A stretch of 64,000 nt of DNA from an uncultured Bacteroidales bacterium (GCA_900318275.1 ONJY01000009.1:7445-71444), one strand, 5' to 3'. Positions 1 to 64,000 are shown, counted from the stretch's first letter. The notes: generated by a model not told the origin, from the letters alone. Program-made: numbers and translations.

Positions 1-11
1 CCCATAGGGGG

Positions 12-44
12 TAGTAGCCGTTTAGTAGCCGTTTAGTAGCCGTC
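12..44. repeat. tandem array of three 11-nt units (TAGTAGCCGTT x2, TAGTAGCCGTC), possibly truncated by the window edge
   Basis: Read directly: units at 12-22, 23-33, 34-44. The same TAGCCGT 11-mer family recurs at 27290-27322. Confidence 0.85.
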
Positions 45-146
45 CAGCAGGAAAAGAAAAAAAACATATTATGCAATTTAATATGACGACGGCATACTAA
101 AATAGAAAAGTCGGCGTTATAATAGACGCCATAAAGATTGGCAACG

Positions 147-728
147 ATGAAAAGACTGAAATTCATAATATTACTGGCGGCCATGCTTGCAGCAGGCACA
201 GCCTTCGGACAGGAGCACTACACCTTCGGCACCGTCCTCGACGGCGACACCGTGCCTCTTTACTACCTGCGCGAGGTGACGGTGTACAGCAGCGGCATGC
301 TACTCACCCCCAGGGAGATACGCCAGAACGCCAAGCTCATCAAGAACGTGCGTATCATGCGTCCCTACGCTCTTGAGGGCAAACGGCGCCTCGACAAGCT
401 GGAGGTGGAGATTGCCGCCCTGCCGCGCCGCGACCGCCGCGCCGCCATCAAGGAGGCCGAACGGCAGCTGCTGGCCGACTACAAGGGCGAGCTCTCCAAC
501 TACACCTTTTCGCAGGGGCTGGTGCTCATCAAGCTCATCGACCGCGAAACCAACCGGTCGGCCTACAAGATTGTGGGCGAGCTGCGTGGCTCGCTGCGCG
601 CTGGCCTCTACCAGGCAATAGCCAAACTCTTCGGCTACAACCTCAAGGACACTTTCGACCCCAAACGCAACAAGAAGGACGACCTGATAGACCGCATCTG
701 CATCTCGATAGACCGCGGACAGATTTGA
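147..728 (+). CDS. secreted hypothetical protein, DUF4294-like
   Basis: ORF 138..728. The ATG at 147 gives a signal peptide, MKRLKFIILLAAMLAAGTAFG. Overall resemblance to the Bacteroidota DUF4294 family is from memory only. Confidence 0.6.
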   Translation: MKRLKFIILLAAMLAAGTAFGQEHYTFGTVLDGDTVPLYYLREVTVYSSGMLLTPREIRQNAKLIKNVRIMRPYALEGKRRLDKLEVEIAALPRRDRRAAIKEAERQLLADYKGELSNYTFSQGLVLIKLIDRETNRSAYKIVGELRGSLRAGLYQAIAKLFGYNLKDTFDPKRNKKDDLIDRICISIDRGQI

Positions 729-734
729 CGACTT

Positions 735-1301
735 ATGAAAGGATATTGTTTTCTGACGGCGGTGCCCATGAGGGCCGAGGCCAGCGACCGCAGCGAGATG
801 GTGAACCAGCTGGTGCTGGGCGACACCGTGGAAGTGCTTGAGAGGCAGGAGAAATGGTCGCACGTGAAGAGCGAATACGACGGCTACGAGGGCTGGGTGG
901 ACAACAAGCAGTACGCCCCCTTTGAGGATGCCGCCTCGCTGGCCGAGAACCTCTTCCTCGGCACACCCTACCTCTGGGGCGGGCGCTCCACAGGCGGCAT
1001 CGACTGCAGCGGTCTCACACAGATATGCTTCAAAGCCAATGGTATCTGGCTGCCCCGCGACGCCAGCCAGCAGGCCACCTGTGGCGTCGAAGTCTGCGCC
1101 TGCGACATACAGCGCGACGACCTAGCCTTCTTCCACAACGCACAGGGACGCATCATACATGTGGGCATCTGCATGGGCGACGGCCGCATCATACACGCTT
1201 CAGGACAGGTACGCATCGACACCCTCGACCTTCGCGGCATTCTCGTTGATAAGACCGGCACCTACAGCCACCAGCTGCATACCATACGGCGCATTAAATA
1301 A
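735..1301 (+). CDS. NlpC/P60 (C40) cell-wall endopeptidase with N-terminal SH3-like domain
   Basis: Catalytic Cys motif GTPYLWGGRSTGGIDCSGL; downstream HVGICMGDGRIIHAS His region. Only 6 nt after the previous gene. Confidence 0.85.
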   Translation: MKGYCFLTAVPMRAEASDRSEMVNQLVLGDTVEVLERQEKWSHVKSEYDGYEGWVDNKQYAPFEDAASLAENLFLGTPYLWGGRSTGGIDCSGLTQICFKANGIWLPRDASQQATCGVEVCACDIQRDDLAFFHNAQGRIIHVGICMGDGRIIHASGQVRIDTLDLRGILVDKTGTYSHQLHTIRRIK

Positions 1302-1312
1302 AAGAATACACG

Positions 1313-1999
1313 ATGAAGACAAGATACATGACATTGGCTGTGGCAGTTATGTTCACATGCCTCGCCCTCACATCATGCTTAAAAGACGACGACAGAGAGG
1401 CTCTGCATCAGTCGAAGTGGGTTGACCTCGACCTGCCGAGCGGCTTGCTGTGGGCCAAATGCAACGTCGGCGCCAGCACGCCGGAGAGTCACGGCGACCT
1501 CTTTGCCTGGGGCGAGACAGAGACGAAAGACAGCTACATGTGGGCGACCTATAACTACAGCAACAGCAGCGGAGAGCTCACAAAATACTGCAGCCGCCCC
1601 ATGTACGGCAGGTTCCACTTCACCGACCAGCTAACCGTCCTTGAGCCCGACGACGACGCTGCGACGGCTCGTCTCGGCAGATGGGCCCGCATTCCCACAA
1701 AAGAAGAGTGGCAGGAGCTCATCGACAACACCACAGCCACCTGGACGACGCAGAACGGCGCGAAGGGTTACCTGCTCACCGCCGAAAACGGCAAGAGCCT
1801 GTTTCTGCCGGCCGCAGGATTTTGTTCGGACAGGACCATCGACGAGGATGGCATAGGTGGCAACTACTGGTCAAGCTCGCTCGAAACGAGCTACCCGACC
1901 AATGCATTCTACATAGACTTCAACGCCGAGCACTTCGACCTCAGCTACGCCAGCCGCTACTATGGTTTCTCGGTCCGAGCCGTGAAAGACACGCAATAG
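1313..1999 (+). CDS. lipoprotein with DUF1566 / Fibrobacter-paralogous (FISUMP)-type domain
   Basis: Lipobox LTSC. Motifs [37 protein letters not shown]. Paralogue at 48598..49350. Confidence 0.7.
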
Positions 2000-2020
2000 A
2001 AACAGCCATACATAGTGTTA

Positions 2021-2050
2021 AAAAAGTGCTCTTCCGGGCACTTTTTTATT
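2021..2050 (+). terminator. rho-independent terminator
   Basis: Stem AAAAGTGC / GCACTTTT followed by a T-run (cttttttatttt), just after the stop at 1999. Confidence 0.7.
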
Positions 2051-2078
2051 TTCATGTCACAAAAAATTCGTATCTTTG
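2049..2078 (+). promoter_or_regulatory. Bacteroidota-type promoter for lysS (-7 box TATCTTTG 2071-2078; weak -33 TTTC)
   Basis: Exact TAnnTTTG match 38 nt upstream of the lysS ATG. The -33 element is imperfect. Confidence 0.5.
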
Positions 2079-2115
2079 CACTTTAATTTTAGAACAACAA
2101 ACAGGCAAACATATT

Positions 2116-3840
2116 ATGGCAGAACTTACTGAGCAAGAACAGATACGCCGCAATTCGCTGGCAGAGCTGAAGAACTTGGGTATCAACCCCTACCCCGCAG
2201 CCCTCTATGAGGTGAACGCCAAAAGCGCAGAAATACTGGAGAAATTCCCGCAGGACAACACCCTCTTCCAGAACATCAGCATAGCAGGCCGCATCATGAG
2301 CCGCCGCATCATGGGCGCCGCCTCGTTTGTGGAGCTGCAGGACAGCTACGGCCGCATACAGCTGTACATCAAGCGTGACGAGATATGCCCCGATGAGGAC
2401 AAGACCCTCTACAACACCGTCTTCAAACGCCTGCTCGACATTGGCGACATCATCGGCGTGACAGGCTATGTCTTTGTCACCCAGATGGGTGAGACCAGTA
2501 TCCATGTGAAGAGTCTCACGGTGCTCAGCAAGAGCCTCCGCCCCCTGCCTATCGTCAAGGAGAAGGATGGCGTAGTGTACGACGCCTTCAGCGACCCCGA
2601 GCTGCGCTACCGACAGCGCTATGTCGACCTCATTGTCAACCCGCAGGTGCGCGAGACCTTTGTGCAGCGCGCCAAGATAGTCAACGAGATGCGCACCTAC
2701 TTCAACGAGCAGGGCTACCTCGAAGTAGACACTCCGGTGCTGCAGAGCATTCCCGGCGGCGCTGCCGCGCGTCCCTTCATCACGCACCATAACGCCCTCG
2801 ACATCGACCTCTACCTGCGCATAGCCAACGAGCTGTATCTCAAGCGCCTCATCGTGGGTGGCTTCAAGGGCGTATACGAGTTCAGCCGCAACTTCCGCAA
2901 CGAAGGCATGGACCGTACCCACAACCCCGAGTTCACCTGCATGGAGATATATGTGGCCTACAAGGACTACAACTGGATGATGACCTTCACGGAGAACATG
3001 CTGGAGCGCATCGCCAAAGCCCTGCATGGCACCACCAAGGTCAACGTCTGGGGCAACGAGATAGATTTCAAGCCGCCGTTCCGCCGCGCCCCCATGTGCC
3101 AGCTCATCAAGGAGGAGACTGGCGTGGACGTGGCCCCCATGAGCGAGGAGGAGCTCCGCGAGGCCTGCAAGCGCCTCGGCGTGGAGACCGACCAGACCAT
3201 GGGCAAGGGCAAGCTCATCGACGCCATCTTCGGCGAGAAATGCGAGGGCAAGCTCATACAGCCCACCTTCGTCACCGACTATCCCATCGAGATGTCGCCC
3301 CTCTGCAAGCGCCACCGCGACAACCCTGAACTCACCGAGCGCTTCGAGCTCTTCGTATGTGGCAAGGAGTTGGCCAACGCCTACAGCGAGCTCAACGACC
3401 CCATCGACCAGCTGGGCCGCTTCCAGGAGCAGCTGCGCCTGAGCGAAAAAGGCGACGACGAGGCCATGTTCATAGACATGGACTTCGTGCGTGCACTTGA
3501 ATACGGCATGCCTCCGACCTCCGGCATGGGCATAGGCATCGACCGCCTCGTCATGATGATGACCGGCGCCGAGAGCATTCAGGACGTGCTTCTCTTCCCG
3601 CAGATGAAGCCTGAGGTACACGCCAAGTCCGGAGAAGAGGAGTCTTCCGACCTCACCGCACACGGTGTCGACGAGGCTTGGGTACCCGTGCTGCAGAAAG
3701 CCGGTGTCAAAACCTACGAGCAGCTCAAAGCCGCCAACCCCAACAAGCTCTTCAACGACCTAGGAGGCCTCCGCAAGAAGCTTAAACTCGACATCCCTGC
3801 CCTCAAGAGAGAGCAGTTCGACGCATGGTTCAATGATTAA
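2116..3840 (+). CDS. lysS: lysine--tRNA ligase (class II)
   Basis: The ATG at 2116 ([27 protein letters not shown]) lies inside track ORF 1681..3840. Unmistakable LysRS core ([26 protein letters not shown]). About 574 aa. Confidence 0.95.
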
Positions 3841-4468
3841 GCTGTTTACCTTTAACCACTTCGAGGTCAACTGCTACCTCATCGTAGACGCCTCACGGCA
3901 GTGCGCCATCGTGGACCCTGCCTGCGAGGCATCGTTCGAGGATGCACAGCTGACGCAATACATTGAGCAGGAGAACCTCACGGTGACGCATATCCTTCTC
4001 ACCCACGCCCACGTGGACCACATCGCGGGCCTGCGGCAGGTGTGCGAGCACTACAAGATGCCTGTCACCATGCATGCTGAAGGATGCAAACTGCTACGAC
4101 AGGCTGAGGCCTACGGCTCTATCATGGGCTTTGCGGTAGACAATATGGGAGACCTTGAGGTACAGACGGTAGAGGACGGTGAAATACTGCATGTAGGCGA
4201 CACCGAGGTGGAATGCCGCTACGTGCCGGGCCACTGCCCGGGAAGTATCTGCTTCGTGCTGCCGCAGGAGAAAGCCGTCATCACCGGCGACGCTCTCTTC
4301 CACTTCAGCATCGGACGCACCGACCTGCCCGGCGGAGACTACCCCACCCTCATCGAGAAACTCAAGACACGCATACTCACACTGCCCGACGACTACAGCG
4401 TCCTTCCTGGCCACGGCATCGCCAGCCAGATAGGCAAGGAACGCAAATACAACAGCTTCCTGACATGA
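3833..4468 (+). CDS. MBL-fold metallo-hydrolase (glyoxalase II-like)
   Basis: HxHxDH motif [10 protein letters not shown]. Start overlaps the lysS stop (ATGATTAA). Confidence 0.85.
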
Positions 4469-5142
4469 ATGTAAAGATAGACCCAACGTGGTACGAGGTG
4501 CTACGGCCGCAGTTTGAGTCGCCCTATTTCGTCGACCTCAAGCAGTTCCTCGTCACCGAGCGAACCCAGCACACATGCTACCCTCCTGGAAGCAAGATCT
4601 TTGCCGCCTTCGACAGCACCCCCTTCGACAAGGTCAAGGCCGTCATCATAGGTCAGGATCCCTACCACGAGCCTGGACAGGCCATGGGACTATGCTTCTC
4701 AGTGCCGCAAGGTGTGCAGGTGCCACCGTCGCTGGTGAACATCATCAAGGAAATCAACGACGACCTGGGCACCCAGATTCCCTCCACCAGCGGCGACCTC
4801 AGCGGTTGGGCGCAACAGGGAGTGTTGTTGCTCAACGCCACCCTCACCGTGCGCGAGCATGCCGCCGGCAGCCACCAACACCACGGCTGGGAGGAGTTTA
4901 CCGACGCCGCCATCAGCGCCCTCAACGAGCACCGCAAAGGCATCGTCTTCCTCCTCTGGGGCAGCTACGCCATCAGCAAGCGCAAGCTCATCAACCCACT
5001 GCACCACTGCATATTGACAGCCCCGCATCCATCGCCGCTCTCAGCCTATCGAGGCTTCTTCGGATGCCGTCATTTCAGCCGCGCCAACGCCTATCTTCAG
5101 AGCATCGGCCAAACGCCTATCGACTGGACCTGCATCGGTTAG
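4465..5142 (+). CDS. ung: uracil-DNA glycosylase
   Basis: The ATG at 4465 overlaps the upstream TGA (ATGA). Motifs VIIGQDPYH, LLLNATLTV and HPSPLSA are family-1 UDG signatures. Confidence 0.92.
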   Translation: MNVKIDPTWYEVLRPQFESPYFVDLKQFLVTERTQHTCYPPGSKIFAAFDSTPFDKVKAVIIGQDPYHEPGQAMGLCFSVPQGVQVPPSLVNIIKEINDDLGTQIPSTSGDLSGWAQQGVLLLNATLTVREHAAGSHQHHGWEEFTDAAISALNEHRKGIVFLLWGSYAISKRKLINPLHHCILTAPHPSPLSAYRGFFGCRHFSRANAYLQSIGQTPIDWTCIG

Positions 5143-6383
5143 TCGCGGTGGCGCAACAGCACCTGCGGCATCAGCAACATCACAACGACCACCACCGTCA
5201 GCGCCACCAACAATGGTGACGAGAGGTTTATGTCATCGACGACAGCATAAGGCAACCTGCCCACCCATGCCGTGAGGGTGTCTACGCCTCGTAGCAGAAG
5301 TGAGAGCGGCCACGCCGTTACGGCGCATGGCAGCAGCATATAAAGCAGTGAAAGTCCCAGTATTACACCTGCCGCAGGCACAACGATCACGTTGGCCACA
5401 ACAAAGTAGAGCGGCAGGCGATGGAAGGTGGCCACCACCACCGGCAGTGTGGCCAGCGTGGCAGCGACACTCACGGCTGCAGCCTGCCCCACGGTGGTGC
5501 GCAGAGCCTGGATGGCAGGCTGGGCCAGAATGATGCCCGCCACGGCGCTGAACGACAACTGCCACCCCACGTCATAAATCAGCAGCGGGTCGACGACAAG
5601 CATCACTATGGCTGCCAGTGCCAACAGGTTGAGCGGCACCACACGACGCGCCACCATATCGTTGACGATGAACATCGAGAACATCAGCGCTGCACGCAAC
5701 GTGGATGGCGCCAACCCCGTGATGAGGGCAAAGAGCCACACAGCGACAAGCTGCATCGCACCGCGCACCACACGGCCACGCCGTTCGCGCCCTGTCCACC
5801 TGAAGAGCCCACCAACCATGGCTGCCAGCAGCCCCACATGCAAACCACTGACCGCCAACATGTGCGCCAAGCCGGCATTACGGTAGTGCGCCCGTGTGTC
5901 GCGGTCGATGCCGCCTTTCCAGCCCAGCGCCAGCGCTTCAGCAACACTACAGTCGCGGAGCGGTCCGTCCTGCATACGTTGCAGCAGCCGACGGCGCAAC
6001 GCCTCGCTGTGGGCACGGAGCGACGTGCTGTCGCGAGCGATGACAATGTAATGGTCTGACGTCAGATAGATGCTTCGACGCAGGATGTCGGGATAGCCGT
6101 GCAGCAACAGAGTGTCGCCATAGCGCAGAGTGCGTGCCAGCGTGTCGTTACGGAAATACAGCCTAATGTCGCCGCACCTCTGCATATTATTGATTTTCAT
6201 TACATTACCCTCACAAACTGCAACATCCCCCAAATTAGTGGGTATGTCGCTGAGGCACACGGTCATATATACCTTGGGCTGGCAGTGGCGGTACCACAGC
6301 CGTTCGGCGCGCCACAGACCTCCGGTGAGGGCGACAAGGACCACGAACGCCAGTGCCACAGGCACCAACGGGACCTTACGCAT
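5139..6383 (-). CDS. ComEC/Rec2-family competence channel protein (short form, no beta-lactamase-like domain)
   Basis: Motif NAGLAHMLAVSGLHVGLL followed by multiple TM helices, typical of the Competence domain. 414 aa. Confidence 0.75.
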   Translation of the reverse strand: MRKVPLVPVALAFVVLVALTGGLWRAERLWYRHCQPKVYMTVCLSDIPTNLGDVAVCEGNVMKINNMQRCGDIRLYFRNDTLARTLRYGDTLLLHGYPDILRRSIYLTSDHYIVIARDSTSLRAHSEALRRRLLQRMQDGPLRDCSVAEALALGWKGGIDRDTRAHYRNAGLAHMLAVSGLHVGLLAAMVGGLFRWTGRERRGRVVRGAMQLVAVWLFALITGLAPSTLRAALMFSMFIVNDMVARRVVPLNLLALAAIVMLVVDPLLIYDVGWQLSFSAVAGIILAQPAIQALRTTVGQAAAVSVAATLATLPVVVATFHRLPLYFVVANVIVVPAAGVILGLSLLYMLLPCAVTAWPLSLLLRGVDTLTAWVGRLPYAVVDDINLSSPLLVALTVVVVVMLLMPQVLLRHRD

Positions 6384-7020
6384 GGTTGAGTATCAGCTCG
6401 TCGAGACGCACTTTGGGCACATAGTGCACGCTGTCGCGACGGTAGTAGGCGCGTGGCGAGTCGGCATCGGTGGGCACCAGCTCGATGCGGTCTGTGCCTT
6501 TGCCAACGGCCATCAGCATCAGTGGCTCGCAGGGCAGACCCAACGCCTCGCGCAGCTTCTCGCGGTTGAAGGCACCTATCATCAGTGTGTTGAGCCCCAT
6601 CTCTACAGCCTTTAGCGCCATGCTCTGCAGAGCAATGCCAAGGTCTATGTCGACGAGTTTGCTCTCAGGCGTCACCGAGCAGCAGACGATAAAAGCTTCG
6701 GGCTCGGTGCCGGGCAGCGGCAGATGCAGTTCGGGCAGGGCGGCGCCCATCTTGACGAGCGGCAGCACGCAGTCGGCGCCGGAGTCCTTGTTCACCAGCC
6801 AGTAGCGCAGCACCTGCTGGTTGCAGCCCGAGGGCAGCTTGGTGCAGACGCTCACAATGCGCTCCAACTCAGCCCGCGAGACGACATAATTTTTGTTGTA
6901 CCCGCGATGGCTGCGGCTGCGCTGCAACAGGGTGTCGACGGTGTTGCCGATGCGCTTCACCTTGGGGCGGTTGGCGCCGAGGGTTTCCTCGTAGCGCTTC
7001 TCCAGATAATTGTCCGCCAT
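6376..7020 (-). CDS. nitroreductase-family NAD(P)H oxidoreductase
   Basis: N-terminus MADNYLEKRYEE...RSRSHRGY and overall nitroreductase-fold pattern. 8-nt overlap with the ComEC start. Confidence 0.75.
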   Translation of the reverse strand: MADNYLEKRYEETLGANRPKVKRIGNTVDTLLQRSRSHRGYNKNYVVSRAELERIVSVCTKLPSGCNQQVLRYWLVNKDSGADCVLPLVKMGAALPELHLPLPGTEPEAFIVCCSVTPESKLVDIDLGIALQSMALKAVEMGLNTLMIGAFNREKLREALGLPCEPLMLMAVGKGTDRIELVPTDADSPRAYYRRDSVHYVPKVRLDELILNHA

Positions 7021-7038
7021 AGCGATGCATTTATATGA

Positions 7039-7503
7039 TCAGTTGATTTTATTCCAGTATACAGACTCGCTGATGAGCAGCACGGAGCCTGTTATCTTCA
7101 AGCGGCCGTCGGCGGCGAAGCTGGCCGTCATCTTGGCCTTCACGCCGCGTTGCGGGTCGTAGATCTTGGTGCCGCCCCATTCGTGGTCTTTGCCGTCGTA
7201 CTTGAGGCCGCTGAAGATGACAATGCGGTCGGCCGGAGTGTTGCGGAGGCTCTTGTCGGGGTTCTTGGTGTCGAGGATTTTGTTGCCGTCCTTGTTCTTG
7301 TCTTTCTCCATCCATATTATCTGTCCGCGGTAGGTTCCGTCCTTCAATTTTTCAATTTTTGCCCTAAAACGGTCACCGTTTTGCACACTTTCGTATATTC
7401 CGACGATATTGTCGGCCTTGTCATTGAGGGCGTTCTGAGCCACAGCGAACTGACCACACATCAGTGTGATTGCCAGCAACATCAATACATTTTTCACTTT
7501 CAT
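7039..7503 (-). CDS. DUF2147 domain-containing secreted protein
   Basis: Signal peptide plus GIYESV...GQIIWMEK...DTKNPDKSLRNTP...GGTKIYDPQRGVKAK pattern, recalled as DUF2147. Confidence 0.7.
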   Translation of the reverse strand: MKVKNVLMLLAITLMCGQFAVAQNALNDKADNIVGIYESVQNGDRFRAKIEKLKDGTYRGQIIWMEKDKNKDGNKILDTKNPDKSLRNTPADRIVIFSGLKYDGKDHEWGGTKIYDPQRGVKAKMTASFAADGRLKITGSVLLISESVYWNKIN

Positions 7504-7551
7504 AGCAGAAATGTTTTAGAGTGCAAAGATACAAAAAAAATGAAAAATTAT

Positions 7552-7582
7552 TTTGCCAGTTTGAAAAAAGTGTGTACTTTTG
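7552..7582 (+). promoter_or_regulatory. promoter of tRNA-Val(GAC): TTTG (7552-7555) N19 TACTTTTG (7575-7582)
   Basis: Exact -33/-7 consensus. 36 of 38 nt are identical to the promoter at 22096-22126. Confidence 0.8.
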
Positions 7583-7618
7583 CACCCGATTTCGCGAGAG
7601 AAATCCAACCTTGAAATT

Positions 7619-7696
7619 GATCTGTTAGCTCAGTTGGTTTAGAGCGCTTGCTTGACAGGCAAGAGGTCACAAGTTCAAATCTTGTACAGATCACCA
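7619..7696 (+). tRNA. tRNA-Val (anticodon GAC), CCA encoded
   Basis: Hand-folded cloverleaf: acceptor GATCTGT/ACAGATC, anticodon stem CTTGC/GCAAG with loop TTGACAG, T-arm ACAAG-TTCAAAT-CTTGT. Confidence 0.9.
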
Positions 7697-7697
7697 T

Positions 7698-7734
7698 CCC
7701 TGCAACCACCACAGGTGCAGGGTTTTCTTTTTTT
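7698..7734 (+). terminator. rho-independent terminator after tRNA-Val
   Basis: Stem CCCTGCAACC / GGTGCAGGG followed by TTTTCTTTTTTT. Confidence 0.8.
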
Positions 7735-7758
7735 ACCATACCCGCCCTTCGCCACCGT

Positions 7759-7860
7759 CTCGGAGCCCCTTCGGCCACTCTACGGCCTTTCGACGGCCTT
7801 TCGACGGCCTTCCACTGAAGAAATGCCGAAGGGGGGCCGTAGGGGCTCCGTACCGGCTCC
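7759..7860. repeat. CCGAAGGG-arm modular palindromic element, copy A
   Basis: Contains CTCGGAGCCCCTTCGGCC, two tandem CGGCCTTTCGA 11-mers, CACTGAAGAA and ATGCCGAAGGGG. Positions 7783-7834 are identical (52/52) to 40010-40061. Confidence 0.85.
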
Positions 7861-7989
7861 ATACCAAAACGACTCCGTCTACATACCCGAACGGCACCGT
7901 AAATATACTTAATTTAAAAATAATCCATACTGCAGGGCAATAAAAAACGGGGGAGTGCGTTATAGACCACAAACACTAAACACAGCACT

Positions 7990-8841
7990 ATGAATCTTAA
8001 CGGAAGACGACAGAGCAGCAACTTCGAAGACCGTCGCGGCAAAGGCGGCGGCAAGATTGCCGGCCTTGGCATCGGCGGCGTCATCATAGCGGGTCTTATA
8101 GCCTTGCTCTTCGGCGGCAACCCCACCGAGGTGATACAGCAGCTCGGTAGCCAAAGCACACAGACCGAAGAATATATACCCACAGCACAAGAAGAGCAGC
8201 TCAAGACCTTCGCCTTGCAGATACTGGCATCGACGGAGGATGTGTGGAGCGACCAGTTCAAGCGTATGGGCCTCACCTACCGCGCCCCCAAGTTGGTGAT
8301 ATTCAAAGGCTCGGTACAGAGCGGCTGCGGCAGCGCCACCTCGTCGGTGGGTCCCTTCTACTGCTCAGCCGACGAGTGCGTCTACCTCGACCTCGACTTC
8401 TTCAACGAGATGCCCAAGAGCCTCGGCGCCGGCGGCGACTTCGCCTACGCCTACGTCATAGCCCACGAGGTGGGACACCATGTGGAACATCTGCTGGGGA
8501 CCCTCGACAAGGCTCACAGCCAGATGGCGCGAATGGACGACACCGAGAAGAACCGAATGAGCGTGCGCATAGAACTGCTGGCCGACTACTACGCCGGCGT
8601 GTGGGGTTACCACGAGAACAAAACATTCGGCTCGCTGGAGGACGGCGACCTCGAAGAGGCCATAGGCGCGGCACAGAAAATCGGCGACGATTACCTGCAG
8701 AAGCGCGCCCGCGGACAGGTGATGCCCGAGAGTTTCACCCACGGCACCTCGGCACAGCGTGTGAAATGGCTGCGCAAAGGCCTCACCACGGGCGACCTGC
8801 GCGGCGGCGACACCTTCTCGCAGAACTATAACCAGCTGTAA
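7990..8841 (+). CDS. YpfJ-family neutral zinc metallopeptidase
   Basis: N-terminus MNLNGRRQSSNFEDRRGKGGG, one TM helix, HEVGHH zinc motif. Confidence 0.85.
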   Translation: MNLNGRRQSSNFEDRRGKGGGKIAGLGIGGVIIAGLIALLFGGNPTEVIQQLGSQSTQTEEYIPTAQEEQLKTFALQILASTEDVWSDQFKRMGLTYRAPKLVIFKGSVQSGCGSATSSVGPFYCSADECVYLDLDFFNEMPKSLGAGGDFAYAYVIAHEVGHHVEHLLGTLDKAHSQMARMDDTEKNRMSVRIELLADYYAGVWGYHENKTFGSLEDGDLEEAIGAAQKIGDDYLQKRARGQVMPESFTHGTSAQRVKWLRKGLTTGDLRGGDTFSQNYNQL

Positions 8842-8843
8842 TC

Positions 8844-9758
8844 ATGCGGCCTGCGATACCATACCTTAAAGCGTGCGACCGCGTGGCTATAGCGGCACCG
8901 GCGCGCGCCGTGAGCCCCGAGGAGATGGCTCCGGCCGTCACGACGCTCGCCGCCTGGGGGCTTGAGGTTGTGGTGCCCGACGGGCTCTACGAGCGGCAGG
9001 ACCAGCTGGCAGGCAGCGACGACCACCGCGCAGCACTGCTACAAGGGCTGCTCGACGACCCGTCAATAAAGGCGATATTCTGCGCCCGCGGCGGCTACGG
9101 CACCGTGCGTATCATAGACAGACTCGACTTCAGCGGCTTCTGCAGCCATCCCAAATGGATAGTCGGCTACAGCGACGCCACAGTGCTGCACAGCCAAGTG
9201 CAGGCCACCCTCGGTCTGCCGACACTCCATGCCACCATGCCCATCAACTTCCCGGCCGACGGCAGCCCCTGCCCAGCCACCGAGAGCCTGCGCCAAGCCC
9301 TCTTCGGCGGGCCTCAAGCCATCGCCTGGGACAGCCATCCGCTCGACCGCAGAGGTGTGGCCGAAGGGATGGTCGTGGGAGGCAACCTCAGCATTTTGTA
9401 CAGCCTGCTCGGCTCACGTTCACAGATAGATACACATGGCAAGATACTGCTCATCGAAGACCTCGACGAGTACCTCTACCACATAGACCGCATGATGCAA
9501 GCCCTGCGTCGTGCCGGTATGCTCGACGACCTGGCGGGTCTCGTCGTAGGCGGCCTTACGGACATGCACGACAACACCATCCCCTGGGGCCACACGGCGG
9601 AGGAGATAGTGCTTGACGCCGTGGCCGACAAGTCCTACCCCGTGGCTTTCAACGCCCCTATGGGCCACCTCGGCACCGACAACCGCGCCCTGCCGCTGGG
9701 CACGACACTGTCGCTGATAGTGGACAGTACAAAGAGAATCAGCACAATAACGAGATAG
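8844..9758 (+). CDS. LD-carboxypeptidase (peptidase S66, LdcA/MccF-like)
   Basis: Motifs ARGGYG and GYSDATVLH (nucleophile Ser), plus the C-terminal GH...LP pattern. Confidence 0.85.
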   Translation: MRPAIPYLKACDRVAIAAPARAVSPEEMAPAVTTLAAWGLEVVVPDGLYERQDQLAGSDDHRAALLQGLLDDPSIKAIFCARGGYGTVRIIDRLDFSGFCSHPKWIVGYSDATVLHSQVQATLGLPTLHATMPINFPADGSPCPATESLRQALFGGPQAIAWDSHPLDRRGVAEGMVVGGNLSILYSLLGSRSQIDTHGKILLIEDLDEYLYHIDRMMQALRRAGMLDDLAGLVVGGLTDMHDNTIPWGHTAEEIVLDAVADKSYPVAFNAPMGHLGTDNRALPLGTTLSLIVDSTKRISTITR

Positions 9759-11072
9759 ATGCTACTGATATACACACCACGGCTGACGAACAGGACGGGA
9801 TACACACTTAACGTGCTGTTCAAGCACCTTTTGCGAGCCGAGTTCAGCATCACCACCGACACCGGCTACTTCGAGCAATACGACGGTCCGAAGTTGTGCT
9901 ACGGCCCGAAACGCGTGGGCGACGGCCTCTTCATCAAGAGCTGCGGCCTGCTGACAAGCACATCGATAGAGGACCAGGAGCCGCGTGCGACGCAGATAGA
10001 CGGCCAGTGGACGCTGTTTCCTGTGCATGGACGCGACATAGACTTCGGCTTCGACCTGCTGGCGGCGACCTTCTACATGGTGAGCCGCTACGAGGAGTAC
10101 CTGCCGCACAGCGAGGACGAACACGGACGCTTCACCGCCGACCAAAGCCTGGCGGTGAAGGCTGGATTCATAGACCAACCCGTGGTGGACCAGTGGGCCG
10201 TCATGCTTCGCGACAAGCTGACGGAACGATACCCCGACATCGGCTTGACGCCGAGGAGCTACCACATGGTGCAGACGGTGGACATCGACGCGGCATGGTG
10301 CTACCTGCACAAGGGTGTGTTCCGCACCGTGACAGGGTTGCTGCGCGACCTCTTTGCAAGGCGCGACTACACGGAGGTGAATCGACGCATAAGGGTGCTG
10401 TGCCACCGTGAAGACGACCCCTTTGACACGTTCGACTACATCATAGAGCAGCACAAAAAAGTACCGGGCTCACGACTGCAGTTCTTCGCACTGCTGGCCG
10501 ACTACGGCCAATACGACAAGCCGTCGAACCACCTCAACCCCTACACGAGGGACCTGCTGCAACACCTCGACGACTACGCCCACATGGGCATCCACCCCGG
10601 CTACTACTCGCTGGAAGAGCCCAGGAGGATAGACATCGAAAGCAAGCGCCTGGAGGATATACTGCACCGCCCGATATTCAGGTCACGCTACCACTTCCTG
10701 CGGCTGAAGCTGCCGGCAAGTTACCGCATGCTGCTGCACGCAGGCATAAAGGACGACTACACAATGGGATACTCGGAGACTATCGGTTTCCGCGCAGGCA
10801 TCAGTGTGCCATACCCCTTCTACGACCTCGACCGTGACATGGAAACCGTGCTTACAATACACCCCTTCTGTGTGATGGACACCACACTGCAGAAGTACAT
10901 GCGGCAGACACCTGAGGAAGCCGTGGCCACCTACGGCAGGCTTGTGGAGACGGTACGCAAGGTGGGAGGCGATTTCTGCTGCATACTGCACAACCAGAAC
11001 CTCAGCGAGTTCTTCGGATGGCAGGGGTGGCGCAAGGTATACGAAAAAATGCTCGACATAGCCAAACCATAG
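9759..11072 (+). CDS. polysaccharide-deacetylase-like protein (family assignment tentative)
   Basis: Uninterrupted 437-aa ORF contiguous with its neighbours. N-terminus MLLIYTPRLTNRTGYTLNVLF resembles a Bacteroidales family I recall annotated as polysaccharide deacetylase. Confidence 0.45.
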   Translation: MLLIYTPRLTNRTGYTLNVLFKHLLRAEFSITTDTGYFEQYDGPKLCYGPKRVGDGLFIKSCGLLTSTSIEDQEPRATQIDGQWTLFPVHGRDIDFGFDLLAATFYMVSRYEEYLPHSEDEHGRFTADQSLAVKAGFIDQPVVDQWAVMLRDKLTERYPDIGLTPRSYHMVQTVDIDAAWCYLHKGVFRTVTGLLRDLFARRDYTEVNRRIRVLCHREDDPFDTFDYIIEQHKKVPGSRLQFFALLADYGQYDKPSNHLNPYTRDLLQHLDDYAHMGIHPGYYSLEEPRRIDIESKRLEDILHRPIFRSRYHFLRLKLPASYRMLLHAGIKDDYTMGYSETIGFRAGISVPYPFYDLDRDMETVLTIHPFCVMDTTLQKYMRQTPEEAVATYGRLVETVRKVGGDFCCILHNQNLSEFFGWQGWRKVYEKMLDIAKP

Positions 11073-11080
11073 ACAGAACA

Positions 11081-11602
11081 ATGATAAACTACAAGGAAAA
11101 ACTAAGCAAGATTCGCGCCTTCGTCTTTGACTTCGACGGGGTGATGACCAACGGTGACGTATGGGTCTACGCTAACCGCGAGACTGTGCGCTGCGGCAAC
11201 ATCAAGGACGGCTATGCTGTGCAATATGCCGTGAAGAAAGGCTACACCGTGGCCGTCATCAGCGGGGCCACATCGGCAAGCATCGACAACAGGATGGCGA
11301 TGCTGGGAGTGACACAATGCTACACGGGCTGTGGCGACAAGATACACACGTACAACAAGTTCCTGGCCGACAACGGACTGAAGGACGAGGAGGTGCTGTG
11401 CATGGGCGACGACCTGCCAGACTACCCCATGCTGAAGCGCGCCGGCGTCAGCGCATGTCCCGCAGACGCTGCAGTGGAAATCAAGGACATGTGCGACTAC
11501 GTGTCACACTGCGACGGCGGCAAAGGCTGCGTGCGCGACGTTATAGAACAGGTGCTACGGCTCAATGGACAATGGTTCCACGAAGACGCAGTTGTATGGT
11601 AA
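11081..11602 (+). CDS. kdsC: KDO 8-phosphate phosphatase (HAD superfamily, KdsC-type)
   Basis: The ATG at 11081 lies inside ORF 11018..11602. Motifs FVFDFDGVMTNG and MGDDLPD. About 173 aa, the typical KdsC size. Confidence 0.75.
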   Translation: MINYKEKLSKIRAFVFDFDGVMTNGDVWVYANRETVRCGNIKDGYAVQYAVKKGYTVAVISGATSASIDNRMAMLGVTQCYTGCGDKIHTYNKFLADNGLKDEEVLCMGDDLPDYPMLKRAGVSACPADAAVEIKDMCDYVSHCDGGKGCVRDVIEQVLRLNGQWFHEDAVVW

Positions 11603-12336
11603 AGAAAATCGTAGCAATCATCATGTTGGCACTCTGCCCGTTATGGGCGGCGGCGCAGAATTATGCCGTGACCGATACAGTGACGGAATATCCAAACAAA
11701 GGAACATTCTACCACGACAGATTCGAAGGACGAAAGACCGCCAACGGCGAGATATTCGACCAGAACAAGTTCACCGCGGCACATTGGAAAATAAAACTCG
11801 GCACCATGGTGATGGTGACCAACCGCAACACCGGACTCCAGGTGATTGTCAGAGTCAACGACCGCTGCCCGAAGCGCGGAGTGTTCGATTTGAGCCACCG
11901 TGCCGCGACAGCGATAGGTATCAAGGGCTGCCAGCCAGTGACAGTACGCATATTGCCAGACGGTTACGAAGAACGCTGGGCAAAACAGGAGACGATGTTC
12001 GATTCAGTATACTCAAAGCTGACGAACAAGAAACAATCGGAACCACCAACCCCGAAAGCGAAACCCACAAAGGCACCGAAGACAATCGAAAAGCACAAAG
12101 CAGCCGCCGACCGATACAACCTAATACTATCTGAGAGCGTGACACATACACAGGCATTTGAACAGATCGACCTGCTACCGGAACTATACCGCGACGATGT
12201 GATAATAGAACCCGCGGAGGACAGCGGGAAAGTCAGGATGATACTTAACGTGAGGCTCCCTGTCGACAACGCAAACGACCTCGGCAAGGCCTTGCGGCAC
12301 TCCTTCAAAGACATTGCCGTGACACCATGTGAATAA
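11596..12336 (+). CDS. RlpA-family septal-ring lytic transglycosylase-like lipoprotein (DPBB domain plus SPOR-like C-terminus)
   Basis: ATG at 11596 (MVKKIVAIIMLALCPLWAAAQ). DPBB motifs YHDRFEGRKTANGEIFD and VRVNDRCP. Confidence 0.8.
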   Translation: MVKKIVAIIMLALCPLWAAAQNYAVTDTVTEYPNKGTFYHDRFEGRKTANGEIFDQNKFTAAHWKIKLGTMVMVTNRNTGLQVIVRVNDRCPKRGVFDLSHRAATAIGIKGCQPVTVRILPDGYEERWAKQETMFDSVYSKLTNKKQSEPPTPKAKPTKAPKTIEKHKAAADRYNLILSESVTHTQAFEQIDLLPELYRDDVIIEPAEDSGKVRMILNVRLPVDNANDLGKALRHSFKDIAVTPCE

Positions 12337-12496
12337 AAAAAACAAACTTTTTTTCGCCATATAAATAAATATTATTATCTTTGCACATTCAAACTTGACA
12401 CGCACAAAAGGCGTGCAACTATTGAAAAACTACGCGTAGTGAACTAAAAAACAAGCCATTGTGGCAATAAACAGAAGACAAAAAACCACATCGCAG

Positions 12497-13504
12497 ATGC
12501 CAAAAACCATCGCTTTTTTGGTGGCTTTGGTGTTGTTTTTGTCGTCTGCAACGGCACAAAACGAGGGTCAGTACACACATTTTATGTTCAACCGCCTGAG
12601 CTATAACCCAGCCTACGCAGGAAGCTCCGGCAATATTTCGGCCACCGCATTGTACCGCAGCCAGTGGATGGGGCTCCAGCTGCAGGCACCTACACCCACG
12701 GGCGAAGCAGGTTCGAAGCCCACGAACCTGCTGTTCAGTTTCGACCTGCCCGTGAGATGGCTACATGGTGGCATCGGTGGCACCTTCACCTCCGAGAAAG
12801 TCGGCTACCACGACAACTCGACCTTCGCCATAGACTATGCCTTCCGCATCTTCTGGGGACCCGGCACGCTGGCAGCAGGTATCGAGGCTGACCTCCAGAA
12901 CTACAAGTTCAAGACCTCAAGCCTGTTCGGCATGAACGACATGAGCGGAGACCCGACCAACCCCACCAGTTCGGCCAACGACCCACTGGTGAGCCAACAG
13001 GATGTGTCAGACTTTCTGATCGATGTGTCTACCGGCCTGTACTATCAGGTGCCCGGCGTCTTTTATGTCAGCCTTGCAGCCAAGAACCTACTGGGATCGA
13101 AGAGCGAGAACCTGAACATCAAGAACACACGCACCTTCTACCTGATGGGTGGCTATGAATACACATTCCCATATAACCCGTCACTGAAACTGAAACCCTC
13201 GGCGTTGTTGAAGACGGCCAACTTCTCTATTTTCCAGGCCGACTTTGCATGCCTGCTCGATTATGAGAACATCTTCTGGGGCGGCCTCGGCTACCGCCTC
13301 GGCGATGCAGTGACATTCCTCGCCGGCGTAAACTTCCTGAAGATAATGCAGGTAGGTGTAGCCTACGACCTCACGACCTCTAAGCTCGGCTTTGCCAATG
13401 GACGCAGTCTCGGCTCCATAGAGATATACCTCAATGCAGCGTTCCAGTTCAGCAACCCGAAACGCCCGCCAACGGTATCGGGAAATACGCTATACTTACG
13501 TTAA
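12497..13504 (+). CDS. porP: PorP/SprF-family T9SS outer-membrane protein
   Basis: QYTHFMFNRLSYNPAYAGS signature. Located directly upstream of porK-L-M-N. The ATG at 12497 is preferred over the GTG at 12461. Confidence 0.85.
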   Translation: MPKTIAFLVALVLFLSSATAQNEGQYTHFMFNRLSYNPAYAGSSGNISATALYRSQWMGLQLQAPTPTGEAGSKPTNLLFSFDLPVRWLHGGIGGTFTSEKVGYHDNSTFAIDYAFRIFWGPGTLAAGIEADLQNYKFKTSSLFGMNDMSGDPTNPTSSANDPLVSQQDVSDFLIDVSTGLYYQVPGVFYVSLAAKNLLGSKSENLNIKNTRTFYLMGGYEYTFPYNPSLKLKPSALLKTANFSIFQADFACLLDYENIFWGGLGYRLGDAVTFLAGVNFLKIMQVGVAYDLTTSKLGFANGRSLGSIEIYLNAAFQFSNPKRPPTVSGNTLYLR

Positions 13505-13569
13505 ATATAATTAATAGCGAAACATTTTTAAGGAAATCACGTTATAGAACAAAATAAAAAAACGACAAT

Positions 13570-14940
13570 ATGAAGAAGCTTTTTATCCTGCTCGCCGCCT
13601 CCACCGCCATCATCATGGCCGGTTGCGGCTCGTCAAACAAAGGTGAACTGGTCGGTGTCAACGACCGTCCATACTTTGAGGACATTGACCTGAAAGGCAT
13701 GGTCTTCATCAACCAAGGCAACTACACAATGGGTGCTGGTGTGCAGAACGTCACCTACGGCGACGCTACGACGACACAACCCCGTAAGATGCAGATTGGT
13801 TCGTTCTTCATGGACGAAACAGAGATCACCAACAACGAATACCGCCAGTTTGTGGCTGCTGTCCGCGACTCTGTGGCACGCCGCATGCTCGGTGAGGCCG
13901 GCATAGAGGGATTTCTGGTTGAAGAGGATGCCTATGGCGAACCCATAGATCCTCCCATCTTGAACAAGAAGGCCAAAATAGACTTCAAAGACGCCGATGT
14001 CCGCCAGGCTTTGATTGACGGTGGCTACTATATTATCGACATTAACCATCGCCGCGTCATGGATGTATCCAAACTTAACTATGAATACTATTATATAGAT
14101 TACGACAACATCTCCAAGAAGGAGAACGGCGTTACTACCAAAAACGAGCATCGCGGCACATCGTTTGCTGTGCGCCCCAAAGGCCTCAACAGTCGCTCGA
14201 ACCAGATACAGCGCGAGTACATAAACATCTATCCCGATACTCTTTGCTGGGTGCATGACTATGCTTACAGCATGAACGAAGACTTCACCCGCAGTTATTT
14301 CTCGTCGCCTGCCTATGACAACTATCCTGTGGTAGGCGTGAGCTGGCGTCAGGCAAAAGCCTTCTGCGTGTGGCGCAGCAACATGCTGAACCAGTATCTG
14401 GAGAGCATTGACTACTCACAGCTCAACGACTTCCGTCTGCCCACCGAGAGCGAATGGGAGTTTGCCGCCCGTGGTGGCATCGCCAGCCAGAGTTATCCCT
14501 GGGGTGGTCCTTATGTGCGTAACCCGAATGGATGCTTCCTCGCCAACTATGAGCCTCTGAAAGGCGCTTATGACGACGACGGTGGCGTGAAGACTCTTAT
14601 GGTCGGCCACTATGCTCCTAACGACTACGGCCTGTACGATATGGCTGGAAACGTGAGCGAATGGTGCCTTGATGCATTCAATGAGTCAACCTATCAGGTC
14701 GCTAACGCCCAGACCCCCTACTACAACTACAACGCCAAAGACGACGACCCGCTGGCAATGAAACGTAAAGTGGTTCGCGGTGGCAGCTGGAAAGACCAGA
14801 AATACTTCATTCAGGTCCAGACCCGCACCTATGAGTTCATGGACACCGCCAAGTGCTACATCGGTTTCCGCTGCGTGCAGCCTTACCTGGGTCGTGTGAA
14901 GGGTGACAACCTGCGTACTGCTAGCAACGTGGCAAGATAA
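13570..14940 (+). CDS. porK: T9SS ring lipoprotein PorK/GldK (FGE-sulfatase/SUMF1-like fold)
   Basis: Lipobox IMAGC. Motifs YPVVGVSWRQAKAFCVWRS and VVRGGSW. Gene order also fits. Confidence 0.92.
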   Translation: MKKLFILLAASTAIIMAGCGSSNKGELVGVNDRPYFEDIDLKGMVFINQGNYTMGAGVQNVTYGDATTTQPRKMQIGSFFMDETEITNNEYRQFVAAVRDSVARRMLGEAGIEGFLVEEDAYGEPIDPPILNKKAKIDFKDADVRQALIDGGYYIIDINHRRVMDVSKLNYEYYYIDYDNISKKENGVTTKNEHRGTSFAVRPKGLNSRSNQIQREYINIYPDTLCWVHDYAYSMNEDFTRSYFSSPAYDNYPVVGVSWRQAKAFCVWRSNMLNQYLESIDYSQLNDFRLPTESEWEFAARGGIASQSYPWGGPYVRNPNGCFLANYEPLKGAYDDDGGVKTLMVGHYAPNDYGLYDMAGNVSEWCLDAFNESTYQVANAQTPYYNYNAKDDDPLAMKRKVVRGGSWKDQKYFIQVQTRTYEFMDTAKCYIGFRCVQPYLGRVKGDNLRTASNVAR

Positions 14941-15008
14941 CAATTCGCTTCTACAATAATAATAGGAACACATTATATATAATAAGCAAACACAAAAAAA
15001 TAACCATT

Positions 15009-15869
15009 ATGAGCTTCATAGACAATCTCGTTCGCAGTAAAGCGTATAAGAACTTCATGGCCAAGCTGTATGGCTGGGGCGCAGCAGTCGTTATCGTCGG
15101 TGCTTTGTTCAAGATTATGCACTGGCCCGGCGCAAATATCATGCTTATTGCCGGTATGGGTACTGAGACCATCATCTTCTTCCTGTCGGCCTTCGAACCG
15201 CCTCACAAAGAGTGGGACTGGAGCCTTGTTTATCCCGAACTCGCTGGCATGGCTGAAGAGGCAATGCTGGAGCCTGAGCTCGACGAGAACGGCAACCCGA
15301 TAGAAGTCCTGCCCGAGAGCAAAGACCCGCTGTCGGCAAAACTTGACAAGATGCTTGCTGACGCAAACATCAGTCCCGAACTCATGGATCGACTTGGTCA
15401 AGGCATGCAGAACCTGGCAGAGAGCGCCAACTCAATGAACAACATGGCCAATGTGACAGCTGCCACCGACAAGTTTGTCAACAATATGGACGGCGTTGCC
15501 GGTCAGGCAGGCAAGTTGCTTGAAAGCATGCAGGGCGCCCCTGAGGCTATTTCCACACTCTCCGCCATATACCGCGAAACTGCCGAATCGCTCGGCGGTG
15601 AAGTAAGCTACGTGGAAGAGATGAAGAAAATGTCGGCTAGTTTGAGCAGTATCAACGCCATGTACGAGATGCAGATCAACAACGCTTCGGCTCAGATGAA
15701 CCTTAACAAAGAGTTCGAAGAGAAGATGGCTACGATGCTTTCCAACTTCAGCGACAGTGCCGAAGGTATCACCAAATACAAAGAACAGGTTGACGCCCTC
15801 ACTCGCAAGGTTGCGGAACTCAACAATGTATATGGCAATATGCTTGCCGCTATGCAAACCCGCTTGTAA
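15009..15869 (+). CDS. porL: T9SS motor protein PorL/GldL
   Basis: Two N-terminal TM helices (GWGAAVVIVGALFKIMHWPGANIMLIAGMGTETIIFFLSAFEPP) characteristic of GldL. Confidence 0.9.
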   Translation: MSFIDNLVRSKAYKNFMAKLYGWGAAVVIVGALFKIMHWPGANIMLIAGMGTETIIFFLSAFEPPHKEWDWSLVYPELAGMAEEAMLEPELDENGNPIEVLPESKDPLSAKLDKMLADANISPELMDRLGQGMQNLAESANSMNNMANVTAATDKFVNNMDGVAGQAGKLLESMQGAPEAISTLSAIYRETAESLGGEVSYVEEMKKMSASLSSINAMYEMQINNASAQMNLNKEFEEKMATMLSNFSDSAEGITKYKEQVDALTRKVAELNNVYGNMLAAMQTRL

Positions 15870-15922
15870 TCGACCATACGTCTAACCGAACCTCTTATAA
15901 TAACTAAAGAAAGGAATAGACA

Positions 15923-17596
15923 ATGGGTGCAACAAACTGTCCGGAAACCCCGAGACAAAAGATGATTACAATGATGTACCTCGTGTACACCGCCATGTTG
16001 GCCTTGAACGTGTCGGCAGAGGTTGTGGAAGGTTTCAGGTCTGTAGGTTCCGCAATGACCAACTCAAACATAAACCTTCAGACCAAGCTGGACGACACCT
16101 ATGCCAACTTTGACATAGCGTTAGAGAACAGCCGCGACAAAGTGCAGGAGAGTTACGACAAGGCCCAGAAAGTGCGCGGTTTATCCAACGAGCTGAAGGA
16201 ATATATAGACAGTCTTGAATACGAGTTTATTGGTATGGTGTGTCCCGATGTAGCAAAGATTCACACTGATCCTGACAACCCCAAAATTACGATAGACGTC
16301 AACCTAAAGAATGCCGATGGCACCACAAACCTTGACAGTGTGAGAAGAGCCCTTCAGCTGGGCGGTTTTGCGTGGATGGAGAAAGGCCTGGACGACACTC
16401 ATGGTGCTCCTAACTTCTTCCTTGACGGCTCCACGGAGAATGGTACTGGTCAGGCCTATGACCTTCACAAAAAGATATCTGAATATGTGGCAACAGTGAA
16501 GGACATTCTTGGCGATGACTCGGTCAACGTGAAGTTCCCGTTCGATGTCGACAAGACTTTCCTTGACAAAGAGAACAAGACCGTCAACTGGGAGACGAAG
16601 AATTTCAGTGAAGTTGTCGCCGGTGCCGGTCTTGTGACCTTGACCCGTATGAAAGCCGAGACGATGAACGCCGAATTTGACGCTGTCAACATGCTGTACA
16701 AGCAGGTCAGCAAAGGCGACTTCTCCTTCGACCAGATTGCCCTTATTTCGAGGCCTAAATCCACATACATTATCCGTGGCGGTGTCTATGAAACAGACAT
16801 TAACGTGGCTGCCTATGACTCTCGCCAGAAATTCAATGCAACAGTCAACGGACAACAGTTAGTCAGTAACGACAGCGGTTCTGTACACTACCGTACAGTA
16901 TGTAACAGCGTGGGTCAGCAAAAAGTGAATGTCACCGCATACGTCACAAGTCCGGACGGCGGTACAAAGGAATATACATACACCGACAATTACTTTGTTG
17001 CAGAGCCCGTGGGTGTCATTTCGCTCGACAACATGCAGGTGATGTACTCCGGCATTGAGAACCCCCTGACAGCATCGGTGCCCGGTGTAGACGGTCGCAA
17101 CGTAGAAGTGTCCATTATAGAAGGACAGGGCAAACTGAACAAAGTTGAGGGCAACGGCAAGTATATGATTACACCTGCCAACGGCTGCAAGAAGATAGTT
17201 CTCGCTGTCGATGCCGCCATTGAGAAAGGCAAGAAGACACGCATGAACACCCTTACCTTCAAGGTGAAACCAATTCCCGCACCTGAAATTACCGTTGCCG
17301 GATTCAAAAATGGCGCCAAAGTGTCTCGCAAGAGCCTGACTTCAGGTGTCACTGTTACCGCACGAGCCCAGGAGGGTTTCGAATTCAAGATTCCCAAAGG
17401 ATCTATCCGCGTGATGAGCTTGGAGGTGTTCGTCGGCAACAAGCCGTTTAACTTCAACGGAAGCACATTTGAGCCCGACGGTCTGTCAGCCATCAGAAAT
17501 GCCAACCGCGGTGACAATATTTACATTACCGCCAAGGTAATGATGCCCGATGGCGTTCCTCAGAATGCCAACTGCGTACTCACGATTACAAAATAA
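15923..17596 (+). CDS. porM: T9SS motor/shaft protein PorM/GldM
   Basis: N-terminal anchor KMITMMYLVYTAMLALNVS, typical of GldM. 557 aa. Gene order also fits. Confidence 0.9.
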   Translation: MGATNCPETPRQKMITMMYLVYTAMLALNVSAEVVEGFRSVGSAMTNSNINLQTKLDDTYANFDIALENSRDKVQESYDKAQKVRGLSNELKEYIDSLEYEFIGMVCPDVAKIHTDPDNPKITIDVNLKNADGTTNLDSVRRALQLGGFAWMEKGLDDTHGAPNFFLDGSTENGTGQAYDLHKKISEYVATVKDILGDDSVNVKFPFDVDKTFLDKENKTVNWETKNFSEVVAGAGLVTLTRMKAETMNAEFDAVNMLYKQVSKGDFSFDQIALISRPKSTYIIRGGVYETDINVAAYDSRQKFNATVNGQQLVSNDSGSVHYRTVCNSVGQQKVNVTAYVTSPDGGTKEYTYTDNYFVAEPVGVISLDNMQVMYSGIENPLTASVPGVDGRNVEVSIIEGQGKLNKVEGNGKYMITPANGCKKIVLAVDAAIEKGKKTRMNTLTFKVKPIPAPEITVAGFKNGAKVSRKSLTSGVTVTARAQEGFEFKIPKGSIRVMSLEVFVGNKPFNFNGSTFEPDGLSAIRNANRGDNIYITAKVMMPDGVPQNANCVLTITK

Positions 17597-17611
17597 CAAA
17601 TAGATATTGCT

Positions 17612-18490
17612 ATGAAAAAGGTTTTGTTTAGCATCTTCGCCATTGCCGCCTTTGCTTTTGCCGGCAATGCACAAAGCGTTATCGACGCTGAAGAAGGTCA
17701 CAACCCCAATGACTTCTACCAGCAAGGTATTGTCGTTGGAAAGAAAGCCATGCCATACCCATTCCTCAGAGAGAGCGACGTGGTATGGAAGACTACCATC
17801 TGGCGCCAGATAGACTTCAACGAGAGCTTCAACCAGTTCTTCTATTTCCCTTTTGAGCAGGAGAAGAACACCCAGGGCAGAATAAACCTTGTCAACCTCA
17901 TTGTCAACGCTGCCTCGAACGGTGAATTCGATGTGTACGAGAATGACGACATGAAAGTGCCGCAAGAATGGGCGAAAGCCTACGCCTTCCTTCAGGGCAA
18001 GCAGCTCCGTACAAGACAAGGCGAGGAAGACGAGTTTGGTGACATCGAGGAATTCATAGACACAATTCCCGAAGACTTTGACCCTGCCACTGCCAAGATG
18101 GTTCAGCTCAAAGAGTACTGGTATATCGACAAACAGGACACACGTCAGAAAGTACGCATTGTCGCAATGTCGTTCAAGTTCTCGAAGAACGTGCTCCGTG
18201 CCGGACAATCGGAAGAAGTCTCTGACTGGACATTCTGGGTGCCTATGGATGACATGCGTGTACGTCAGGTTCTCGTTAATGCCAATGCATTTGACGAGAA
18301 CAACGATGTCGCCGAACGCTCTTACGATGATGTCTTCATCCAGCGATACTTCGACAGTTACGTTACTCGCGAGTCAAACAAGTTCAACCGCAAAATCGTC
18401 GACTACCTCACAGGCGAAGATGCCATGCTTGAATCGCAGCTGATTGAGGAACGTATCTATGATATTGAAAACGACATGTGGGAATACTAA
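17612..18490 (+). CDS. porN: T9SS ring protein PorN/GldN (copy 1)
   Basis: Signal peptide, PYPFLRESDVVW motif, C-terminus DMWEY. Last gene of the porKLMN order. Confidence 0.9.
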   Translation: MKKVLFSIFAIAAFAFAGNAQSVIDAEEGHNPNDFYQQGIVVGKKAMPYPFLRESDVVWKTTIWRQIDFNESFNQFFYFPFEQEKNTQGRINLVNLIVNAASNGEFDVYENDDMKVPQEWAKAYAFLQGKQLRTRQGEEDEFGDIEEFIDTIPEDFDPATAKMVQLKEYWYIDKQDTRQKVRIVAMSFKFSKNVLRAGQSEEVSDWTFWVPMDDMRVRQVLVNANAFDENNDVAERSYDDVFIQRYFDSYVTRESNKFNRKIVDYLTGEDAMLESQLIEERIYDIENDMWEY

Positions 18491-18522
18491 AACATTTGTG
18501 ACAGACAATTAAGGCATAACTG

Positions 18523-18560
18523 AAAGAGAGTTAAGAGCAAAAAGTCTCTTAACTCTCTTT
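18523..18560 (+). other. perfect 15-bp stem-loop between the two porN paralogues
   Basis: AAAGAGAGTTAAGAG (18523-18537) pairs with CTCTTAACTCTCTTT (18546-18560) around an 8-nt loop. No clean T-run follows, so this could be a terminator, attenuator or processing site. Confidence 0.7.
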
Positions 18561-18573
18561 CTTAACAAAGGGA

Positions 18574-19440
18574 ATGAGGAAAGCGGCATTAATAATGTTA
18601 TTTCTGACACCGCTGTGCTCAATTGCGCAAGAGGTGACAAGGACGCCAAATGAGATATATACAGAGTCATTGGTGGCTGGACAGACTTATACGCCCTACC
18701 CTTTCCTGAGAGAGAGCGATGTCGTGTGGTCAACCATGATATGGAAGACCATAGATTTAAACGAAGACTTCAACCAGTATATCTACTTCCCGATAGAAGA
18801 GAACGACCGGAGCGGTAAAATAAGCCTCGCCTATGTCCTATGGAATGCTGTTGCGTCCAACGAAATACCAATCTTCGAGGATGACGAACTAAAGATACCA
18901 GTTGACAACTTAGCATTTGTTGAGAAATACACAAAAGCCGACACTATAATGCTCGAAATCGGCTACGACGATGATGACAACGAACTATACCAAACAATAA
19001 TACAACCCAATGACTTTGATGGCGCAGAAATATTCAGATACGCCATCCGAGAAGTCTGGTTTATCGGCAAACAAGACACCCGGCAGGATTCGCGACGAAT
19101 GGCTCTGGCGCCGCTAAAAGAGATGAAGGTCAAATTCGGCGATACCGAAGAATTAATCAACCTTGGAATCCAGCCGATATTCTGGATACCAATGCAGAAT
19201 CCTGCTGTTCGCACAGTTTTAGCAAAAAACAATTCAAATTTTGATGAACTGAATGCCGTTGGACAACCATCATGGGACAACATTTTTGTTACGCAATTGT
19301 ATAGCGCCTATATAACAAAAGAAAGCAATAAATATAACCGAACCATAAGCAAATACCTGACAGGAGAAGACGCTTTGCATGAAGCAGAAGCGATTGAAGA
19401 ACGAATTTTCGACATAGGTAGTGATATGTGGGAGTACTAA
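18574..19440 (+). CDS. PorN/GldN paralogue (copy 2)
   Basis: Shares PYPFLRESDVVW, GKQDTRQ, YLTGEDA and the terminal DMWEY with copy 1. Clearly AT-richer codons. Confidence 0.85.
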   Translation: MRKAALIMLFLTPLCSIAQEVTRTPNEIYTESLVAGQTYTPYPFLRESDVVWSTMIWKTIDLNEDFNQYIYFPIEENDRSGKISLAYVLWNAVASNEIPIFEDDELKIPVDNLAFVEKYTKADTIMLEIGYDDDDNELYQTIIQPNDFDGAEIFRYAIREVWFIGKQDTRQDSRRMALAPLKEMKVKFGDTEELINLGIQPIFWIPMQNPAVRTVLAKNNSNFDELNAVGQPSWDNIFVTQLYSAYITKESNKYNRTISKYLTGEDALHEAEAIEERIFDIGSDMWEY

Positions 19441-22089
19441 ATGAACTTAACAATGGCAAAAAGCACGGACAACGATTCTCCATTAATGAAACAACATGCG
19501 GAACTAAAGAAAAAGTTCCCAGACGCAATACTGTTATTCAGAGTTGGCGACTTCTACGAGACATTTGGAGAAGATGCACGAACAGCCTCCCAGATTTTAG
19601 GACTTACTCTCACACGTAAAGCTGCCGGACATGGTACTTACTGCGACTTGGCAGGAATACCCCATCATGCTGTTGAGCAATACCTTCCACGTCTTGTACG
19701 TGCAGGACTTCGCGTAGCAATATGTGAACAACTTGAGGACCCCAAGACGACAAAGGGGCTTGTAAAACGAGGAATTACAGAACTCGTCACGCCAGGAATC
19801 GCCTACAATGATATGGTGCTCGAAGTCAAAGAGAACAATTTCCTGTGTGGCCTACATCTAACAGATAAAATACACGGAATAAGTTTTCTTGATGTATCCA
19901 CGGGAGAGTTCTACATAGCCGAAGGTGATTTAAAATATATCGATAAACTTCTGACAGATTTCCATCCGGCAGAAGTGGTGTTGCAACGAAAGAAAATGCA
20001 TTGGTTTAAAGAACAGTTTGCAGAAAAATACTATTGCAACACCTTTGACGATTGGGTATTTGCTCCCGATTTTGCCAACGAGTTGCTATTGAAACAATTT
20101 GGAACGAATTCCCTAAAGGGGTTTGGTGTGGAAGACCTTGAGATGGGGATAATAGCTGCCGGAGCAGTTCTGTATTACCTACAAGATACGCAACACACCC
20201 AAACCGCCAATATAACTCGTATCAATAGAGTCGAACAGGACAAATATGTTTGGTTGGATCGTTTCACCATTCGCAATCTTGAGATAATCGGTTCTCATAA
20301 TGACAATGCAAGAACTCTTCTTGATGTCCTTGACCAAACGCTCACTCCCATGGGTTCCCGCCTCATGCGCAGGTGGATCCTTATGCCGTTAAAAGAGGTT
20401 GAGCCAATTGAAGAACGCCTGCATGTCGTAGACACCCTTATCCGTGACGCAGAAACAAGACAGAAACTTGCTCAAAACATCAAGACAATTGGTGATCTAG
20501 AGCGCCTTATAACCAAAGCTGCTGTTGGCCGTATAAATCCACGCGAGATGCAACAACTAAAACGTTCGCTACTCGCTGTCGGACAGGTACAATCCATCTG
20601 CAAAGAAAGCAAATCAGATCCACTAACACAACTAAGCGAGAGAATTAATCCTTGCAAACTTCTTGCCGAAAGGATTGAACGCGAGATTACGGAAGAGCCG
20701 CCTGCCAAGATTGAAAAAGGCGACGTAATCGCCAATGGTGTCAATCAAGAGCTGGACGAACTGCGCTCTCTGGCTGGCTCAGGCAAAGATTACCTGATGA
20801 GCCTGCAGCAGAAAGAAAGCGAAGCGACAGGAATACCTTCATTGCGAATTGGGTTCAACAATATCTTCGGATATTATTTCGAAGTATACAACACTCATAA
20901 AGCCAAGGTCCCTCCCGAATGGATTAGAAAGCAAACTCTAACCAACGCCGAACGTTATATAACACCCGAATTAAAAGAATACGAAGACAAGATTCTCGGT
21001 GCCGAAGAGAAGATACAATCTCTGGAAATTGAATTGTTCAACAAACTTATCTACACGATTACAGAGTATGTACACACAATCCAATATGACGCACAGATTA
21101 TAGCACAGATAGACTGCCTCCTGAGCTTTGCCGAGTTATCCCTAAAAAACAATTATTGTCGCCCATCCATTAATACAGGCGGTATAATTGACATAAAAGA
21201 GGGCAGGCATCCGGTCATAGAGACCCAGATGACACCCGGCAACGAATATATAAGCAATGACATATTTCTCGACAAAGACACTCAGCAGATAATCATTGTG
21301 ACGGGCCCGAATATGTCCGGTAAATCAGCTTTGCTGCGCCAAACCGCCCTAATTGTATTAATGGCACAAATGGGCTGTTATTGTCCGGCGAAAAGCGCAG
21401 AGATAGGCATTGTAGACAAAATTTTCACACGTGTAGGCGCAAGCGACAATATCAGTAGTGGGGAATCGACATTCATGGTTGAGATGAACGAAACTGCAAG
21501 CATTCTCAACAACATAACCGATAGAAGCCTCGTACTACTGGACGAGATTGGACGCGGAACATCCACTTACGACGGCATTTCCATAGCATGGGCTATAACG
21601 GAATATCTGCACAACAATAAATCGGTTCGCCCCAAAGTGCTGTTTGCCACCCATTATCACGAACTCATCGAGATGGCGGATCAGTATGAACGAATCAAGA
21701 ACTATCACGTCAGCGTAAAAGAGATCGACGGTCGAATCATATTTTTGAGGAAGCTCATGCCAGGCGGCAGCGAACACAGTTTCGGTATCCACGTGGCCAA
21801 AATCGCAGGCATGCCGCCATCTGTCGTGAACCGCGCCAACTCAATGCTGCAAGTGCTGGAGGCCAAAAATGAACGTACAATTTCAGATGGCGAGAAAAAC
21901 ACCAAAAAAACAAAAAAAGCCGAAACAAAAGACAATTTTGACGGCCTCCAACTTAGTTTCATACAACTTGACGATCCAACTTTGCTCGAAATACGTGGCA
22001 AATTATTAGATATTGATATAGACACACTTACTCCAATAGAGGCATTGCTAAAACTAAACGAAATCAAAAAAATTGTAACAAAGAATTAA
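19441..22089 (+). CDS. mutS: DNA mismatch repair protein MutS
   Basis: Motifs TPLMKQH-like start, FRVGDFYETFGEDA, Walker A GPNMSGKS, DEIGRGTSTYDG. The ATG directly abuts the upstream TAA. Confidence 0.95.
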   Translation: MNLTMAKSTDNDSPLMKQHAELKKKFPDAILLFRVGDFYETFGEDARTASQILGLTLTRKAAGHGTYCDLAGIPHHAVEQYLPRLVRAGLRVAICEQLEDPKTTKGLVKRGITELVTPGIAYNDMVLEVKENNFLCGLHLTDKIHGISFLDVSTGEFYIAEGDLKYIDKLLTDFHPAEVVLQRKKMHWFKEQFAEKYYCNTFDDWVFAPDFANELLLKQFGTNSLKGFGVEDLEMGIIAAGAVLYYLQDTQHTQTANITRINRVEQDKYVWLDRFTIRNLEIIGSHNDNARTLLDVLDQTLTPMGSRLMRRWILMPLKEVEPIEERLHVVDTLIRDAETRQKLAQNIKTIGDLERLITKAAVGRINPREMQQLKRSLLAVGQVQSICKESKSDPLTQLSERINPCKLLAERIEREITEEPPAKIEKGDVIANGVNQELDELRSLAGSGKDYLMSLQQKESEATGIPSLRIGFNNIFGYYFEVYNTHKAKVPPEWIRKQTLTNAERYITPELKEYEDKILGAEEKIQSLEIELFNKLIYTITEYVHTIQYDAQIIAQIDCLLSFAELSLKNNYCRPSINTGGIIDIKEGRHPVIETQMTPGNEYISNDIFLDKDTQQIIIVTGPNMSGKSALLRQTALIVLMAQMGCYCPAKSAEIGIVDKIFTRVGASDNISSGESTFMVEMNETASILNNITDRSLVLLDEIGRGTSTYDGISIAWAITEYLHNNKSVRPKVLFATHYHELIEMADQYERIKNYHVSVKEIDGRIIFLRKLMPGGSEHSFGIHVAKIAGMPPSVVNRANSMLQVLEAKNERTISDGEKNTKKTKKAETKDNFDGLQLSFIQLDDPTLLEIRGKLLDIDIDTLTPIEALLKLNEIKKIVTKN

Positions 22090-22095
22090 AAAAAT

Positions 22096-22126
22096 TTTGC
22101 CAGTTTCAAAAAAGTATGTACTTTTG
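22096..22126 (+). promoter_or_regulatory. promoter of the six-tRNA cluster: TTTG (22096-22099) N19 TACTTTTG (22119-22126)
   Basis: Exact consensus and near-identical to 7552-7582. The downstream leader CCGCTTTTGAGAGAAAAAG is shared with the minus-strand tRNA-Val unit. Confidence 0.8.
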
Positions 22127-22162
22127 CACCCGCTTTTGAGAGAAAAAGTGTACCAAAAAAAT

Positions 22163-22235
<73 letters not shown>

Positions 22236-22262
22236 CAAAAGGCTCCTAAATCAGAGAGAGAA

Positions 22263-22345
22263 GCTCTGGTGGTGGAATGGTAGACACGAGGGACTTAAAA
22301 TCCCTTGCCCGCAAGGGCGTGTGGGTTCAAGTCCCACCCGGAGTA
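22263..22345 (+). tRNA. tRNA-Leu (anticodon TAA), long variable arm
   Basis: Acceptor GCTCTGG/CCGGAGT (with G-U pairs), anticodon loop CTTAAAA, variable arm TGCCCGCAAGGGCG, T-arm GTGGG-TTCAAGT-CCCAC. Confidence 0.85.
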
Positions 22346-22356
22346 CAAATGGCAAT

Positions 22357-22429
<73 letters not shown>

Positions 22430-22543
22430 CCAGAAAAGAGAGTAACTTGAAATGATGTGAGGCAACATCAAAGTCCATGTTCAAAACGCCCTGAAAAAGG
22501 GCCGATGAAGTTGCCAAAAACACAAGCGAGAGAATAAGAAAAT

Positions 22544-22616
22544 GTCTTGGTAGCTCAGCTGGTAGAGCAATTGACTCTTAATCAATGGGTCCAGGGTTCG
22601 AATCCCTGCCAGGACA
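22544..22616 (+). tRNA. tRNA-Lys (anticodon CTT)
   Basis: Acceptor GTCTTGG/CCAGGAC, anticodon stem ATTGA/TCAAT with loop CTCTTAA, T-arm CAGGG-TTCGAAT-CCCTG. Confidence 0.88.
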
Positions 22617-22622
22617 CTATCG

Positions 22623-22696
22623 CGGGGTGTAGCGCAGTTGGCTAGCGCGCCACGTTCGGGACGTGGAGGCCGGAAGTTCGAGTCTTCTCACCCCGA
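22623..22696 (+). tRNA. tRNA-Pro (anticodon CGG)
   Basis: Acceptor CGGGGTG/CACCCCG; anticodon stem CCACG/CGTGG with loop TTCGGGA. Confidence 0.88.
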
Positions 22697-22724
22697 CACA
22701 GCAGTCGCTCGTGTGACCCCAGCC

Positions 22725-22797
<73 letters not shown>

Positions 22798-22810
22798 CAG
22801 AAAAAACTTA

Positions 22811-22838
22811 GGCAGAACATGGTGTTCTGCCTTTTTTA
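22811..22838 (+). terminator. rho-independent terminator after the tRNA cluster
   Basis: Stem GGCAGAACA / TGTTCTGCC followed by TTTTTTATT. Confidence 0.85.
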
Positions 22839-22870
22839 TTGTCAAACAAACAACAAAACAAACAAAACCA

Positions 22871-23239
22871 ATGGTAAAACAGTACGAAACCGTTTTCATT
22901 GCAACTCCCGTTTTGTCTGAAGAACAGATGAAGGAAACGGTAAAGAAGTACATCGACCTGCTCACCTCCAAGGGTGCCGAGATCGTGTACGAGAACAACT
23001 GGGGCATGCGTAAGCTCGCCTATCCTATCCGCAAGAAGACCACCGGCTTCTATTATCTCATAGAGTTCCGTGCCGAGGGTAGCGTCATCAACGACCTCGA
23101 GGTCGCCTACAAGCGTGACGAGCGCCTGCTCCGCTTCCTCACCGTCAGCCTCGACAAGCACGCTGTGGCCTACAACGAGAAGAAGCGCAACGCAAAGAAA
23201 GCCGCCGCTGAGAACGTCGAAACTCTCGCCGAGGCTTAA
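22871..23239 (+). CDS. rpsF: 30S ribosomal protein S6
   Basis: MVKQYETVFIATPVLSEEQ... is a classic S6 N-terminus. Followed by S18 and L9. Confidence 0.95.
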   Translation: MVKQYETVFIATPVLSEEQMKETVKKYIDLLTSKGAEIVYENNWGMRKLAYPIRKKTTGFYYLIEFRAEGSVINDLEVAYKRDERLLRFLTVSLDKHAVAYNEKKRNAKKAAAENVETLAEA

Positions 23240-23266
23240 TGTTTAACCCCTTAAAGTAGATTGAAA

Positions 23267-23533
23267 ATGGCTAACGAAAGCGAAATCAAATACCTGACTC
23301 CCATCGCCGTGGAGACTCAGCGCAAGAAATACTGCCGCTTCAAAAAGCTCGGCATTAAATATATCGACTACAAGGACGCCGACTTCCTGCTGAAGTTCGT
23401 CAACGAACAGGGCAAGATTCTGCCCCGTCGCATCACCGGTACCTCGAACAAATACCAGAAGAAAGTCTCGCAGGCCATCAAGCGCGCCCGTCACATCGCC
23501 CTGATGCCCTACGTCGCCGATTGTCTCAAATAA
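23267..23533 (+). CDS. rpsR: 30S ribosomal protein S18
   Basis: [15 protein letters not shown]...LPRRITGTS...[17 protein letters not shown]. The ATG at 23267 is preferred over the TTG at 23261. Confidence 0.95.
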
Positions 23534-23551
23534 TCATAGGAGGAAAGATAG

Positions 23552-23995
23552 ATGGAAATCATACTCAAACAGGATGTGGCCAACCTCGGCTACAAAGACG
23601 AAATCGTCAACGTTAAGAACGGCTATGCCAACAACTATCTTCTTCCCAAAGGAATGGCCATCATCGCCACTCCCGTCAACAAGAAGATCCACGCCGAGAA
23701 CCTGCGTCAGCGCGCCCACAAGGAGGAAGCCCTCCGCAAGAACGCCGAGACCCAGCAGGCTGCCCTCAACGGCAAGACCGTGAAGCTCATCGTCAAAGTC
23801 GGTGAGAACGGACAACTCTTTGGTGGCATCAACAACATCATGATTGCCGAAGCCCTCAAGGAGCAGCACAACTACGACATCGACCGCAAGCAGATCAGCG
23901 TCGACGCCATCAAGGCCGTTGGCAACTACACCGCCAAGGTCAACGTCTACAAAGAGATCAAAGCCGAACTCAACATCGAGGTCGTCGCCGAATAA
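23552..23995 (+). CDS. rplI: 50S ribosomal protein L9
   Basis: MEIILKQDVANLGYKDEIVNVKNGYANNYLLPKG is a canonical L9 N-terminus. Confidence 0.95.
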   Translation: MEIILKQDVANLGYKDEIVNVKNGYANNYLLPKGMAIIATPVNKKIHAENLRQRAHKEEALRKNAETQQAALNGKTVKLIVKVGENGQLFGGINNIMIAEALKEQHNYDIDRKQISVDAIKAVGNYTAKVNVYKEIKAELNIEVVAE

Positions 23996-24018
23996 CATCG
24001 TTGGTAGACAACAAACGG

Positions 24019-24048
24019 ATACGGGCGCCGCATACGCGGCGCCCGTAT
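24019..24048 (+). terminator. GC-rich hairpin terminator after rplI
   Basis: ATACGGGCGCCG (24019-24030) pairs with CGGCGCCCGTAT (24037-24048). The T-tail is weak (tatgtttc). Confidence 0.7.
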
Positions 24049-24137
24049 TATGTTTCATGCCTGCACCCCACCATTGACAAAGAGCAAGCCTGGCATATAT
24101 CACGAGTGCCTTCAAATCATTTGCCATCTGGCAAAAA

Positions 24138-24168
24138 TTTGCCATTCCAGAAAAAATCCGTATCTTTG
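24138..24168 (+). promoter_or_regulatory. promoter of the AT-rich islet operon: TTTG N19 TATCTTTG
   Basis: TTTG at 24138-24141 and TATCTTTG at 24161-24168, 55 nt upstream of the ATG at 24223. Confidence 0.7.
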
Positions 24169-24222
24169 CAAATCAAATCTTTTTAATCGTAGATGTTCGA
24201 AACAATATACTGATTAAACGCT

Positions 24223-26046
24223 ATGGACAAACAGAAATATAACAACTATCCTCTATCCATTAGTCAGATACTTGGATTGATTGAAGCAAACGACATTGCA
24301 ATACCTGAGATACAACGTCCTTTTGTATGGCGCAAATCGCAAGTACGCGACCTGATGGATTCATTATACAAGGGCTATCCGACTGGATATATCATTATAT
24401 GGAAGAATCCTGCTGTAAAATTAAAGAATGGTACTTTGTCAGAAGGGAAAAAAGTTCTCATTGACGGGCAGCAACGCATCACGGCTCTGATGACGGCCAT
24501 TGCCGGCAAAACCATCGTGTTTGACGACTACAACGAAGGACGGGTAAAAATTGCTTTCGACCCGTTTGCCGCCCTATCAGGCAATCCTGATGCAGAACTT
24601 TTTGCAGTTCAAACACCTGCTCATCTTAAGAGCAAAAGATGGATACCCGATATTGCAGAGTTGTTTAAATCCGACTTTTCGAGTTTCAAATTCATCAACC
24701 AGTATGTGATTGACAACCCAGAAATGGATCAGGAGGAACTGCACAAGATTATCGAAAGTTTAAAAAACCTGCAGCATTGCAATATCGGAGTGATAGAACT
24801 TGATGCCTCGCTTGACATAGACGTTGTTACTGACATTTTTATTCGCATCAATTCCAAAGGTACTGCATTGAGTCAAGGTGACTTTGTAATGTCAAAGATT
24901 GCGGCGGATGAATTGCATGGAGGCAATACACTCCGCAAGGTGATTGATTACTTTGCCCACCTCTGCAAAGACGGTACTTTCTATGGCAAAATCAAGGAGA
25001 AAGACGTTGCTTTTGCCGATTCAGGATATTCAAGCAAGTTGGAATGGTTAAAGGATGACAAGGAAACTGTTTATGATCCAGAATGCGATGACGTTCTACG
25101 TGTGGCCTTTATGCATCGCTGCAAACGCGCCAAGCTTGCCGACCTGGTGGCGATGCTATCTGGCAGAGATTTTGAAACACGCGAGTTTAAAGAAGAAATT
25201 GTAGAATCCACATACAAAGATTTGGAAATAGGCGTGAACAATGTCATCAACGGCTACAATTTTACCCAGTTTATGTTGACCATCCGTTCTGCCGGATTCA
25301 CCTCCAAAAAGCTTGTAAATTCTGTAATGGCTATTGATTTTGCGTATGCTGTATATCTGCTCCTGCAAGAATCAAAAGAGATACCTGTGGATGAAATCAA
25401 GAGTTTGGTGCAACGCTGGTATGTTTTGTCGGTTCTCACTGGCCGATATAGTGCTTCGCCCGAATCATCGTTTGCGAAGGACATTCGCGCAATTGGAGAA
25501 AATGGGGTAAAAGCCGCACTTAAAGCCATTGAAGACGCGACCTTGTCGGATAACTTTTGGGATATACAATTGAACCAGAACTTGACATACGTTTCTTCCA
25601 TCAATCCCACTTATCAAGTATTCCTTGCGGCTCAAAACTTCTTCAAGAAAGATTCTCTTCTTTCTCACATTCCCGTTGGAGAACTTGTAAACTTAGGTGG
25701 CGATATACATCATATCTTCCCCAAGCAATATCTGGTTGACAATGGTTACGACAAACACGAATACAACCAGGTGGCCAACTATGCTTATCTGGACACTCCA
25801 ATCAACATCAAGATTGGGAAGAAAGCACCCATGGTTTATATGAACGAGGCTCTTGACGCCATAAGGAATGCTTCCGACACTTCTTTCAAGTCAATAAAGA
25901 GCGAGGCGGAATTCATCAAAAACCTCCAGGACAACTGTATACCGATCGACATCCTCGAGATGGATTACAGCAATTACAAAGCATTTCTCGAAGCCCGACG
26001 CGTTATGATGACAGAACTCATAAAGACATACTACTATAGTTTGTAA
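24223..26046 (+). CDS. GmrSD-like protein: N-terminal DUF262 (ParB/Srx-like NTPase) plus C-terminal DUF1524-like His-Me finger nuclease; putative type IV restriction enzyme
   Basis: Motifs IPEIQRPFVW and LIDGQQRITAL (DUF262); GGDIHHIFPKQYL...NQVANYAYLDTPIN (HNH/His-Me-like). 607 aa, AT-rich. Confidence 0.8.
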   Translation: MDKQKYNNYPLSISQILGLIEANDIAIPEIQRPFVWRKSQVRDLMDSLYKGYPTGYIIIWKNPAVKLKNGTLSEGKKVLIDGQQRITALMTAIAGKTIVFDDYNEGRVKIAFDPFAALSGNPDAELFAVQTPAHLKSKRWIPDIAELFKSDFSSFKFINQYVIDNPEMDQEELHKIIESLKNLQHCNIGVIELDASLDIDVVTDIFIRINSKGTALSQGDFVMSKIAADELHGGNTLRKVIDYFAHLCKDGTFYGKIKEKDVAFADSGYSSKLEWLKDDKETVYDPECDDVLRVAFMHRCKRAKLADLVAMLSGRDFETREFKEEIVESTYKDLEIGVNNVINGYNFTQFMLTIRSAGFTSKKLVNSVMAIDFAYAVYLLLQESKEIPVDEIKSLVQRWYVLSVLTGRYSASPESSFAKDIRAIGENGVKAALKAIEDATLSDNFWDIQLNQNLTYVSSINPTYQVFLAAQNFFKKDSLLSHIPVGELVNLGGDIHHIFPKQYLVDNGYDKHEYNQVANYAYLDTPINIKIGKKAPMVYMNEALDAIRNASDTSFKSIKSEAEFIKNLQDNCIPIDILEMDYSNYKAFLEARRVMMTELIKTYYYSL

Positions 26047-26060
26047 GCAATACAACCGAT

Positions 26061-27269
26061 ATGTTAGGAGCAATCATAGGCGACATCGTAGGTAGTCGTT
26101 GGGAGTTCAACCCAACCAACGATTACAATTTTGAATTGTTTTCTGACAAAAACAGCTATACAGACGACACAATATGCACTATCGCAGTAGCCGATGCTAT
26201 ATTGCATGGGTCAAATGACTTTGGCCAATATATCCATTCATGGTGTCGACGGTATCCCAATCCTATGGGTGGCTACGGAGGGCGATTTGCACAATGGGTG
26301 ATGAGCGACAATCCTCGACCATATGGCAGTTATGGCAATGGGGCAGCAATGCGTGTAAGTCCTGTGGCATGGGCATCGAACAGCCAAGAAGAAATACTTC
26401 ATGCAGCCAAACTGACTGCATCTTGTACACACAACCACCCCGAAGGAATCAAAGGTGCACAAGCAATCGCGTCGGCCATCCGCAACGCACGGATATTACG
26501 TGAACAATATGGAGGAAAATGGGGAAAAGAGGAAATAAGAGATTTTGTAAGAGAGACTGTCTGGAAATTCCCTGAATATAACATAGATATACAAATAGAA
26601 AAAGTAAAAAACCGTTTCGACGAAACATGTGGAGGAACCGTACCTGTTGCATTATGGGTTATTCAAAATAGCACAGGATTTGAAGATGCTATCCGGCGCG
26701 CAGTAAGTCTTGGAGCCGATGCCGACACCCTTGGCGCTATTGTGGGAAGTATTGCTGAGGCCATCTGGGGTATCCCGGAATGGACAAAAAATAAAGCCAT
26801 AACGTATCTCCCCGAAGACATGAAAAGTGTAGTTAGGGAATTTCACAACCGAACAAAAAACAACAAACCGCAATCCGCCATCATCTATGGCGTAGAATAT
26901 CCAAATCCTGATACGGTAGATTGGGTGCCGGAGGTCGTTCCATCATTAACATTAAAGGAGCAACAATACAAAACATTTGTCCGAGGTTACACGCCCGACT
27001 GGGAGTGCCGATATGCTCCTTACCGATTCAAGGATTGGCTATACATCACCCGTTCGGGATTTTGGTTAAAGAAATTCTGTTTTGAGAGGTGCGATGATGG
27101 CTTATATCATCTATCCAAGCTATATACAGTAAAGGATATGGCCGGGAAAGACCTCATCAAAACGGTTCTGATAGAAGGGTATTTTAAGCCACAGATATAT
27201 GGGTGGCAATACAATACGACAAATGTGGAAACATTGGGGAAGAGAGTGGATGTGGATGGGGAAGAATAA
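26061..27269 (+). CDS. ADP-ribosylglycohydrolase (ARH/DraG fold) fused to an unassigned ~110-aa C-terminal domain
   Basis: Motifs MLGAIIGDIVGS, SYTDDT, YGNGAAMRVSP and SLGADADTLGAIVGSIAEA, so the metal-ligand motifs are intact. Residues ~290-402 match nothing I recognise. Confidence 0.8.
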   Translation: MLGAIIGDIVGSRWEFNPTNDYNFELFSDKNSYTDDTICTIAVADAILHGSNDFGQYIHSWCRRYPNPMGGYGGRFAQWVMSDNPRPYGSYGNGAAMRVSPVAWASNSQEEILHAAKLTASCTHNHPEGIKGAQAIASAIRNARILREQYGGKWGKEEIRDFVRETVWKFPEYNIDIQIEKVKNRFDETCGGTVPVALWVIQNSTGFEDAIRRAVSLGADADTLGAIVGSIAEAIWGIPEWTKNKAITYLPEDMKSVVREFHNRTKNNKPQSAIIYGVEYPNPDTVDWVPEVVPSLTLKEQQYKTFVRGYTPDWECRYAPYRFKDWLYITRSGFWLKKFCFERCDDGLYHLSKLYTVKDMAGKDLIKTVLIEGYFKPQIYGWQYNTTNVETLGKRVDVDGEE

Positions 27270-27289
27270 TTGAATGTAGATGATGCCGC

Positions 27290-27322
27290 CTTGTGGCCGT
27301 TTACTAGCCGTCTTGTAGCCGT
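27290..27322. repeat. tandem array of three 11-nt units (CTTGTGGCCGT, TTACTAGCCGT, CTTGTAGCCGT)
   Basis: Read directly. Same TAGCCGT word family as 12-44. Confidence 0.75.
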
Positions 27323-27665
27323 TCCGGTGGTGGCGGGAGTGCCGGAGAAAATCGCGACAGATGGCCTCGATGAGTAGTGTCATTGGGCTCTTGACACCAC
27401 ATTTTCGGCCTTGAAGTTGGCCATTTTGCCACAAAAGCCACCTCAATTGAGGTATGAGCGGAGATATCCGAAACCAAACAAGTGAGCTCCGAGGAGGGCT
27501 AAAGCGACGGGGAGAGGTGTGTTATTGACTTTTTATGGCCTTTTAGAGGAGGATTTGGATGCTTTATGTACCGTTTCCGAGAGTTAAACTCTTGGATGCC
27601 GAGGGTTTGGTGATTTCGTACCTCATTGGCTGATTGCGTTTTAGATAATAATTAGTATGTGGTTG

Positions 27666-27814
27666 AGCGTTCCGTTCCAGTTGTTCCAGTTGTTTTTTAA
27701 GGGGTACCACTTTTCCAACTCTCTTTATATATTATTAATTATTAATTAGTTATAATATAAAATAAGGGAATGGGTATACCTTATTTTTAATTGGAACAAT
27801 TGGAACGGAACGCT
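27666..27814. repeat. inverted-array element: 26-27-nt arms built from TTCCAGTTG / CAATTGGAA 9-mers around a ~96-nt AT-rich core
   Basis: Left arm AGCGTTCCGTTCCAGTTGTTCCAGTTG (27666-27692). Right arm AATTGGAACAATTGGAACGGAACGCT (27789-27814). Complementary except for 2 positions. Confidence 0.85.
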
Positions 27815-27954
27815 GTATTGTTTTTTTTCTGAGACTTTTTCTCTATGAAGCTGGTTATAACGGCGAATTGAGCGAATTATACGAAACCACGCAGGACAAT
27901 TACGGGCGAATTACTTGAATTGTCGGCAGTTTGGCGCAAAATGCAAGTTTTACT

Positions 27955-27988
27955 GTTTCTGACGTACTAAAGTTTCTGAAGTACTAAA
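27955..27988. repeat. 17-nt tandem duplication (GTTTCTGACGTACTAAA / GTTTCTGAAGTACTAAA)
   Basis: Read directly; 16/17 identical. Confidence 0.85.
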
Positions 27989-28008
27989 CCAAAAGCAAGA
28001 AACAAAAT

Positions 28009-28039
28009 TTTGCCAGTTTAAGAAAAAAGTGTAATTTTG
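28009..28039 (+). promoter_or_regulatory. promoter of the C10 peptidase gene: TTTG N19 TAATTTTG
   Basis: TTTGCCAGTTTAAGAAAAAAGTGTAATTTTGCAC. Shares the TTTGCCAGTTT...AAAAAAGTGT context with the tRNA promoters. Confidence 0.75.
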
Positions 28040-28071
28040 CACTTCAAAATAGTAGAACAAATAAAGCATAA

Positions 28072-29598
28072 ATGCATATTATGAAAAAGTCATTTTTCGT
28101 CCTAACAGCCTTGACGCTAATATTTTCCGTCAATGTGTCGTTTGCCCGCAACGTGTCGGTTGACGAAGCCAAAACAGCGGCGATGCGCTTCATGAACGCC
28201 GCCGGAAGCGGCATGAAGGCGGAGTTGTCCGACATCAATCTGACACACCAGATCATCAACCCCGAGCTCAATATCCCCGCATGCTATTTCTTCAATGTCT
28301 CCGACTGGGGCTGGGTCATAGTGTCTGCCAGCACAACCATGGACCCCATCATCGGTTACAACGACCGCGGCCACAACCTCGACATCGAACGCGCCCCCGA
28401 AAGCATGATGTGGTGGGTGGAGAGTTTTGCCGGTCTTATCAGCGCCAAGCAGGTTGAGGATGCAGCCAACCCTATCGAAGATGAGAAATCATGGATAGAG
28501 CTTCTTGACGGAAACATATCAGAAGACAATGGCCCCAAGGCGCAGCATATTCTCTCTTATGACGAGTGGGACCAAGGCGATGACAACGGAACAACCTACA
28601 ACATGCTATGCCCTACATACCAAGGAGTCCATACTGTTACCGGATGCGTAGCCACCGCACTCTCACAGATTATGCACTATTATCAGTTTCCCATCACCGG
28701 ACAAAATTATCGTTCCTATTTCTGGTGCAATCCTGATCTTGGAATGTCAAGCCCGGGTGTCGCTATGCGCATGAACTTTGACACCGTGCGTTTCAACTAT
28801 TCTGCCATGCCCAATAAAATAGTTGGTTCCACGACAACCGCAGACCGTCTCGAAGTATCACGTCTATGCTATGCTGTCGGCGTGGCCATGAAGATGGATT
28901 ATGGTACATCGGCCTCCGGTGGTAGCGGTGCGCAGTCGGCCCTTGTTCCATCTACCATGCACTCTTTCTTCAAATACAACACTTGCTCTCAAATTGTACG
29001 TGCAAACGTTGGTGACGCTTCGTTCATGTCTCAGATTCGCAACGACTTAAAGCTCAATCGCCTCATCTATATGTCTGGCGCATCGCAGAACCATGTCGGC
29101 AATGACGACCGCCACGCTTGGGTATGCGCTGGTTACAAAGACAGTACCGGCACCACAACGTTCAAGCAGTACTATATGAACTGGGGCTGGGAGGGCAGCG
29201 GCAACGGCTGGTTCAACCTCCACGACAACACCGCTAACGGTATGCGTATCCCCTACCTGGGCTACACGTTCACCAACGAGCAGACTGCCATGATAGGCCT
29301 CATACCGCCGCATCCGGACTCGTCAAGTGTCGACTTCTGGGACCACCTGTCGATTGCCGACGTCGACAACACCGAGCTCCGCGCCGCCTTCCCGAACCCC
29401 GCCACGCACAGCGTCACCATCCCCTACTCCATCAAGAACGCTGATGTCCTGGCCATATACAACATCAAGGGCGAGCTTGTAGAGCAGGTGGCTCTGCAGC
29501 CGGGTGACAGACAGGTTGAAATCAATACCGACCGCATGCCTGCCGGCATCTATATCTATCGCATCGGAGGCGCCACCTCAAAGTTCGTCGTCCGCTAA
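28072..29598 (+). CDS. C10-family (streptopain-like) cysteine peptidase with T9SS C-terminal sorting domain
   Basis: Signal peptide; catalytic Cys context TGCVATALSQIMHYY; His context HAWVCAGY. CTD: FPNPATHSVTI...MPAGIYIYRIGGATSKFVV. Alternative ATG at 28081. Confidence 0.85.
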   Translation: MHIMKKSFFVLTALTLIFSVNVSFARNVSVDEAKTAAMRFMNAAGSGMKAELSDINLTHQIINPELNIPACYFFNVSDWGWVIVSASTTMDPIIGYNDRGHNLDIERAPESMMWWVESFAGLISAKQVEDAANPIEDEKSWIELLDGNISEDNGPKAQHILSYDEWDQGDDNGTTYNMLCPTYQGVHTVTGCVATALSQIMHYYQFPITGQNYRSYFWCNPDLGMSSPGVAMRMNFDTVRFNYSAMPNKIVGSTTTADRLEVSRLCYAVGVAMKMDYGTSASGGSGAQSALVPSTMHSFFKYNTCSQIVRANVGDASFMSQIRNDLKLNRLIYMSGASQNHVGNDDRHAWVCAGYKDSTGTTTFKQYYMNWGWEGSGNGWFNLHDNTANGMRIPYLGYTFTNEQTAMIGLIPPHPDSSSVDFWDHLSIADVDNTELRAAFPNPATHSVTIPYSIKNADVLAIYNIKGELVEQVALQPGDRQVEINTDRMPAGIYIYRIGGATSKFVVR

Positions 29599-29621
29599 GC
29601 GACCTGAGGCAACAATAGAAT

Positions 29622-29647
29622 AAGAGGCTCCCAAACGGGAGCCTCTT
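29622..29647. terminator. bidirectional hairpin between convergent genes
   Basis: AAGAGGCTCCC / GGGAGCCTCTT, an 11-bp perfect stem with a 4-nt loop. Confidence 0.75.
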
Positions 29648-29665
29648 GCTTTATCCTATACAGAT

Positions 29666-30421
29666 TCAACCCTTTATCTGTATACTGAAGCCCTCGTCCA
29701 ATAGCGGCTTCACCAGCGCCCGCATCTCGTCGGGGGTAAATTTCTGCAGCCCCATCATGGGCGTCGGACGGTCGATGGTATACACCATCCACTCGCGGGG
29801 ATGCAACATCCTGACAATCTTCAGCATGCCGTCAATAACCTCCGGCGAGGCCGAGTCGAATTTGTCGTAGCGCAGCATGCAGGTCTGGAGCACGAATTCG
29901 CCGTTGAAAGCCTTGAGCGCTTCCACCACACGATTAACGTCATAGCCAGGCGCCGGCTGGTTGATGAGTTCCACCAGCGCGTTGGTTGGCGCGTCAATCT
30001 TCATTATCGGGTTGTCAACTTTGCGCAAGGCATTGAACACCCGTGGTATATGTACACGTGTAGCGTTGCTCAACACCGATACCTTGGCCTGCGGATAATA
30101 CTCGTCCCTCAGATGCAGGGTGTCGTCTATAATCTGCGGAAAGTCAGGATTAAGCGTCGGCTCGCCGTCGCCGCTGAAGGTGATGCTGTCAACGCGCGTG
30201 CCCTCGGCAGCAAGCTTTTTGAGCATCCGTTCCAAGTCGCCTCGCACCTTGGCCGCCGTGGGCAGCACCGTGTCGTCACGGCCGTCGCGGTTCCAGCCGC
30301 ATTCGCAGTAGATGCAGTCGAAATTGCAAATCTTGCCCTTTTCGGGCAACAGATTGATGCCCAATGAGCTGCCCAACCGGCGGCTGAAAATGGGCCCAAA
30401 AACAGTCTCTTCTCTCAGCAT
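29666..30421 (-). CDS. radical SAM protein (function unassigned)
   Basis: CxxxCxxC cluster motif CNFDCIYCEC near the N-terminus. The ATG at 30421 (MLREETVFGP) is preferred over the GTG at 30448. Confidence 0.8.
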   Translation of the reverse strand: MLREETVFGPIFSRRLGSSLGINLLPEKGKICNFDCIYCECGWNRDGRDDTVLPTAAKVRGDLERMLKKLAAEGTRVDSITFSGDGEPTLNPDFPQIIDDTLHLRDEYYPQAKVSVLSNATRVHIPRVFNALRKVDNPIMKIDAPTNALVELINQPAPGYDVNRVVEALKAFNGEFVLQTCMLRYDKFDSASPEVIDGMLKIVRMLHPREWMVYTIDRPTPMMGLQKFTPDEMRALVKPLLDEGFSIQIKG

Positions 30422-30503
30422 AACAGAGTTTTTAATTATAACGCCCACCGGCAGCGGAATATTGTGTCGGCATAGACACTATTTTTTTTCGACACATACC
30501 AAA

Positions 30504-30654
30504 GCGCCCATTCCGAGACGGACTTCCTACGGAGCCGGTACGGAGTCCCTTCGGCATTTCTTCAGTAGTTCTTCAGTGGTTCACTGAAGAACGATGGTCG
30601 AACGATGGTCGAAATGCCGAAGGGACTCCGAGGAGGGACCGAAGGGAATGGGCG
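30504..30654. repeat. CCGAAGGG-arm modular palindromic element, copy C (nested inverted repeats)
   Basis: Outer IR: CGCCCATTCC (30505-30514) / GGAATGGGCG (30645-30654). Inner 19-nt perfect IR: GGAGTCCCTTCGGCATTTC (30542-30560) / GAAATGCCGAAGGGACTCC (30611-30629). Central hairpin CTTCAGTG-GT-TCACTGAAG and two tandem GAACGATGGTC 11-mers. Confidence 0.9.
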
Positions 30655-30697
30655 TCTCTCATAAGGGTGCCAGCTTATGACGCGCGCGAAAATAAAT

Positions 30698-30728
30698 TTT
30701 GCCATTATATAAAAAAGTTGTATCTTTG
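30698..30728 (+). promoter_or_regulatory. promoter of thrS-infC-rpmI-rplT: TTTG N19 TATCTTTG
   Basis: TTTG at 30698-30701 and TATCTTTG at 30721-30728, 43 nt upstream of the thrS ATG. Confidence 0.75.
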
Positions 30729-30770
30729 CAGTTTGAAACTTTATATAGAACCCTATATAGGAACTAAAAT

Positions 30771-32714
30771 ATGAACGTGAACATCAAACAATTAGGTTTG
30801 GTTGAAGTGGCTTCGCCGTGCTCTATCATCGACTTGATATTGCAGAAAAAGCCCGAGATGCTGAACGAGTTTTGCGCCGCCAAGATTGACGGCAAGGTGG
30901 TGGATTTGAGAGACGTGGTCGAGAACGACTGTGAGATTGAGCTTTTGGACAAGACCGCCCCCGAGTCGCTGCCGATACTTCGCCACACCACCGCACATAT
31001 CATGGCCGAGGCCGTGAAGCACCTCTTCCCCGAGGCCAAGCTGACCATTGGCCCCTCGACCGACAAGGGCTTCTTCTACGATTTCGACTTCCGTCCGTTC
31101 AACCGCGAGGACCTCGACGCCATCGAGAAGGAGATGAAGTCCATCATCAAGAAAGCCACCCGCCTGGAGCGCAAGATTGTGTCACGCGACGAGGCCCGCA
31201 AGATTTTCGAGGAGAAGAACGAGCCCTACAAGCTTGAGTTGCTCGACGCCATCGCCGCCGACGAGCGCATCACCATCTACAGCCAGGACGACTTTGTGGA
31301 CCTCTGCTCGGGTCCGCATCTGCTGAACACCCGCCTCATCAAGGGTTTCAAGCTGATATCCAACTCGAACACCTATTGGCGCGGCGACCGCAACGGCAAG
31401 TCGCTGACGCGCATCTTCGGCGTGGCCTTCTTCAGCAAGGAGGACCTAGAGGCGCACATGGAATACCTGGAGAACATCAAGAACCGCGACCACAACAAGC
31501 TGGGCCGCGAGCTGGAGCTCTTCACCACCGTCGATGTCATCGGCCAGGGTTTGCCGCTGTTGCTTCCCAAAGGCGCCAAGATTGTGCAGACCATGCAGCG
31601 CTGGATTGAGGACCTCGAGGACAACGAGTGGGGCTATATCCGCACCAAGACGCCGTTCATGGCCAAGAAGGACCTCTACGAGATTTCCGGCCATTGGCAG
31701 CACTACCGCGACGGCATGTTCGTCATCGGCGACCCCGAGGACCCCGAGGTGCTGGCCCTGCGCCCCATGACCTGCCCGTTCCAGTATTTCGTCTACAAGG
31801 CCTCCCCCAAGTCGTATCGCGACCTGCCTAAGCGCTACAGCGAGACTTCTGTGCTCTTCCGCAACGAGGACAGCGGCGAGATGCACGGCTTGACGCGTGT
31901 GCGTCAGTTCACCATCTCGGAGGGCCACCTCATTGTGCGTCCCGACCAGATGGTGGAAGAGTTCAAGAAGTGCCTCGCCTTGGCCAAGTACTGCCTGACC
32001 ACCCTCGGCTTGCAGGACGACGTGACCTACCACCTCTCCAAGTGGGACCCCGCCAACACCAAGAAGTATATCGGCACCGCCGAGGATTGGGAGGCCAGCC
32101 AGCAGCACATCCGCGACATTCTCAACGAACTGAACATTCCCTTCGTCGAGGACGACGACGAGGCCGCATTCTACGGTCCCAAGGTCGACATCAATGCATC
32201 GAATGTCTATGGCAAGGAAGACACCATGATTACCATCCAATGGGACGCCCTGCTGGCTCCGCGCTACGACATGTTCTACATCGACCAAAACGGCAACAAA
32301 GTGCGCCCCAACGTCATCCACCGCACCAGCATCGGCTGCTACGAGCGTACGCTGGCATGGCTGATAGAGAAGTATGAGGGTGCATTGCCCACCTGGCTCA
32401 TGCCCGAGCAGGTGCGCGTGCTGCCCATCTCCGAGAAGTTCATGGATTACGCCAACGCTGTCAACGCCGAGCTGAAGAAGGCCGGTGTGCGCACCTCCGT
32501 CGACGAGCGCGCCGAGAAGATAGGCTACAAGCTGCGCGACCTGCGCCTGCAGCGTATTCCATACGCCCTTATCGTGGGCCAGAAGGAGCAAGACGAGAAC
32601 GTCGTCTCCGTGTGGAACCGCAAGGCCGGCGACAAGGGTGCCGCCAAGCTTGCCGACTTCATCACGGAGATACGCCGCGACATCGATACCAAGGCGCTAA
32701 GTCCTGAGGCATAA
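30771..32714 (+). CDS. thrS: threonine--tRNA ligase
   Basis: TGS/editing/class II architecture. Motifs RHTTAHIMAEA and FRNEDSGEMHGLTRVRQF. Followed by infC-rpmI-rplT. Confidence 0.95.
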   Translation: MNVNIKQLGLVEVASPCSIIDLILQKKPEMLNEFCAAKIDGKVVDLRDVVENDCEIELLDKTAPESLPILRHTTAHIMAEAVKHLFPEAKLTIGPSTDKGFFYDFDFRPFNREDLDAIEKEMKSIIKKATRLERKIVSRDEARKIFEEKNEPYKLELLDAIAADERITIYSQDDFVDLCSGPHLLNTRLIKGFKLISNSNTYWRGDRNGKSLTRIFGVAFFSKEDLEAHMEYLENIKNRDHNKLGRELELFTTVDVIGQGLPLLLPKGAKIVQTMQRWIEDLEDNEWGYIRTKTPFMAKKDLYEISGHWQHYRDGMFVIGDPEDPEVLALRPMTCPFQYFVYKASPKSYRDLPKRYSETSVLFRNEDSGEMHGLTRVRQFTISEGHLIVRPDQMVEEFKKCLALAKYCLTTLGLQDDVTYHLSKWDPANTKKYIGTAEDWEASQQHIRDILNELNIPFVEDDDEAAFYGPKVDINASNVYGKEDTMITIQWDALLAPRYDMFYIDQNGNKVRPNVIHRTSIGCYERTLAWLIEKYEGALPTWLMPEQVRVLPISEKFMDYANAVNAELKKAGVRTSVDERAEKIGYKLRDLRLQRIPYALIVGQKEQDENVVSVWNRKAGDKGAAKLADFITEIRRDIDTKALSPEA

Positions 32715-32867
32715 TAAAATATTTTTGTCAGTATAATAAAAAGTTGTATTTTTGCCGTCCGGATTAAACGAGGCGTTATAGCAATAAGAACAAGAGAAAC
32801 AAGTAGTTAATACCTAAAATAGGAGAACCAAGTTATAGCAACACCATTCAACCCCAACGGGCCGCGC

Positions 32868-33404
32868 ATGCCGCAGAGAGGCCGCGGACCTGTCAAGAAG
32901 GAGCCTGAACACCAGATCAACGAGCGTATCGATGCGCCGATGGTGCGCGTGGTCGGCGAGGGCATGGAGCCCACCATCATGAACACCAAAGAGGCACTGC
33001 GCCGCGCCTACGACGACGGCTTGGACCTGGTGATGATTTCGCCGACGGCAAACCCGCCGGTGTGCAAAATCATCGAGTACCAGAAGTTCCTCTACGAGCA
33101 GAAGAAGCGCGAGAAAGAGCGCAAGGCCAACTCCACGAAGATTGTCATCAAGGAGATACGCCTGAGCCCGCAGACCGACGACCACGACTTCGAGTTCAAG
33201 CTCAACCACGCCATCCGCTTCCTCAAGGAGGGCAACAAGGTGAAGGTGGATGTGTTCTTCCGCGGACGCTCGATTGTGTACAAAGAGCAGGGCGAACAGC
33301 AGCTGCTGAAATTTGCCGAAGCGCTGCTGGAGTACGGCAAGCCCGAGCAGATGCCGCGCCTCGAGGGCAAGAGGATGCTGATGATAATAGCGCCGAAGAA
33401 ATAA
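32868..33404 (+). CDS. infC: translation initiation factor IF-3
   Basis: INERIDAPMVRVVGE...DLVMISPTANPPVCKIIEYQKFLYEQKK is canonical IF-3. Confidence 0.92.
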   Translation: MPQRGRGPVKKEPEHQINERIDAPMVRVVGEGMEPTIMNTKEALRRAYDDGLDLVMISPTANPPVCKIIEYQKFLYEQKKREKERKANSTKIVIKEIRLSPQTDDHDFEFKLNHAIRFLKEGNKVKVDVFFRGRSIVYKEQGEQQLLKFAEALLEYGKPEQMPRLEGKRMLMIIAPKK

Positions 33405-33458
33405 AAAAGGATTATCCAAACCGTATCAATATAGTCTAACTTAAAAAACAGTAAAGTA

Positions 33459-33653
33459 ATGCCAAGAATGAAAACCAAGGCCGCTGCCAAGAAGCGTTTC
33501 ACCTTCACCGGCACCGGCAAGATCAAGAGAAAGCATGCTTACCACAGTCACATCCTGACCAAGAAGGAGACGACCCAGAAGCGCAACCTCGACCACACCG
33601 CCCTTGTGAGCCGTGACGACGAGGCCCGCGTCAAGAGAATGCTTCTCGCGTAA
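33459..33653 (+). CDS. rpmI: 50S ribosomal protein L35
   Basis: [33 protein letters not shown]. Confidence 0.95.
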
Positions 33654-33752
33654 ACAAACGGAGTTATTAACCATTGTTCAGTGCCGACAAGAGCAGCAGG
33701 TTAAAAAAAGCAAAGCACCAGGCTGCCGCCTGAACGAAAAACAAATTGAATT

Positions 33753-34100
33753 ATGCCAAGATCAGTCAATGCTGTGGCCTCCAGAGCCCGCAGAAAGAAA
33801 ATCCTCAACCGCACCAAAGGTTATTGGGGCAGAGGTAAAAACGTATGGACCGTTGCCAAGAACAAATGGGAAAAAGGTCAGACCTACGCATACCGTGACC
33901 GTAAGAACAAGAAGCGCGAGTTCCGCTCGCTGTGGATCAACCGTATCAATGCCGGTTGCCGCATCAACGGTATCTCGTACTCCGTCTTTATGGGCGAACT
34001 TCACAAGAACAACATCGAGCTCAACCGCAAGGTGCTTGCCGACCTCGCCATGAACAATCCCGAGGCCTTCACCGCCGTTGTCAAGATGGTCAAGAAATAA
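33753..34100 (+). CDS. rplT: 50S ribosomal protein L20
   Basis: [27 protein letters not shown]... Confidence 0.95.
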
Positions 34101-34127
34101 GTCTAACCGCTAAAGAATCTAATAGTC

Positions 34128-34481
34128 ATGGGAAAAAATCAGATAATGCAGTTCGTTGAGACCCTTGTCGAGCGCAAGGAGTTCCCCGAGTTCAAAGCTG
34201 GCGACACCATCACCGTCCATTACAAGATTAAAGAAGGTAACAAAGAGAGAATCCAAAACTTCCAGGGCGTTGTCCTGCAGCGCAGCGGAAGCGGAGCTAC
34301 CGAGACCTTTACTGTCCGCAAGATTGCCAACGGCGTGGGTGTGGAGCGTATCTTCCCCATCGCCAGCCCGTTCATCGAGCAGATTGATGTCAACAAGCAC
34401 GGTGCTGTGCGCCGCGCCCGCATCTTCTACCTGCGCGACCTCACCGGTAAGAAAGCCCGTATCAAAGAGAAGAGACACTAG
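34128..34481 (+). CDS. rplS: 50S ribosomal protein L19
   Basis: [28 protein letters not shown]...[20 protein letters not shown]. The start could be the internal ATG at 34146. Confidence 0.92.
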
Positions 34482-34516
34482 TCCTATCGCTTTGGCGATA
34501 CGGCTTGGATACATGT

Positions 34517-34554
34517 ACGACACCTGCACGCAAGTGCGGGTGTCGTGCTTTTTT
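34517..34554 (+). terminator. rho-independent terminator after rplS
   Basis: ACGACACCTGCAC / GTGCGGGTGTCGT (13-nt stem arms with one mismatch) followed by GCTTTTTTG. Confidence 0.85.
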
Positions 34555-34563
34555 GAAGATTTA

Positions 34564-34595
34564 TTTGGCCGTTTCGGAAAAAAGTCGTATCTTTG
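34564..34595 (+). promoter_or_regulatory. promoter (TTTG N20 TATCTTTG) ending 4 nt before the ATG at 34600; implies a leaderless or near-leaderless mRNA
   Basis: TTTG at 34564-34567 and TATCTTTG at 34588-34595, then CACC ATG. Confidence 0.65.
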
Positions 34596-34599
34596 CACC

Positions 34600-35064
34600 A
34601 TGAAAAAAATACTTTTTGTTTGCCACGGGAATATATGCCGAAGCCCGATGGCAGAGTTTATTATGAAGAAACTGGCGCGCTCGGCTGAGCGTGAGGCAGA
34701 CTTTGAAATAGCCTCGGCGGCCACAAGCACCGAGGAACTTGGCAACCCGGTCTATCCTATGGCGCGTCAGGAACTCGCCAAACACGGTATTGGCTGCCCG
34801 GGCCACGCGGCGCGACAGCTTACAACCGACGACTACAGCAGCTATGACATGATAATCGGCATGGACGGCGAAAACATGAAGAACATGCTTGCCATCCTCG
34901 GCAGCGACCCCGAAGGCAAGCTTTCGTTGCTGCTCGACTACACCGACCATCCGCGCGACATCGCCGACCCGTGGTACACACGCAACTTCACAGCCGCTTG
35001 GAAAGACATCTATGCCGGCTGCACAGCCCTCTTCGACAAGCTCAATGACGGAGCAACAGATTGA
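34600..35064 (+). CDS. low-molecular-weight protein-tyrosine phosphatase
   Basis: P-loop CHGNICRSP (CX5R-S). C-terminal DP motif DIADPWY. The ATG at 34600 lies inside ORF 34156..35064. Confidence 0.88.
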   Translation: MKKILFVCHGNICRSPMAEFIMKKLARSAEREADFEIASAATSTEELGNPVYPMARQELAKHGIGCPGHAARQLTTDDYSSYDMIIGMDGENMKNMLAILGSDPEGKLSLLLDYTDHPRDIADPWYTRNFTAAWKDIYAGCTALFDKLNDGATD

Positions 35065-35839
35065 CTATGAGCAGGCCGAAGCGCTGGGCATCAGCCACGA
35101 GGCCTACGACGAAGTGCTCGACATAGTGGGGCGTATCCCCACAATAGAGGAGTTGTCGACACTGCTTGCCATGTGGGAGAGCAACGGGCGGCAGCAGAGC
35201 CTCTACGGATGGCTGCGAGGCCAACGCCACAGCGTGGAACGCAACGAGTACTTCTACAGCGGCAGCGCTGACCACAAAGCGATAAAAGAGCCCAAGGTCA
35301 AGGAGTGCGTAGAGATAGCTCACCGCCTTTGCAGCGGATTATCACTTGTCCCGTCCTCCCTTTCACTCAACACCGGCACCCTCCTATACATGGTAGGCAA
35401 CGTAAGCACCGAGTTCGCCGACAGCGAATACTCTCGCCGTTGCCTGCATCTTGTTGGCGAACCCATGGCCACCGGCGGCCACGATGAAGACTGCCAGTAT
35501 ATAGAAATGATACTCGCCGCCATGCATGACAGCGGCATCACTCATGCCGACGCTCCCATCGGCAGCGGCGGCCTTTTCGGCTCACTGTTAGACCTCACCG
35601 CACCTCTCGGCTTCGACATCCTCACCCCACGCGAGGTACGCCTCGACGCTTTCCTCTTCGGCGAGGAACCCGGCCGCTACCTTACAGCCGTCAACGAAGC
35701 CTCCGACGACCAGTTCCTGCTAAAACTAAGCGAAGCACGACTCAACTGCTGCTTCCTCGGACGCACCACCAAAAACAGAGTGATGGTGGACGGCTTCGAC
35801 TTCGGCCCTGTGGCGGAATACACAACCATCAGCAAATAA
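35045..35839 (+). CDS. AIR-synthase-related / PurL-N-terminal-like protein (degenerate; function unclear)
   Basis: LGISHEAYDEVLDIVGRIPTIEELSTLLAMWESNG resembles the PurL linker motif LGRxPNxxELxxxxxxWSEHC, but the HC residues are missing. The ATG at 35045 overlaps the upstream gene by 20 nt. Confidence 0.5.
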   Translation: MTEQQIDYEQAEALGISHEAYDEVLDIVGRIPTIEELSTLLAMWESNGRQQSLYGWLRGQRHSVERNEYFYSGSADHKAIKEPKVKECVEIAHRLCSGLSLVPSSLSLNTGTLLYMVGNVSTEFADSEYSRRCLHLVGEPMATGGHDEDCQYIEMILAAMHDSGITHADAPIGSGGLFGSLLDLTAPLGFDILTPREVRLDAFLFGEEPGRYLTAVNEASDDQFLLKLSEARLNCCFLGRTTKNRVMVDGFDFGPVAEYTTISK

Positions 35840-35916
35840 ATATTTTGCCATATAAATATTATTTATTATATTTGCATTTTAGAAGAAACAAACGATAACA
35901 ATATAAGCAACTGATA

Positions 35917-38070
<2,154 letters not shown>

Positions 38071-38077
38071 CAACGTC

Positions 38078-39136
38078 ATGAAAAGACTGATACTCATCAC
38101 AATGCTCCTCGCCACCGCCATGGTGGCGAGGGCTTCTGATTTCAGCGAGGCCGCTCCAACGGGCCAAACGCTCTATTATACCATCACTTCGGGCACCACT
38201 GTCAAATTGGTCTCAGGCACGCCCAAACCCACCGGACGCCTCACCATCCCGGCCACGGCGGGTGGCTACAACGTCACCGAGATAAGCTCGCAGGCCTTCA
38301 GCAACTGCACCGGTCTCACCTCGGTGAGCGTTCCAGGCAGCGTGACGACCATAGGCATGCGCGCCTTCGCCGGCTGCAGCGCCCTGACGTCAGTCTTCAT
38401 AGCCGAAGGTGTGCGGAGCATAGCCATGATGGCCTTCTCAAGCTGTACCAGCCTTGACACCATCAGCCTTCCCACCACGATTACCAACATCGCGGCCGGA
38501 TGCTTCGGCATGACGGCCTACATCAACAACAACGACAACTGGAGTGACTCTGTGCTATATGTCGGCCGCTACCTCGTCTCCGCCCGCAGCGCCCGCACAG
38601 GCACCCTCGTCGTGGCCGACAGCACGCTTGGCATAGCCAACGACGCCCTCGACTACTGCCACATCAGCAAGTGCATCCTGCCTGAAGGACTGCGCTTCAT
38701 CGGCGACGTGGCCTTCAAGGACTGCTCGCTGCTTGACACAGTGCGTATGCTCGGCACCACGCCACCCACACTCAACAGCGGTTCGTTCCAGGGCTGCACC
38801 GCACTCGCGGCTGTGGTCGTGCCATGCAGCAGCGCCGCGGCCTACAATGCCGCACAATACTGGAGCCAACTCAACATCGTAGAAGACACCTGCCCCACGC
38901 CGCATGTCTCCATTGCCACGGCGCAGGAGAACAGCATCAGAGCCGCTATCAGCGGTAACACACTCACTGTCAGCGGTGCCGATGGGCAGCCACTCTTCGT
39001 CAGCGACATCACTGGCCGCCGCATATTCAGCGCCGCCTCTGCAAGCGAAAACACAACCGTAGCCTTGCCCGCGACAGGCATCTACATCGTCAGCGTCGGA
39101 AGCTCCGCACCGCTGAAAGTCTGTTACTTGAAATAA
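38078..39136 (+). CDS. BspA-type leucine-rich-repeat surface protein with T9SS C-terminal sorting domain
   Basis: Repeated xxIGxxAFxxCxxLTSVxIP units. C-terminal beta-sandwich-like tail ...ATGIYIVSVGSSAPLKVCYLK. Confidence 0.8.
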   Translation: MKRLILITMLLATAMVARASDFSEAAPTGQTLYYTITSGTTVKLVSGTPKPTGRLTIPATAGGYNVTEISSQAFSNCTGLTSVSVPGSVTTIGMRAFAGCSALTSVFIAEGVRSIAMMAFSSCTSLDTISLPTTITNIAAGCFGMTAYINNNDNWSDSVLYVGRYLVSARSARTGTLVVADSTLGIANDALDYCHISKCILPEGLRFIGDVAFKDCSLLDTVRMLGTTPPTLNSGSFQGCTALAAVVVPCSSAAAYNAAQYWSQLNIVEDTCPTPHVSIATAQENSIRAAISGNTLTVSGADGQPLFVSDITGRRIFSAASASENTTVALPATGIYIVSVGSSAPLKVCYLK

Positions 39137-39888
39137 ACCGTATCGGCGTGCCGCGCCGAGTCTTTGCCCACTTGGTTGTGCAAAGACTGTATGATCTTTG
39201 TGCTCTGCGGCACCTTGTCCTGTTCCTTCTCCCTCACTTTGGGATTGGTCTGATACACGATCATCGACACCACCATATAGATGCCGAAGGCCACCAGCAC
39301 TACACCCGTGGTCTTGTTGAAGCCTATCATCACCCTCGGGGTGAACAACTGCTGCAGCAGCGAGGCCAGACGGCACTTCAGCAGGTCGCAGCCCAGCGTG
39401 GCTACTAGCAGGCCACCAAAGAACCAGTAACGGTCGAGGCCATGGAGCCCCATCTCGCCCGAAAGCAGCGTGATGACCGAAATCCAGTAGACCCAGATGA
39501 ATGGGTTGAGGAAATTGAGGAGGAAACCATGCAGCAGGATATGGCGGCGGCCAACCTTGCCGTCGCTTATCAGGCGCAGACGCCCGTTCTTGTCGCGCCG
39601 CACATGACCTTTCTTTCGGAACGTGTAGACACCCATCGCCGCGATACCCGCACCACCTATCAGCGCCACGTAGACATTGTGCATCACTGCCGTCATGTCG
39701 ACGTTTCTGAGCACCGTGAGCATGAGGAATACCACGACAACATCGCTCAAACTGATGCCCACAGCGAAGGCCATAGCACGGCGGAAACCATGCTCTATAC
39801 TGTTCTGTATCAGGCCGAAAAACGCCGGCCCGAAACTGAAGAACAGCGACAGCACAATGCCACAGAGTATGCCTATTAACAGTTCCAT
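39124..39888 (-). CDS. LysE/RhtB-family amino-acid exporter with C-terminal extension
   Basis: N-terminus GILCGIVLSLFFSFGPAFFGLIQNSIEHGFR and 5-6 TM helices. 13-nt convergent overlap with the LRR gene. Confidence 0.7.
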   Translation of the reverse strand: MELLIGILCGIVLSLFFSFGPAFFGLIQNSIEHGFRRAMAFAVGISLSDVVVVFLMLTVLRNVDMTAVMHNVYVALIGGAGIAAMGVYTFRKKGHVRRDKNGRLRLISDGKVGRRHILLHGFLLNFLNPFIWVYWISVITLLSGEMGLHGLDRYWFFGGLLVATLGCDLLKCRLASLLQQLFTPRVMIGFNKTTGVVLVAFGIYMVVSMIVYQTNPKVREKEQDKVPQSTKIIQSLHNQVGKDSARHADTVYFK

Positions 39889-39985
39889 TTCGCTAAAAAT
39901 GCGGATGCAAAAGTAATAAAAAAAAAGAATATAGCAAAAGTTTTTTTATCAATCCAGTCGCCCTCTGTTTTCCACTCCGAGTCCC

Positions 39986-40070
39986 CTCGGAGTCCCTTCG
40001 GCCCCCCTTCGGCCTTTCGACGGCCTTTCGACGGCCTTCCACTGAAGAAATGCCGAAGGGGCTCCGTACC
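39986..40070. repeat. CCGAAGGG-arm modular palindromic element, copy B
   Basis: CTCGGAGTCCCTTCGGCC, two tandem CGGCCTTTCGA units, CACTGAAGAAATGCCGAAGGGGCTCCGTACC. Positions 40010-40061 are identical to 7783-7834. Confidence 0.85.
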
Positions 40071-40105
40071 AAAATCGTACAAAAAAGTGGCTTGTTTAAT
40101 TTTTT

Positions 40106-40136
40106 TTTGCCAGTTTAAAAAATGTTCGTATCTTTG
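40106..40136 (+). promoter_or_regulatory. promoter of yceD-rpmF: TTTG N19 TATCTTTG
   Basis: TTTGCCAGTTTAAAAAATGTTCGTATCTTTGCAAAC. Confidence 0.75.
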
Positions 40137-40158
40137 CAAACTCAATAGGAGTGTGAAA

Positions 40159-40695
40159 ATGAGCAGGAACGATGACACCATAGTGCGCTTCAGCGGCTTG
40201 AAATCAGGGCGTTACAACTACCATTTCGAGCTTAGAAAGGAGTTCTTCGACCGTTTTGAAAACGAGGAAATCCGCGACGGAAAGGTGGAAATCGACGCTG
40301 TTTTGGAGAAGACGGAACGTGTGATGGTGATGAAATTCACACTTCGAGGAGAGGTGACGACGCTGTGCGACCGATGCCTGGGCGAGATGATGGTGCCGAT
40401 AGAGGGTGAGGAAAGCCTCAACATACGGCTGAGCGACGACGAGGAGAGCGACGACGAGAACGTGGCCATCCTGCCCGAAGGGGCCTTCGAGATTGACCTG
40501 GCACAGTGGCTGTATGAATATGTGGCGGTGAGGATACCGATGCAGCACATACATGCCGAGGGCGAATGCGATGAGGCGACAGTGAGTTATATAAAGAGTG
40601 AAGAGGAGCTGCAGCACGAGAAGGAAGCAATCCGCGAGGTCGACCCGAGATGGGCGGCGCTGAAGGAGCTGAAGGAGCTGAAGGACGAAAAATGA
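40159..40695 (+). CDS. yceD: YceD/DUF177-family protein (large ribosomal RNA subunit accumulation protein)
   Basis: Conserved position directly upstream of rpmF. Motif CDRCLGEM and an acidic tail. The ATG at 40159 lies inside ORF 40087..40695. Confidence 0.8.
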   Translation: MSRNDDTIVRFSGLKSGRYNYHFELRKEFFDRFENEEIRDGKVEIDAVLEKTERVMVMKFTLRGEVTTLCDRCLGEMMVPIEGEESLNIRLSDDEESDDENVAILPEGAFEIDLAQWLYEYVAVRIPMQHIHAEGECDEATVSYIKSEEELQHEKEAIREVDPRWAALKELKELKDEK

Positions 40696-40761
40696 AAGGT
40701 GAAAGAATGACAGTAGAGGGTGATACAGGAAAAGAAATAATAAACAAAAAACAATAATAAT

Positions 40762-40947
40762 ATGCCACATCCAAAACACAGATTCTCGCAGACCAGAACG
40801 GCCAAGAGAAGAACGCACGATGCGTTGGAGACAGCCCAGTTGACCACTTGCAGCAACTGCGGCGCCCAGGTCATGTATCACCACGTTTGCCCCGAGTGCG
40901 GCTACTATCGTGGAAAACTCGCCATCGAAAAGAACGCCGAGGAGTAA
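40762..40947 (+). CDS. rpmF: 50S ribosomal protein L32
   Basis: MPHPKHRFSQTRTAKRRTH...CSNCGAQVMYHHVCPECGYYRG. Confidence 0.95.
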   Translation: MPHPKHRFSQTRTAKRRTHDALETAQLTTCSNCGAQVMYHHVCPECGYYRGKLAIEKNAEE

Positions 40948-40971
40948 GCTACAACCTGAGCAACAAGAAAA

Positions 40972-41007
40972 AGAGGGCTTCGCGAAGACGCGAGGTCCTC
41001 TTTTTTT
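40972..41007 (+). terminator. rho-independent terminator after rpmF
   Basis: 13-bp stem (AGAGGGCTTCGCG / CGCGAGGTCCTCT, including 2 G-U pairs), loop AAGA, then TTTTTTT. Confidence 0.8.
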
Positions 41008-41026
41008 AGGGCCTTGCAAAAAAATA

Positions 41027-41058
41027 TTTGGCCACATGACGCTTTTTGTGTATTTTTG
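41027..41058 (+). promoter_or_regulatory. promoter of miaB: TTTG N20 TATTTTTG
   Basis: TTTG at 41027-41030 and TATTTTTG at 41051-41058. Confidence 0.7.
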
Positions 41059-41084
41059 CATTTTATTTGTACGCGTACCAATAG

Positions 41085-42404
41085 ATGGAAAAAGTATATA
41101 TAGAGACGTATGGATGCCAGATGAACTTCGCCGACAGCGAGGTGGTGGGCTCCATCCTGCAGGGCGCCGGCCACGAAGTGGCGGAGAGCTTGGAGGATGC
41201 TGACTTTGTGCTGATAAACACCTGCGCCATACGCGACAACGCCGAGCAGCGGGTGCGTCACCGCGTGCGCGAACTGCGTGCCGCGCAGGGGCACAACAAG
41301 AGCCTGCGCATAGGTATACTGGGCTGTATGGCCGAGCGGCTGCAGAGCCGCCTGATGGCCGAGGAGGACAACGTGTCGTTCGTGTGCGGACCCGACGCTT
41401 ACCGACGTCTGCCCCAGCTACTTGCCCAGGTGCGCGAAGGGCAGCGCGGCACCGAGGTGGAGCTCAGCACCACAGAGACCTACGCCGACATCGAGCCGGT
41501 GAGGCTGGCCAGCAACGGCATCTCAGCCTATATCAGCATCATGCGCGGATGCCAGAATTATTGCTCCTACTGCGTGGTGCCCTATACCCGCGGCCGCGAG
41601 CGCAGCCGCGACCCACAGACGATATTGACCGAGGCCAAGGGACTCTGTGAGAAGGGCTACCGCGAAGTGACGCTTCTGGGACAGAACGTAAACAGCTACC
41701 GTTACGAAGCCGTCGGGTTCCCCGAACTGATGGACATGGTGGCCGCAATATCGCCGCTACTGAGGGTGCGCTTCGCCACATCGCACCCCAAAGACCTCAG
41801 CGACGAGCTGCTGGAGGTGATGGCTTCGCACGAGAACATCTGCCGCTGCATACACCTGCCGGTGCAGAGCGGCAGCAACCGTATGCTCAAAGCCATGAAC
41901 CGCAAGTACACCGTGGAGTGGTACCTCGACCGCGTGGAGTCAATACGGCACCACATGCCCGACTGCTCGATAACCACCGACGTGATAGCAGGTTTCTGCG
42001 GCGAGACCCCTGAAGACCATGCCGCAACGCTGGAACTCTTCCGCCGTGTGCGCTACGACTATGCATACATGTTCAAATACTCGCAGCGTGAAGGCACCTA
42101 TGCCGCCAAGCACATGCCCGACGACATAGCCGACGATGAGAAGACGCGCCGCCTGAACGAGATAATAGCCCTGCAGGGACAGATAGCCCTGGAGAACAAC
42201 CGCAAGGAGGTGGGCCGCGAGTACGAGGTGCTGGTTGAGGGAGAGAGCCACCGCTCGAAAGAGCAGCTCTTCGGGCGCAACAGTCAGAACAAGGTGCTTG
42301 TGTTCGACCGCAAGGACGCCGTACCGGGCACCTACCGCAAGGTAAGGGTAACCGACTGCACCGCAGCAACGCTGATAGGAGAATTAGTAAACGAGAATCA
42401 GTAA
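41085..42404 (+). CDS. miaB: tRNA-i6A37 methylthiotransferase MiaB
   Basis: UPF0004 N-domain (YIETYGCQMN), radical SAM motif CQNYCSYCVVP, and a TRAM C-terminus. Confidence 0.92.
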   Translation: MEKVYIETYGCQMNFADSEVVGSILQGAGHEVAESLEDADFVLINTCAIRDNAEQRVRHRVRELRAAQGHNKSLRIGILGCMAERLQSRLMAEEDNVSFVCGPDAYRRLPQLLAQVREGQRGTEVELSTTETYADIEPVRLASNGISAYISIMRGCQNYCSYCVVPYTRGRERSRDPQTILTEAKGLCEKGYREVTLLGQNVNSYRYEAVGFPELMDMVAAISPLLRVRFATSHPKDLSDELLEVMASHENICRCIHLPVQSGSNRMLKAMNRKYTVEWYLDRVESIRHHMPDCSITTDVIAGFCGETPEDHAATLELFRRVRYDYAYMFKYSQREGTYAAKHMPDDIADDEKTRRLNEIIALQGQIALENNRKEVGREYEVLVEGESHRSKEQLFGRNSQNKVLVFDRKDAVPGTYRKVRVTDCTAATLIGELVNENQ

Positions 42405-42406
42405 CT

Positions 42407-43291
42407 ATGAGCAAGGAAAACATATTCAAGAGATGGCCGTGGCTGGCACATGTTCTGGCCATGATAGGCGTGTCGCTGGTGATACTGGTGATAGTGTTCA
42501 GCATCATCAAGCTGTATGCCCGCCAGGGACAAGAATACGAGCTGCCCGACGTGGTGGGGATGAATATCGCCGAACTGCAGGCCGACAACCCCATAGAGCT
42601 CGACGTGGTAGTGATGGACTCTATATTTCGCCCCGGGCAGGAAGGCGGCCGCATACTAACGCAGGACCCGAAAGCAGGCACCATGGTGAAGAAAGGCCGC
42701 AAGCTGTACATCACCATGACGGCCTACTCGCCCGAGGACGCCGTACTGCCCGAGCTGGCAGGCCTGACGGTGCGCCAGGCGGTGAGCGAACTGGCCAATG
42801 CAGGCCTTGAGACAGGAGAGCTTAAGTTTGTGGAAGACCGCTACAAGAACAGCGTTATAGACCAGAGCTGCAAGGGCAAGACCGTCTATGCCGGACAGCA
42901 GATACCGCGCGGCTCGGTGATAGATCTCACCGTGGGCCTCGGCGACAGCACCGGACGCAGCGTGGTGCCCTTCGTGATAGGCAAGAGCAGCGACAAGGCA
43001 AGGCGCGACATCCTTTCGGCATCGCTCAACGTTGGCAAAGAGCACTACAAGGGAGTGAAGCACAAAGAGACCGCCGTGGTGTACAGGCAGGAGCCTGACT
43101 ATAACGGCGTCAACAAGTACGACTACGGCACGGAGGTGGAGCTGTGGTACGTCGACGAAGACAAGACCGACGTACAAAAGATGATACAAGACTTCAAGAT
43201 AGACTCAAGCAAGATAGTAGACCCCAACAACATAGACGACGGACGGCCCTCGCCCGACGAGGTGGAGGAGCGTGGCGGTTGGTTATGGTAG
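42407..43291 (+). CDS. membrane-anchored PASTA-domain protein
   Basis: N-terminal TM helix followed by three PASTA-like repeats (LPDVVGMN..., LPELAGLTVRQAV..., VPFVIGKSSDKARRDI...). Confidence 0.75.
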   Translation: MSKENIFKRWPWLAHVLAMIGVSLVILVIVFSIIKLYARQGQEYELPDVVGMNIAELQADNPIELDVVVMDSIFRPGQEGGRILTQDPKAGTMVKKGRKLYITMTAYSPEDAVLPELAGLTVRQAVSELANAGLETGELKFVEDRYKNSVIDQSCKGKTVYAGQQIPRGSVIDLTVGLGDSTGRSVVPFVIGKSSDKARRDILSASLNVGKEHYKGVKHKETAVVYRQEPDYNGVNKYDYGTEVELWYVDEDKTDVQKMIQDFKIDSSKIVDPNNIDDGRPSPDEVEERGGWLW

Positions 43292-43292
43292 C

Positions 43293-45188
43293 ATGCGTTC
43301 TGTGAGCAGTTTTAGGCATATAGTTATGGTCGGGCTGATGGTCCTGTGCACCACAGCGGCGATGGCGCAGGAGATGCTTGTGCCTGCCGGACGGTGGCAA
43401 CAGCGCCCTGCAGCAGCCAAGAGCGCCACGAGTGTCAACCTGCCTTTCTTCGACGACTTCTCCGACTACCGCGGCACTCCCGACGGCGACCTCTGGGCCA
43501 TCGGCGGAGCATACGTAGGTGTCGACTACGGCCTTCTGCCACCTACTGTCGGTGTCATGACCCTCGACGCCCTCGACGCCAACGGATTTCTGTACCCGCA
43601 GGCATCGACGAGCCCCTTCCCTGCCGACACGGCGATGTCGCTGCCCATACGCCTCGACGGGCTGGACGACATAGACTCCGTGGTGATGAGTTTCTACTAC
43701 TTGCCCGGCGGTAGCGGCGCCCACCCCTGGGAGACCGTGGGCGACACTCCCGACGCACAAGACTCCTTGTTCCTTGACTTCTACAGCTCAGCTGACAGTA
43801 CATGGCACACCGTATGGAGCCGTGGAGGCACAAGCGCGGCACGCCTCAGACAGGAGACCGGACACGACTGGCAGTACGTCGCCATACCCATTACCGACAG
43901 CAGTTACCTCGACTCTCTATTCCGCTTCCGCTTCCGCAACCACTGCTCCCTCGAATACAACGGCAAAGCCGGCATGATGGGCAACGTGGACCAATGGAAT
44001 ATCGACTACGTGATGATTGACAGTAGGCGCACCGTGGACAGCATAGGCGTCTTCCGCGACATTACCTTCGTCAAGCCGGCACCGACAATGCTCAGATACT
44101 ACCGCGCCATGCCGGCACGCCAATACCGCAACAGCGACATGGCACAACGGCTGCAGATGACCATAGCCAACCTCTACTCTTCGCCCATAGCATCCTACTA
44201 CAGTTACAACATACTGGACAGCAACGGGACAGTACTCTACACCTATGACGGAGGCTATCAGAACGCTCCCGCACAAGGCTACCAGATAGAGGCCATGCAT
44301 GCCGCGCCGCCAGTGGGCTACGCCTTCGAGGTTAGCGACAACAAGAGAGCCTACACCATAGTGCACAACGCCCGCGAGGGCGCCACCGGCGACGAACACC
44401 CCTGCAACGACACCGTGCGCTACCAGCAGGTGTTCAGCGACTACTACGCCTATGACGACGGCACGGCGGAGAACGGCTACGGCCTCACCTCGACGGCCGA
44501 CACCGTGTCGCTTGCCTACCGCTTCGACCTCAACGTCAGCGACACCCTAAGCGCCATAGACCTGGCCTTCAACCGCACCTTCGAGGGCGCCAACGAGAGT
44601 ATACTCTTCTACCTTACCGTGTGGCAGGCCGAGAACGGCAAACCCGGCACCATCATCTACCGCGACAGCGACACACGCCTCCCGCTGCTGCCCGACAGCG
44701 CAGCCCTCGACGACGAGGGAGGGGCCTTCCACCGCTATGTGCTCGACCACAGCGTGGTGGTCAGCGGCAGCATCTTCGTGGGCATCAAGCAGGTAGGCAA
44801 CGAGTTTATCAACATAGGCTTCGACCGCAGCTTCAACAGCGCCGACCGCATCTACCACCGCACCGCCATGGAATGGGAGCAGAGCATCCTCAGCGGCTCG
44901 CTGATGTTGCGCCCCTGCTTCGGTCAGGCGGCCACAATAGGCATCGAGACCCTGGAGCCCCCCACTTCGCAGATGACGCTCTACCCCAACCCGGCCGACC
45001 GGCAGGTGACTCTCGGTGGCATCGACGCCGCAAGTCTCGTGACACTATACGACATGCAGGGCCGACGTATGCTGGACACCAAGGGCAACACCGTCGCCAC
45101 CGACGACCTGCCCGACGGCATGTATATCGTGAAGATAGTCACACGTGCCGGCGCGCTGCACACCAAGAAGCTCATCATCAGACATTGA
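43293..45188 (+). CDS. secreted protein of unknown function with T9SS C-terminal sorting domain
   Basis: Signal peptide MRSVSSFRHIVMVGLMVLCTTAAMAQ. CTD: LYPNPADRQVTLGG...LPDGMYIVKIVTRAGALHTKKLIIRH. Confidence 0.75.
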   Translation: MRSVSSFRHIVMVGLMVLCTTAAMAQEMLVPAGRWQQRPAAAKSATSVNLPFFDDFSDYRGTPDGDLWAIGGAYVGVDYGLLPPTVGVMTLDALDANGFLYPQASTSPFPADTAMSLPIRLDGLDDIDSVVMSFYYLPGGSGAHPWETVGDTPDAQDSLFLDFYSSADSTWHTVWSRGGTSAARLRQETGHDWQYVAIPITDSSYLDSLFRFRFRNHCSLEYNGKAGMMGNVDQWNIDYVMIDSRRTVDSIGVFRDITFVKPAPTMLRYYRAMPARQYRNSDMAQRLQMTIANLYSSPIASYYSYNILDSNGTVLYTYDGGYQNAPAQGYQIEAMHAAPPVGYAFEVSDNKRAYTIVHNAREGATGDEHPCNDTVRYQQVFSDYYAYDDGTAENGYGLTSTADTVSLAYRFDLNVSDTLSAIDLAFNRTFEGANESILFYLTVWQAENGKPGTIIYRDSDTRLPLLPDSAALDDEGGAFHRYVLDHSVVVSGSIFVGIKQVGNEFINIGFDRSFNSADRIYHRTAMEWEQSILSGSLMLRPCFGQAATIGIETLEPPTSQMTLYPNPADRQVTLGGIDAASLVTLYDMQGRRMLDTKGNTVATDDLPDGMYIVKIVTRAGALHTKKLIIRH

Positions 45189-45192
45189 CGTC

Positions 45193-46212
45193 ATGGACGA
45201 GGAACCCTTTGAGATAGAACAACAGGAGCAGGAGCTCTACGAGCACCACCGCTTCGCCGTCGACCGCGGGCAGGAGGCTCTGCGTCTCGACATATACCTG
45301 CAGATGCGCCTCAGCGGCGTCTCGCGCACCAAGATACAGGCCGCCGCAAAAGCCGGCTGCATACAGGTGAACGACAAAGCCGCCAAGCCGAGCTACAAGG
45401 TTAAGCCACAGGACGTCATCAGCGTGCTGCTGCCTGAGCCGCCACACGAGTTCGAGCTGACACCCGAGAAGATAGACTTCCCCATCGTCTATGAAGACGA
45501 CGAAGTGCTTGTCATCGACAAGCCCGCTGGCTTGGTGGTGCACCCCGGTGTGGGAAACTGGACAGGCACGCTGGTCAACGGCTTGCTCTACTATCTCGGA
45601 GACAAAGCATCCCCCTACCTCGTGCACCGCATCGACAAGGACACCTCGGGCCTGCTGCTCGTAGCCAAGACCGAGGAGGCGCAGGTGGTCCTCGCCAAGC
45701 AGTTCTTCGACCACACCATAGAGCGTAAGTACAACGCCTTGGTGTGGGGCGACTTCGACGAAGACGACGGCACCATCGTAGGCAACCTGGCACGCTCGCC
45801 TAAAGACCGCCGCATCATGGCCGTCTGCGACGAGGAGCATGGCAAACACGCCGTCACCCATTGGCATGTGCTGGAGCGCTTCGGCTACGTCACCCTCGTC
45901 GAGTGCGTCCTCGAGACCGGCCGCACCCACCAGATACGCGCCCACATGAAGCACATAGGGCATCCGCTGTTCAGCGACGCCTCCTACGGCGGCGACACCA
46001 TCCTCAAAGGCACCACCTTCAGCCGCTACAAGCAGTTCGTGGAGAACTGCTTCGAGGCCTGTCCGCGCCAGGCCCTGCACGCCCGCATCCTCGGCTTCGA
46101 ACACCCGCGCACCGGCAAACACATGCACTTCGAAAGCCCCCTGCCCGACGACATGCAGGCACTCCTCGAGCGCTGGCGCAAATACAGCACTAACAAAGAC
46201 TTGTTGGCATGA
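45193..46212 (+). CDS. rluD: RluA-family 23S rRNA pseudouridine synthase (RluD-like)
   Basis: S4 domain (RLDIYLQMRLSGVSRTKIQ), catalytic motif HRIDKDTSGLLLVAK, and GRTHQIRAH. Confidence 0.88.
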   Translation: MDEEPFEIEQQEQELYEHHRFAVDRGQEALRLDIYLQMRLSGVSRTKIQAAAKAGCIQVNDKAAKPSYKVKPQDVISVLLPEPPHEFELTPEKIDFPIVYEDDEVLVIDKPAGLVVHPGVGNWTGTLVNGLLYYLGDKASPYLVHRIDKDTSGLLLVAKTEEAQVVLAKQFFDHTIERKYNALVWGDFDEDDGTIVGNLARSPKDRRIMAVCDEEHGKHAVTHWHVLERFGYVTLVECVLETGRTHQIRAHMKHIGHPLFSDASYGGDTILKGTTFSRYKQFVENCFEACPRQALHARILGFEHPRTGKHMHFESPLPDDMQALLERWRKYSTNKDLLA

Positions 46213-48269
46213 AGAAACACCTCATGATGGCAATCATGCTGATTGCCGCGCTGTGCCGCATTGCTGTGGCACAGACCTTCCCTTGGCAGGATACCCAGAA
46301 ACCCCTCGACCAGCGTGTGGAGTGGCTCATACAGAACCTCACCCTCGACGAGAAACTGAGCCTCATGGTGCACCAGAATCCCGCCATCCCTCGCGTGGGG
46401 CTGAAGCCCTACAGCTGGTGGAACGAAGCTTTGCATGGCGTGGGCCGCGCCGGCTACGCCACCGTCTACCCCATGCCCATAGCCCTCGCGGCCACATTCA
46501 ATCCCACCCTGATTCACAACGTCTTTAGCGACATAGCAAAAGAGGCGCACATGAAATATCGTGCTGCGCAGGATACCGGCGGCACCGGCGACTACACCGG
46601 CCTCACCTTCTTCACCCCCAATATCAACATCTTCCGCGACCCACGCTGGGGGCGCGGCATGGAGACCTACGGCGAGGACCCCTACCTCACCGCAATGATG
46701 GGTATGGCCTGCGTGGAAGGGCTGCAAGGCGGACATACTGCCGCCTGCCTCAAGCACTTCGCCGTGCATAGCGGTCCCGAAGGCGTGCGCCATGAGTTCG
46801 ACAGTCGCGTCAGCGAGCGCGACCTGCGCACCACCTACCTCCCGGCCTTCGAATACATCATCAAGCATAGCGGCGTGGCGCAGGTGATGTGTGGCTACAA
46901 CCGCCTCAACGGCGAGCCCTGCTGCACAAACCGGCGCCTCTTCGACATACTGCGCAACGAGTGGCTGTACGACGGCATCCTCGTCACCGACTGCTGGGCG
47001 CTTAACGACGCCTACGAGCGCGACACCGTCATTCCGCGCCACCGCACCCACGCCACCGCCGCCCTTGCCTACGGCGACGCCTTCGGCCGCGAGGTGGACC
47101 TCGAATGCGGCAGCGGCCTGCCGGCACTCCGCGAAGCCGTGCAGCAGGGATTGGTGCCCGAGAGCAAGGTCGACGAGCATGTACGGCGTCTGCTGAAGGT
47201 ACGTCTGGCGGTAACTGGCTATAATCCAAAGACAGCCAATGCGGTCAACACCGATGCGGCAAGCATAGCCGCCGAAAGCATGGTGCTGTTAAAGAACGAC
47301 GGCGTGCTGCCGCTCAAGGAGGGCGAAAACCTACGCCTCGAAGGCCCCAACGCTTGGGACAGCCTCATGCCGCTGGGCAACTACAACGGCACTCCGCGCC
47401 ACACCGTCACCATCGGCGAAGCCCTCAGCCGCTACCAGGCACTCAGCGCCGGCGACGGCAAGACACTCGTCTATGTCGGCGGCCTCAACCCACAACTCGA
47501 GGGCGAGGAGTTGCCTGTGGAGAAGGAGGGGTTCTACAAAGGCGACCGTACGCTGATTGAGCTGCCGAGAGAGCAGGTTGCTGAAATCAAAGCCTTCAGG
47601 CAGCAGGACTACCGCATCGTGCTGGTGCTCTGCACGGGCAGCGCCATCGCCCTTGAGAACGTCATCGACGACTGCGACGCCGTACTCGTCGCCTGGTACG
47701 GCGGGCAAGATATGGGCACCGCCGTCCGCCGGCTGCTCTTCGGCGAAGAGGACACCTTCGGACACCTGCCCGTCACCTTCTACCGCAGCACCGACCAGCT
47801 GCCCGACTTCAGCGACTACAGCATGCAGGGCCGCACCTACCGCTACCCCGCCTCCGAGCCACTCTTCCCCTTCGGCTACGGCCTTAGCTACAGCTTCTAC
47901 CAGCTCTACGAAACCACCGTCAGCGAAGCCGATTTCACCGTCAGCGGCATCATAAGCCAATGCAACACCGACGTCCCCGGCGCCGCGAGCCACAGCGCCG
48001 CCATCCAAGTCTACCTGAAGAACGACTCCGACCCCGACGCCCCAGTCAAACAGCTCGTAGGACTCTGCCCAACAGTCTTCCTCAAAGGCGAACCCACCCG
48101 CAAACCATTCAGCATCAGGCTCGACCCCTTCTGGTTCCGCCAATACAACCCCGAAACCGGCATGATGGAAGAGCCCAAGGACGGCACCCGCTTCACCCTC
48201 CAGGTGGGCTTCAGCAGCGACGACCGCGACCTCTTCGACTACCCCTTCATCTATCACAACCGCAAGTAG
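46209..48269 (+). CDS. glycoside hydrolase family 3 (beta-glucosidase/beta-xylosidase-like)
   Basis: Signal peptide. Motifs WWNEALHGV, PNINIFRDPRWGRGMETYGEDP, and the nucleophile context GILVTDCWAL. Confidence 0.88.
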   Translation: MKKHLMMAIMLIAALCRIAVAQTFPWQDTQKPLDQRVEWLIQNLTLDEKLSLMVHQNPAIPRVGLKPYSWWNEALHGVGRAGYATVYPMPIALAATFNPTLIHNVFSDIAKEAHMKYRAAQDTGGTGDYTGLTFFTPNINIFRDPRWGRGMETYGEDPYLTAMMGMACVEGLQGGHTAACLKHFAVHSGPEGVRHEFDSRVSERDLRTTYLPAFEYIIKHSGVAQVMCGYNRLNGEPCCTNRRLFDILRNEWLYDGILVTDCWALNDAYERDTVIPRHRTHATAALAYGDAFGREVDLECGSGLPALREAVQQGLVPESKVDEHVRRLLKVRLAVTGYNPKTANAVNTDAASIAAESMVLLKNDGVLPLKEGENLRLEGPNAWDSLMPLGNYNGTPRHTVTIGEALSRYQALSAGDGKTLVYVGGLNPQLEGEELPVEKEGFYKGDRTLIELPREQVAEIKAFRQQDYRIVLVLCTGSAIALENVIDDCDAVLVAWYGGQDMGTAVRRLLFGEEDTFGHLPVTFYRSTDQLPDFSDYSMQGRTYRYPASEPLFPFGYGLSYSFYQLYETTVSEADFTVSGIISQCNTDVPGAASHSAAIQVYLKNDSDPDAPVKQLVGLCPTVFLKGEPTRKPFSIRLDPFWFRQYNPETGMMEEPKDGTRFTLQVGFSSDDRDLFDYPFIYHNRK

Positions 48270-48386
48270 CGCACCTCCGCCCGAACCATCGGTTTTTACA
48301 TCCCCGCACCACCATTTTCCGACGCCCGGAAGAGGCATTTTTTCATATCTGAACATCAGCCTTTTACCGCATCATCTCTTATATTG

Positions 48387-48419
48387 GTCTTTAGTTAGTC
48401 TTTAGTATGTCTTTAATTA
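48387..48419. repeat. tandem array of three 11-nt units (GTCTTTAGTTA, GTCTTTAGTAT, GTCTTTAATTA)
   Basis: Read directly in the convergent intergenic region. Confidence 0.8.
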
Positions 48420-48597
48420 GGCTTACAAATGTAAGTGATAGTAAGGTGATATATATGTTATATATAGTGAAAATCAAGCTGTTCAAGCGCTGGAACACCC
48501 CTATGACAGCAAAGCCTGGACGGCAGCAACGGGGATAGCGTGCCGCCAACGGGCAGCGCTATGCCGCCAGGCGGCAGCAGAAAAAAGAAGGATAGTT

Positions 48598-49350
48598 CTA
48601 TCGGGGACGCACGGCGCGCATGGGTTGCCCCCTGTAGCGGTCGTAAGCGTCCAAGCCACAAGACAATACACCGTGCTCCTCGCCGAAGTAGAGGCTCCAC
48701 GCGCCGTCGGGGTCGTCGGCGAGCGAGGAGGACCAGTAGAAGCCCAGCGCGCCTGTGTATGAAGTATCTGCACCCGTAACGCATCCTGCGGCGGGCAGGA
48801 AGATACTGTTGCCGTTGGCGCCCATGAAGCGGCAGCCGCTGACGCCGTCGATGGTCGTCCACACGGCGGCGGTGTGCTCGATGAGTTCCAGCCAGTCGTC
48901 GAAGGAGGGGGTGCGGGCACCGTTGCCGAGCCGGAGGGCGGCGGCATCGTCGGCGGCGACGAGGGCCGTCAGGTTGTCGACCGGGCCGAAGGACGGCAGG
49001 GTGTTGTAGCGGGTCAACGTGTCGAGGTGTCCATCGGCGCTTGCGGTGCAGTAACGGTAGGAGTTCCAGCCATATACGTTCTTGGGAGAGGTCTCGCCCC
49101 AGGCGATGTAGTCGCCACACTCGCTGCCGGCAGCGGCGCCCACGTTGCATTCGGCCCACAGCAGGCCGCTGGGCAGGCCGAGCTCGACCCAGCCGTCGGG
49201 GATGGCCCGATAGCCGTTGTCGGCGCTGCTGCTACGATGGTCGGCGACTTCGTCGTCGCAGGCGGCAAAGGCCAAGGCCAGCACGGCGGCGAGGGCGGCG
49301 AGGGATGCTCTGAGGTGATGCTTCATATCGGTGTCCGATTTCGGGTGCAA
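48598..49350 (-). CDS. lipoprotein with DUF1566/FISUMP-type domain (paralogue of 1313..1999)
   Basis: Lipobox FAAC. Shares [30 protein letters not shown] and RAVR with the first copy. Confidence 0.7.
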   Translation of the reverse strand: MHPKSDTDMKHHLRASLAALAAVLALAFAACDDEVADHRSSSADNGYRAIPDGWVELGLPSGLLWAECNVGAAAGSECGDYIAWGETSPKNVYGWNSYRYCTASADGHLDTLTRYNTLPSFGPVDNLTALVAADDAAALRLGNGARTPSFDDWLELIEHTAAVWTTIDGVSGCRFMGANGNSIFLPAAGCVTGADTSYTGALGFYWSSSLADDPDGAWSLYFGEEHGVLSCGLDAYDRYRGQPMRAVRPR

Positions 49351-49478
49351 AGATACGAAATAATATCCATACGGCGGCGGGAGCGGCGCTTTTTTTGCAC
49401 CTCCGACGGGCGGGGAGTCACAATAATTCGCGGCATACGGCGTTTATATTCAGAAACAATAAAAACACGAGGAACGAC

Positions 49479-50732
49479 ATGAAAAGGACGCTACTGACGA
49501 TAGTTCTTTTAGCCATTTTCGGCGTCAGCCAGGCACAGCACGACAGCATCGCGGAGAGCGACCCGCTGATTGTGCAACGCATCGGCGAGTGGCAGGACCT
49601 GAAGTTCGGCTTCATGATGCATTGGGGCATCTACGCGCAATGGGGCATTGTGGAGAGCTGGAACATCTGTAACGAGCCGTGGATCAACCGTAACGGGGCC
49701 AACTACGAGGACTACAAGCGTGCCTACTGGGCGCTGAACAAGACCTTCAACCCGCAGCACTTCGCGCCCGAACGGTGGGCGGCGGCGGCAAAAGGGGCCG
49801 GCATGAAGTATGTCGTCTTCACCACCAAGCACCACGACGGCTTCTGCATGTTCGACAGCAAGCTGACCGACTACAACAGTACCGGCAGCGAGTGTCCGGC
49901 GAAGACCGACTTCACGCGCGGCGTGGTGGAGGCCTTCCGGGCGCAGGGCTTCTGGACGGGTCTCTACTTCAGCAAGCCCGACTGGCACAACGACGACTAC
50001 TGGGCGCACGAGTGGGCTACCCCCGACCGCAACGTCAACTACTCCATCGCCGACCATCCCGACCGCTGGCAGCGCTACTGCGACTTCACATACAACCAGA
50101 TACGCGAGCTCACGCACAACTACGGCAAGATAGACATACTGTGGCTCGACGGCGGATGGGTGCGGCCGGCGTGGAGCGTCAACGACGAGACGCGCCCTTG
50201 GCTCGGATGCAGCGGCCAGGTGCAGGAACTCGACATGCACCGCCTCGCGGGCATAGCACGTGAGCGCAACCCGCAGACAATCATCGTCGACCGCAGCGTC
50301 GGCGGCCGCTACGAGAACTACCGCACACCCGAGAAGCAGGTGCCCGACACGCTGCTCCCCTACCCTTGGGAGACCTGCATGACGATGGGCGACAGCTGGA
50401 GCTATGTGCCCAGCGACAACTACAAGAGCGCCAAGGAGCTGATACACATGCTGTGTGACGTTGTGGCCAAAGGCGGCAACCTGCTGCTCAACGTGGGGCC
50501 CGATGCCGACGGCAACCTGCCGCCCGAGGCGTTGCAGCGCATGGAAGCGATAGGACGCTGGCTGCAGAAGAACGGCCACGCCATTTACGGCACACGGCCG
50601 CTATACCCCTACTGCGAGGGCCGCATACGCTACACGCAGAGCAAGGACGGCAAGCACCAGTATGCCATAACCCTCACCGACGAGGCGCCCTACGCCATAG
50701 TAAAAGAACTTAAAGGAAAGGCACGCAAATGA
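49479..50732 (+). CDS. alpha-L-fucosidase (GH29)
   Basis: The ATG at 49479 gives signal peptide MKRTLLTIVLLAIFGVSQA. Motif GMKYVVFTTKHHDGFCMFDS, plus LWLDGGW. Confidence 0.85.
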   Translation: MKRTLLTIVLLAIFGVSQAQHDSIAESDPLIVQRIGEWQDLKFGFMMHWGIYAQWGIVESWNICNEPWINRNGANYEDYKRAYWALNKTFNPQHFAPERWAAAAKGAGMKYVVFTTKHHDGFCMFDSKLTDYNSTGSECPAKTDFTRGVVEAFRAQGFWTGLYFSKPDWHNDDYWAHEWATPDRNVNYSIADHPDRWQRYCDFTYNQIRELTHNYGKIDILWLDGGWVRPAWSVNDETRPWLGCSGQVQELDMHRLAGIARERNPQTIIVDRSVGGRYENYRTPEKQVPDTLLPYPWETCMTMGDSWSYVPSDNYKSAKELIHMLCDVVAKGGNLLLNVGPDADGNLPPEALQRMEAIGRWLQKNGHAIYGTRPLYPYCEGRIRYTQSKDGKHQYAITLTDEAPYAIVKELKGKARK

Positions 50733-51169
50733 CAAAGGAAGAACGTTACAAAAGCCTGCTGCCGCAGGTGAAAGCCCTCTGCGAGGGCGAAGAGGACATG
50801 ATTGCCAAGATGGCCAACGTGGCGGCGCTGCTGCACACGGAGTTTGGCTTCTGGTGGACAGGCTTCTACCGCGTCGTGAACAACGAGCTGCTGCTGGGGC
50901 CGTTCCAGGGACCGATAGCATGTGTACACATAGCCTACGGGCGAGGTGTTTGCGGCACCGCATGGAAGGAACGCCGCACCGTCGTGGTGCCCGACGTGGA
51001 GGAATTTCCCGGCCACATAGCATGCTCGTCGGAGAGCCGCAGCGAGATAGTGGTGCCGGTAACGAAGGGCGGCGACATCATCGGCGTACTCGACATCGAC
51101 AGCCGCGAACTCAACACCTTCGACGACACCGACGCCCGCTGGCTCGAACAGGCTGTAACGCTGCTCTGA
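50729..51169 (+). CDS. GAF-domain free methionine-(R)-sulfoxide reductase-like protein (MsrC/YebR type)
   Basis: WTGFYRV...LLLGPFQGPIACVHIAYGRGVCGTAW...PGHIACSSESRSEIVVPV pattern. Confidence 0.8.
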   Translation: MTKEERYKSLLPQVKALCEGEEDMIAKMANVAALLHTEFGFWWTGFYRVVNNELLLGPFQGPIACVHIAYGRGVCGTAWKERRTVVVPDVEEFPGHIACSSESRSEIVVPVTKGGDIIGVLDIDSRELNTFDDTDARWLEQAVTLL

Positions 51170-51205
51170 CCCACTATGCACAAGGAACCGAACCGACTGA
51201 AAGAC

Positions 51206-51236
51206 AGAAAAAAGAAAAGCCCCTCAAGAGGGGCTT
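51206..51236 (-). terminator. rho-independent terminator of the minus-strand tRNA-Val (also closes the plus-strand GAF gene)
   Basis: On the minus strand: AGCCCCT-CTTG-AGGGGCT followed by TTTCTTTTTTCTG. Confidence 0.8.
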
Positions 51237-51241
51237 CCGAG

Positions 51242-51316
51242 TGGTCTGTGGGAGATTCGAACTCTCGACCTCTTCCGTGTGAAGGAAGCGCTCTGAACCA
51301 ACTGAGCTAACAGACC
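51242..51316 (-). tRNA. tRNA-Val (anticodon CAC)
   Basis: Reverse complement folds with acceptor GGTCTGT/ACAGACC and anticodon stem CTTCC/GGAAG with loop TTCACAC. One A-C mismatch in the T-stem. Confidence 0.85.
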
Positions 51317-51348
51317 GATAAGGGTGCTTTTTCTCTCAAAAGCGGTTG

Positions 51349-51379
51349 CAAAAGTACACTATTTTTTTCACATGGCAAA
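51349..51379 (-). promoter_or_regulatory. promoter of the minus-strand tRNA-Val: TTTG N19 TACTTTTG
   Basis: Minus strand reads TTTGCCATGTGAAAAAAATAGTGTACTTTTGCAACCGCTTTTGAGAGAAAAAG. The leader matches the 22127-22147 leader. Confidence 0.8.
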
Positions 51380-51391
51380 ATAAATCTTTCA

Positions 51392-52102
51392 ATGGGCAAT
51401 AAAAAAAGGCTGTTCTATAAATCACAAACCGTCGGTATTATCTGGGTATCAGTATCATTGATTATCATCGTAGCTATCGGCATTTTTTCGTCGCACCGAA
51501 AAGATACCGCCGGACAAAACGATACCGTCGGCACCGAAAACATCAAAATATTGACATCGAAGGAAGACTCGGCATACCACCAGCGATACAAGACCCGCAG
51601 CCACAGAGACATAGCCGCACATAGAAACCGGCACGACCTCAGAACGGACAGCACGATGTATGGCAACCAAACGCCTGCAGTAAGACGGCAACCCCTTGTC
51701 GTTGAGCTCAATAATGCTGACACAACGACATTGCAGCTGTTGCACGGCATCGGTCCTGCATACGCACGCCGCATAGTACGCTATCGCGAGAGGCTCGGTG
51801 GTTTCATCGACGTCGGACAGCTGCTGGAGGTTTATGGCTTCACACCTGAGCTGCTGGCACATATAGCTCCCTCGCTGACACTTGACACTTCATCGATACG
51901 TCGCATCGACATCAACAGCATAGGTCTGAAACAACTGATACAGCACCCGTACATAGAATACTACCAGGCCCGCGACATCGTAAACCTCAGGAACAGAGGT
52001 GTGCGCTTCAGTTCTGCCGACGACCTGCGCGCTGTGCCCTCGATGGCCGACAGCACGCTGGCCAGGCTTTTGCCCTACCTAAGCTTCGACAGCTGCCGAT
52101 AG
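51392..52102 (+). CDS. ComEA-like protein with tandem helix-hairpin-helix DNA-binding motifs
   Basis: TM anchor plus two HhH units (LLHGIGPAYARRIVRYR; ...QARDIVNLR...). Confidence 0.7.
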   Translation: MGNKKRLFYKSQTVGIIWVSVSLIIIVAIGIFSSHRKDTAGQNDTVGTENIKILTSKEDSAYHQRYKTRSHRDIAAHRNRHDLRTDSTMYGNQTPAVRRQPLVVELNNADTTTLQLLHGIGPAYARRIVRYRERLGGFIDVGQLLEVYGFTPELLAHIAPSLTLDTSSIRRIDINSIGLKQLIQHPYIEYYQARDIVNLRNRGVRFSSADDLRAVPSMADSTLARLLPYLSFDSCR

Positions 52103-52172
52103 CGCAACAAACATGCGCTGCTGCACAATATTACGACGGCAATCGCGTTATTGAGACAAAAACGCCAAGACT

Positions 52173-52739
52173 ATGTTGACCTCCCAATACTCATGGGCCG
52201 CAGTCCTGACCCGCCACAACGCCGAGATGCTGGTGGCCAAGCGCTTTGAAGAGGCCGAGCCTCCCATAGAGTACTACCTGCCCATGCTGGCCGTCCGCGA
52301 CAAGCGCATCAAGAGCAAGGAATTGCCCGAGAAGCCGATGTTCCCCTGCTATATCTTTGTGCGCATAAACAACAAGCAGATATACCAGACACGCACCACG
52401 AAGGGAGTCAAATACATTGTCAGCAGCCAGCACAGCATTATCCAGGTACCCGACAAGGAGATAGAAGCCATACGTCGCTTCGAGGCCACCCAGAGGGCAT
52501 TCCATGTGCATGAGACGGCCCAGCTGGTCAAGGGTGCACAGGCAACAATAATGAGTGGCGAATTTGCCGGAATGCAAGGACGGCTCGTCAAAGAATGCAA
52601 GGACGGCAATTTCTGTGTGGAGATCAGCGTACTCAACATGTCATTTGTGGTTCATATAAAACGAAGCGAGCTCCGCGCGCCCGTAAAAGAGGAGCTAACC
52701 GACAATGAACCAGGTGAATTTGAAAATCACCAATTATAG
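52173..52739 (+). CDS. UpxY-family NusG-like transcription antiterminator (orphan)
   Basis: NGN-like N-terminus (WAAVLTRHNAEMLVAKRF...PCYIFVR) and KOW motif (GAQATIMSGEFAGMQGRLV). Confidence 0.75.
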   Translation: MLTSQYSWAAVLTRHNAEMLVAKRFEEAEPPIEYYLPMLAVRDKRIKSKELPEKPMFPCYIFVRINNKQIYQTRTTKGVKYIVSSQHSIIQVPDKEIEAIRRFEATQRAFHVHETAQLVKGAQATIMSGEFAGMQGRLVKECKDGNFCVEISVLNMSFVVHIKRSELRAPVKEELTDNEPGEFENHQL

Positions 52740-52838
52740 TTATTGTGGGGTCTTGCGGAAGGTTGTACCTTTGCACTCAGAAAATGGAGAGACAGGCAAC
52801 CTTTAGAAAGCCCATTTTTGTTTTAGGATTAATGACTT

Positions 52839-52872
52839 AGAGGACGCTCAACGAGCGTCCTCTTTGTTTTTC
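52839..52872 (+). terminator. rho-independent terminator (plus-strand polarity)
   Basis: AGAGGACGCTC-AAC-GAGCGTCCTCT followed by TTGTTTTTCT. Confidence 0.85.
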
Positions 52873-52938
52873 TGCGCCGTATAGAGGCGGCATAGCAGAG
52901 GCAATGTGCGGGTATGGAAAGGATCGATGCCCTTACCA

Positions 52939-54693
52939 CTATTTCACATCCACCTTGATGCACAGCTCGTCGAGCTGTTCCTGACTGATGGGCGAGGGCG
53001 ACTGGCTCATCACGTCGCGGCCCGAGTTATTCTTCGGGAAGGCTATGAAGTCGCGTATCGAGTCGGCGCCGGCGAAGATGGAGCAGAGGCGGTCGAAGCC
53101 GAAGGCCAGACCTGCGTGCGGTGGAGCGCCGTAGGTGAATGCATCCATCAGAAAACCGAACTGAGCGGCAGCGCTCTCGTCGGTGAAGCCGAGGGTGTGG
53201 AACATCTTGTTCTGCAGCACACGGTCGTGGATACGGATGCTGCCGCCACCCACCTCGGTGCCGTTCATCACTATGTCGTATGCATTGGCGCGTATGTCGC
53301 CCCAGCGGCTGGGGTCGTCGAGCAGCGCCTCGTCCTCTGGCTTGGGAGCCGTGAAGGGGTGATGCATAGCGTAGTAGCGCTGCGTCTCGTCGTCCCACTC
53401 CAGCAGCGGGAAGTCGATAACCCAGAGGGGTGCGAACTTCTGCGGGTCGCGCAGGCCGAGCTGCTGACCCATCTCCAGACGCAAGGCGCAGAGCTGCGTG
53501 CGAGTCTTCATGGCGGGGCCGCAGAGCAGCAGCATCAGGTCGCCGGGTTTGGCACCCATCTTGTCGGCGACAGCCTTCAGGGCCTCGGCGTCGTAGAACT
53601 TGTCGACCGAGCTCTTGAACGAGCCGTCGGCGTTATACTTGATGTACACCATACCGCCGGCGCCCACCTGCGGACGCTTGACGAAGTCGGTCAGCGCGTC
53701 GAGCTGCTTGCGGGTATATTCAGCGCAGCCTTCGGCAACGATGCCCACCACCAGCTCGGCGCCGTCGAAGAGGCTGAAGCCGTGACCCTTGACCACATCG
53801 GTCACCTCCTTGAACTCCATGCCGAAGCGGATGTCGGGCTTGTCGGAGCCGTAGAGGCGCATGGCGTCGTGCCAAGTCATGCGGGGGAAGCGGTCGAACT
53901 CAATGCCCTTCATCTCCTTGAAGAGGTGCTTGGCGAGGCCCTCGAACATGTCGAGCACGTCCTCCTGCTCCACGAAGCTCATCTCGCAGTCGATCTGCGT
54001 GAACTCCGGCTGGCGGTCGGCGCGCAGGTCCTCGTCGCGGAAGCAGCGCACAATCTGGAAGTAGCGGTCCATGCCGGCCACCATGAGCAGCTGCTTGTAC
54101 TGCTGTGGCGATTGCGGCAGGGCGTAGAACTCGCCGGGATTCATGCGGCTGGGCACCACGAAGTCGCGTGCGCCCTCGGGGGTGGACTTGATGAGCATAG
54201 GGGTCTCAATCTCCAGGAAGTCGCGGTCGGAGAGGTAGTTGCGCACCAGCATAGCCATGCGGTGGCGCATCTCGAGGTTGCGGCGCACGGGGTTGCGGCG
54301 GATGTCGAGGTAGCGGTACTTCATGCGGAGGTCGTCGCCGCCGTCGCTTTGGTCCTCGATGGTGAAGGGCGGCACTTTGGCCTCGTTGAGGATGTTGAGG
54401 GCAGCAACCTCAATCTCAATCTCTCCGGTAGGTATTTTGGTGTTCTTCGAGCTGCGCTCGATAACCTTGCCGGTAACCTGTATCACGTATTCGCGCCCCA
54501 GCTTGCGAGCCTGCTCGCAGAGGGGGGCGTTGGTCTCCATGTTGAAAGCCAGCTGCGTGATGCCGTAGCGGTCGCGCAGGTCGATGAAAGTCATGCCGCC
54601 GAGGTCGCGCGAGCGCTGCACCCATCCGGCGAGGGTGACTGTCTGTCCCACATTGGCGAGGCGGAGCTCGCCGCAAGTATTAGTCCTATACAT
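52939..54693 (-). CDS. aspS: aspartate--tRNA ligase
   Basis: [11 protein letters not shown]..., [35 protein letters not shown]. Confidence 0.95.
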
Positions 54694-54727
54694 AATTACG
54701 TCTGTTTTCGTTCACAATAACAAGATG

Positions 54728-54760
54728 CAAATTTACGAAAAATATCCTAACCGCGACAAA
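54728..54760 (-). promoter_or_regulatory. promoter of aspS: TTTG N21 TAAATTTG (minus strand)
   Basis: Minus strand reads TTTGTCGCGGTTAGGATATTTTTCGTAAATTTGCATC. Confidence 0.7.
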
Positions 54761-54812
54761 TAACTTTCGCTTTTTTGCCTCGTCGCATGGGGATAGAGCC
54801 GTCCTTCCCCCA

Positions 54813-54930
54813 ATCGTTCAACCATACTTCGACCGTAGTTCGACCATCGTTCGACCATATAGAATGGTTAAACGATGGTTGAAGTATGGTCGAACGATGG
54901 TCGAAATGACGATGGAAGTGCGATGGAATG
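54813..54930. repeat. palindrome of 11-mer arrays: four direct NNNNTTCRACC units followed by four to six inverted units
   Basis: Direct units at 54813-54856 (ATCGTTCAACC, ATACTTCGACC, GTAGTTCGACC, ATCGTTCGACC). Inverted units from 54865 (TGGTTAAACGA, TGGTTGAAGTA, TGGTCGAACGA, TGGTCGAAATG...). Perfect 21-nt IR: 54839-54859 / 54885-54905. Confidence 0.9.
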
Positions 54931-55057
54931 GCGGCGTTAGGACGGGGGTTCGGCGGCGGATTGGCGGGTGTCGGTATTAACAAAAGCAAGGAATTTATCA
55001 ACAATGCGCGTAAATATAATATTATTTTGTATTTTTGCAGCCTAAACAAAGAAGGAC

Positions 55058-55924
55058 ATGTACAGCCATTTAGAAGTAGAAGAGGGCGTATATATACCAT
55101 GTGACCCAGCGAGTTATCCGCAGGACAACGCGCAGAGACACCTTGTGGAGGTGAAGCCTCCGAAGGAGGGTGCACGCCAATTCACCTTCGACGACAGCTA
55201 CCCCTACATAGACCGTTCGTTCAGCTACCGGTTCCAGCACGAGATTGCGGGGCCTCTGTTCCTGTGGTTCGTGATATACCCGATAAACATGCTCAAGTAC
55301 GGCCTGCGCATCGAGGGCCGGAGCAACCTGCGTCGATGGCGCAAGGAGCTGAAGGGCGGCGCTGTGGCGGTGTGCAACCACGTTTACCAGTTCGACGCCG
55401 TAGCCGTGAAGCAGGCCCTGAGCTGGTGGCGGCACATCTGGATACCGATGTACGCCAAGCATTTCAACGGCGGCCAGTACTGGTTTGTGCGCTATGTGGG
55501 CGGCATTCCGGTGCCCGAGGCGCGCAGCGGCATGCGCAAGTTCGACGAGGCTTTCGACTACTACCACAGTCGCGGCGAGCACATACTGGTGTTCCCCGAG
55601 GAGGTGCGGTGGGATTGGTACGAGCCGATACGTCCCTTCCGCAAGGGAGCCTTCACTATGGCCTACAAATACGGCTGCCCGGTGGTGCCGCTGGCCATCA
55701 GCTACCGCAAGCGCAAAGGGCTGTACCGCCTCTTCGGGCCCAAGGATATGCCTGTGATGACCATACGCGTCGGCGAGCCCTTGATACCCGACACCACGAA
55801 GCCGCGCAAGGAGGAGACCGAACGGCTGCGCCGCGAGGCGCATGCGGCGATGGTGCGCCTGGCCGGCATCAGGCACAACCCCTGGGAGGCTGTGCCCGAC
55901 GACGAGGTGAGGGGTGAACGCTAA
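55058..55924 (+). CDS. PlsC-like lysophospholipid/1-acylglycerol-3-phosphate acyltransferase family protein
   Basis: HX4D motif NHVYQFD and downstream VFPEEVR block. Confidence 0.75.
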   Translation: MYSHLEVEEGVYIPCDPASYPQDNAQRHLVEVKPPKEGARQFTFDDSYPYIDRSFSYRFQHEIAGPLFLWFVIYPINMLKYGLRIEGRSNLRRWRKELKGGAVAVCNHVYQFDAVAVKQALSWWRHIWIPMYAKHFNGGQYWFVRYVGGIPVPEARSGMRKFDEAFDYYHSRGEHILVFPEEVRWDWYEPIRPFRKGAFTMAYKYGCPVVPLAISYRKRKGLYRLFGPKDMPVMTIRVGEPLIPDTTKPRKEETERLRREAHAAMVRLAGIRHNPWEAVPDDEVRGER

Positions 55925-55955
55925 AGAAAGAAACTGAAATAACAACTATACGACA

Positions 55956-57647
55956 ATGAAGACAAGCAACATGATTGTGCCCAACCTGCTCCTCGGAATG
56001 GCAGGCGGCATACAGTATCGCGCCCTGCAGCGCGCCACCAAGAACCCCCGCAAGGCCAGCGAGAAGACCCTGCGCGAGATATTGACCTACGCCAAGGACA
56101 CCGTCTACGGCAAGGAGCACAAGTTCGACTACATCCTCGAGGCTGCCGACGACACGGAGCTGTACAAGCGCTACCGCGAGCAGGTGAAGCCCAACGAGTA
56201 TGAGGACTTTCGCCCCTACGTGGAACGCCACAAGAACGGCGAGGCCGACGTCCTGTTCCCGGGCAAGCCGGTGCTCTACGCCACCACCAGCGGCTCGACG
56301 GCAGAGCCCAAGTGGATACCTATCACCGAGCGCTACCTGAAGACCATCTACGGCAAGATGACCAAGGTGTGGCTCTACAACTTCATACAGAACCGCCACA
56401 AGGTCTTCGCCGGCAAGATACTCTCTATCGTGGGCAAGGTGGTCGAGGGCTATGCACCCGACGGCACGGTGTACGGCTCGGTGAGCGGTGTGACGCAGCG
56501 CGACTGTCCCGGCTTCGTCAAGAAGCTCTACAGCAACCCGCAATGTGTCTACTCGATAGCCGACTACACGTCGCGCTACTACGTGCTGATGCGCATGGGC
56601 ATAGAGCAGGACATCACGCTGATAGTCACCGCCAACCCGTCGACCATCGTGGAGCTGCAGAACAACGTGAACCGCTACTACGACGACTATGTGAACGACA
56701 TAGAGCACGGCACCCTGAAGGCCGACCTCAAGATACCTGCCGAGATACGCGCCGAGCTGGAGGCCTGCCTCAAGCCCAACCCCAAGCGTGCCGCCGAGTT
56801 GCGCGCCCTGAAGGCCAAATACGGCGACGTGCTGCCCAAGCACTACTGGCCCAACATACAGATACTGAACACCTGGAAGTGCGGCAACACGAAAGTGTAC
56901 CTCGACAAGTTCAAGGACTCGTTCCCCAAGACCATGCTGCACCAGGAGTTCGGCTACTTCGCTTCGGAGTGCCGCTTCGGCCTTGTGATGGACGACACGC
57001 TCAACAGCGTCATGTTCCCCCACATGCACTACTACGAGTTCATCAAGGAGGAGGACATGGACAACCCCAACCCGACCTTCTACCAGCTGCACGAGCTCGT
57101 GGAGGGCCAGCGCTACTGCCCCTACGTGACCACATTCGCCGGCCTCTACCGCTACAACATGAACGACCTGCTCGAGGTCGGCCCCAACTACAACGCCACA
57201 CCGACGGTGCACATGATACAGAAGACTCACGGCATCGTCACCATGACGGGCGAGAAGCTCTACGAGCGCCAGTTCATAGAGGCTGTGCACAAGGCTGAGC
57301 AAGAGACCGGGTTGGCCACGCGCTTCTTCATAGGCTTCGCCGAACTGGCGGAGAGCCGATACAACTTCTACTACGAGTTTGCCGACCAGGCGACCACGCA
57401 GGAGCAGGCCGAGCAGTTCACGGTGGCTGTCGACAAAGCCCTGCAGAGCATCAACATGGAGTACAAGGCCAAGCGCGAGTCGCTGCGCCTGAAGGACGCC
57501 GTGACCTACCGCCTGGTGAAGGAGTCGTTTGAGCAGTTCAAGGAACGCTGCATCAAGGAAGGTGCCCGCGACGGCCAGTTCAAGCTCAACCTGCTGCTGC
57601 AGGACGAGGTGCGCCACGCCAAGTTCAACGAACTGGTGAAGAAATGA
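55956..57647 (+). CDS. GH3 'auxin-responsive promoter' family adenylate-forming (acyl acid amido synthetase-like) protein
   Basis: Motif ATTSGSTAEPKWIP and overall length/pattern typical of bacterial GH3-family proteins. Confidence 0.8.
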   Translation: MKTSNMIVPNLLLGMAGGIQYRALQRATKNPRKASEKTLREILTYAKDTVYGKEHKFDYILEAADDTELYKRYREQVKPNEYEDFRPYVERHKNGEADVLFPGKPVLYATTSGSTAEPKWIPITERYLKTIYGKMTKVWLYNFIQNRHKVFAGKILSIVGKVVEGYAPDGTVYGSVSGVTQRDCPGFVKKLYSNPQCVYSIADYTSRYYVLMRMGIEQDITLIVTANPSTIVELQNNVNRYYDDYVNDIEHGTLKADLKIPAEIRAELEACLKPNPKRAAELRALKAKYGDVLPKHYWPNIQILNTWKCGNTKVYLDKFKDSFPKTMLHQEFGYFASECRFGLVMDDTLNSVMFPHMHYYEFIKEEDMDNPNPTFYQLHELVEGQRYCPYVTTFAGLYRYNMNDLLEVGPNYNATPTVHMIQKTHGIVTMTGEKLYERQFIEAVHKAEQETGLATRFFIGFAELAESRYNFYYEFADQATTQEQAEQFTVAVDKALQSINMEYKAKRESLRLKDAVTYRLVKESFEQFKERCIKEGARDGQFKLNLLLQDEVRHAKFNELVKK

Positions 57648-58261
57648 TGGCACCGCAGCTGCCATTGGACGGCATCCGCGCCGTGATATTCGACCTCGAC
57701 GGCACGCTCTACAACAAAAAGGGCCTGCCGTTGAGGCTCATCGCCGCCGACGTGCCCCACATGATGATGCTCGGCAACGAGCGCAAGGCCCGCAAGGAGC
57801 TGATGGGACAATGGTTTGGCGAGGAAGCTACATACTACTGCAAGTTGTTCGCCCGTGTGGCGGAGCTGAGCCACAGCACGCCGGAGAAAGCCCGCCATTG
57901 GTATGAGCGTCACTACATGCCCAACATGCAACGCATACTGCGCCGCCACTACCGCGTGGAGCCTTGGGTGGAAGGCATGTTGGCCGACCTGCGTCAGAGA
58001 GGCGTCAAAACTGCCGTCTACTCTGACTACGGCTGTCTTCGCGAGCGCCTCGAGGCGCTGGGGTTCGACTGCGCCTGGGTCGACGTGGTGGCCGATGCGC
58101 CTAACCTCGGCGGCCTGAAGCCCAGCCGCGAGGCTGCCATGAAGCTCTGCTCGATGCTTGGTGTCGACCCCAAGGCAACACTCATGGTGGGCGACCGCGA
58201 CGACACCGACGGCGAGACGGCACGCCGCTGCGGCATGCGCTTCCTGCACGTCAAACTGTAA
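57644..58261 (+). CDS. HAD-superfamily hydrolase (subfamily IA-like)
   Basis: Motifs VIFDLDGTLYN and MVGDRDDTDG. ATGA overlap with the GH3-family stop. Confidence 0.8.
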   Translation: MMAPQLPLDGIRAVIFDLDGTLYNKKGLPLRLIAADVPHMMMLGNERKARKELMGQWFGEEATYYCKLFARVAELSHSTPEKARHWYERHYMPNMQRILRRHYRVEPWVEGMLADLRQRGVKTAVYSDYGCLRERLEALGFDCAWVDVVADAPNLGGLKPSREAAMKLCSMLGVDPKATLMVGDRDDTDGETARRCGMRFLHVKL

Positions 58262-58266
58262 CGGCA

Positions 58267-60102
58267 TTGGTGAACACCGGCACATACTTTGCACGGCTGC
58301 GCGAGCTTGTAGCCCTCGAACTTGAGGAGGAGAAGCGTGGCGAGAGGCCGCAGCGTTACCCGGTGAATCTCGGCAACACAGCCTACAACCCGCTTGGTCA
58401 GCTGACGCTGGATGTGCGCTACGAAGTCGACGAGGACGAGGTGGAACAGGAGTTTGAGCCCGGCAAGCCGGTGGCGCTGTTCTACAAGGCCGGCGACGAC
58501 ATCAAGGAGCTGCCGCACCTGTGCTACGTTGAGCATGTGGTCGACGGCAACATCACCATAAGTCTGCCCAACAAGGCGGCGGAGCAGAGCATCCGCAACA
58601 CCGCACAGCGGCAGCTGTTGGGCTTGCAGCTGGGTGTGGACAACACCAGCTACCGTGTGATGACCGAGGCCCTGCGTGAGGCCGAGAGGAAGGAAGACGA
58701 GCGCTTCGTGCGACTGCGCGACGTGCTTGTGGGCAACAAGGCGCCGTCGTTCCGCTCGCTGCCGCAGTTGTCGTTCCCTTGGCTCAACCGCAGCCAGCAA
58801 GATGCCATACAGCGCGTCGTGGAGGCTCAGGAGGTGGCCATAGTGCACGGTCCTCCGGGTACCGGCAAGACCACCACGCTGGTGGAAGCCATCATAGAGA
58901 CCCTGCAACGCGAGACGCAGGTGCTCGTCTGTGCGCCGAGCAACGCCGCCGTCGACTGGATCAGCGAGCAGCTGATGCGGCGCGGCATACATGTGCTGCG
59001 CGTGGGCAACCCTTTGCGCATGAGCGACGAGATGCTCGACTGCAGCTACGAGCGTCGCTATGCTTCGCACCCCGACTACCACGAGCTGTGGAACATACGC
59101 AAGACGCTGCGCGACGGCGCCAAAGGCGAACAGGCGCACCGCCTGCGCCTGCGTGAGACAGAGCTTGAGATAAAGATAAACGCCGACCTCTTCGAGCAGG
59201 CCCGTGTGGTGAGCTGCACGCTGATAGGCAGCGCCTACCGCATCATGGAGCGGCGCCGCTTCAGCACCCTCTTCATCGATGAGGCAGCACAGGCGCTGGA
59301 GCCTGCTTGCTGGGCCGCCATACTGAGGGCCGACCGCGTGGTGATGGGTGGCGACCACCAGCAGCTGCCGCCGACGGTGAAGAGCATGGCGGCAGCCAAA
59401 GGAGGCCTTGCCGACACGCTGATGCAGCGCTTGGTGAAGCTGTGGCCTCAATGTGTCAACCTACTCACCGTGCAGTACCGCATGAACGAGGACATCATGG
59501 CCTTCCCCTCGCGTTGGTTCTACCACGGCCAGCTGCATGCAGCACCCGATGTGGCACATCGCCAGATAAGCCAGCTCGACACGCCGCTGATGTGGATAGA
59601 CACAGCGCTGCTCGACACCGCCGAGCACGAGGTGCGCGGAAGCAGCCGCAGCAACGCCGACGAGGCGCGGCTGGTCATACACACCCTGCGCGACTACATA
59701 GACATGCTCTCGCCGCAGAAGGTGGAGAGCGAGCGCGTGGACTTCGGCATCATCACCCCCTACCGCGGCCAGGCACGCCTGCTGCGACGCCTGCTGAAGA
59801 TGCAACACTACTTCCGCAAGCTCAGGCGCCACATCACCGTGGGCACCGTGGATGGCTTCCAGGGGCAGGAGCGCGACGTGATAGTCATCAGCCTCGTGCG
59901 AAGCAACGCCGACGGACAGATAGGCTTCCTGCGCGACCTGCGCCGCATGAACGTGGCCATGACACGCGCCCGCATGAAGCTCATCATCGTCGGCAACGCC
60001 GCGACGCTGAGCCGCCACCGCTTCTACCGCGAGCTGGCAGAACACATAAAGGAACACGGAGAATTCATAGAGATAAAACCCGATACCGATGAAAAAGCCT
60101 AA
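58267..60102 (+). CDS. superfamily-1 helicase, Upf1/IGHMBP2/DNA2-like
   Basis: Walker A GPPGTGKTTT, motif II LFIDEAAQ, VDGFQGQERDVIVIS, NVAMTRAR. TTG/GTG start at 58267/58270. Confidence 0.85.
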   Translation: MVNTGTYFARLRELVALELEEEKRGERPQRYPVNLGNTAYNPLGQLTLDVRYEVDEDEVEQEFEPGKPVALFYKAGDDIKELPHLCYVEHVVDGNITISLPNKAAEQSIRNTAQRQLLGLQLGVDNTSYRVMTEALREAERKEDERFVRLRDVLVGNKAPSFRSLPQLSFPWLNRSQQDAIQRVVEAQEVAIVHGPPGTGKTTTLVEAIIETLQRETQVLVCAPSNAAVDWISEQLMRRGIHVLRVGNPLRMSDEMLDCSYERRYASHPDYHELWNIRKTLRDGAKGEQAHRLRLRETELEIKINADLFEQARVVSCTLIGSAYRIMERRRFSTLFIDEAAQALEPACWAAILRADRVVMGGDHQQLPPTVKSMAAAKGGLADTLMQRLVKLWPQCVNLLTVQYRMNEDIMAFPSRWFYHGQLHAAPDVAHRQISQLDTPLMWIDTALLDTAEHEVRGSSRSNADEARLVIHTLRDYIDMLSPQKVESERVDFGIITPYRGQARLLRRLLKMQHYFRKLRRHITVGTVDGFQGQERDVIVISLVRSNADGQIGFLRDLRRMNVAMTRARMKLIIVGNAATLSRHRFYRELAEHIKEHGEFIEIKPDTDEKA

Positions 60103-61132
60103 ACTCTTCCGCTGGGCCCTGTGGTGGGGCCTGGGCATTGTGATAGCATGCCTGGCGGTGATTGTCATCGACGCCATCATGAACATGGACAAAACAGGCG
60201 CCGACGAAATGAGCACCCCGATAATGGGCGCTTTCTACAAACTCATCTACAACTTTGGCATCTGGCCCATAGTGCTGTACATAGGCCTCGTCGGGCCCGT
60301 CGTCGAGGAGCTGTGTTTCCGCCTGTGGGGCAACGGCAAACAGTGGACGGGCTACACCTCCGTGGCGCTGATGGCGCTGTGGATGCTCTCTCTGGGCTGG
60401 CTGGCTGCCGCCATAGCCCTTGGTGCCGGCATAGCCGTCATGATTGTCTACCACAACGACAGAACACGGCGGCTCTTCGCGCTCATGCTGCTCTCGTCAC
60501 TGCTCTTCGCTGCGGCCCACATAGGCAACTATAACCCCAGCGGCAGCCTGACCATGTTCCTCGTTGCCGTGCTCCACAAATTCGGCATGGGCCTGGCGGC
60601 ATCCTATTTGGTCATCAACCATAACATACTTTGGTCTATGGGGCTGCACATACTGAACAACGGCGTGCTGGCCGTCATCTTCGGCGTGGGCGTCGGCATG
60701 GCCGCCGACACCGTTACCACCGCCGAGAACAAGGACTGCCGCATCACCCTGCGGCCGGTACTGACGAAGAGTGCCGACAAAGACACCTATGTGCAGGGAT
60801 GGCTTGACGACAGCACCTACACCGACATCGGCACCCCTGGCAACATAGCCCAGACTCTTAACTCCATAGCACACATGAACGGCTCCACGACGCAATGCGA
60901 CTACGAGTGGTCGGATTACCCCAAGGCAGAGATAACGGTGGTGATGCTCGGCGGTTGCCGCGACTACACACGCCCCGTTCGCCTGATGGAAGAGAAGCAA
61001 TGGATAGCCATCGACACAGTAGAACATGCCGACAGCGTGCGCACAATGTATGTGGGCGACAGCTCATACACCATCGCCGTCGAGCGCACCGTCACAATAC
61101 GCAACACCTACGAACCCCTGTCGGGGATTTAA
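60089..61132 (+). CDS. CPBP (CAAX/Abi) family intramembrane glutamic endopeptidase with unassigned ~150-aa C-terminal domain
   Basis: Motifs PVVEELCFRLWG (EExxxR), FAAAHIGNY, HILNNG. 14-nt overlap with the helicase gene. Confidence 0.8.
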   Translation: MKKPKLFRWALWWGLGIVIACLAVIVIDAIMNMDKTGADEMSTPIMGAFYKLIYNFGIWPIVLYIGLVGPVVEELCFRLWGNGKQWTGYTSVALMALWMLSLGWLAAAIALGAGIAVMIVYHNDRTRRLFALMLLSSLLFAAAHIGNYNPSGSLTMFLVAVLHKFGMGLAASYLVINHNILWSMGLHILNNGVLAVIFGVGVGMAADTVTTAENKDCRITLRPVLTKSADKDTYVQGWLDDSTYTDIGTPGNIAQTLNSIAHMNGSTTQCDYEWSDYPKAEITVVMLGGCRDYTRPVRLMEEKQWIAIDTVEHADSVRTMYVGDSSYTIAVERTVTIRNTYEPLSGI

Positions 61133-62494
61133 TCACACCTCTATCTCGCCGCTGATGCGGTCGTCGCCCCACACGGAGTACATGTTGGTACGGCCCTCGT
61201 GGAGGGTCATCTTGCCCTTGGCCTCGAGGTGCAGGCGATAGAAGACGCACTGGTGCAGGTCGGCCTGGCCGCACACCACGTCGGTGGCGAAAGCCTCACA
61301 GGTGGGAGCGCCACACACACCGCAGTCAATCTGCGGCAGATGCACCTTCATCTTCTCTATCTTCTCCATCTTCTCGAAGGCCTTCTTGCGGTCCTCGTCG
61401 AGGATGAGCATGGAGCGAGGCTGCACCTCGTCGACAAAAGCGTTCTCAACCAGATATTCTTTGTACTTCTCCATCTCGCGGTCGCGCGGCATCTCGCCGT
61501 TGCGCTCACGCTCGGCGGCCTTGCGGGCACGGGCGTACATGCGCTCGCCGCAGAGGAAACGGTTGTCGCAGCTCAGCAGCGCACCGGCACAGCTCTGGTC
61601 GCAAGCCCTCAGCTCGAGGAACTCCACGCCCTCCACCTCGTCGTTCTCCAGCTTGTCGAGGAAATCCATGACGTTCTCTATGCCGTCTATCGAGTAGCTG
61701 CGCTTGGCCGTGCAGATGCGGCGCTCACCGTTGGTGAGGGTCGAGAGGATGGCGTCGGCACTCAGACGCTGACGCGTCAGCGGCGGGTATTGGTGGTTCT
61801 TGCCGTTGTCTTTTATCTGCTTGTATACGCGGTTGAACAGCGAGTTCATGTTAATCACGCCGTCGATGATGCTCTTCTCCTCGCCCACAGGGGCCTTCAC
61901 AGCCGACACCTTGGCGGCGCACGGCGTGATGTAGAACAGGCCTATCTGCTCGCGCGGTATGCCGCGGCTCAGCAGCTCCTGCAGGGCATACATGGCGCTG
62001 ATATCCAGCGGCACCTTGATGGGCATGATGTTCTCCGCCAGCGACGGGTACTTAATCTGTATCAGGCGCACGATAGCCGGACAGAACGACGATATCAGCG
62101 GTCTTATGTCGGGGTGCTCGCGGGCGTATTTCTCCTTCACGTCGCGGTAGATAGAGGCTGCGGCCTCCACCTCCATCACATGGGCGAAGCCCAACTCATA
62201 GAGCGTGGCATAGACCTTCGAGACACTTATCTCGTCGGGGAACTGGCCCATAAACACCGCAGGCAGCAACGCCACAGAATGGGGATAGCGGCGGAACATC
62301 TCGAAGTCATCGTCCTTGATGCTGATAGACTGCGCCGGGCACACCTCATAGCACTTGCCGCAGTCGATGCAGCGGTGCTCCTGTATGGATGCCTTGCCGC
62401 CATGTATGCGTATAGCCTCGGTAGGGCATATCTTCATGCAGCGCGAGCAGCCTATGCAGCGCTGTTCCTCAACCTGTAATGCGTGATAGAACAT
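61133..62494 (-). CDS. [FeFe]-hydrogenase-like (H-domain) iron-sulfur protein, probably sensory rather than catalytic
   Basis: Two ferredoxin motifs (CIGCSRCMKICP, CIDCGKCYEVCP). Altered H-cluster motifs SSFCPAIV, ITPCAAK and ELRACDQSCAGA. C-terminal CGVCGAPTCEAF Fe-S motif. Confidence 0.8.
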   Translation of the reverse strand: MFYHALQVEEQRCIGCSRCMKICPTEAIRIHGGKASIQEHRCIDCGKCYEVCPAQSISIKDDDFEMFRRYPHSVALLPAVFMGQFPDEISVSKVYATLYELGFAHVMEVEAAASIYRDVKEKYAREHPDIRPLISSFCPAIVRLIQIKYPSLAENIMPIKVPLDISAMYALQELLSRGIPREQIGLFYITPCAAKVSAVKAPVGEEKSIIDGVINMNSLFNRVYKQIKDNGKNHQYPPLTRQRLSADAILSTLTNGERRICTAKRSYSIDGIENVMDFLDKLENDEVEGVEFLELRACDQSCAGALLSCDNRFLCGERMYARARKAAERERNGEMPRDREMEKYKEYLVENAFVDEVQPRSMLILDEDRKKAFEKMEKIEKMKVHLPQIDCGVCGAPTCEAFATDVVCGQADLHQCVFYRLHLEAKGKMTLHEGRTNMYSVWGDDRISGEIEV

Positions 62495-62505
62495 CTTTCT
62501 TTAAA

Positions 62506-62550
62506 GGTTATAGGTTATAGGTTATAGGTTAGGGGTTATAGGGTTGGGGG
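62506..62550. repeat. heptamer array GGTTATA x3, GGTTAGG, GGTTATA, GGGTTGG (left flank of the four-helix-bundle cassette)
   Basis: Read directly. Inverted with respect to 62930-62957. Overlaps the last codons of the pseudogene. Confidence 0.9.
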
Positions 62551-62924
62551 GATATCTGCTTGCTATCAAAGTAGTTCTTTAGTCCCGAGAGCATCTTTGC
62601 CACCTCGATAAACTGCGGTCGTATCACATCAATTTGCACCTGTGTCAAATACCCCAATTCCTGGGCGATCTGAAGTTGGCTGAATGCTTCCATAAGAGAA
62701 CCCTAGGCTATTTCAATGAAATGGGCTTTCTCCTTGAAGGAACTACGTCCGCTACCTTCGGCAATATTCGAGGTGACAGAAGATGCCGAGCGTCTGACCT
62801 GGTCTCCCAAGGCATACGTCTCGTATTTGGGGAAAATATGCTGCAAAGAATAGATATCCCTTACCAATATTTTAGCCATTTTATATACTTCCAAATCTTC
62901 AAAAGAAAACTTCTTTTCGTCCAT
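62529..62924 (-). pseudogene. four-helix-bundle protein (23S rRNA intervening-sequence protein / Avd-like family) interrupted by one in-frame TAG
   Basis: Track ORF 62703..62924 (MDEKKFSFEDLEVYKMAKILVRDIY...NIAEGSGRSS...HFIEIA) stops at the TAG (62703-62705). The same frame continues GSLMEAFSQLQIAQELGYLTQVQIDVIRPQFIEVAKMLSGLKNYF... to the TAA at 62529-62531. Confidence 0.8.
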
Positions 62925-62929
62925 CTCTC

Positions 62930-62957
62930 TATAACCTATAACCCATAACCTATAACC
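62930..62957. repeat. heptamer array TATAACC x2, CATAACC, TATAACC (right flank; reverse complement of GGTTATA)
   Basis: Read directly, 5 nt beyond the pseudogene ATG. Confidence 0.9.
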
Positions 62958-62966
62958 TTTTATTCG

Positions 62967-63380
62967 CTATGCGAAAAACACTTCCATCTCCACGGTGGTG
63001 CCTACGCCCACCTCGCTGGTGACATTCATCTTGTCGACATTCTTCTGCATGTTGGGCAGGCCCATGCCGGCGCCGAAGCCCATATCGCGCACCTCGGGGC
63101 GTGCGGTGCTGTAACCCTCCTGCATGGCCAAGGCTATGTCAGGGATGCCGGGGCCCTTGTCGGCCACCACCATCTTTATCTTGTCGGGGTCGATGTCCAC
63201 CAGCACCTTGCCACCATAGGCGTGGGCTATGGCGTTCACCTCGGCCTCGTAGAGCGCCACGACGACGCGCTTCACTATCTGCGGGTCTACATTGAGCTGC
63301 TTCAACGTCTTCTTCACCGAACTGCTTGCCTTGCCAGCGTTGACGAAATCGCCCTCTATAACAGTATATTCCTGATGCAT
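62967..63380 (-). CDS. SpoIIAB-like anti-sigma regulatory factor / serine protein kinase (HATPase_c)
   Basis: N-box EAEVNAIAHA, G1 DKGPGIPD, G2 GFGAGMGLPN. 137 aa. Confidence 0.8.
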   Translation of the reverse strand: MHQEYTVIEGDFVNAGKASSSVKKTLKQLNVDPQIVKRVVVALYEAEVNAIAHAYGGKVLVDIDPDKIKMVVADKGPGIPDIALAMQEGYSTARPEVRDMGFGAGMGLPNMQKNVDKMNVTSEVGVGTTVEMEVFFA

Positions 63381-63388
63381 CTTTCCAA

Positions 63389-63458
63389 TTATGAGTTATG
63401 AGTTATGAGTTAAAAGCTGCCGCACCTGGAGAACTCTTAATTCTTAACTCTTAATTAA
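63389..63458. repeat. inverted heptamer arrays (TTATGAG x3 ... AACTCTT/AATTCTT x3-4) around a 19-nt spacer; cargo-less hairpin
   Basis: Left array 63389-63412, right array 63432-63458. Units are complementary at 6 of 7 positions. The right array overlaps the DRTGG stop codon. Confidence 0.8.
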
Positions 63459-63796
63459 TAAAGCGGTTTCATGCCTGCCTGGTAGAGTATACCGCAGGTC
63501 TTGAACATGGAGTACTGCGTGCAGATGAGCACCATGCCGTTCTCGTCGGCCAGCTCCACCATGTCCTCCGTGGGGCGCTTGCCGCGCACGAAGATGACCA
63601 CGTCGAGGTTGGCCATGTCGCAGGTGCGTATGGTCTGCACGTTGCACAGACCCGTGATCAGCACCGGGGTATCCTTGAGCGTCAGCACATCGCTCATCAG
63701 GTCGGAAGCAAAGCAATGCTCCACCTCCATGTCAAGCTTGTCGGCACCAAGACCCACCGAGGCGCCAAGTTTATCCACAATAGCTTGTAAAGTCAT
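63455..63796 (-). CDS. DRTGG-domain protein
   Basis: 113 aa with an ASDLMSDVL...VLITGLCNVQTIRT...VVIFVRG pattern, recalled from DRTGG proteins that accompany SpoIIAB-like kinases and hydrogenase-like sensors. Confidence 0.65.
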   Translation of the reverse strand: MTLQAIVDKLGASVGLGADKLDMEVEHCFASDLMSDVLTLKDTPVLITGLCNVQTIRTCDMANLDVVIFVRGKRPTEDMVELADENGMVLICTQYSMFKTCGILYQAGMKPLY

Positions 63797-63799
63797 AGT

Positions 63800-63841
63800 T
63801 TTGTGAGGTATATATTATTATTTGTGAGGTATATATTATTA
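63800..63841. repeat. perfect 21-bp tandem duplication (TTTGTGAGGTATATATTATTA x2) in the 5' UTR of the minus-strand operon
   Basis: 63800-63820 and 63821-63841 are identical. The pair lies between the minus-strand promoter and the ATG at 63796. Confidence 0.9.
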
Positions 63842-63855
63842 ATTGTTTCCGAGTG

Positions 63856-63886
63856 CAAATTTACGCATTTATTTCCACATGGCAAA
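63856..63886 (-). promoter_or_regulatory. promoter of the DRTGG/kinase/hydrogenase-like operon: TTTG N19 TAAATTTG (minus strand)
   Basis: Minus strand reads TTTGCCATGTGGAAATAAATGCGTAAATTTGCACTCG. Confidence 0.75.
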
Positions 63887-63901
63887 ATTTTTGTATCTTT
63901 G
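63872..63901 (+). promoter_or_regulatory. divergent, overlapping plus-strand promoter (TTTC N18 TATCTTTG) ending 4 nt before the ATG at 63906
   Basis: TATCTTTG at 63894-63901 followed by CAGC ATG. Same geometry as 34588-34602. Confidence 0.6.
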
Positions 63902-63905
63902 CAGC

Positions 63906-64000
63906 ATGAAAAACATTGTACCACTGGCCGTAACGCTCTTGTTCACAACCCTGAACGCCCTGGCCGCACCGCTGGCCGACTCGGCGTGGCGCGCCGATGT
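63906..64000 (+). CDS. 5' end of a secreted protein gene (partial, runs off the window)
   Basis: MKNIVPLAVTLLFTTLNALAAPLADSAW is a signal-peptide-like start directly behind a consensus -7 box. Confidence 0.45.
   Translation, partial: MKNIVPLAVTLLFTTLNALAAPLADSAWRAD

Follow-up and report, generated by a model that had tools for sequence, protein, structure and literature searches.

The first of the two genes described here, ORF1, has its closest described relatives in BrxU, GmrSD and SspE, with which its product shares DGQQR in an N-terminal DUF262 domain, an extended, helical central part and, at the C-terminus, an H..P/N..N motif; its length is 607 aa, compared with 587 aa for BrxU. ORF1 is also like BrxU and GmrSD in lying in a defence hotspot and in being a single gene in most genomes. 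The sequence resemblance to BrxU is, however, limited to the N-terminal domain, and the DUF1524 profile scores below threshold. A further difference is that in the window, by which we mean the whole 64,000-nucleotide stretch analysed from an uncultured Bacteroidales bacterium (GCA_900318275.1 ONJY01000009.1:7445-71444), and in two other lineages, ORF1 is followed by a gene (ORF2) for an ADP-ribosylhydrolase of the ARH family fused to an unnamed C-terminal domain (C-dom), an arrangement not described for BrxU or GmrSD.

For the hydrolase, the closest precedent is a computational prediction. Iyer et al. 2022 (Viruses 14:1977, PMC9503650) proposed 'ARG-centric' host systems that counter viral ADP-ribosylation, in which an ARH without a cognate transferase is coupled to variable modules, including restriction-fold nucleases; these systems are reported from actinobacteria, planctomycetes and proteobacteria and have Nudix/WYL regulators and phosphatases as their core. 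The window ARH likewise lacks a coupled transferase or sirtuin and is coupled to a GmrSD-like nuclease, 10 of 44 ARH relatives have a GmrSD-type or McrBC gene next to them, and Nudix/NrtR, WYL, vWA, HIRAN, Macro and NADAR proteins are neighbours of relatives. In contrast with the predicted systems, there is no Nudix/WYL repressor or phosphatase in 24059-27971, the partners are type IV enzymes (GmrSD-like, McrBC), and C-dom is not named in PMC9503650. A literature search found no paper naming ARH together with BrxU or GmrSD. The undescribed module suggested in an earlier note on this DNA does have some precedent, the coupling of ARH to nucleases having been predicted before (PMC9503650).

In DarTG, DarT-NADAR, Tre1-Tri1 and DraT-DraG, too, ADP-ribosylation is neutralised by a hydrolase (Macro, NADAR or ARH) that carries an additional domain; the locus differs from all of them in having no transferase gene beside its ARH. 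In DarG the domain C-terminal to the hydrolase binds the partner. Stand-alone copies of C-dom downstream of Piwi-domain genes recall the small proteins associated with pAgo, whose known partner classes are SIR2, TIR, nucleases and membrane proteins; to our knowledge C-dom is not among these classes. It differs from such small proteins in having no Pfam family, and the window copy is joined to ARH, with no pAgo nearby.

A strain-variable cargo beside rplI

The pair lies within 24059-27971 (no strand assigned), between rplI and a core gene for a secreted C10 peptidase (28072-29598), a segment that homology breaks and composition mark as the cargo of a hotspot, present in some strains and absent from others. 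Alignments to empty alleles (L012, L015) and to alleles with alternative cargo (L010, L011) break off at 23995-24058 and start again at 27972-28004, the blastn match to the empty allele L012 ending at 24058. All four contigs encode an RplI identical to that of the window, as do five contigs that carry the ORF1-ORF2 pair (L009, L013, L014, L016 and L018); an EVE + Bro-N pair takes its place in L010, and a DUF262-HNH gene with an EcoRI-type methylase in L011. Of the hotspot's four alleles, two besides the one in the window also carry restriction-type cargo. It is these empty and alternative alleles, instead of low GC, that identify the segment as a defence cargo that a rumen Bacteroidales species gained by horizontal transfer and that varies between strains, in agreement with the earlier proposal of an acquired islet. 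As that proposal also stated, the islet has neither a methyltransferase nor an integrase; it likewise has no ADP-ribosyltransferase gene, the cargo being ORF1 and ORF2 only.

The islet had been called AT-rich, and GC and tetranucleotide analyses concur. Its GC content is 42.9%, that of the whole window 54.9% (z = -2.2); no segment of equal size in the window has lower GC or departs further in its tetranucleotides, and GC3 is 41-47% in ORF1 and ORF2 compared with 75-85% in the flanking rpsF, rplI and thrS. The first reading overlooked the core gene mutS (19441-22089), which is similarly low (43.7% GC, GC3 44%), so that low GC alone is no proof of acquisition here.

The left edge of the core DNA is the rplI intrinsic terminator hairpin (24019-24048, plus strand), an inverted repeat with a perfect stem of 13-14 bp detected by terminator scan. 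Beyond it lies a Bacteroidetes-type promoter, TTTG-N19-TATCTTTG (24138-24168, plus strand), the sole one serving both ORFs. Across the window there are 14 matches to TTTG-N17-22-TAnnTTTG where 0.58 would be expected, all of them upstream of genes, and at the right hotspot edge, where core homology resumes, the motif marks the promoter of the C10 peptidase gene (28009-28039, plus strand). ORF1 and ORF2 are on the same strand and 14 nt apart, with no match to the motif between them and, in the terminator scan, no terminator. Given one promoter, a 14-nt gap and no intervening terminator, the two genes are very probably co-transcribed. The terminator and promoter first reported are real, and the ORF coordinates and spacing are exact.

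To the right of the genes, the cargo contains a 149-bp palindromic element (27666-27814, no strand assigned) with 26-nt arms of GTTCCA units and a conserved AT-rich centre. Copies of ~80% identity occur in the occupied alleles L010 and L011, and the element is absent from the empty alleles. It is found again after an ARH-GmrSD arrangement in L047 and, in part, after an ARH-McrBC arrangement in L051.

Domain architecture of ORF1 and ORF2

ORF1 (24223-26046, plus strand) is a BrxU/GmrSD-like candidate type IV (modification-dependent) restriction enzyme. Its DUF262/ParB-like NTPase domain (residues 15-226; 24265-24900, plus strand), supported by Pfam, PDB and hhalign comparisons, carries IPEIQRPFVW at residues 27-36 and DGQQR within 79-89, and matches Pfam GmrSD_N/DUF262 with E 2.5e-33 (116 bits, cut-off 33). 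Among PADLOC models HEC-05, the BrxU model, scores best (1.3e-28), the sole PDB match is BrxU 7p9k (E 2e-9), with similarity confined to the N-terminal domain, and hhalign pairs the domain with bona fide GmrSD proteins at 96.5% probability. The assignment to the GmrSD/BrxU type made in the earlier note is thus confirmed. Its more specific description as DUF262 plus DUF1524 stands for the first domain and for the presence of a C-terminal motif, but not at the level of the DUF1524 profile: the isolated C-terminus scores 15.3 bits against Pfam GmrSD_C (DUF1524), below the cut-off of 23 (E 0.02). The putative His-Me finger (DUF1524-like) motif (25696-25827, plus strand), identified from motif conservation and this sub-threshold profile, comprises GGDIHHIFPKQYL (492-504), NQVANYAYLD (515-524) and INIKIGKK (527-534). 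All 16 relatives compared have HHIFP...N..N unchanged, and it is also conserved in a fragment (L170) that shares 51% identity with the ORF1 C-terminus; in hhalign, DIHHIFP falls opposite IEHIFP of genuine GmrSD_C proteins, if weakly (E 0.014, probability 3%). There is no PDB sequence match for the nuclease domain, and its AF2 model reaches a pLDDT of only 40. The C-terminus is a probable His-Me nuclease. Purifying selection on the protein is strong (94% identity in amino acids against 84% in nucleotides), and its most likely function is the restriction of modified phage DNA.

ORF2 (26061-27269, plus strand; 402 aa) begins with the ARH domain (26061-26825, plus strand), recognised by Pfam and by comparison with PDB structures of ARH (2cwc), ARH3 and DraG. 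The match to ADP_ribosyl_GH (PF03747) covers residues 1-239 with E 2.1e-34 (120 bits, cut-off 26.2). The motifs GDxxGxxxE (7-15), TDDT (34-37), TH (123-124) and DADT (220-223) supply the expected metal and catalytic residues E15, T34-D35-D36-T37, T123-H124 and D220/D222/T223; TDDT and DADT align with the Thermus thermophilus ARH 2cwc, and all catalytic motifs are kept in the subfamily consensus. ORF2 is accordingly predicted to be a catalytically competent ADP-ribosylhydrolase, and its earlier description as an ARH with intact motifs and an unassigned C-terminal domain proved accurate. The ARH domain is 65-70% identical to thousands of Bacteroidia proteins with varying C-termini. Equivalence to DraG or Tri1 was considered and rejected, the NCBIfam scores lying far under the cut-offs (DraG, TIGR02662, 56.9 against 337; Tri1, NF041672, 41.3 against 490) and no ADP-ribosyltransferase gene being adjacent.

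C-dom (ORF2 residues ~285-381; 26913-27203, plus strand) is a domain of ~95 aa with an alpha-beta4-alpha arrangement and conserved residues W288, P312, D313, R317, Y328, R331, S332, G333, K338, D346 and H350. Pfam gives no match to it even when E is relaxed to 10, and it forms 66 representative clusters among 1.84 billion proteins; its AF2 model (pLDDT 82) finds no fold match in PDB or BFVD. Elsewhere it is fused to Macro, NADAR, AbiGi, LlaJI-like (McrC/LlaJI-type nuclease) and DUF1643 proteins, so that, counting ARH, its partners include three unrelated hydrolase folds. Stand-alone C-dom genes lie 10-13 nt 3' of long Piwi/pAgo genes in three of the five contexts examined (L086, L089, L173); in L172 the gap is 3 nt and the preceding gene encodes a Type ISP restriction-modification enzyme. 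The fusions to ARH, Macro, NADAR, AbiGi and LlaJI, together with the pAgo and Type ISP neighbours, tie C-dom to ADP-ribose reversal and to defence. It probably selects the target, be it a protein or an ADP-ribosylated ligand, a role that its mild acidity (median pI 5.9) and lack of a structural relative leave as a guess.

Neighbourhoods of the relatives and possible roles of the pair

The neighbour sample comprises 44-63 loci, mostly from rumen and gut MAGs and some of them non-independent (L047, L050). Seen from the nuclease, the pair is rare: an adjacent ARH is found at one of the 63 informative loci with ORF1 relatives (49-100% identical) and is absent from the other 62, so that the idea of a conserved two-gene system fails on this side. 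Relatives at 94% and 85% identity occur alone or after an AAA_15 gene, and AAA_14 genes also adjoin members of the family. In other species, DNA common to the window starts at 24134 (L019) or 24139 (L072), and at L072, an ORF1-only locus, its ends coincide exactly with the promoter and the stop codon (24139-26034). In the ORF1 clade to which the ARH-linked genes belong, the ARH-less L072, L091, L092 and L105 are equally close. The 62 loci without an adjacent ARH suggest that ORF1 is self-sufficient, and its wide circulation as a cassette of one gene and its promoter argues for functional autonomy.

The view from the hydrolase is different. Three of five lineages with the exact ORF2 architecture, a small sample, have an ORF1-family gene directly upstream (the window, L019 and L170, but not L171 or L085). 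L019, from another species and context, keeps the pair with the same 14-nt spacer, and its third-position divergence is alike in ORF1 (0.38) and the ARH domain (0.40); in L170 an ARH-C-dom gene (65% identical) follows the ORF1-like fragment by 3 nt. In the wider ARH subfamily, a co-directional GmrSD-type (L019, L024, L046, L047, L050, L068) or McrBC gene (L029, L041, L051, L032) lies directly beside ARH at ~10 of 44 species-level loci. At nine of the ten loci having a type IV gene it is no more than two genes from ARH (P ~3e-4 for random within-locus placement), and DUF262-type PADLOC models match 5-6 proximal neighbours and none of the distal control genes listed. Beside ARH relatives, GmrSD-type and McrBC genes are thus commoner and closer than if genes were placed at random within the locus. 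Of the synteny that the earlier note asked after, the hydrolase side gives a recurrent association in a small sample, the nuclease side almost none. Approximately 34 of the 44 relatives are not beside restriction genes, their neighbours including Nudix (7), HIRAN (3), SIR2 and WYL proteins and helicases; no phosphatase is among the neighbour families listed. The NrtR-type Nudix, WYL, HIRAN and vWA proteins and nucleases among these neighbours fit the predicted ARG-centric systems (PMC9503650).

The reading we favour, with confidence that falls a little short of even, is that ORF2 is an optional accessory that reverses invader-imposed ADP-ribosylation beside an autonomous ORF1 nuclease, as a Bacteroidales variant of ARG-centric systems. 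From a single promoter, ORF1 would be made to cut modified phage DNA independently of ORF2, whereas ORF2 would remove ADP-ribose put on host components, possibly the restriction machinery itself, by an invader's ADP-ribosyltransferase; it would so keep nucleic-acid-targeting defences working, as a second layer and not as an on/off partner of the nuclease. A wider form of this proposal, which we regard as doubtful, makes ARH-C-dom a dedicated accessory of such defences (type IV restriction here; pAgo, Type ISP and McrC-like enzymes elsewhere) and C-dom a new recognition module for an ADP-ribosylated target, which could be either invader DNA bearing ADP-ribose or a ribosyl modification, or a defence nuclease that a phage ADP-ribosyltransferase has attacked. 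If true, the hydrolase would restore or enable restriction, a 'counter-counter-defence' layer without experimental precedent for any restriction system. It is also conceivable, though on balance unlikely, that ORF2 is an autonomous immunity or defence gene sharing hotspot and transcript with ORF1 but no functional interplay, acting for instance against interbacterial ADP-ribosylating toxins (Tri1-like) or against the ADP-ribosylation of nucleic acids, whether incoming or host. The many unrelated contexts of ARH relatives, the near-constant lack of an adjacent ARH beside ORF1 and the weak NCBIfam similarity to Tri1 and DraG are consistent with this, as are an ARH carried by a Phocaeicola conjugative transposon (PMC11005914) and the demonstration that PARG, as a stand-alone hydrolase, gives immunity against ART toxins (PMC11833690). 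Mere co-residence is harder to reconcile with the tight, same-direction placement of type IV genes where these are present, with the recurrence of the pair, including a deeply diverged instance, and with the fusion of C-dom itself to a McrC/LlaJI-like nuclease.

The remaining alternatives have lower probability. ORF2 might act on nucleic acid, stripping an ADP-ribosyl (or ribosyl/glycosyl) adduct from invading DNA with C-dom as reader of the modified substrate, so that DNA is unmasked for the nuclease or host DNA is repaired. Activity on ADP-ribosylated nucleic acids is known for ARH, Macro and NADAR enzymes alike (PMC11833690), C-dom is common to the three, its partners (pAgo, Type ISP, LlaJI-like nuclease, GmrSD) target DNA or RNA, and HIRAN-domain neighbours point the same way; but C-dom is not basic and has no fold similarity to known modified-base readers. 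We know of no ADP-ribosylated phage DNA, and a literature search for it, which found none, also counts against what we consider an improbable role. The obligate two-gene system first proposed, in which ARH would undo an ADP-ribosylation, imposed by the cell itself or by a phage, that permits or curbs the nuclease, is quite improbable. The single promoter and short gap, the retention of the pair in L019 and L170 and the repeated adjacency of ARH to type IV genes speak for that proposal, yet the prevalence and close kinship of ARH-less ORF1 loci argue against an obligate module, and the islet has no ADP-ribosyltransferase to impose self-modification. A housekeeping function in ADP-ribose or O-acetyl-ADP-ribose metabolism, with an incidental AT-rich location, is scarcely credible: Nudix neighbours are frequent, SIR2 occasional, and core genes such as mutS are low in GC too, but C-terminal domains are swapped among ARH relatives, whose neighbours are defence-rich compared with distal controls, and the absence of the gene from conspecific strains largely refutes such a role.

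A variable interval between rplI and a C10 peptidase gene

ORF1, a BrxU/GmrSD-like gene (24223-26046, + strand, 607 aa), and ORF2 (26061-27269, + strand, 402 aa), which encodes an ADP-ribosylglycohydrolase (ARH) fused to an unnamed C-terminal domain (C-dom), lie on the same strand with a gap of 14 nt. A hairpin with a perfect 13-bp stem stands behind the rplI stop codon (24019-24048), and a Bacteroidetes-type promoter, TTTGCCATTCCAGAAAAAATCCGTATCTTTG, is present at 24138-24168. A pattern scan for TTTG-N17-22-TAnnTTTG gave 14 matches in the window compared with 0.58 expected, all of them upstream of genes and none inside either ORF or between them; a terminator scan likewise gave no terminator-like site between the ORFs. 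Since neither type of signal separates them, co-transcription of ORF1 and ORF2 is the simplest reading of the sequence. Directly 3' of the ORF2 stop codon (27270-27330), a ~22-bp unit is present as a single copy in the window and in extra tandem copies in some alleles (L018 7446-7541, L005 3346-3465 and L007 3797-3872); 404-aa variants of ORF2 carry an additional VD repeat at the C terminus. Between mutS and rpsF there is a cluster of six tRNA genes (22163-22798; Gly-GCC twice, Leu-TAA, Lys-CTT, Pro-CGG and Thr-CGT), for which a separate consensus promoter is present (22096-22126).

Comparison of contigs encoding exactly identical RplI protein reveals directly that the interval between rplI and the gene for a C10 peptidase with a Por secretion tail is polymorphic, with four states. 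It carries the ORF1-ORF2 pair (L009, L013, L014, L016 and L018), a 430-aa protein that matches EVE faintly together with a Bro-N protein (L010 8602-11760), a 347-aa DUF262-HNH protein together with an EcoRI-type methylase (L011 8598-10985), or no cargo (L012 and L015); the second and third cargoes are on the strand opposite to that of the window's cargo, and in the window the variable segment spans ~24059-27971 (blastn). By sequence, each of the three cargo types resembles functions in restriction or in the reading of modifications. The interval is a small defence hotspot with four alleles within a single species, and its four-state occupancy is direct evidence of cargo acquisition.

The earlier note had described an AT-rich, apparently acquired islet, and computation bears out the deviation: the cargo has 42.9% GC compared with 54.9% for the window (z = -2.2, the lowest among segments of equal size), is the most deviant segment of the window in tetranucleotide use, and has GC3 values of 41-47% in ORF1/ORF2 compared with 75-85% in the adjacent ribosomal-protein genes and thrS. 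Composition alone is, however, weak evidence in this genome, because mutS (19441-22089; 43.7% GC, GC3 44%) and the upstream gld genes, which are core genes found in all related contigs, are nearly as deviant; low GC was thus rejected as sufficient proof of acquisition, for which the alternative alleles provide the evidence. The core genes of the gldL/M/N and mutS region (12000-22089, encoding GldL, GldM, two GldN copies and MutS) have 43-50% GC, and in tetranucleotide deviation this region ranks second.

A 149-bp palindrome (27666-27814), with 26-nt arms of GTTCCA units and a conserved, AT-rich centre, TATATAT[CT]ATTAATTA[TA]TAATTAGTTATA, is located towards the peptidase gene in every occupied hotspot allele, irrespective of cargo, and is absent from the empty alleles. 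In other species it stands directly behind ARH-GmrSD and ARH-McrBC cassettes. Copies were found at L010 11566-11712, L011 11724-11868, L047 11269-11435 and L051 12820-12877, with no further copies in 1.67 Mb of fetched loci. Conservation of the loop as well as the arms suggests a putative protein-binding or recombination site, not a terminator only. Its absence from loci L072, L077 and L091-L167 led us to reject a role as a general end of ORF1 cassettes, and a known RNA was also rejected, the Rfam search giving spurious hairpin matches alone and no family.

ORF1 and its spread without ORF2

ORF1 is one more member of an already known family. Pfam GmrSD_N (DUF262) matches residues 15-226 (E 2.5e-33), the top PADLOC model is HEC-05 (1.3e-28), which its authors equate with BrxU (bioRxiv 10.1101/2024.01.29.577857), and the sole match in a PDB sequence search is BrxU (7p9k), over the N-terminal domain only. 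The C-terminal DUF1524 domain, also proposed in the earlier note, is a candidate assigned from a His-Me/DUF1524 motif at residues 492-534 (GGDIHHIFPKQYL...NQVANYAYLD...INIKIGKK), which is unchanged across 16 relatives and preserved in a 51%-identical homologue, but its Pfam score is below the cut-off (15.3 versus 23 bits). With full-length ORF1, hhalign recovered the N-terminal domain alone; with the C terminus alone it gave the expected motif pairing at an E value of 0.014, which is not significant, and a PDB sequence search with the C terminus returned noise only. An AF2 model built from 16 close homologues was unusable (pLDDT 40) because the homologues are not diverse, those listed all being at least 83% identical. 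Given a conserved motif with sub-threshold profile support, we file ORF1 as BrxU/GmrSD-like with a candidate His-Me nuclease domain, an assignment that is probable but unproven.

Relatives of ORF1 are very many in rumen and gut metagenomes, at 83-94% identity among the matches listed. Among 78 metagenome loci, 63 were usable, with the 3' end intact and 400 bp or more of sequence beyond it, and an ARH gene adjoins the ORF1 relative in only one of these, namely the window's own allele; one further locus has an ARH gene ~3.5 kb upstream. The BrxU-like gene is observed to be autonomous elsewhere: a 94%-identical relative stands alone in L072, where the DNA common with the window (24139-26034; blastn) covers the promoter and ORF1 up to its stop codon, and ORF1 therefore moves as a single-gene cassette bearing its own promoter. 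Together, the 62 of 63 loci without an adjoining ARH and the stand-alone cassette lead us to conclude from the sequences that ORF1 does not require ORF2. With 94% amino acid versus 84% nucleotide identity and 38% of third positions changed, ORF1 is, on this comparison, under strong purifying selection. An 85%-identical relative occupies another chromosomal site, behind an AAA_15 gene and a 203-aa gene; in these loci (L077-L084), between truA and exbB, the ORF1 homologue lies 50 nt behind the AAA_15 ATPase gene (384-447 aa) and the 203-aa gene, for which Pfam gave no match, and this arrangement may be another stacked defence system.

ORF2 and its type IV neighbours

The ARH domain of ORF2 has all of its catalytic motifs intact (E15, TDDT 34-37, TH 123-124 and DADT 220-223), in line with the intact metal-ligand motifs described in the earlier note. 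It belongs to a huge subfamily in Bacteroidia, 65-70% identical over ~265 aa, the members of which have differing C-terminal extensions and total lengths of 260-590 aa. The exact ORF2 architecture was found in five lineages only, in three of which it stands behind an ORF1-family gene. Besides the window, these are L019, from another species and another genomic context, where the ORF1 relative is 94% and the ARH relative 78% identical (aa), the 14-nt spacer is kept and the common DNA covers 24134-27112 of the window; and L170, where a 65%-identical (aa) ARH-C-dom gene lies 3 nt behind a fragment that is 51% identical to ORF1 residues 496-607. In L171 it lies behind a gene for a T1RH-like_C and Peptidase_S24 protein, and in L085 in a long array of uncharacterised genes near WYL and RtcB genes. 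The 500-aa ORF2 relative of L085 (1-9503) closes an array of ten genes on one strand, most of them unannotated, among them genes for a DUF6794 and an HI_0787_N (PF27257) protein, followed by a divergent WYL/WCX regulator and RtcB; PF27257 is also the C terminus of some ARH relatives.

When the window is compared with L019, third positions have diverged by 0.38 in ORF1, by 0.40 in the ARH domain and by 0.55 in the C-terminal part of ORF2. Since the first two values are similar, the pair appears to have been co-inherited. The ARH domain and the C-terminal part are 82% and 71% identical at the protein level, and by these measures ORF2 is much faster-evolving than ORF1, its C-terminal domain above all. 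In a nucleotide tree of 57 ORF1 members, all ARH-linked genes fall into one 8-member clade, alongside ARH-less members; ARH linkage is therefore limited to a small branch, within which it was gained or lost. Of the undescribed two-gene defence module proposed in the earlier note, a real, recurrent and apparently co-transcribed pairing thus stands, but it is optional and the nuclease is independent of it. Phage origin of the pair was considered and rejected, IMG/VR containing no ORF1 relative and one weak locus each for ORF2 and C-dom. The sole viral-collection contig with an ORF2 relative (L168 6001-6882; UViG_2561511222_000002; 57% over the ARH domain) probably represents prophage DNA within the genome of an isolate.

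The synteny is asymmetric. When one genome per species was scanned and genes were called in 44 loci, the immediate neighbours of ARH genes were mixed and rich in conflict-type families: upstream, HIRAN (3), McrBC (2), Nudix/NrtR (2), GmrSD_N (1), HNH, WYL and SAM lyase; downstream, Nudix (5), GmrSD_N (4, with GmrSD_C in 3), AAA_14/DUF4143 (2), C5 methylase, SIR2, AlkZ-related, helicase and AAA_5. Among modification-dependent (type IV) restriction genes, GmrSD follows ARH directly (L046, L047 and L050) or after a DUF262-DUF7834 protein (L024), and a GmrSD pair precedes an ARH remnant (L068); McrB and McrC precede ARH with gaps of 5-11 nt (L029 and L041) or with one intervening gene (L032), or follow it (L051). 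Every verified case is co-directional. In 9 of the 10 loci that have a type IV gene within the ~8-kb flanks, this gene is at most two genes away from the ARH (P ~3e-4 for random placement within the locus; ~7e-4 without the syntenic L050). PADLOC DUF262-type models matched 5-6 of 149 proximal neighbours, and none was among the matches listed for 140 control genes located distally in those loci. The association of ARH with type IV genes is real but partial, covering between about one-fifth and one-quarter of the loci.

The C-terminal domain and a possible role of ORF2

The C-dom is the most interesting element of the islet because of its connections with ADP-ribose hydrolases, with pAgo and with restriction enzymes. 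Pfam gave no match for it, not even at E <= 10, and when 1.84 billion representative proteins were scanned exhaustively with HMMER, only 66 clusters emerged. The domain is observed fused to ARH (P0005, P0247, P0268 and P0279), Macro (P0263, E 2.5e-49), NADAR (P0262 and P0265, ~1e-46), AbiGi (P0252), a LlaJI-type (McrC-like) restriction nuclease (P0276), DUF1643 (P0274) and Zn-ribbon-like repeats. Because its fusion partners include three unrelated folds of ADP-ribose hydrolases, the domain is predicted to be functionally linked to ADP-ribose removal.

The islet contains no transferase gene. In the mechanism that we propose, ORF1 would restrict modified invader DNA, an extrinsic transferase, from a phage or competitor, would put ADP-ribose on a target, and ORF2 would strip it off, with the C-dom picking the target; the nuclease would thereby be protected or complemented. 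This logic matches that of the "ARG-centric" host systems, with an ARH but no transferase, in the prediction of Iyer et al. 2022 (PMC9503650, section 3.8), the partners of which are Nudix/WYL regulators, phosphatases, vWA/TY chaperones, restriction-fold nucleases, HIRAN, Macro and NADAR; several of these occur beside ORF2 relatives, although the islet itself has neither a regulator nor a phosphatase. PARG has been shown to be a stand-alone immunity enzyme against ADP-ribosylating toxins (PMC11833690). Our literature search gave no work joining ADP-ribosylglycohydrolase with GmrSD and nothing related for McrBC, and the literature searched did not contain the ORF2 architecture, the unnamed domain or a recurrent Bacteroidales ARH/type IV adjacency, all of which fit the published computational prediction. 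If ORF2 does protect or assist restriction by removing ADP-ribose, it would be the first concrete host reversal of phage chemical sabotage of restriction and would place on experimental ground systems of a class hitherto predicted by comparative genomics only. If the two genes simply happen to be stacked, the locus remains a clean case of a small defence hotspot beside ribosomal protein genes.

At ~95 aa, with a confident model and a conserved polar cluster, the C-dom is a tractable handle. Its AF2 model is a helix, a four-strand meander and a helix (pLDDT 82, core >90), with no match at E <= 0.001 in the PDB and BFVD (best TM-score ~0.3-0.4); that the modelled topology recalls the TY-chaperone (helix, beta-meander, helix; PMC9503650) is only an impression. 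The conserved residues are polar (D313, R317, R331, S332, K338, D346 and H350) and the domain is mildly acidic, which argues for ligand or protein recognition over generic nucleic-acid binding. A mini ADP-ribosyltransferase, considered because of R-S-E-like residues, was rejected, the domain being too small, a four-strand meander and devoid of a conserved catalytic Glu.

The C-dom also stands alone, at ~120-160 aa. It connects the three hydrolase folds with genes of the pAgo, Type ISP and McrC-like kinds. One context of the stand-alone form (L088) is uninformative. In three unrelated contigs the stand-alone form (121-129 aa) lies 10-13 nt behind a long Piwi/pAgo gene, near BREX genes (L086 7001-7384), near SNF2/PLD, SMC, Dnd-associated, GmrSD_N and Cas1/2 genes (L089 7001-7366) and in L173 (2304-2687), and in a fourth it lies 3 nt behind a Type ISP R-M enzyme (L172 2733-3122). 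This small protein may be a hitherto undescribed partner of pAgo and R-M systems.

Follow-up and report, generated by a model that had tools for sequence, protein, structure and literature searches.

A four-helix-bundle gene cassette framed by inverted heptamer arrays in an operon of an uncultured Bacteroidales bacterium

We analysed a stretch of 64,000 nt of DNA from an uncultured Bacteroidales bacterium (GCA_900318275.1 ONJY01000009.1:7445-71444), referred to below as the window. On its minus strand, an insert of 472 nt (62495-62966) lies between a kinase-like and a hydrogenase-like gene (Table 1). Profile matches to both neighbours confirmed this placement, which had been proposed in a first-pass annotation made from the sequence alone. 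The same annotation had described the insert as an AT-rich cassette in which an ORF is flanked by inverted GGTTATA-type arrays, and this description proved correct. The GC content of the cassette is 0.42, compared with 0.58-0.60 in the flanking genes. Tandem Repeats Finder (TRF) reported period-7 arrays at 62501-62542 (6.0 copies of TTATAGG, extending to 62549) and at 62929-62958 (4.3 copies of CTATAAC), and an inverted-repeat search returned two arms of 29 nt each that are 97% complementary and have 400 nt between them. The 5' arm begins 6 nt past the upstream stop codon and ends 7 nt ahead of the ATG of the cassette gene, and the 3' arm ends 8 nt short of the ATG of the downstream gene. The heptamer array of the 3' arm runs inward to about position 62550; it encodes the terminal residues of the ORF (PQPYNP) and contains its stop codon.

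Table 1. Features of the cassette and its surroundings, in window coordinates
Feature	Position	Strand	Basis and remarks
Downstream gene: [FeFe]-hydrogenase-like Fe-S protein, 453 aa	61133..62494	-	PF02906, PF04060, Fer4 domains
3' arm, pairs with the 5' arm	62503..62531	-	TRF array, inverted repeat, translation
Four-helix-bundle gene, PF05635 / TIGR02436	62529..62924	-	131 codons, one TAG inside; hmmscan
In-frame TAG, codon 74 (IEIA-stop-GSL)	62703..62705	-	Translation; orthologue alignment
5' arm, sense strand	62932..62960	-	About 4 GGTTATR heptamers; TRF array, inverted repeat, paired in MFE/centroid
Upstream gene: histidine-kinase-like ATPase (HATPase_c, anti-sigma-factor-like), 137 aa	62967..63380	-	PF13581/PF02518, weak TIGR01925
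Gene-less heptamer-array hairpin in the gap between the DRTGG and kinase-like genes	63389..63458		TTATGAG x3 facing TCTTAAT x3; TRF, inverted repeat

The next gap of the operon, between the DRTGG gene and the kinase-like gene, holds a gene-less hairpin of heptamer arrays, and the orthologous hairpin is kept in the closest relative (L011). Its arms differ at the same position of each heptamer (TTAAGAG versus TTATGAG, read on one strand), so that mismatches recur with the period of the unit; homogenisation appears to have acted on the two arms separately. A 21-nt tandem repeat (2.2 copies, 96% matches; window 63800-63846) occupies the divergent promoter region upstream of the DRTGG gene.

The first-pass annotation had also suggested that the cassette arms could pair into a stem of roughly 28 nt enclosing the ORF. 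Folding of the minus-strand RNA of 62490-62970 bore this out, in that a terminal stem of 29 bp was predicted to close in both the MFE and the centroid structure. The sole mismatch between the arms is a G·U on the minus (sense) strand, so that the stem would consist of 28 Watson-Crick pairs and 1 G·U. The predicted energy of the fold was -156.3 kcal/mol (z = -5.5), and none of 100 shuffled sequences was as stable. We also scored how well the two flanks of a gene, 120 nt on either side, pair with each other, using a threshold of at least 16. The cassette scored 27, whereas none of 487 control genes drawn at random from this genome reached the threshold (maximum 14.5). This confirmed that the array-flanked four-helix-bundle cassette is real and exceeds chance. 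An Rfam scan of 61000-64000 gave nothing beyond one chance-level match, and a search for an intrinsic terminator found none.

The enclosed ORF matched PF05635 over the entire profile (positions 1-106 of 106; E 2e-33; 115.1 bits against a cut-off of 33.8) and TIGR02436 likewise at full length (E 1e-30; 105.7 bits against a cut-off of 24). The closest solved structure is XCC0516 (2GSC) of Xanthomonas campestris, found at E 9e-17 with the intact orthologue of species G028 as query. Thus, the assignment of the ORF to the four-helix-bundle family stood, but the ORF is not intact: a TAG at codon 74, missed in the first pass, splits it into ORFs of 73 aa and 54 aa. In three orthologues, this position is the conserved Tyr of an IAYGS motif, which identifies the TAG as a single-base nonsense mutation; the gene of this cassette is therefore probably a recent pseudogene. 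Few copies of the family in the genus contain stop codons. Among those that do is a second member of the clade with GGTTATR arms (G004:C23), which has its own, independent TAG at Gln42, and independent TAGs are thus present in 2 of the 5 copies of this clade. Recoding at the TAG was ruled out, since the second TAG of the clade lies at another codon and most copies in the genus are stop-free. The copy in the window is an ordinary member of its class and is probably dead. Intact orthologous proteins have a pN of about 0.17 at a pS of 0.77-0.87; with pS saturated, so low a pN indicates purifying selection on the intact protein.

To place the cassette in a wider context, we retrieved the operon of 30 relatives and compared its two intergenic gaps, that between the kinase-like and hydrogenase-like genes (kinase-hydrogenase gap) and that between the DRTGG and kinase-like genes (DRTGG-kinase gap); 28 related species were placed on a tree. 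The relatives belong to an uncultured lineage of Bacteroidales from the rumen and gut (RUG, RGIG and UBA MAGs; 'bacterium P3'; Ca. Colimorpha). Across about 110 related species, the kinase-hydrogenase gap measures 1-60 nt in approximately half; in the others it is longer, holds gene-less repeat hairpins or, rarely, contains a four-helix-bundle cassette. Among the 28 species on the tree, it measures 1-60 nt in most members of the genus and 18-21 nt in two outgroup genera. Only three of these 28, namely this genome (G000), G002 and G028, have the GGTTATR cassette in it. Species G008 has a different four-helix-bundle cassette with AATTGAG arms at the same place, and several other species have gene-less hairpins of yet other units. 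When the flanking genes were used for the tree, the three species with the GGTTATR cassette fell into one clade of seven. The other four species of the clade, among them the sister of this genome (G026; host-gene pS 0.31), are without the cassette, and at least two changes are needed. In 80 further species, the kinase-hydrogenase gap is at most 60 nt in 41, is a single nucleotide in 14 and contains a family gene in 4, and the DRTGG-kinase gap is at most 60 nt in 52 and contains a family gene in 2. Mid-size gaps of the operon in other species hold array hairpins in 19 of 61 cases, compared with 0 after shuffling.

Since the orthologous gap is short in most relatives, the outgroup genera included, we regard the cassette as an inserted unit. 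The comparison indicates both acquisition and loss of such cassettes at the very short gaps that separate co-directional genes. Filled and empty gaps exist side by side among close relatives, a pattern of sporadic gain and loss like that of the ORF-bearing intervening sequences (IVSs) of 23S rRNA. The first reading of the locus had raised the possibility of a mobile unit without its own transposase, for which an empty site in related strains would be telling. Such sites were found: about half of the relatives have a kinase-hydrogenase gap of 1-60 nt, and the same type of cassette is present at other sites. The only Pfam matches of the cassette were PF05635 and a weak one to bAvd, none of them a transposase, and inspection by eye of the borders of the cassette in G000, G002 and G028 showed no target-site duplication; judged by its own content and borders, the cassette does not conform to an IS or MITE. 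Neither a recombinase nor near-identical copies at two sites were seen, and the sole ground for inferring movement is therefore the patchy phylogenetic distribution of the cassette.

Of the 121 genomes of the genus that were searched, 118 contain the family, at 1-18 copies each and roughly 580 copies in all. Arms scoring at least 16 frame 30 of 35 family genes in a first sample and 52 of 61 in an enlarged one, compared with 0 of 487 controls; the sample of 61 is non-random, being composed of best hits and hits to one clade, and the relatives are non-independent. The clade with GGTTATR arms, whose proteins are 72-81% identical, occupies the kinase-hydrogenase gap in three species, the DRTGG-kinase gap in G077 and an unrelated locus in G004. 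A clade with AATTGAR arms is likewise found in both gaps. With increasing protein distance the arm units drift, to GGTTTAA at about 60% identity and to GTTTACY or GCTTAGT at about 50%. For 1283 pairs of cassettes at non-homologous loci, the 6-mer similarity of the arms rose from 0.008 at less than 40% protein identity to 0.32 at 75% or more (Spearman 0.35, permutation p 0.0005). By this comparison, gene and arms move as one unit that appears to keep its own arm unit at each site.

All 38 cassettes for which both neighbours could be oriented are co-directional with both of them (p 7e-12), which fits expression from the host transcript. A 30-nt arm is identical in G000 and G028 although pS between the two reaches 0.47 for the flanking genes and 0.87 for that of the cassette; this argues that the arm sequence itself is constrained or homogenised. 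The pS of the cassette gene (0.77-0.87) is higher than that of the flanks (0.47-0.63), and this could reflect separate acquisitions or merely a different codon usage. Of 50 armed cassettes, 48 have a G-rich 5' arm and a C-rich 3' arm, and the G-rich arm also comes first in 22 of 27 heptamer hairpins, a rule that is independent of strand. Because a perfect inverted repeat is identical on both strands, the polarity of the arms relative to transcription was dropped as uninformative on strand. The idea that a conserved loop motif, GCTRCGCAG, is a recognition site common to all cassettes was discarded: of the 61 genes, only 7, all from one clade, have GCTGACGCA ahead of them, and in several of these 7 it is N-terminal coding sequence (MADA...).

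In the genome from which the window derives (2.28 Mb in 56 contigs, 88.6% complete), short-unit arrays number about a thousand, and 122 inverted array pairs were counted. Four classes could be distinguished: 7-mer hairpins, hairpins of the 10-mer GGAGTGARAG, 11-mer palindromes, and arms of 8/9-mers around an AT-rich core of about 100 nt. Of its six PF05635 genes, four have inverted short-unit arms, each with its own unit, one has direct arrays of the same unit on both sides and one has arrays upstream only. The 23S rRNA gene is absent from this assembly.

Several other arrangements were noted in the same genome. Contig region C37:86000-95000 combines dense arrays of many units with two four-helix-bundle genes (90694-91008 and 94205-94441), the first of which has CTTTGAA arrays on both sides that are direct rather than inverted. 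A PF13366 gene (PD-(D/E)XK, 'GxxExxY') of 154 aa at C30:4330-4924 lies between inverted 9-mer arrays (GACAACTTA) and represents a second type of cargo in the same architecture as the four-helix-bundle cassette. At window 27666-27814 and at about 28 other loci of the genome, variable inverted arrays of 8/9-mers with the inner ends CAGTT...AACTG surround a conserved AT-rich core of about 100 nt; this family, with its constant core and locus-specific arms, looks MITE-like or small-RNA-like. Palindromes and modules of 11-nt units (TTCGACCATCG, TTCTTCAGTAG, CGGCCTTTCGA) are found at window 54816-54905, 30549-30613, 7782-7900 and 39971-40085, with about 30 copies genome-wide. In the 11-mer palindromes the C-rich arm comes first (27 versus 7), opposite to the heptamer hairpins.

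Arrays of GGTTATD are present at about 25 loci of this genome (91 matches). In the genus, they were detected in 51 of 121 genomes, with none in 70 and blooms of up to 212 matches. All five genomes with a GGTTATR-armed gene have at least 13 matches, compared with 16 of the 116 others (Fisher p 1e-4). Similarly, GGAGTGA arrays are present in 24 of 121 genomes, comprising 12 of the 17 with the cognate clade and 12 of the 104 without it (Fisher p 8e-7). Both Fisher tests are naive in that the counts ignore relatedness.

These distributions could be read in a REP/RAYT-like manner: the four-helix-bundle protein would be a sequence-specific partner, on DNA or RNA, of its own unit and would maintain or spread the gene-less arrays, so that the arms are simply the copies next to the gene and any RNA processing is incidental. 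Such an explanation would account for the patchiness of the arrays and their co-occurrence with the cognate clade, for an arm unit that tracks the protein clade at unrelated loci and for an arm sequence conserved past synonymous saturation. We nevertheless consider it rather unlikely. Blooms are found without the cognate gene (G026, G009, G119, G130 and G137 for GGTTATD; G129 for GGAGTGA), and cognate genes are found without arrays (G075, G110 and G122). Genomes rich in one of the two units are often rich in the other, which suggests a factor acting at the level of the genome, and the copy analysed here is a pseudogene, yet its genome has 91 matches. Furthermore, we know of no catalytic activity in the PF05635 four-helix-bundle family.

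The abundance of hairpins without a gene raises a second possibility, that hairpins arise or spread alone, by slippage or in a MITE-like fashion, and that four-helix-bundle and PF13366 genes insert preferentially into their loops; the arms would then belong to the target. Gene-less hairpins do outnumber the gene-bearing ones (122 inverted array pairs versus 6 family genes in this genome), they recur in the mid-size operon gaps of other species (the 19 of 61 above), and three different cores (the four-helix-bundle gene, the PD-(D/E)XK gene and the AT-rich core of about 100 nt) share the variable-arm type. However, one protein clade goes with one unit across both gaps and at unrelated loci, so that insertion into existing hairpins would require clade-specific targeting. 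In addition, some gene-less loops retain the first codons of the clade ORF or the inner motif GCTGACGCA. The DRTGG-kinase gap of G011 (L014) contains the mini-palindrome ggttatggg-ta-cccataaccc with the same right flank as the full GGTTATG-armed cassette of G077 (L067/L098), and this palindrome is likely to be a deletion footprint. Taken together, the footprint and the retained codons suggest that at least some hairpins are products of gene deletion rather than sites of capture, and we judge capture to be improbable.

By analogy with known IVSs, cutting of the operon RNA by RNase III at the 29-bp stem is plausible. Of 40 good genomes of the genus, 39 have an RNase III gene; none was found in this assembly (88.6% complete). 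To see whether RNA pairing has left a trace in the arms, we counted G·U wobbles on the two strands. In this genome, 32 hairpins between co-directional genes have 23 wobbles on the sense and 39 on the antisense strand, and 35 cassettes of the genus have 20 and 41, respectively. There is no excess on the sense strand and hence no sign of selection on RNA pairing. The conservation of the arm sequence beyond pairing is likewise not what a generic dsRNA substrate would call for, as such a substrate needs no fixed sequence. These two observations call for caution with regard to a simple RNase III reading. It is very improbable that the host keeps the arms as an mRNA processing or stability element uncoupling expression of the kinase-like and hydrogenase-like genes, with the gene as a dispensable passenger: the arms are intact although the gene is broken, are identical in G000 and G028 and place the stem within 6-8 nt of both neighbouring genes, but about half of the relatives have a gap of at most 60 nt (only 1 nt in 14 of 80), the closest relative is without the cassette and the wobble signature is absent.

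On balance, and with modest confidence, we interpret the cassette as a decaying copy of a mobile unit of the rRNA-IVS kind, made up of a PF05635 gene and two inverted arrays of a clade-specific unit, GGTTATR. As the comparison with relatives indicates, such a unit enters short gaps between co-directional genes in the sense orientation, with its arms carried along. Its gene would lack a promoter of its own and be read from the operon transcript. On this transcript the arms may form a 29-bp RNA duplex that extends from 6 nt past the upstream stop codon to 8 nt before the downstream start codon. If the duplex serves as an RNase III substrate, as the stem of the 23S IVS of Coxiella does, cutting would divide the mRNA into a kinase-like, a cassette and a hydrogenase-like part. 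The gene-less hairpins would arise, at least partly, by loss of the interior. In the copy described here, the gene has probably been inactivated by the change of Tyr to TAG, and the arms are intact.

A broader proposal, which we offer as a speculation and consider doubtful, is that PF05635 proteins are sequence-specific partners of their own 7-12-nt units. Together with the arrays they would form a transposase-less mobile system resembling REPIN/RAYT, which would seed both the intergenic heptamers (in Bacteroidales, Xanthomonas and cyanobacteria) and the rRNA IVSs, and each move would regenerate or homogenise the mirror-exact arms from a single template. The function of the 23S rRNA IVS protein and the origin of the IVS are questions standing since the early 1990s, and the abundant intergenic heptamers are likewise unexplained. 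For such questions, this genus of rumen Bacteroidales is a natural experiment of unusual density: most sampled copies are armed, empty sites exist alongside gene-less hairpins and a likely deletion footprint, and each of two cassette clades is found, in different species, in both gaps of one operon. As a protein clade is tied to a specific repeat unit, the question of the substrate becomes a direct binding experiment. The present analysis adds the dense series of filled and empty sites, clade-specific arms across sites, units common to cassettes and dispersed arrays, and a negative wobble test.

A literature search found no paper on PF05635 genes with inverted heptamer arms outside rRNA, in mRNA operons. 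Genes of this family have been seen within cas loci (PMC3936711) and as ORFs in rRNA insertions of CPR bacteria (PMC11270868). The Avd protein of diversity-generating retroelements (DGRs) shares distant sequence similarity and the four-helix-bundle fold family with the cassette protein. However, the cassette is flanked by operon genes and not by a reverse transcriptase, and identity with Avd was rejected, given 22.4 bits against a cut-off of 40 for PF22296, 20.9 against 80 for NF033474, and the nature of the adjacent genes.

The REP/REPIN-RAYT systems resemble the cassette in that a small gene has its own short repeat on both sides in inverted orientation, further copies of the repeat are scattered as hairpins without a gene, the type of repeat tracks the clade of the gene and its abundance is patchy among relatives. 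In contrast to RAYT genes, the cassette gene encodes a four-helix bundle without HUH/Y1 transposase motifs, units of 7-12 nt in tandem take the place of single REP palindromes, and the co-occurrence of gene and repeat across genomes is only partial. Intergenic heptamers of Xanthomonas (GGGAATC) and Nostoc (GGGGAYT) form abundant tandem arrays between co-directional ORFs; those of Xanthomonas include 70-75 convergent inverted pairs. The copy number of the heptamers differs between relatives, and they have been interpreted as G-quadruplex formers (PMC4692102). A term search of the text of that paper found no link to a gene family. The abundance of 7-nt arrays, their location between co-directional ORFs, their variable copy number and the convergent pairs are features shared with the arrays described here, and XCC0516 is also from Xanthomonas; the units of the cassette, on the other hand, are AT-rich (GGTTATA) and bracket a gene.

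The closest counterpart in print is the ORF-bearing 23S rRNA IVS, as known from helix 45 of Coxiella burnetii and from Leptospira, and the IVS-protein family and the IVS analogy named in the first-pass annotation were well chosen. The stem of the C. burnetii IVS measures 28 bp, and three or four heptamers in tandem lie ahead of an S23p ORF; the IVS is cut in the stem by RNase III, and its ORF is decaying (PMC4990558). The 23S IVSs sit in an rRNA helix (9, 25 or 45), whereas the cassette lies in an intergenic gap of a protein-coding operon. Both arms of the cassette are explicit arrays of a clade-specific unit that has many gene-less copies in the genome, and excision by RNase III, which has been demonstrated for the IVS, is proposed for the cassette by analogy. 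The two are alike in the family of the encoded protein (S23p / 23S_rRNA_IVP), in a length of approximately 430-470 nt, in a stem of about 28-29 bp that is closed around the ORF by terminal inverted repeats, in tandem heptamers in the 5' arm just before the ORF, in a sporadic distribution suggesting horizontal gain and in an ORF that is prone to decay.
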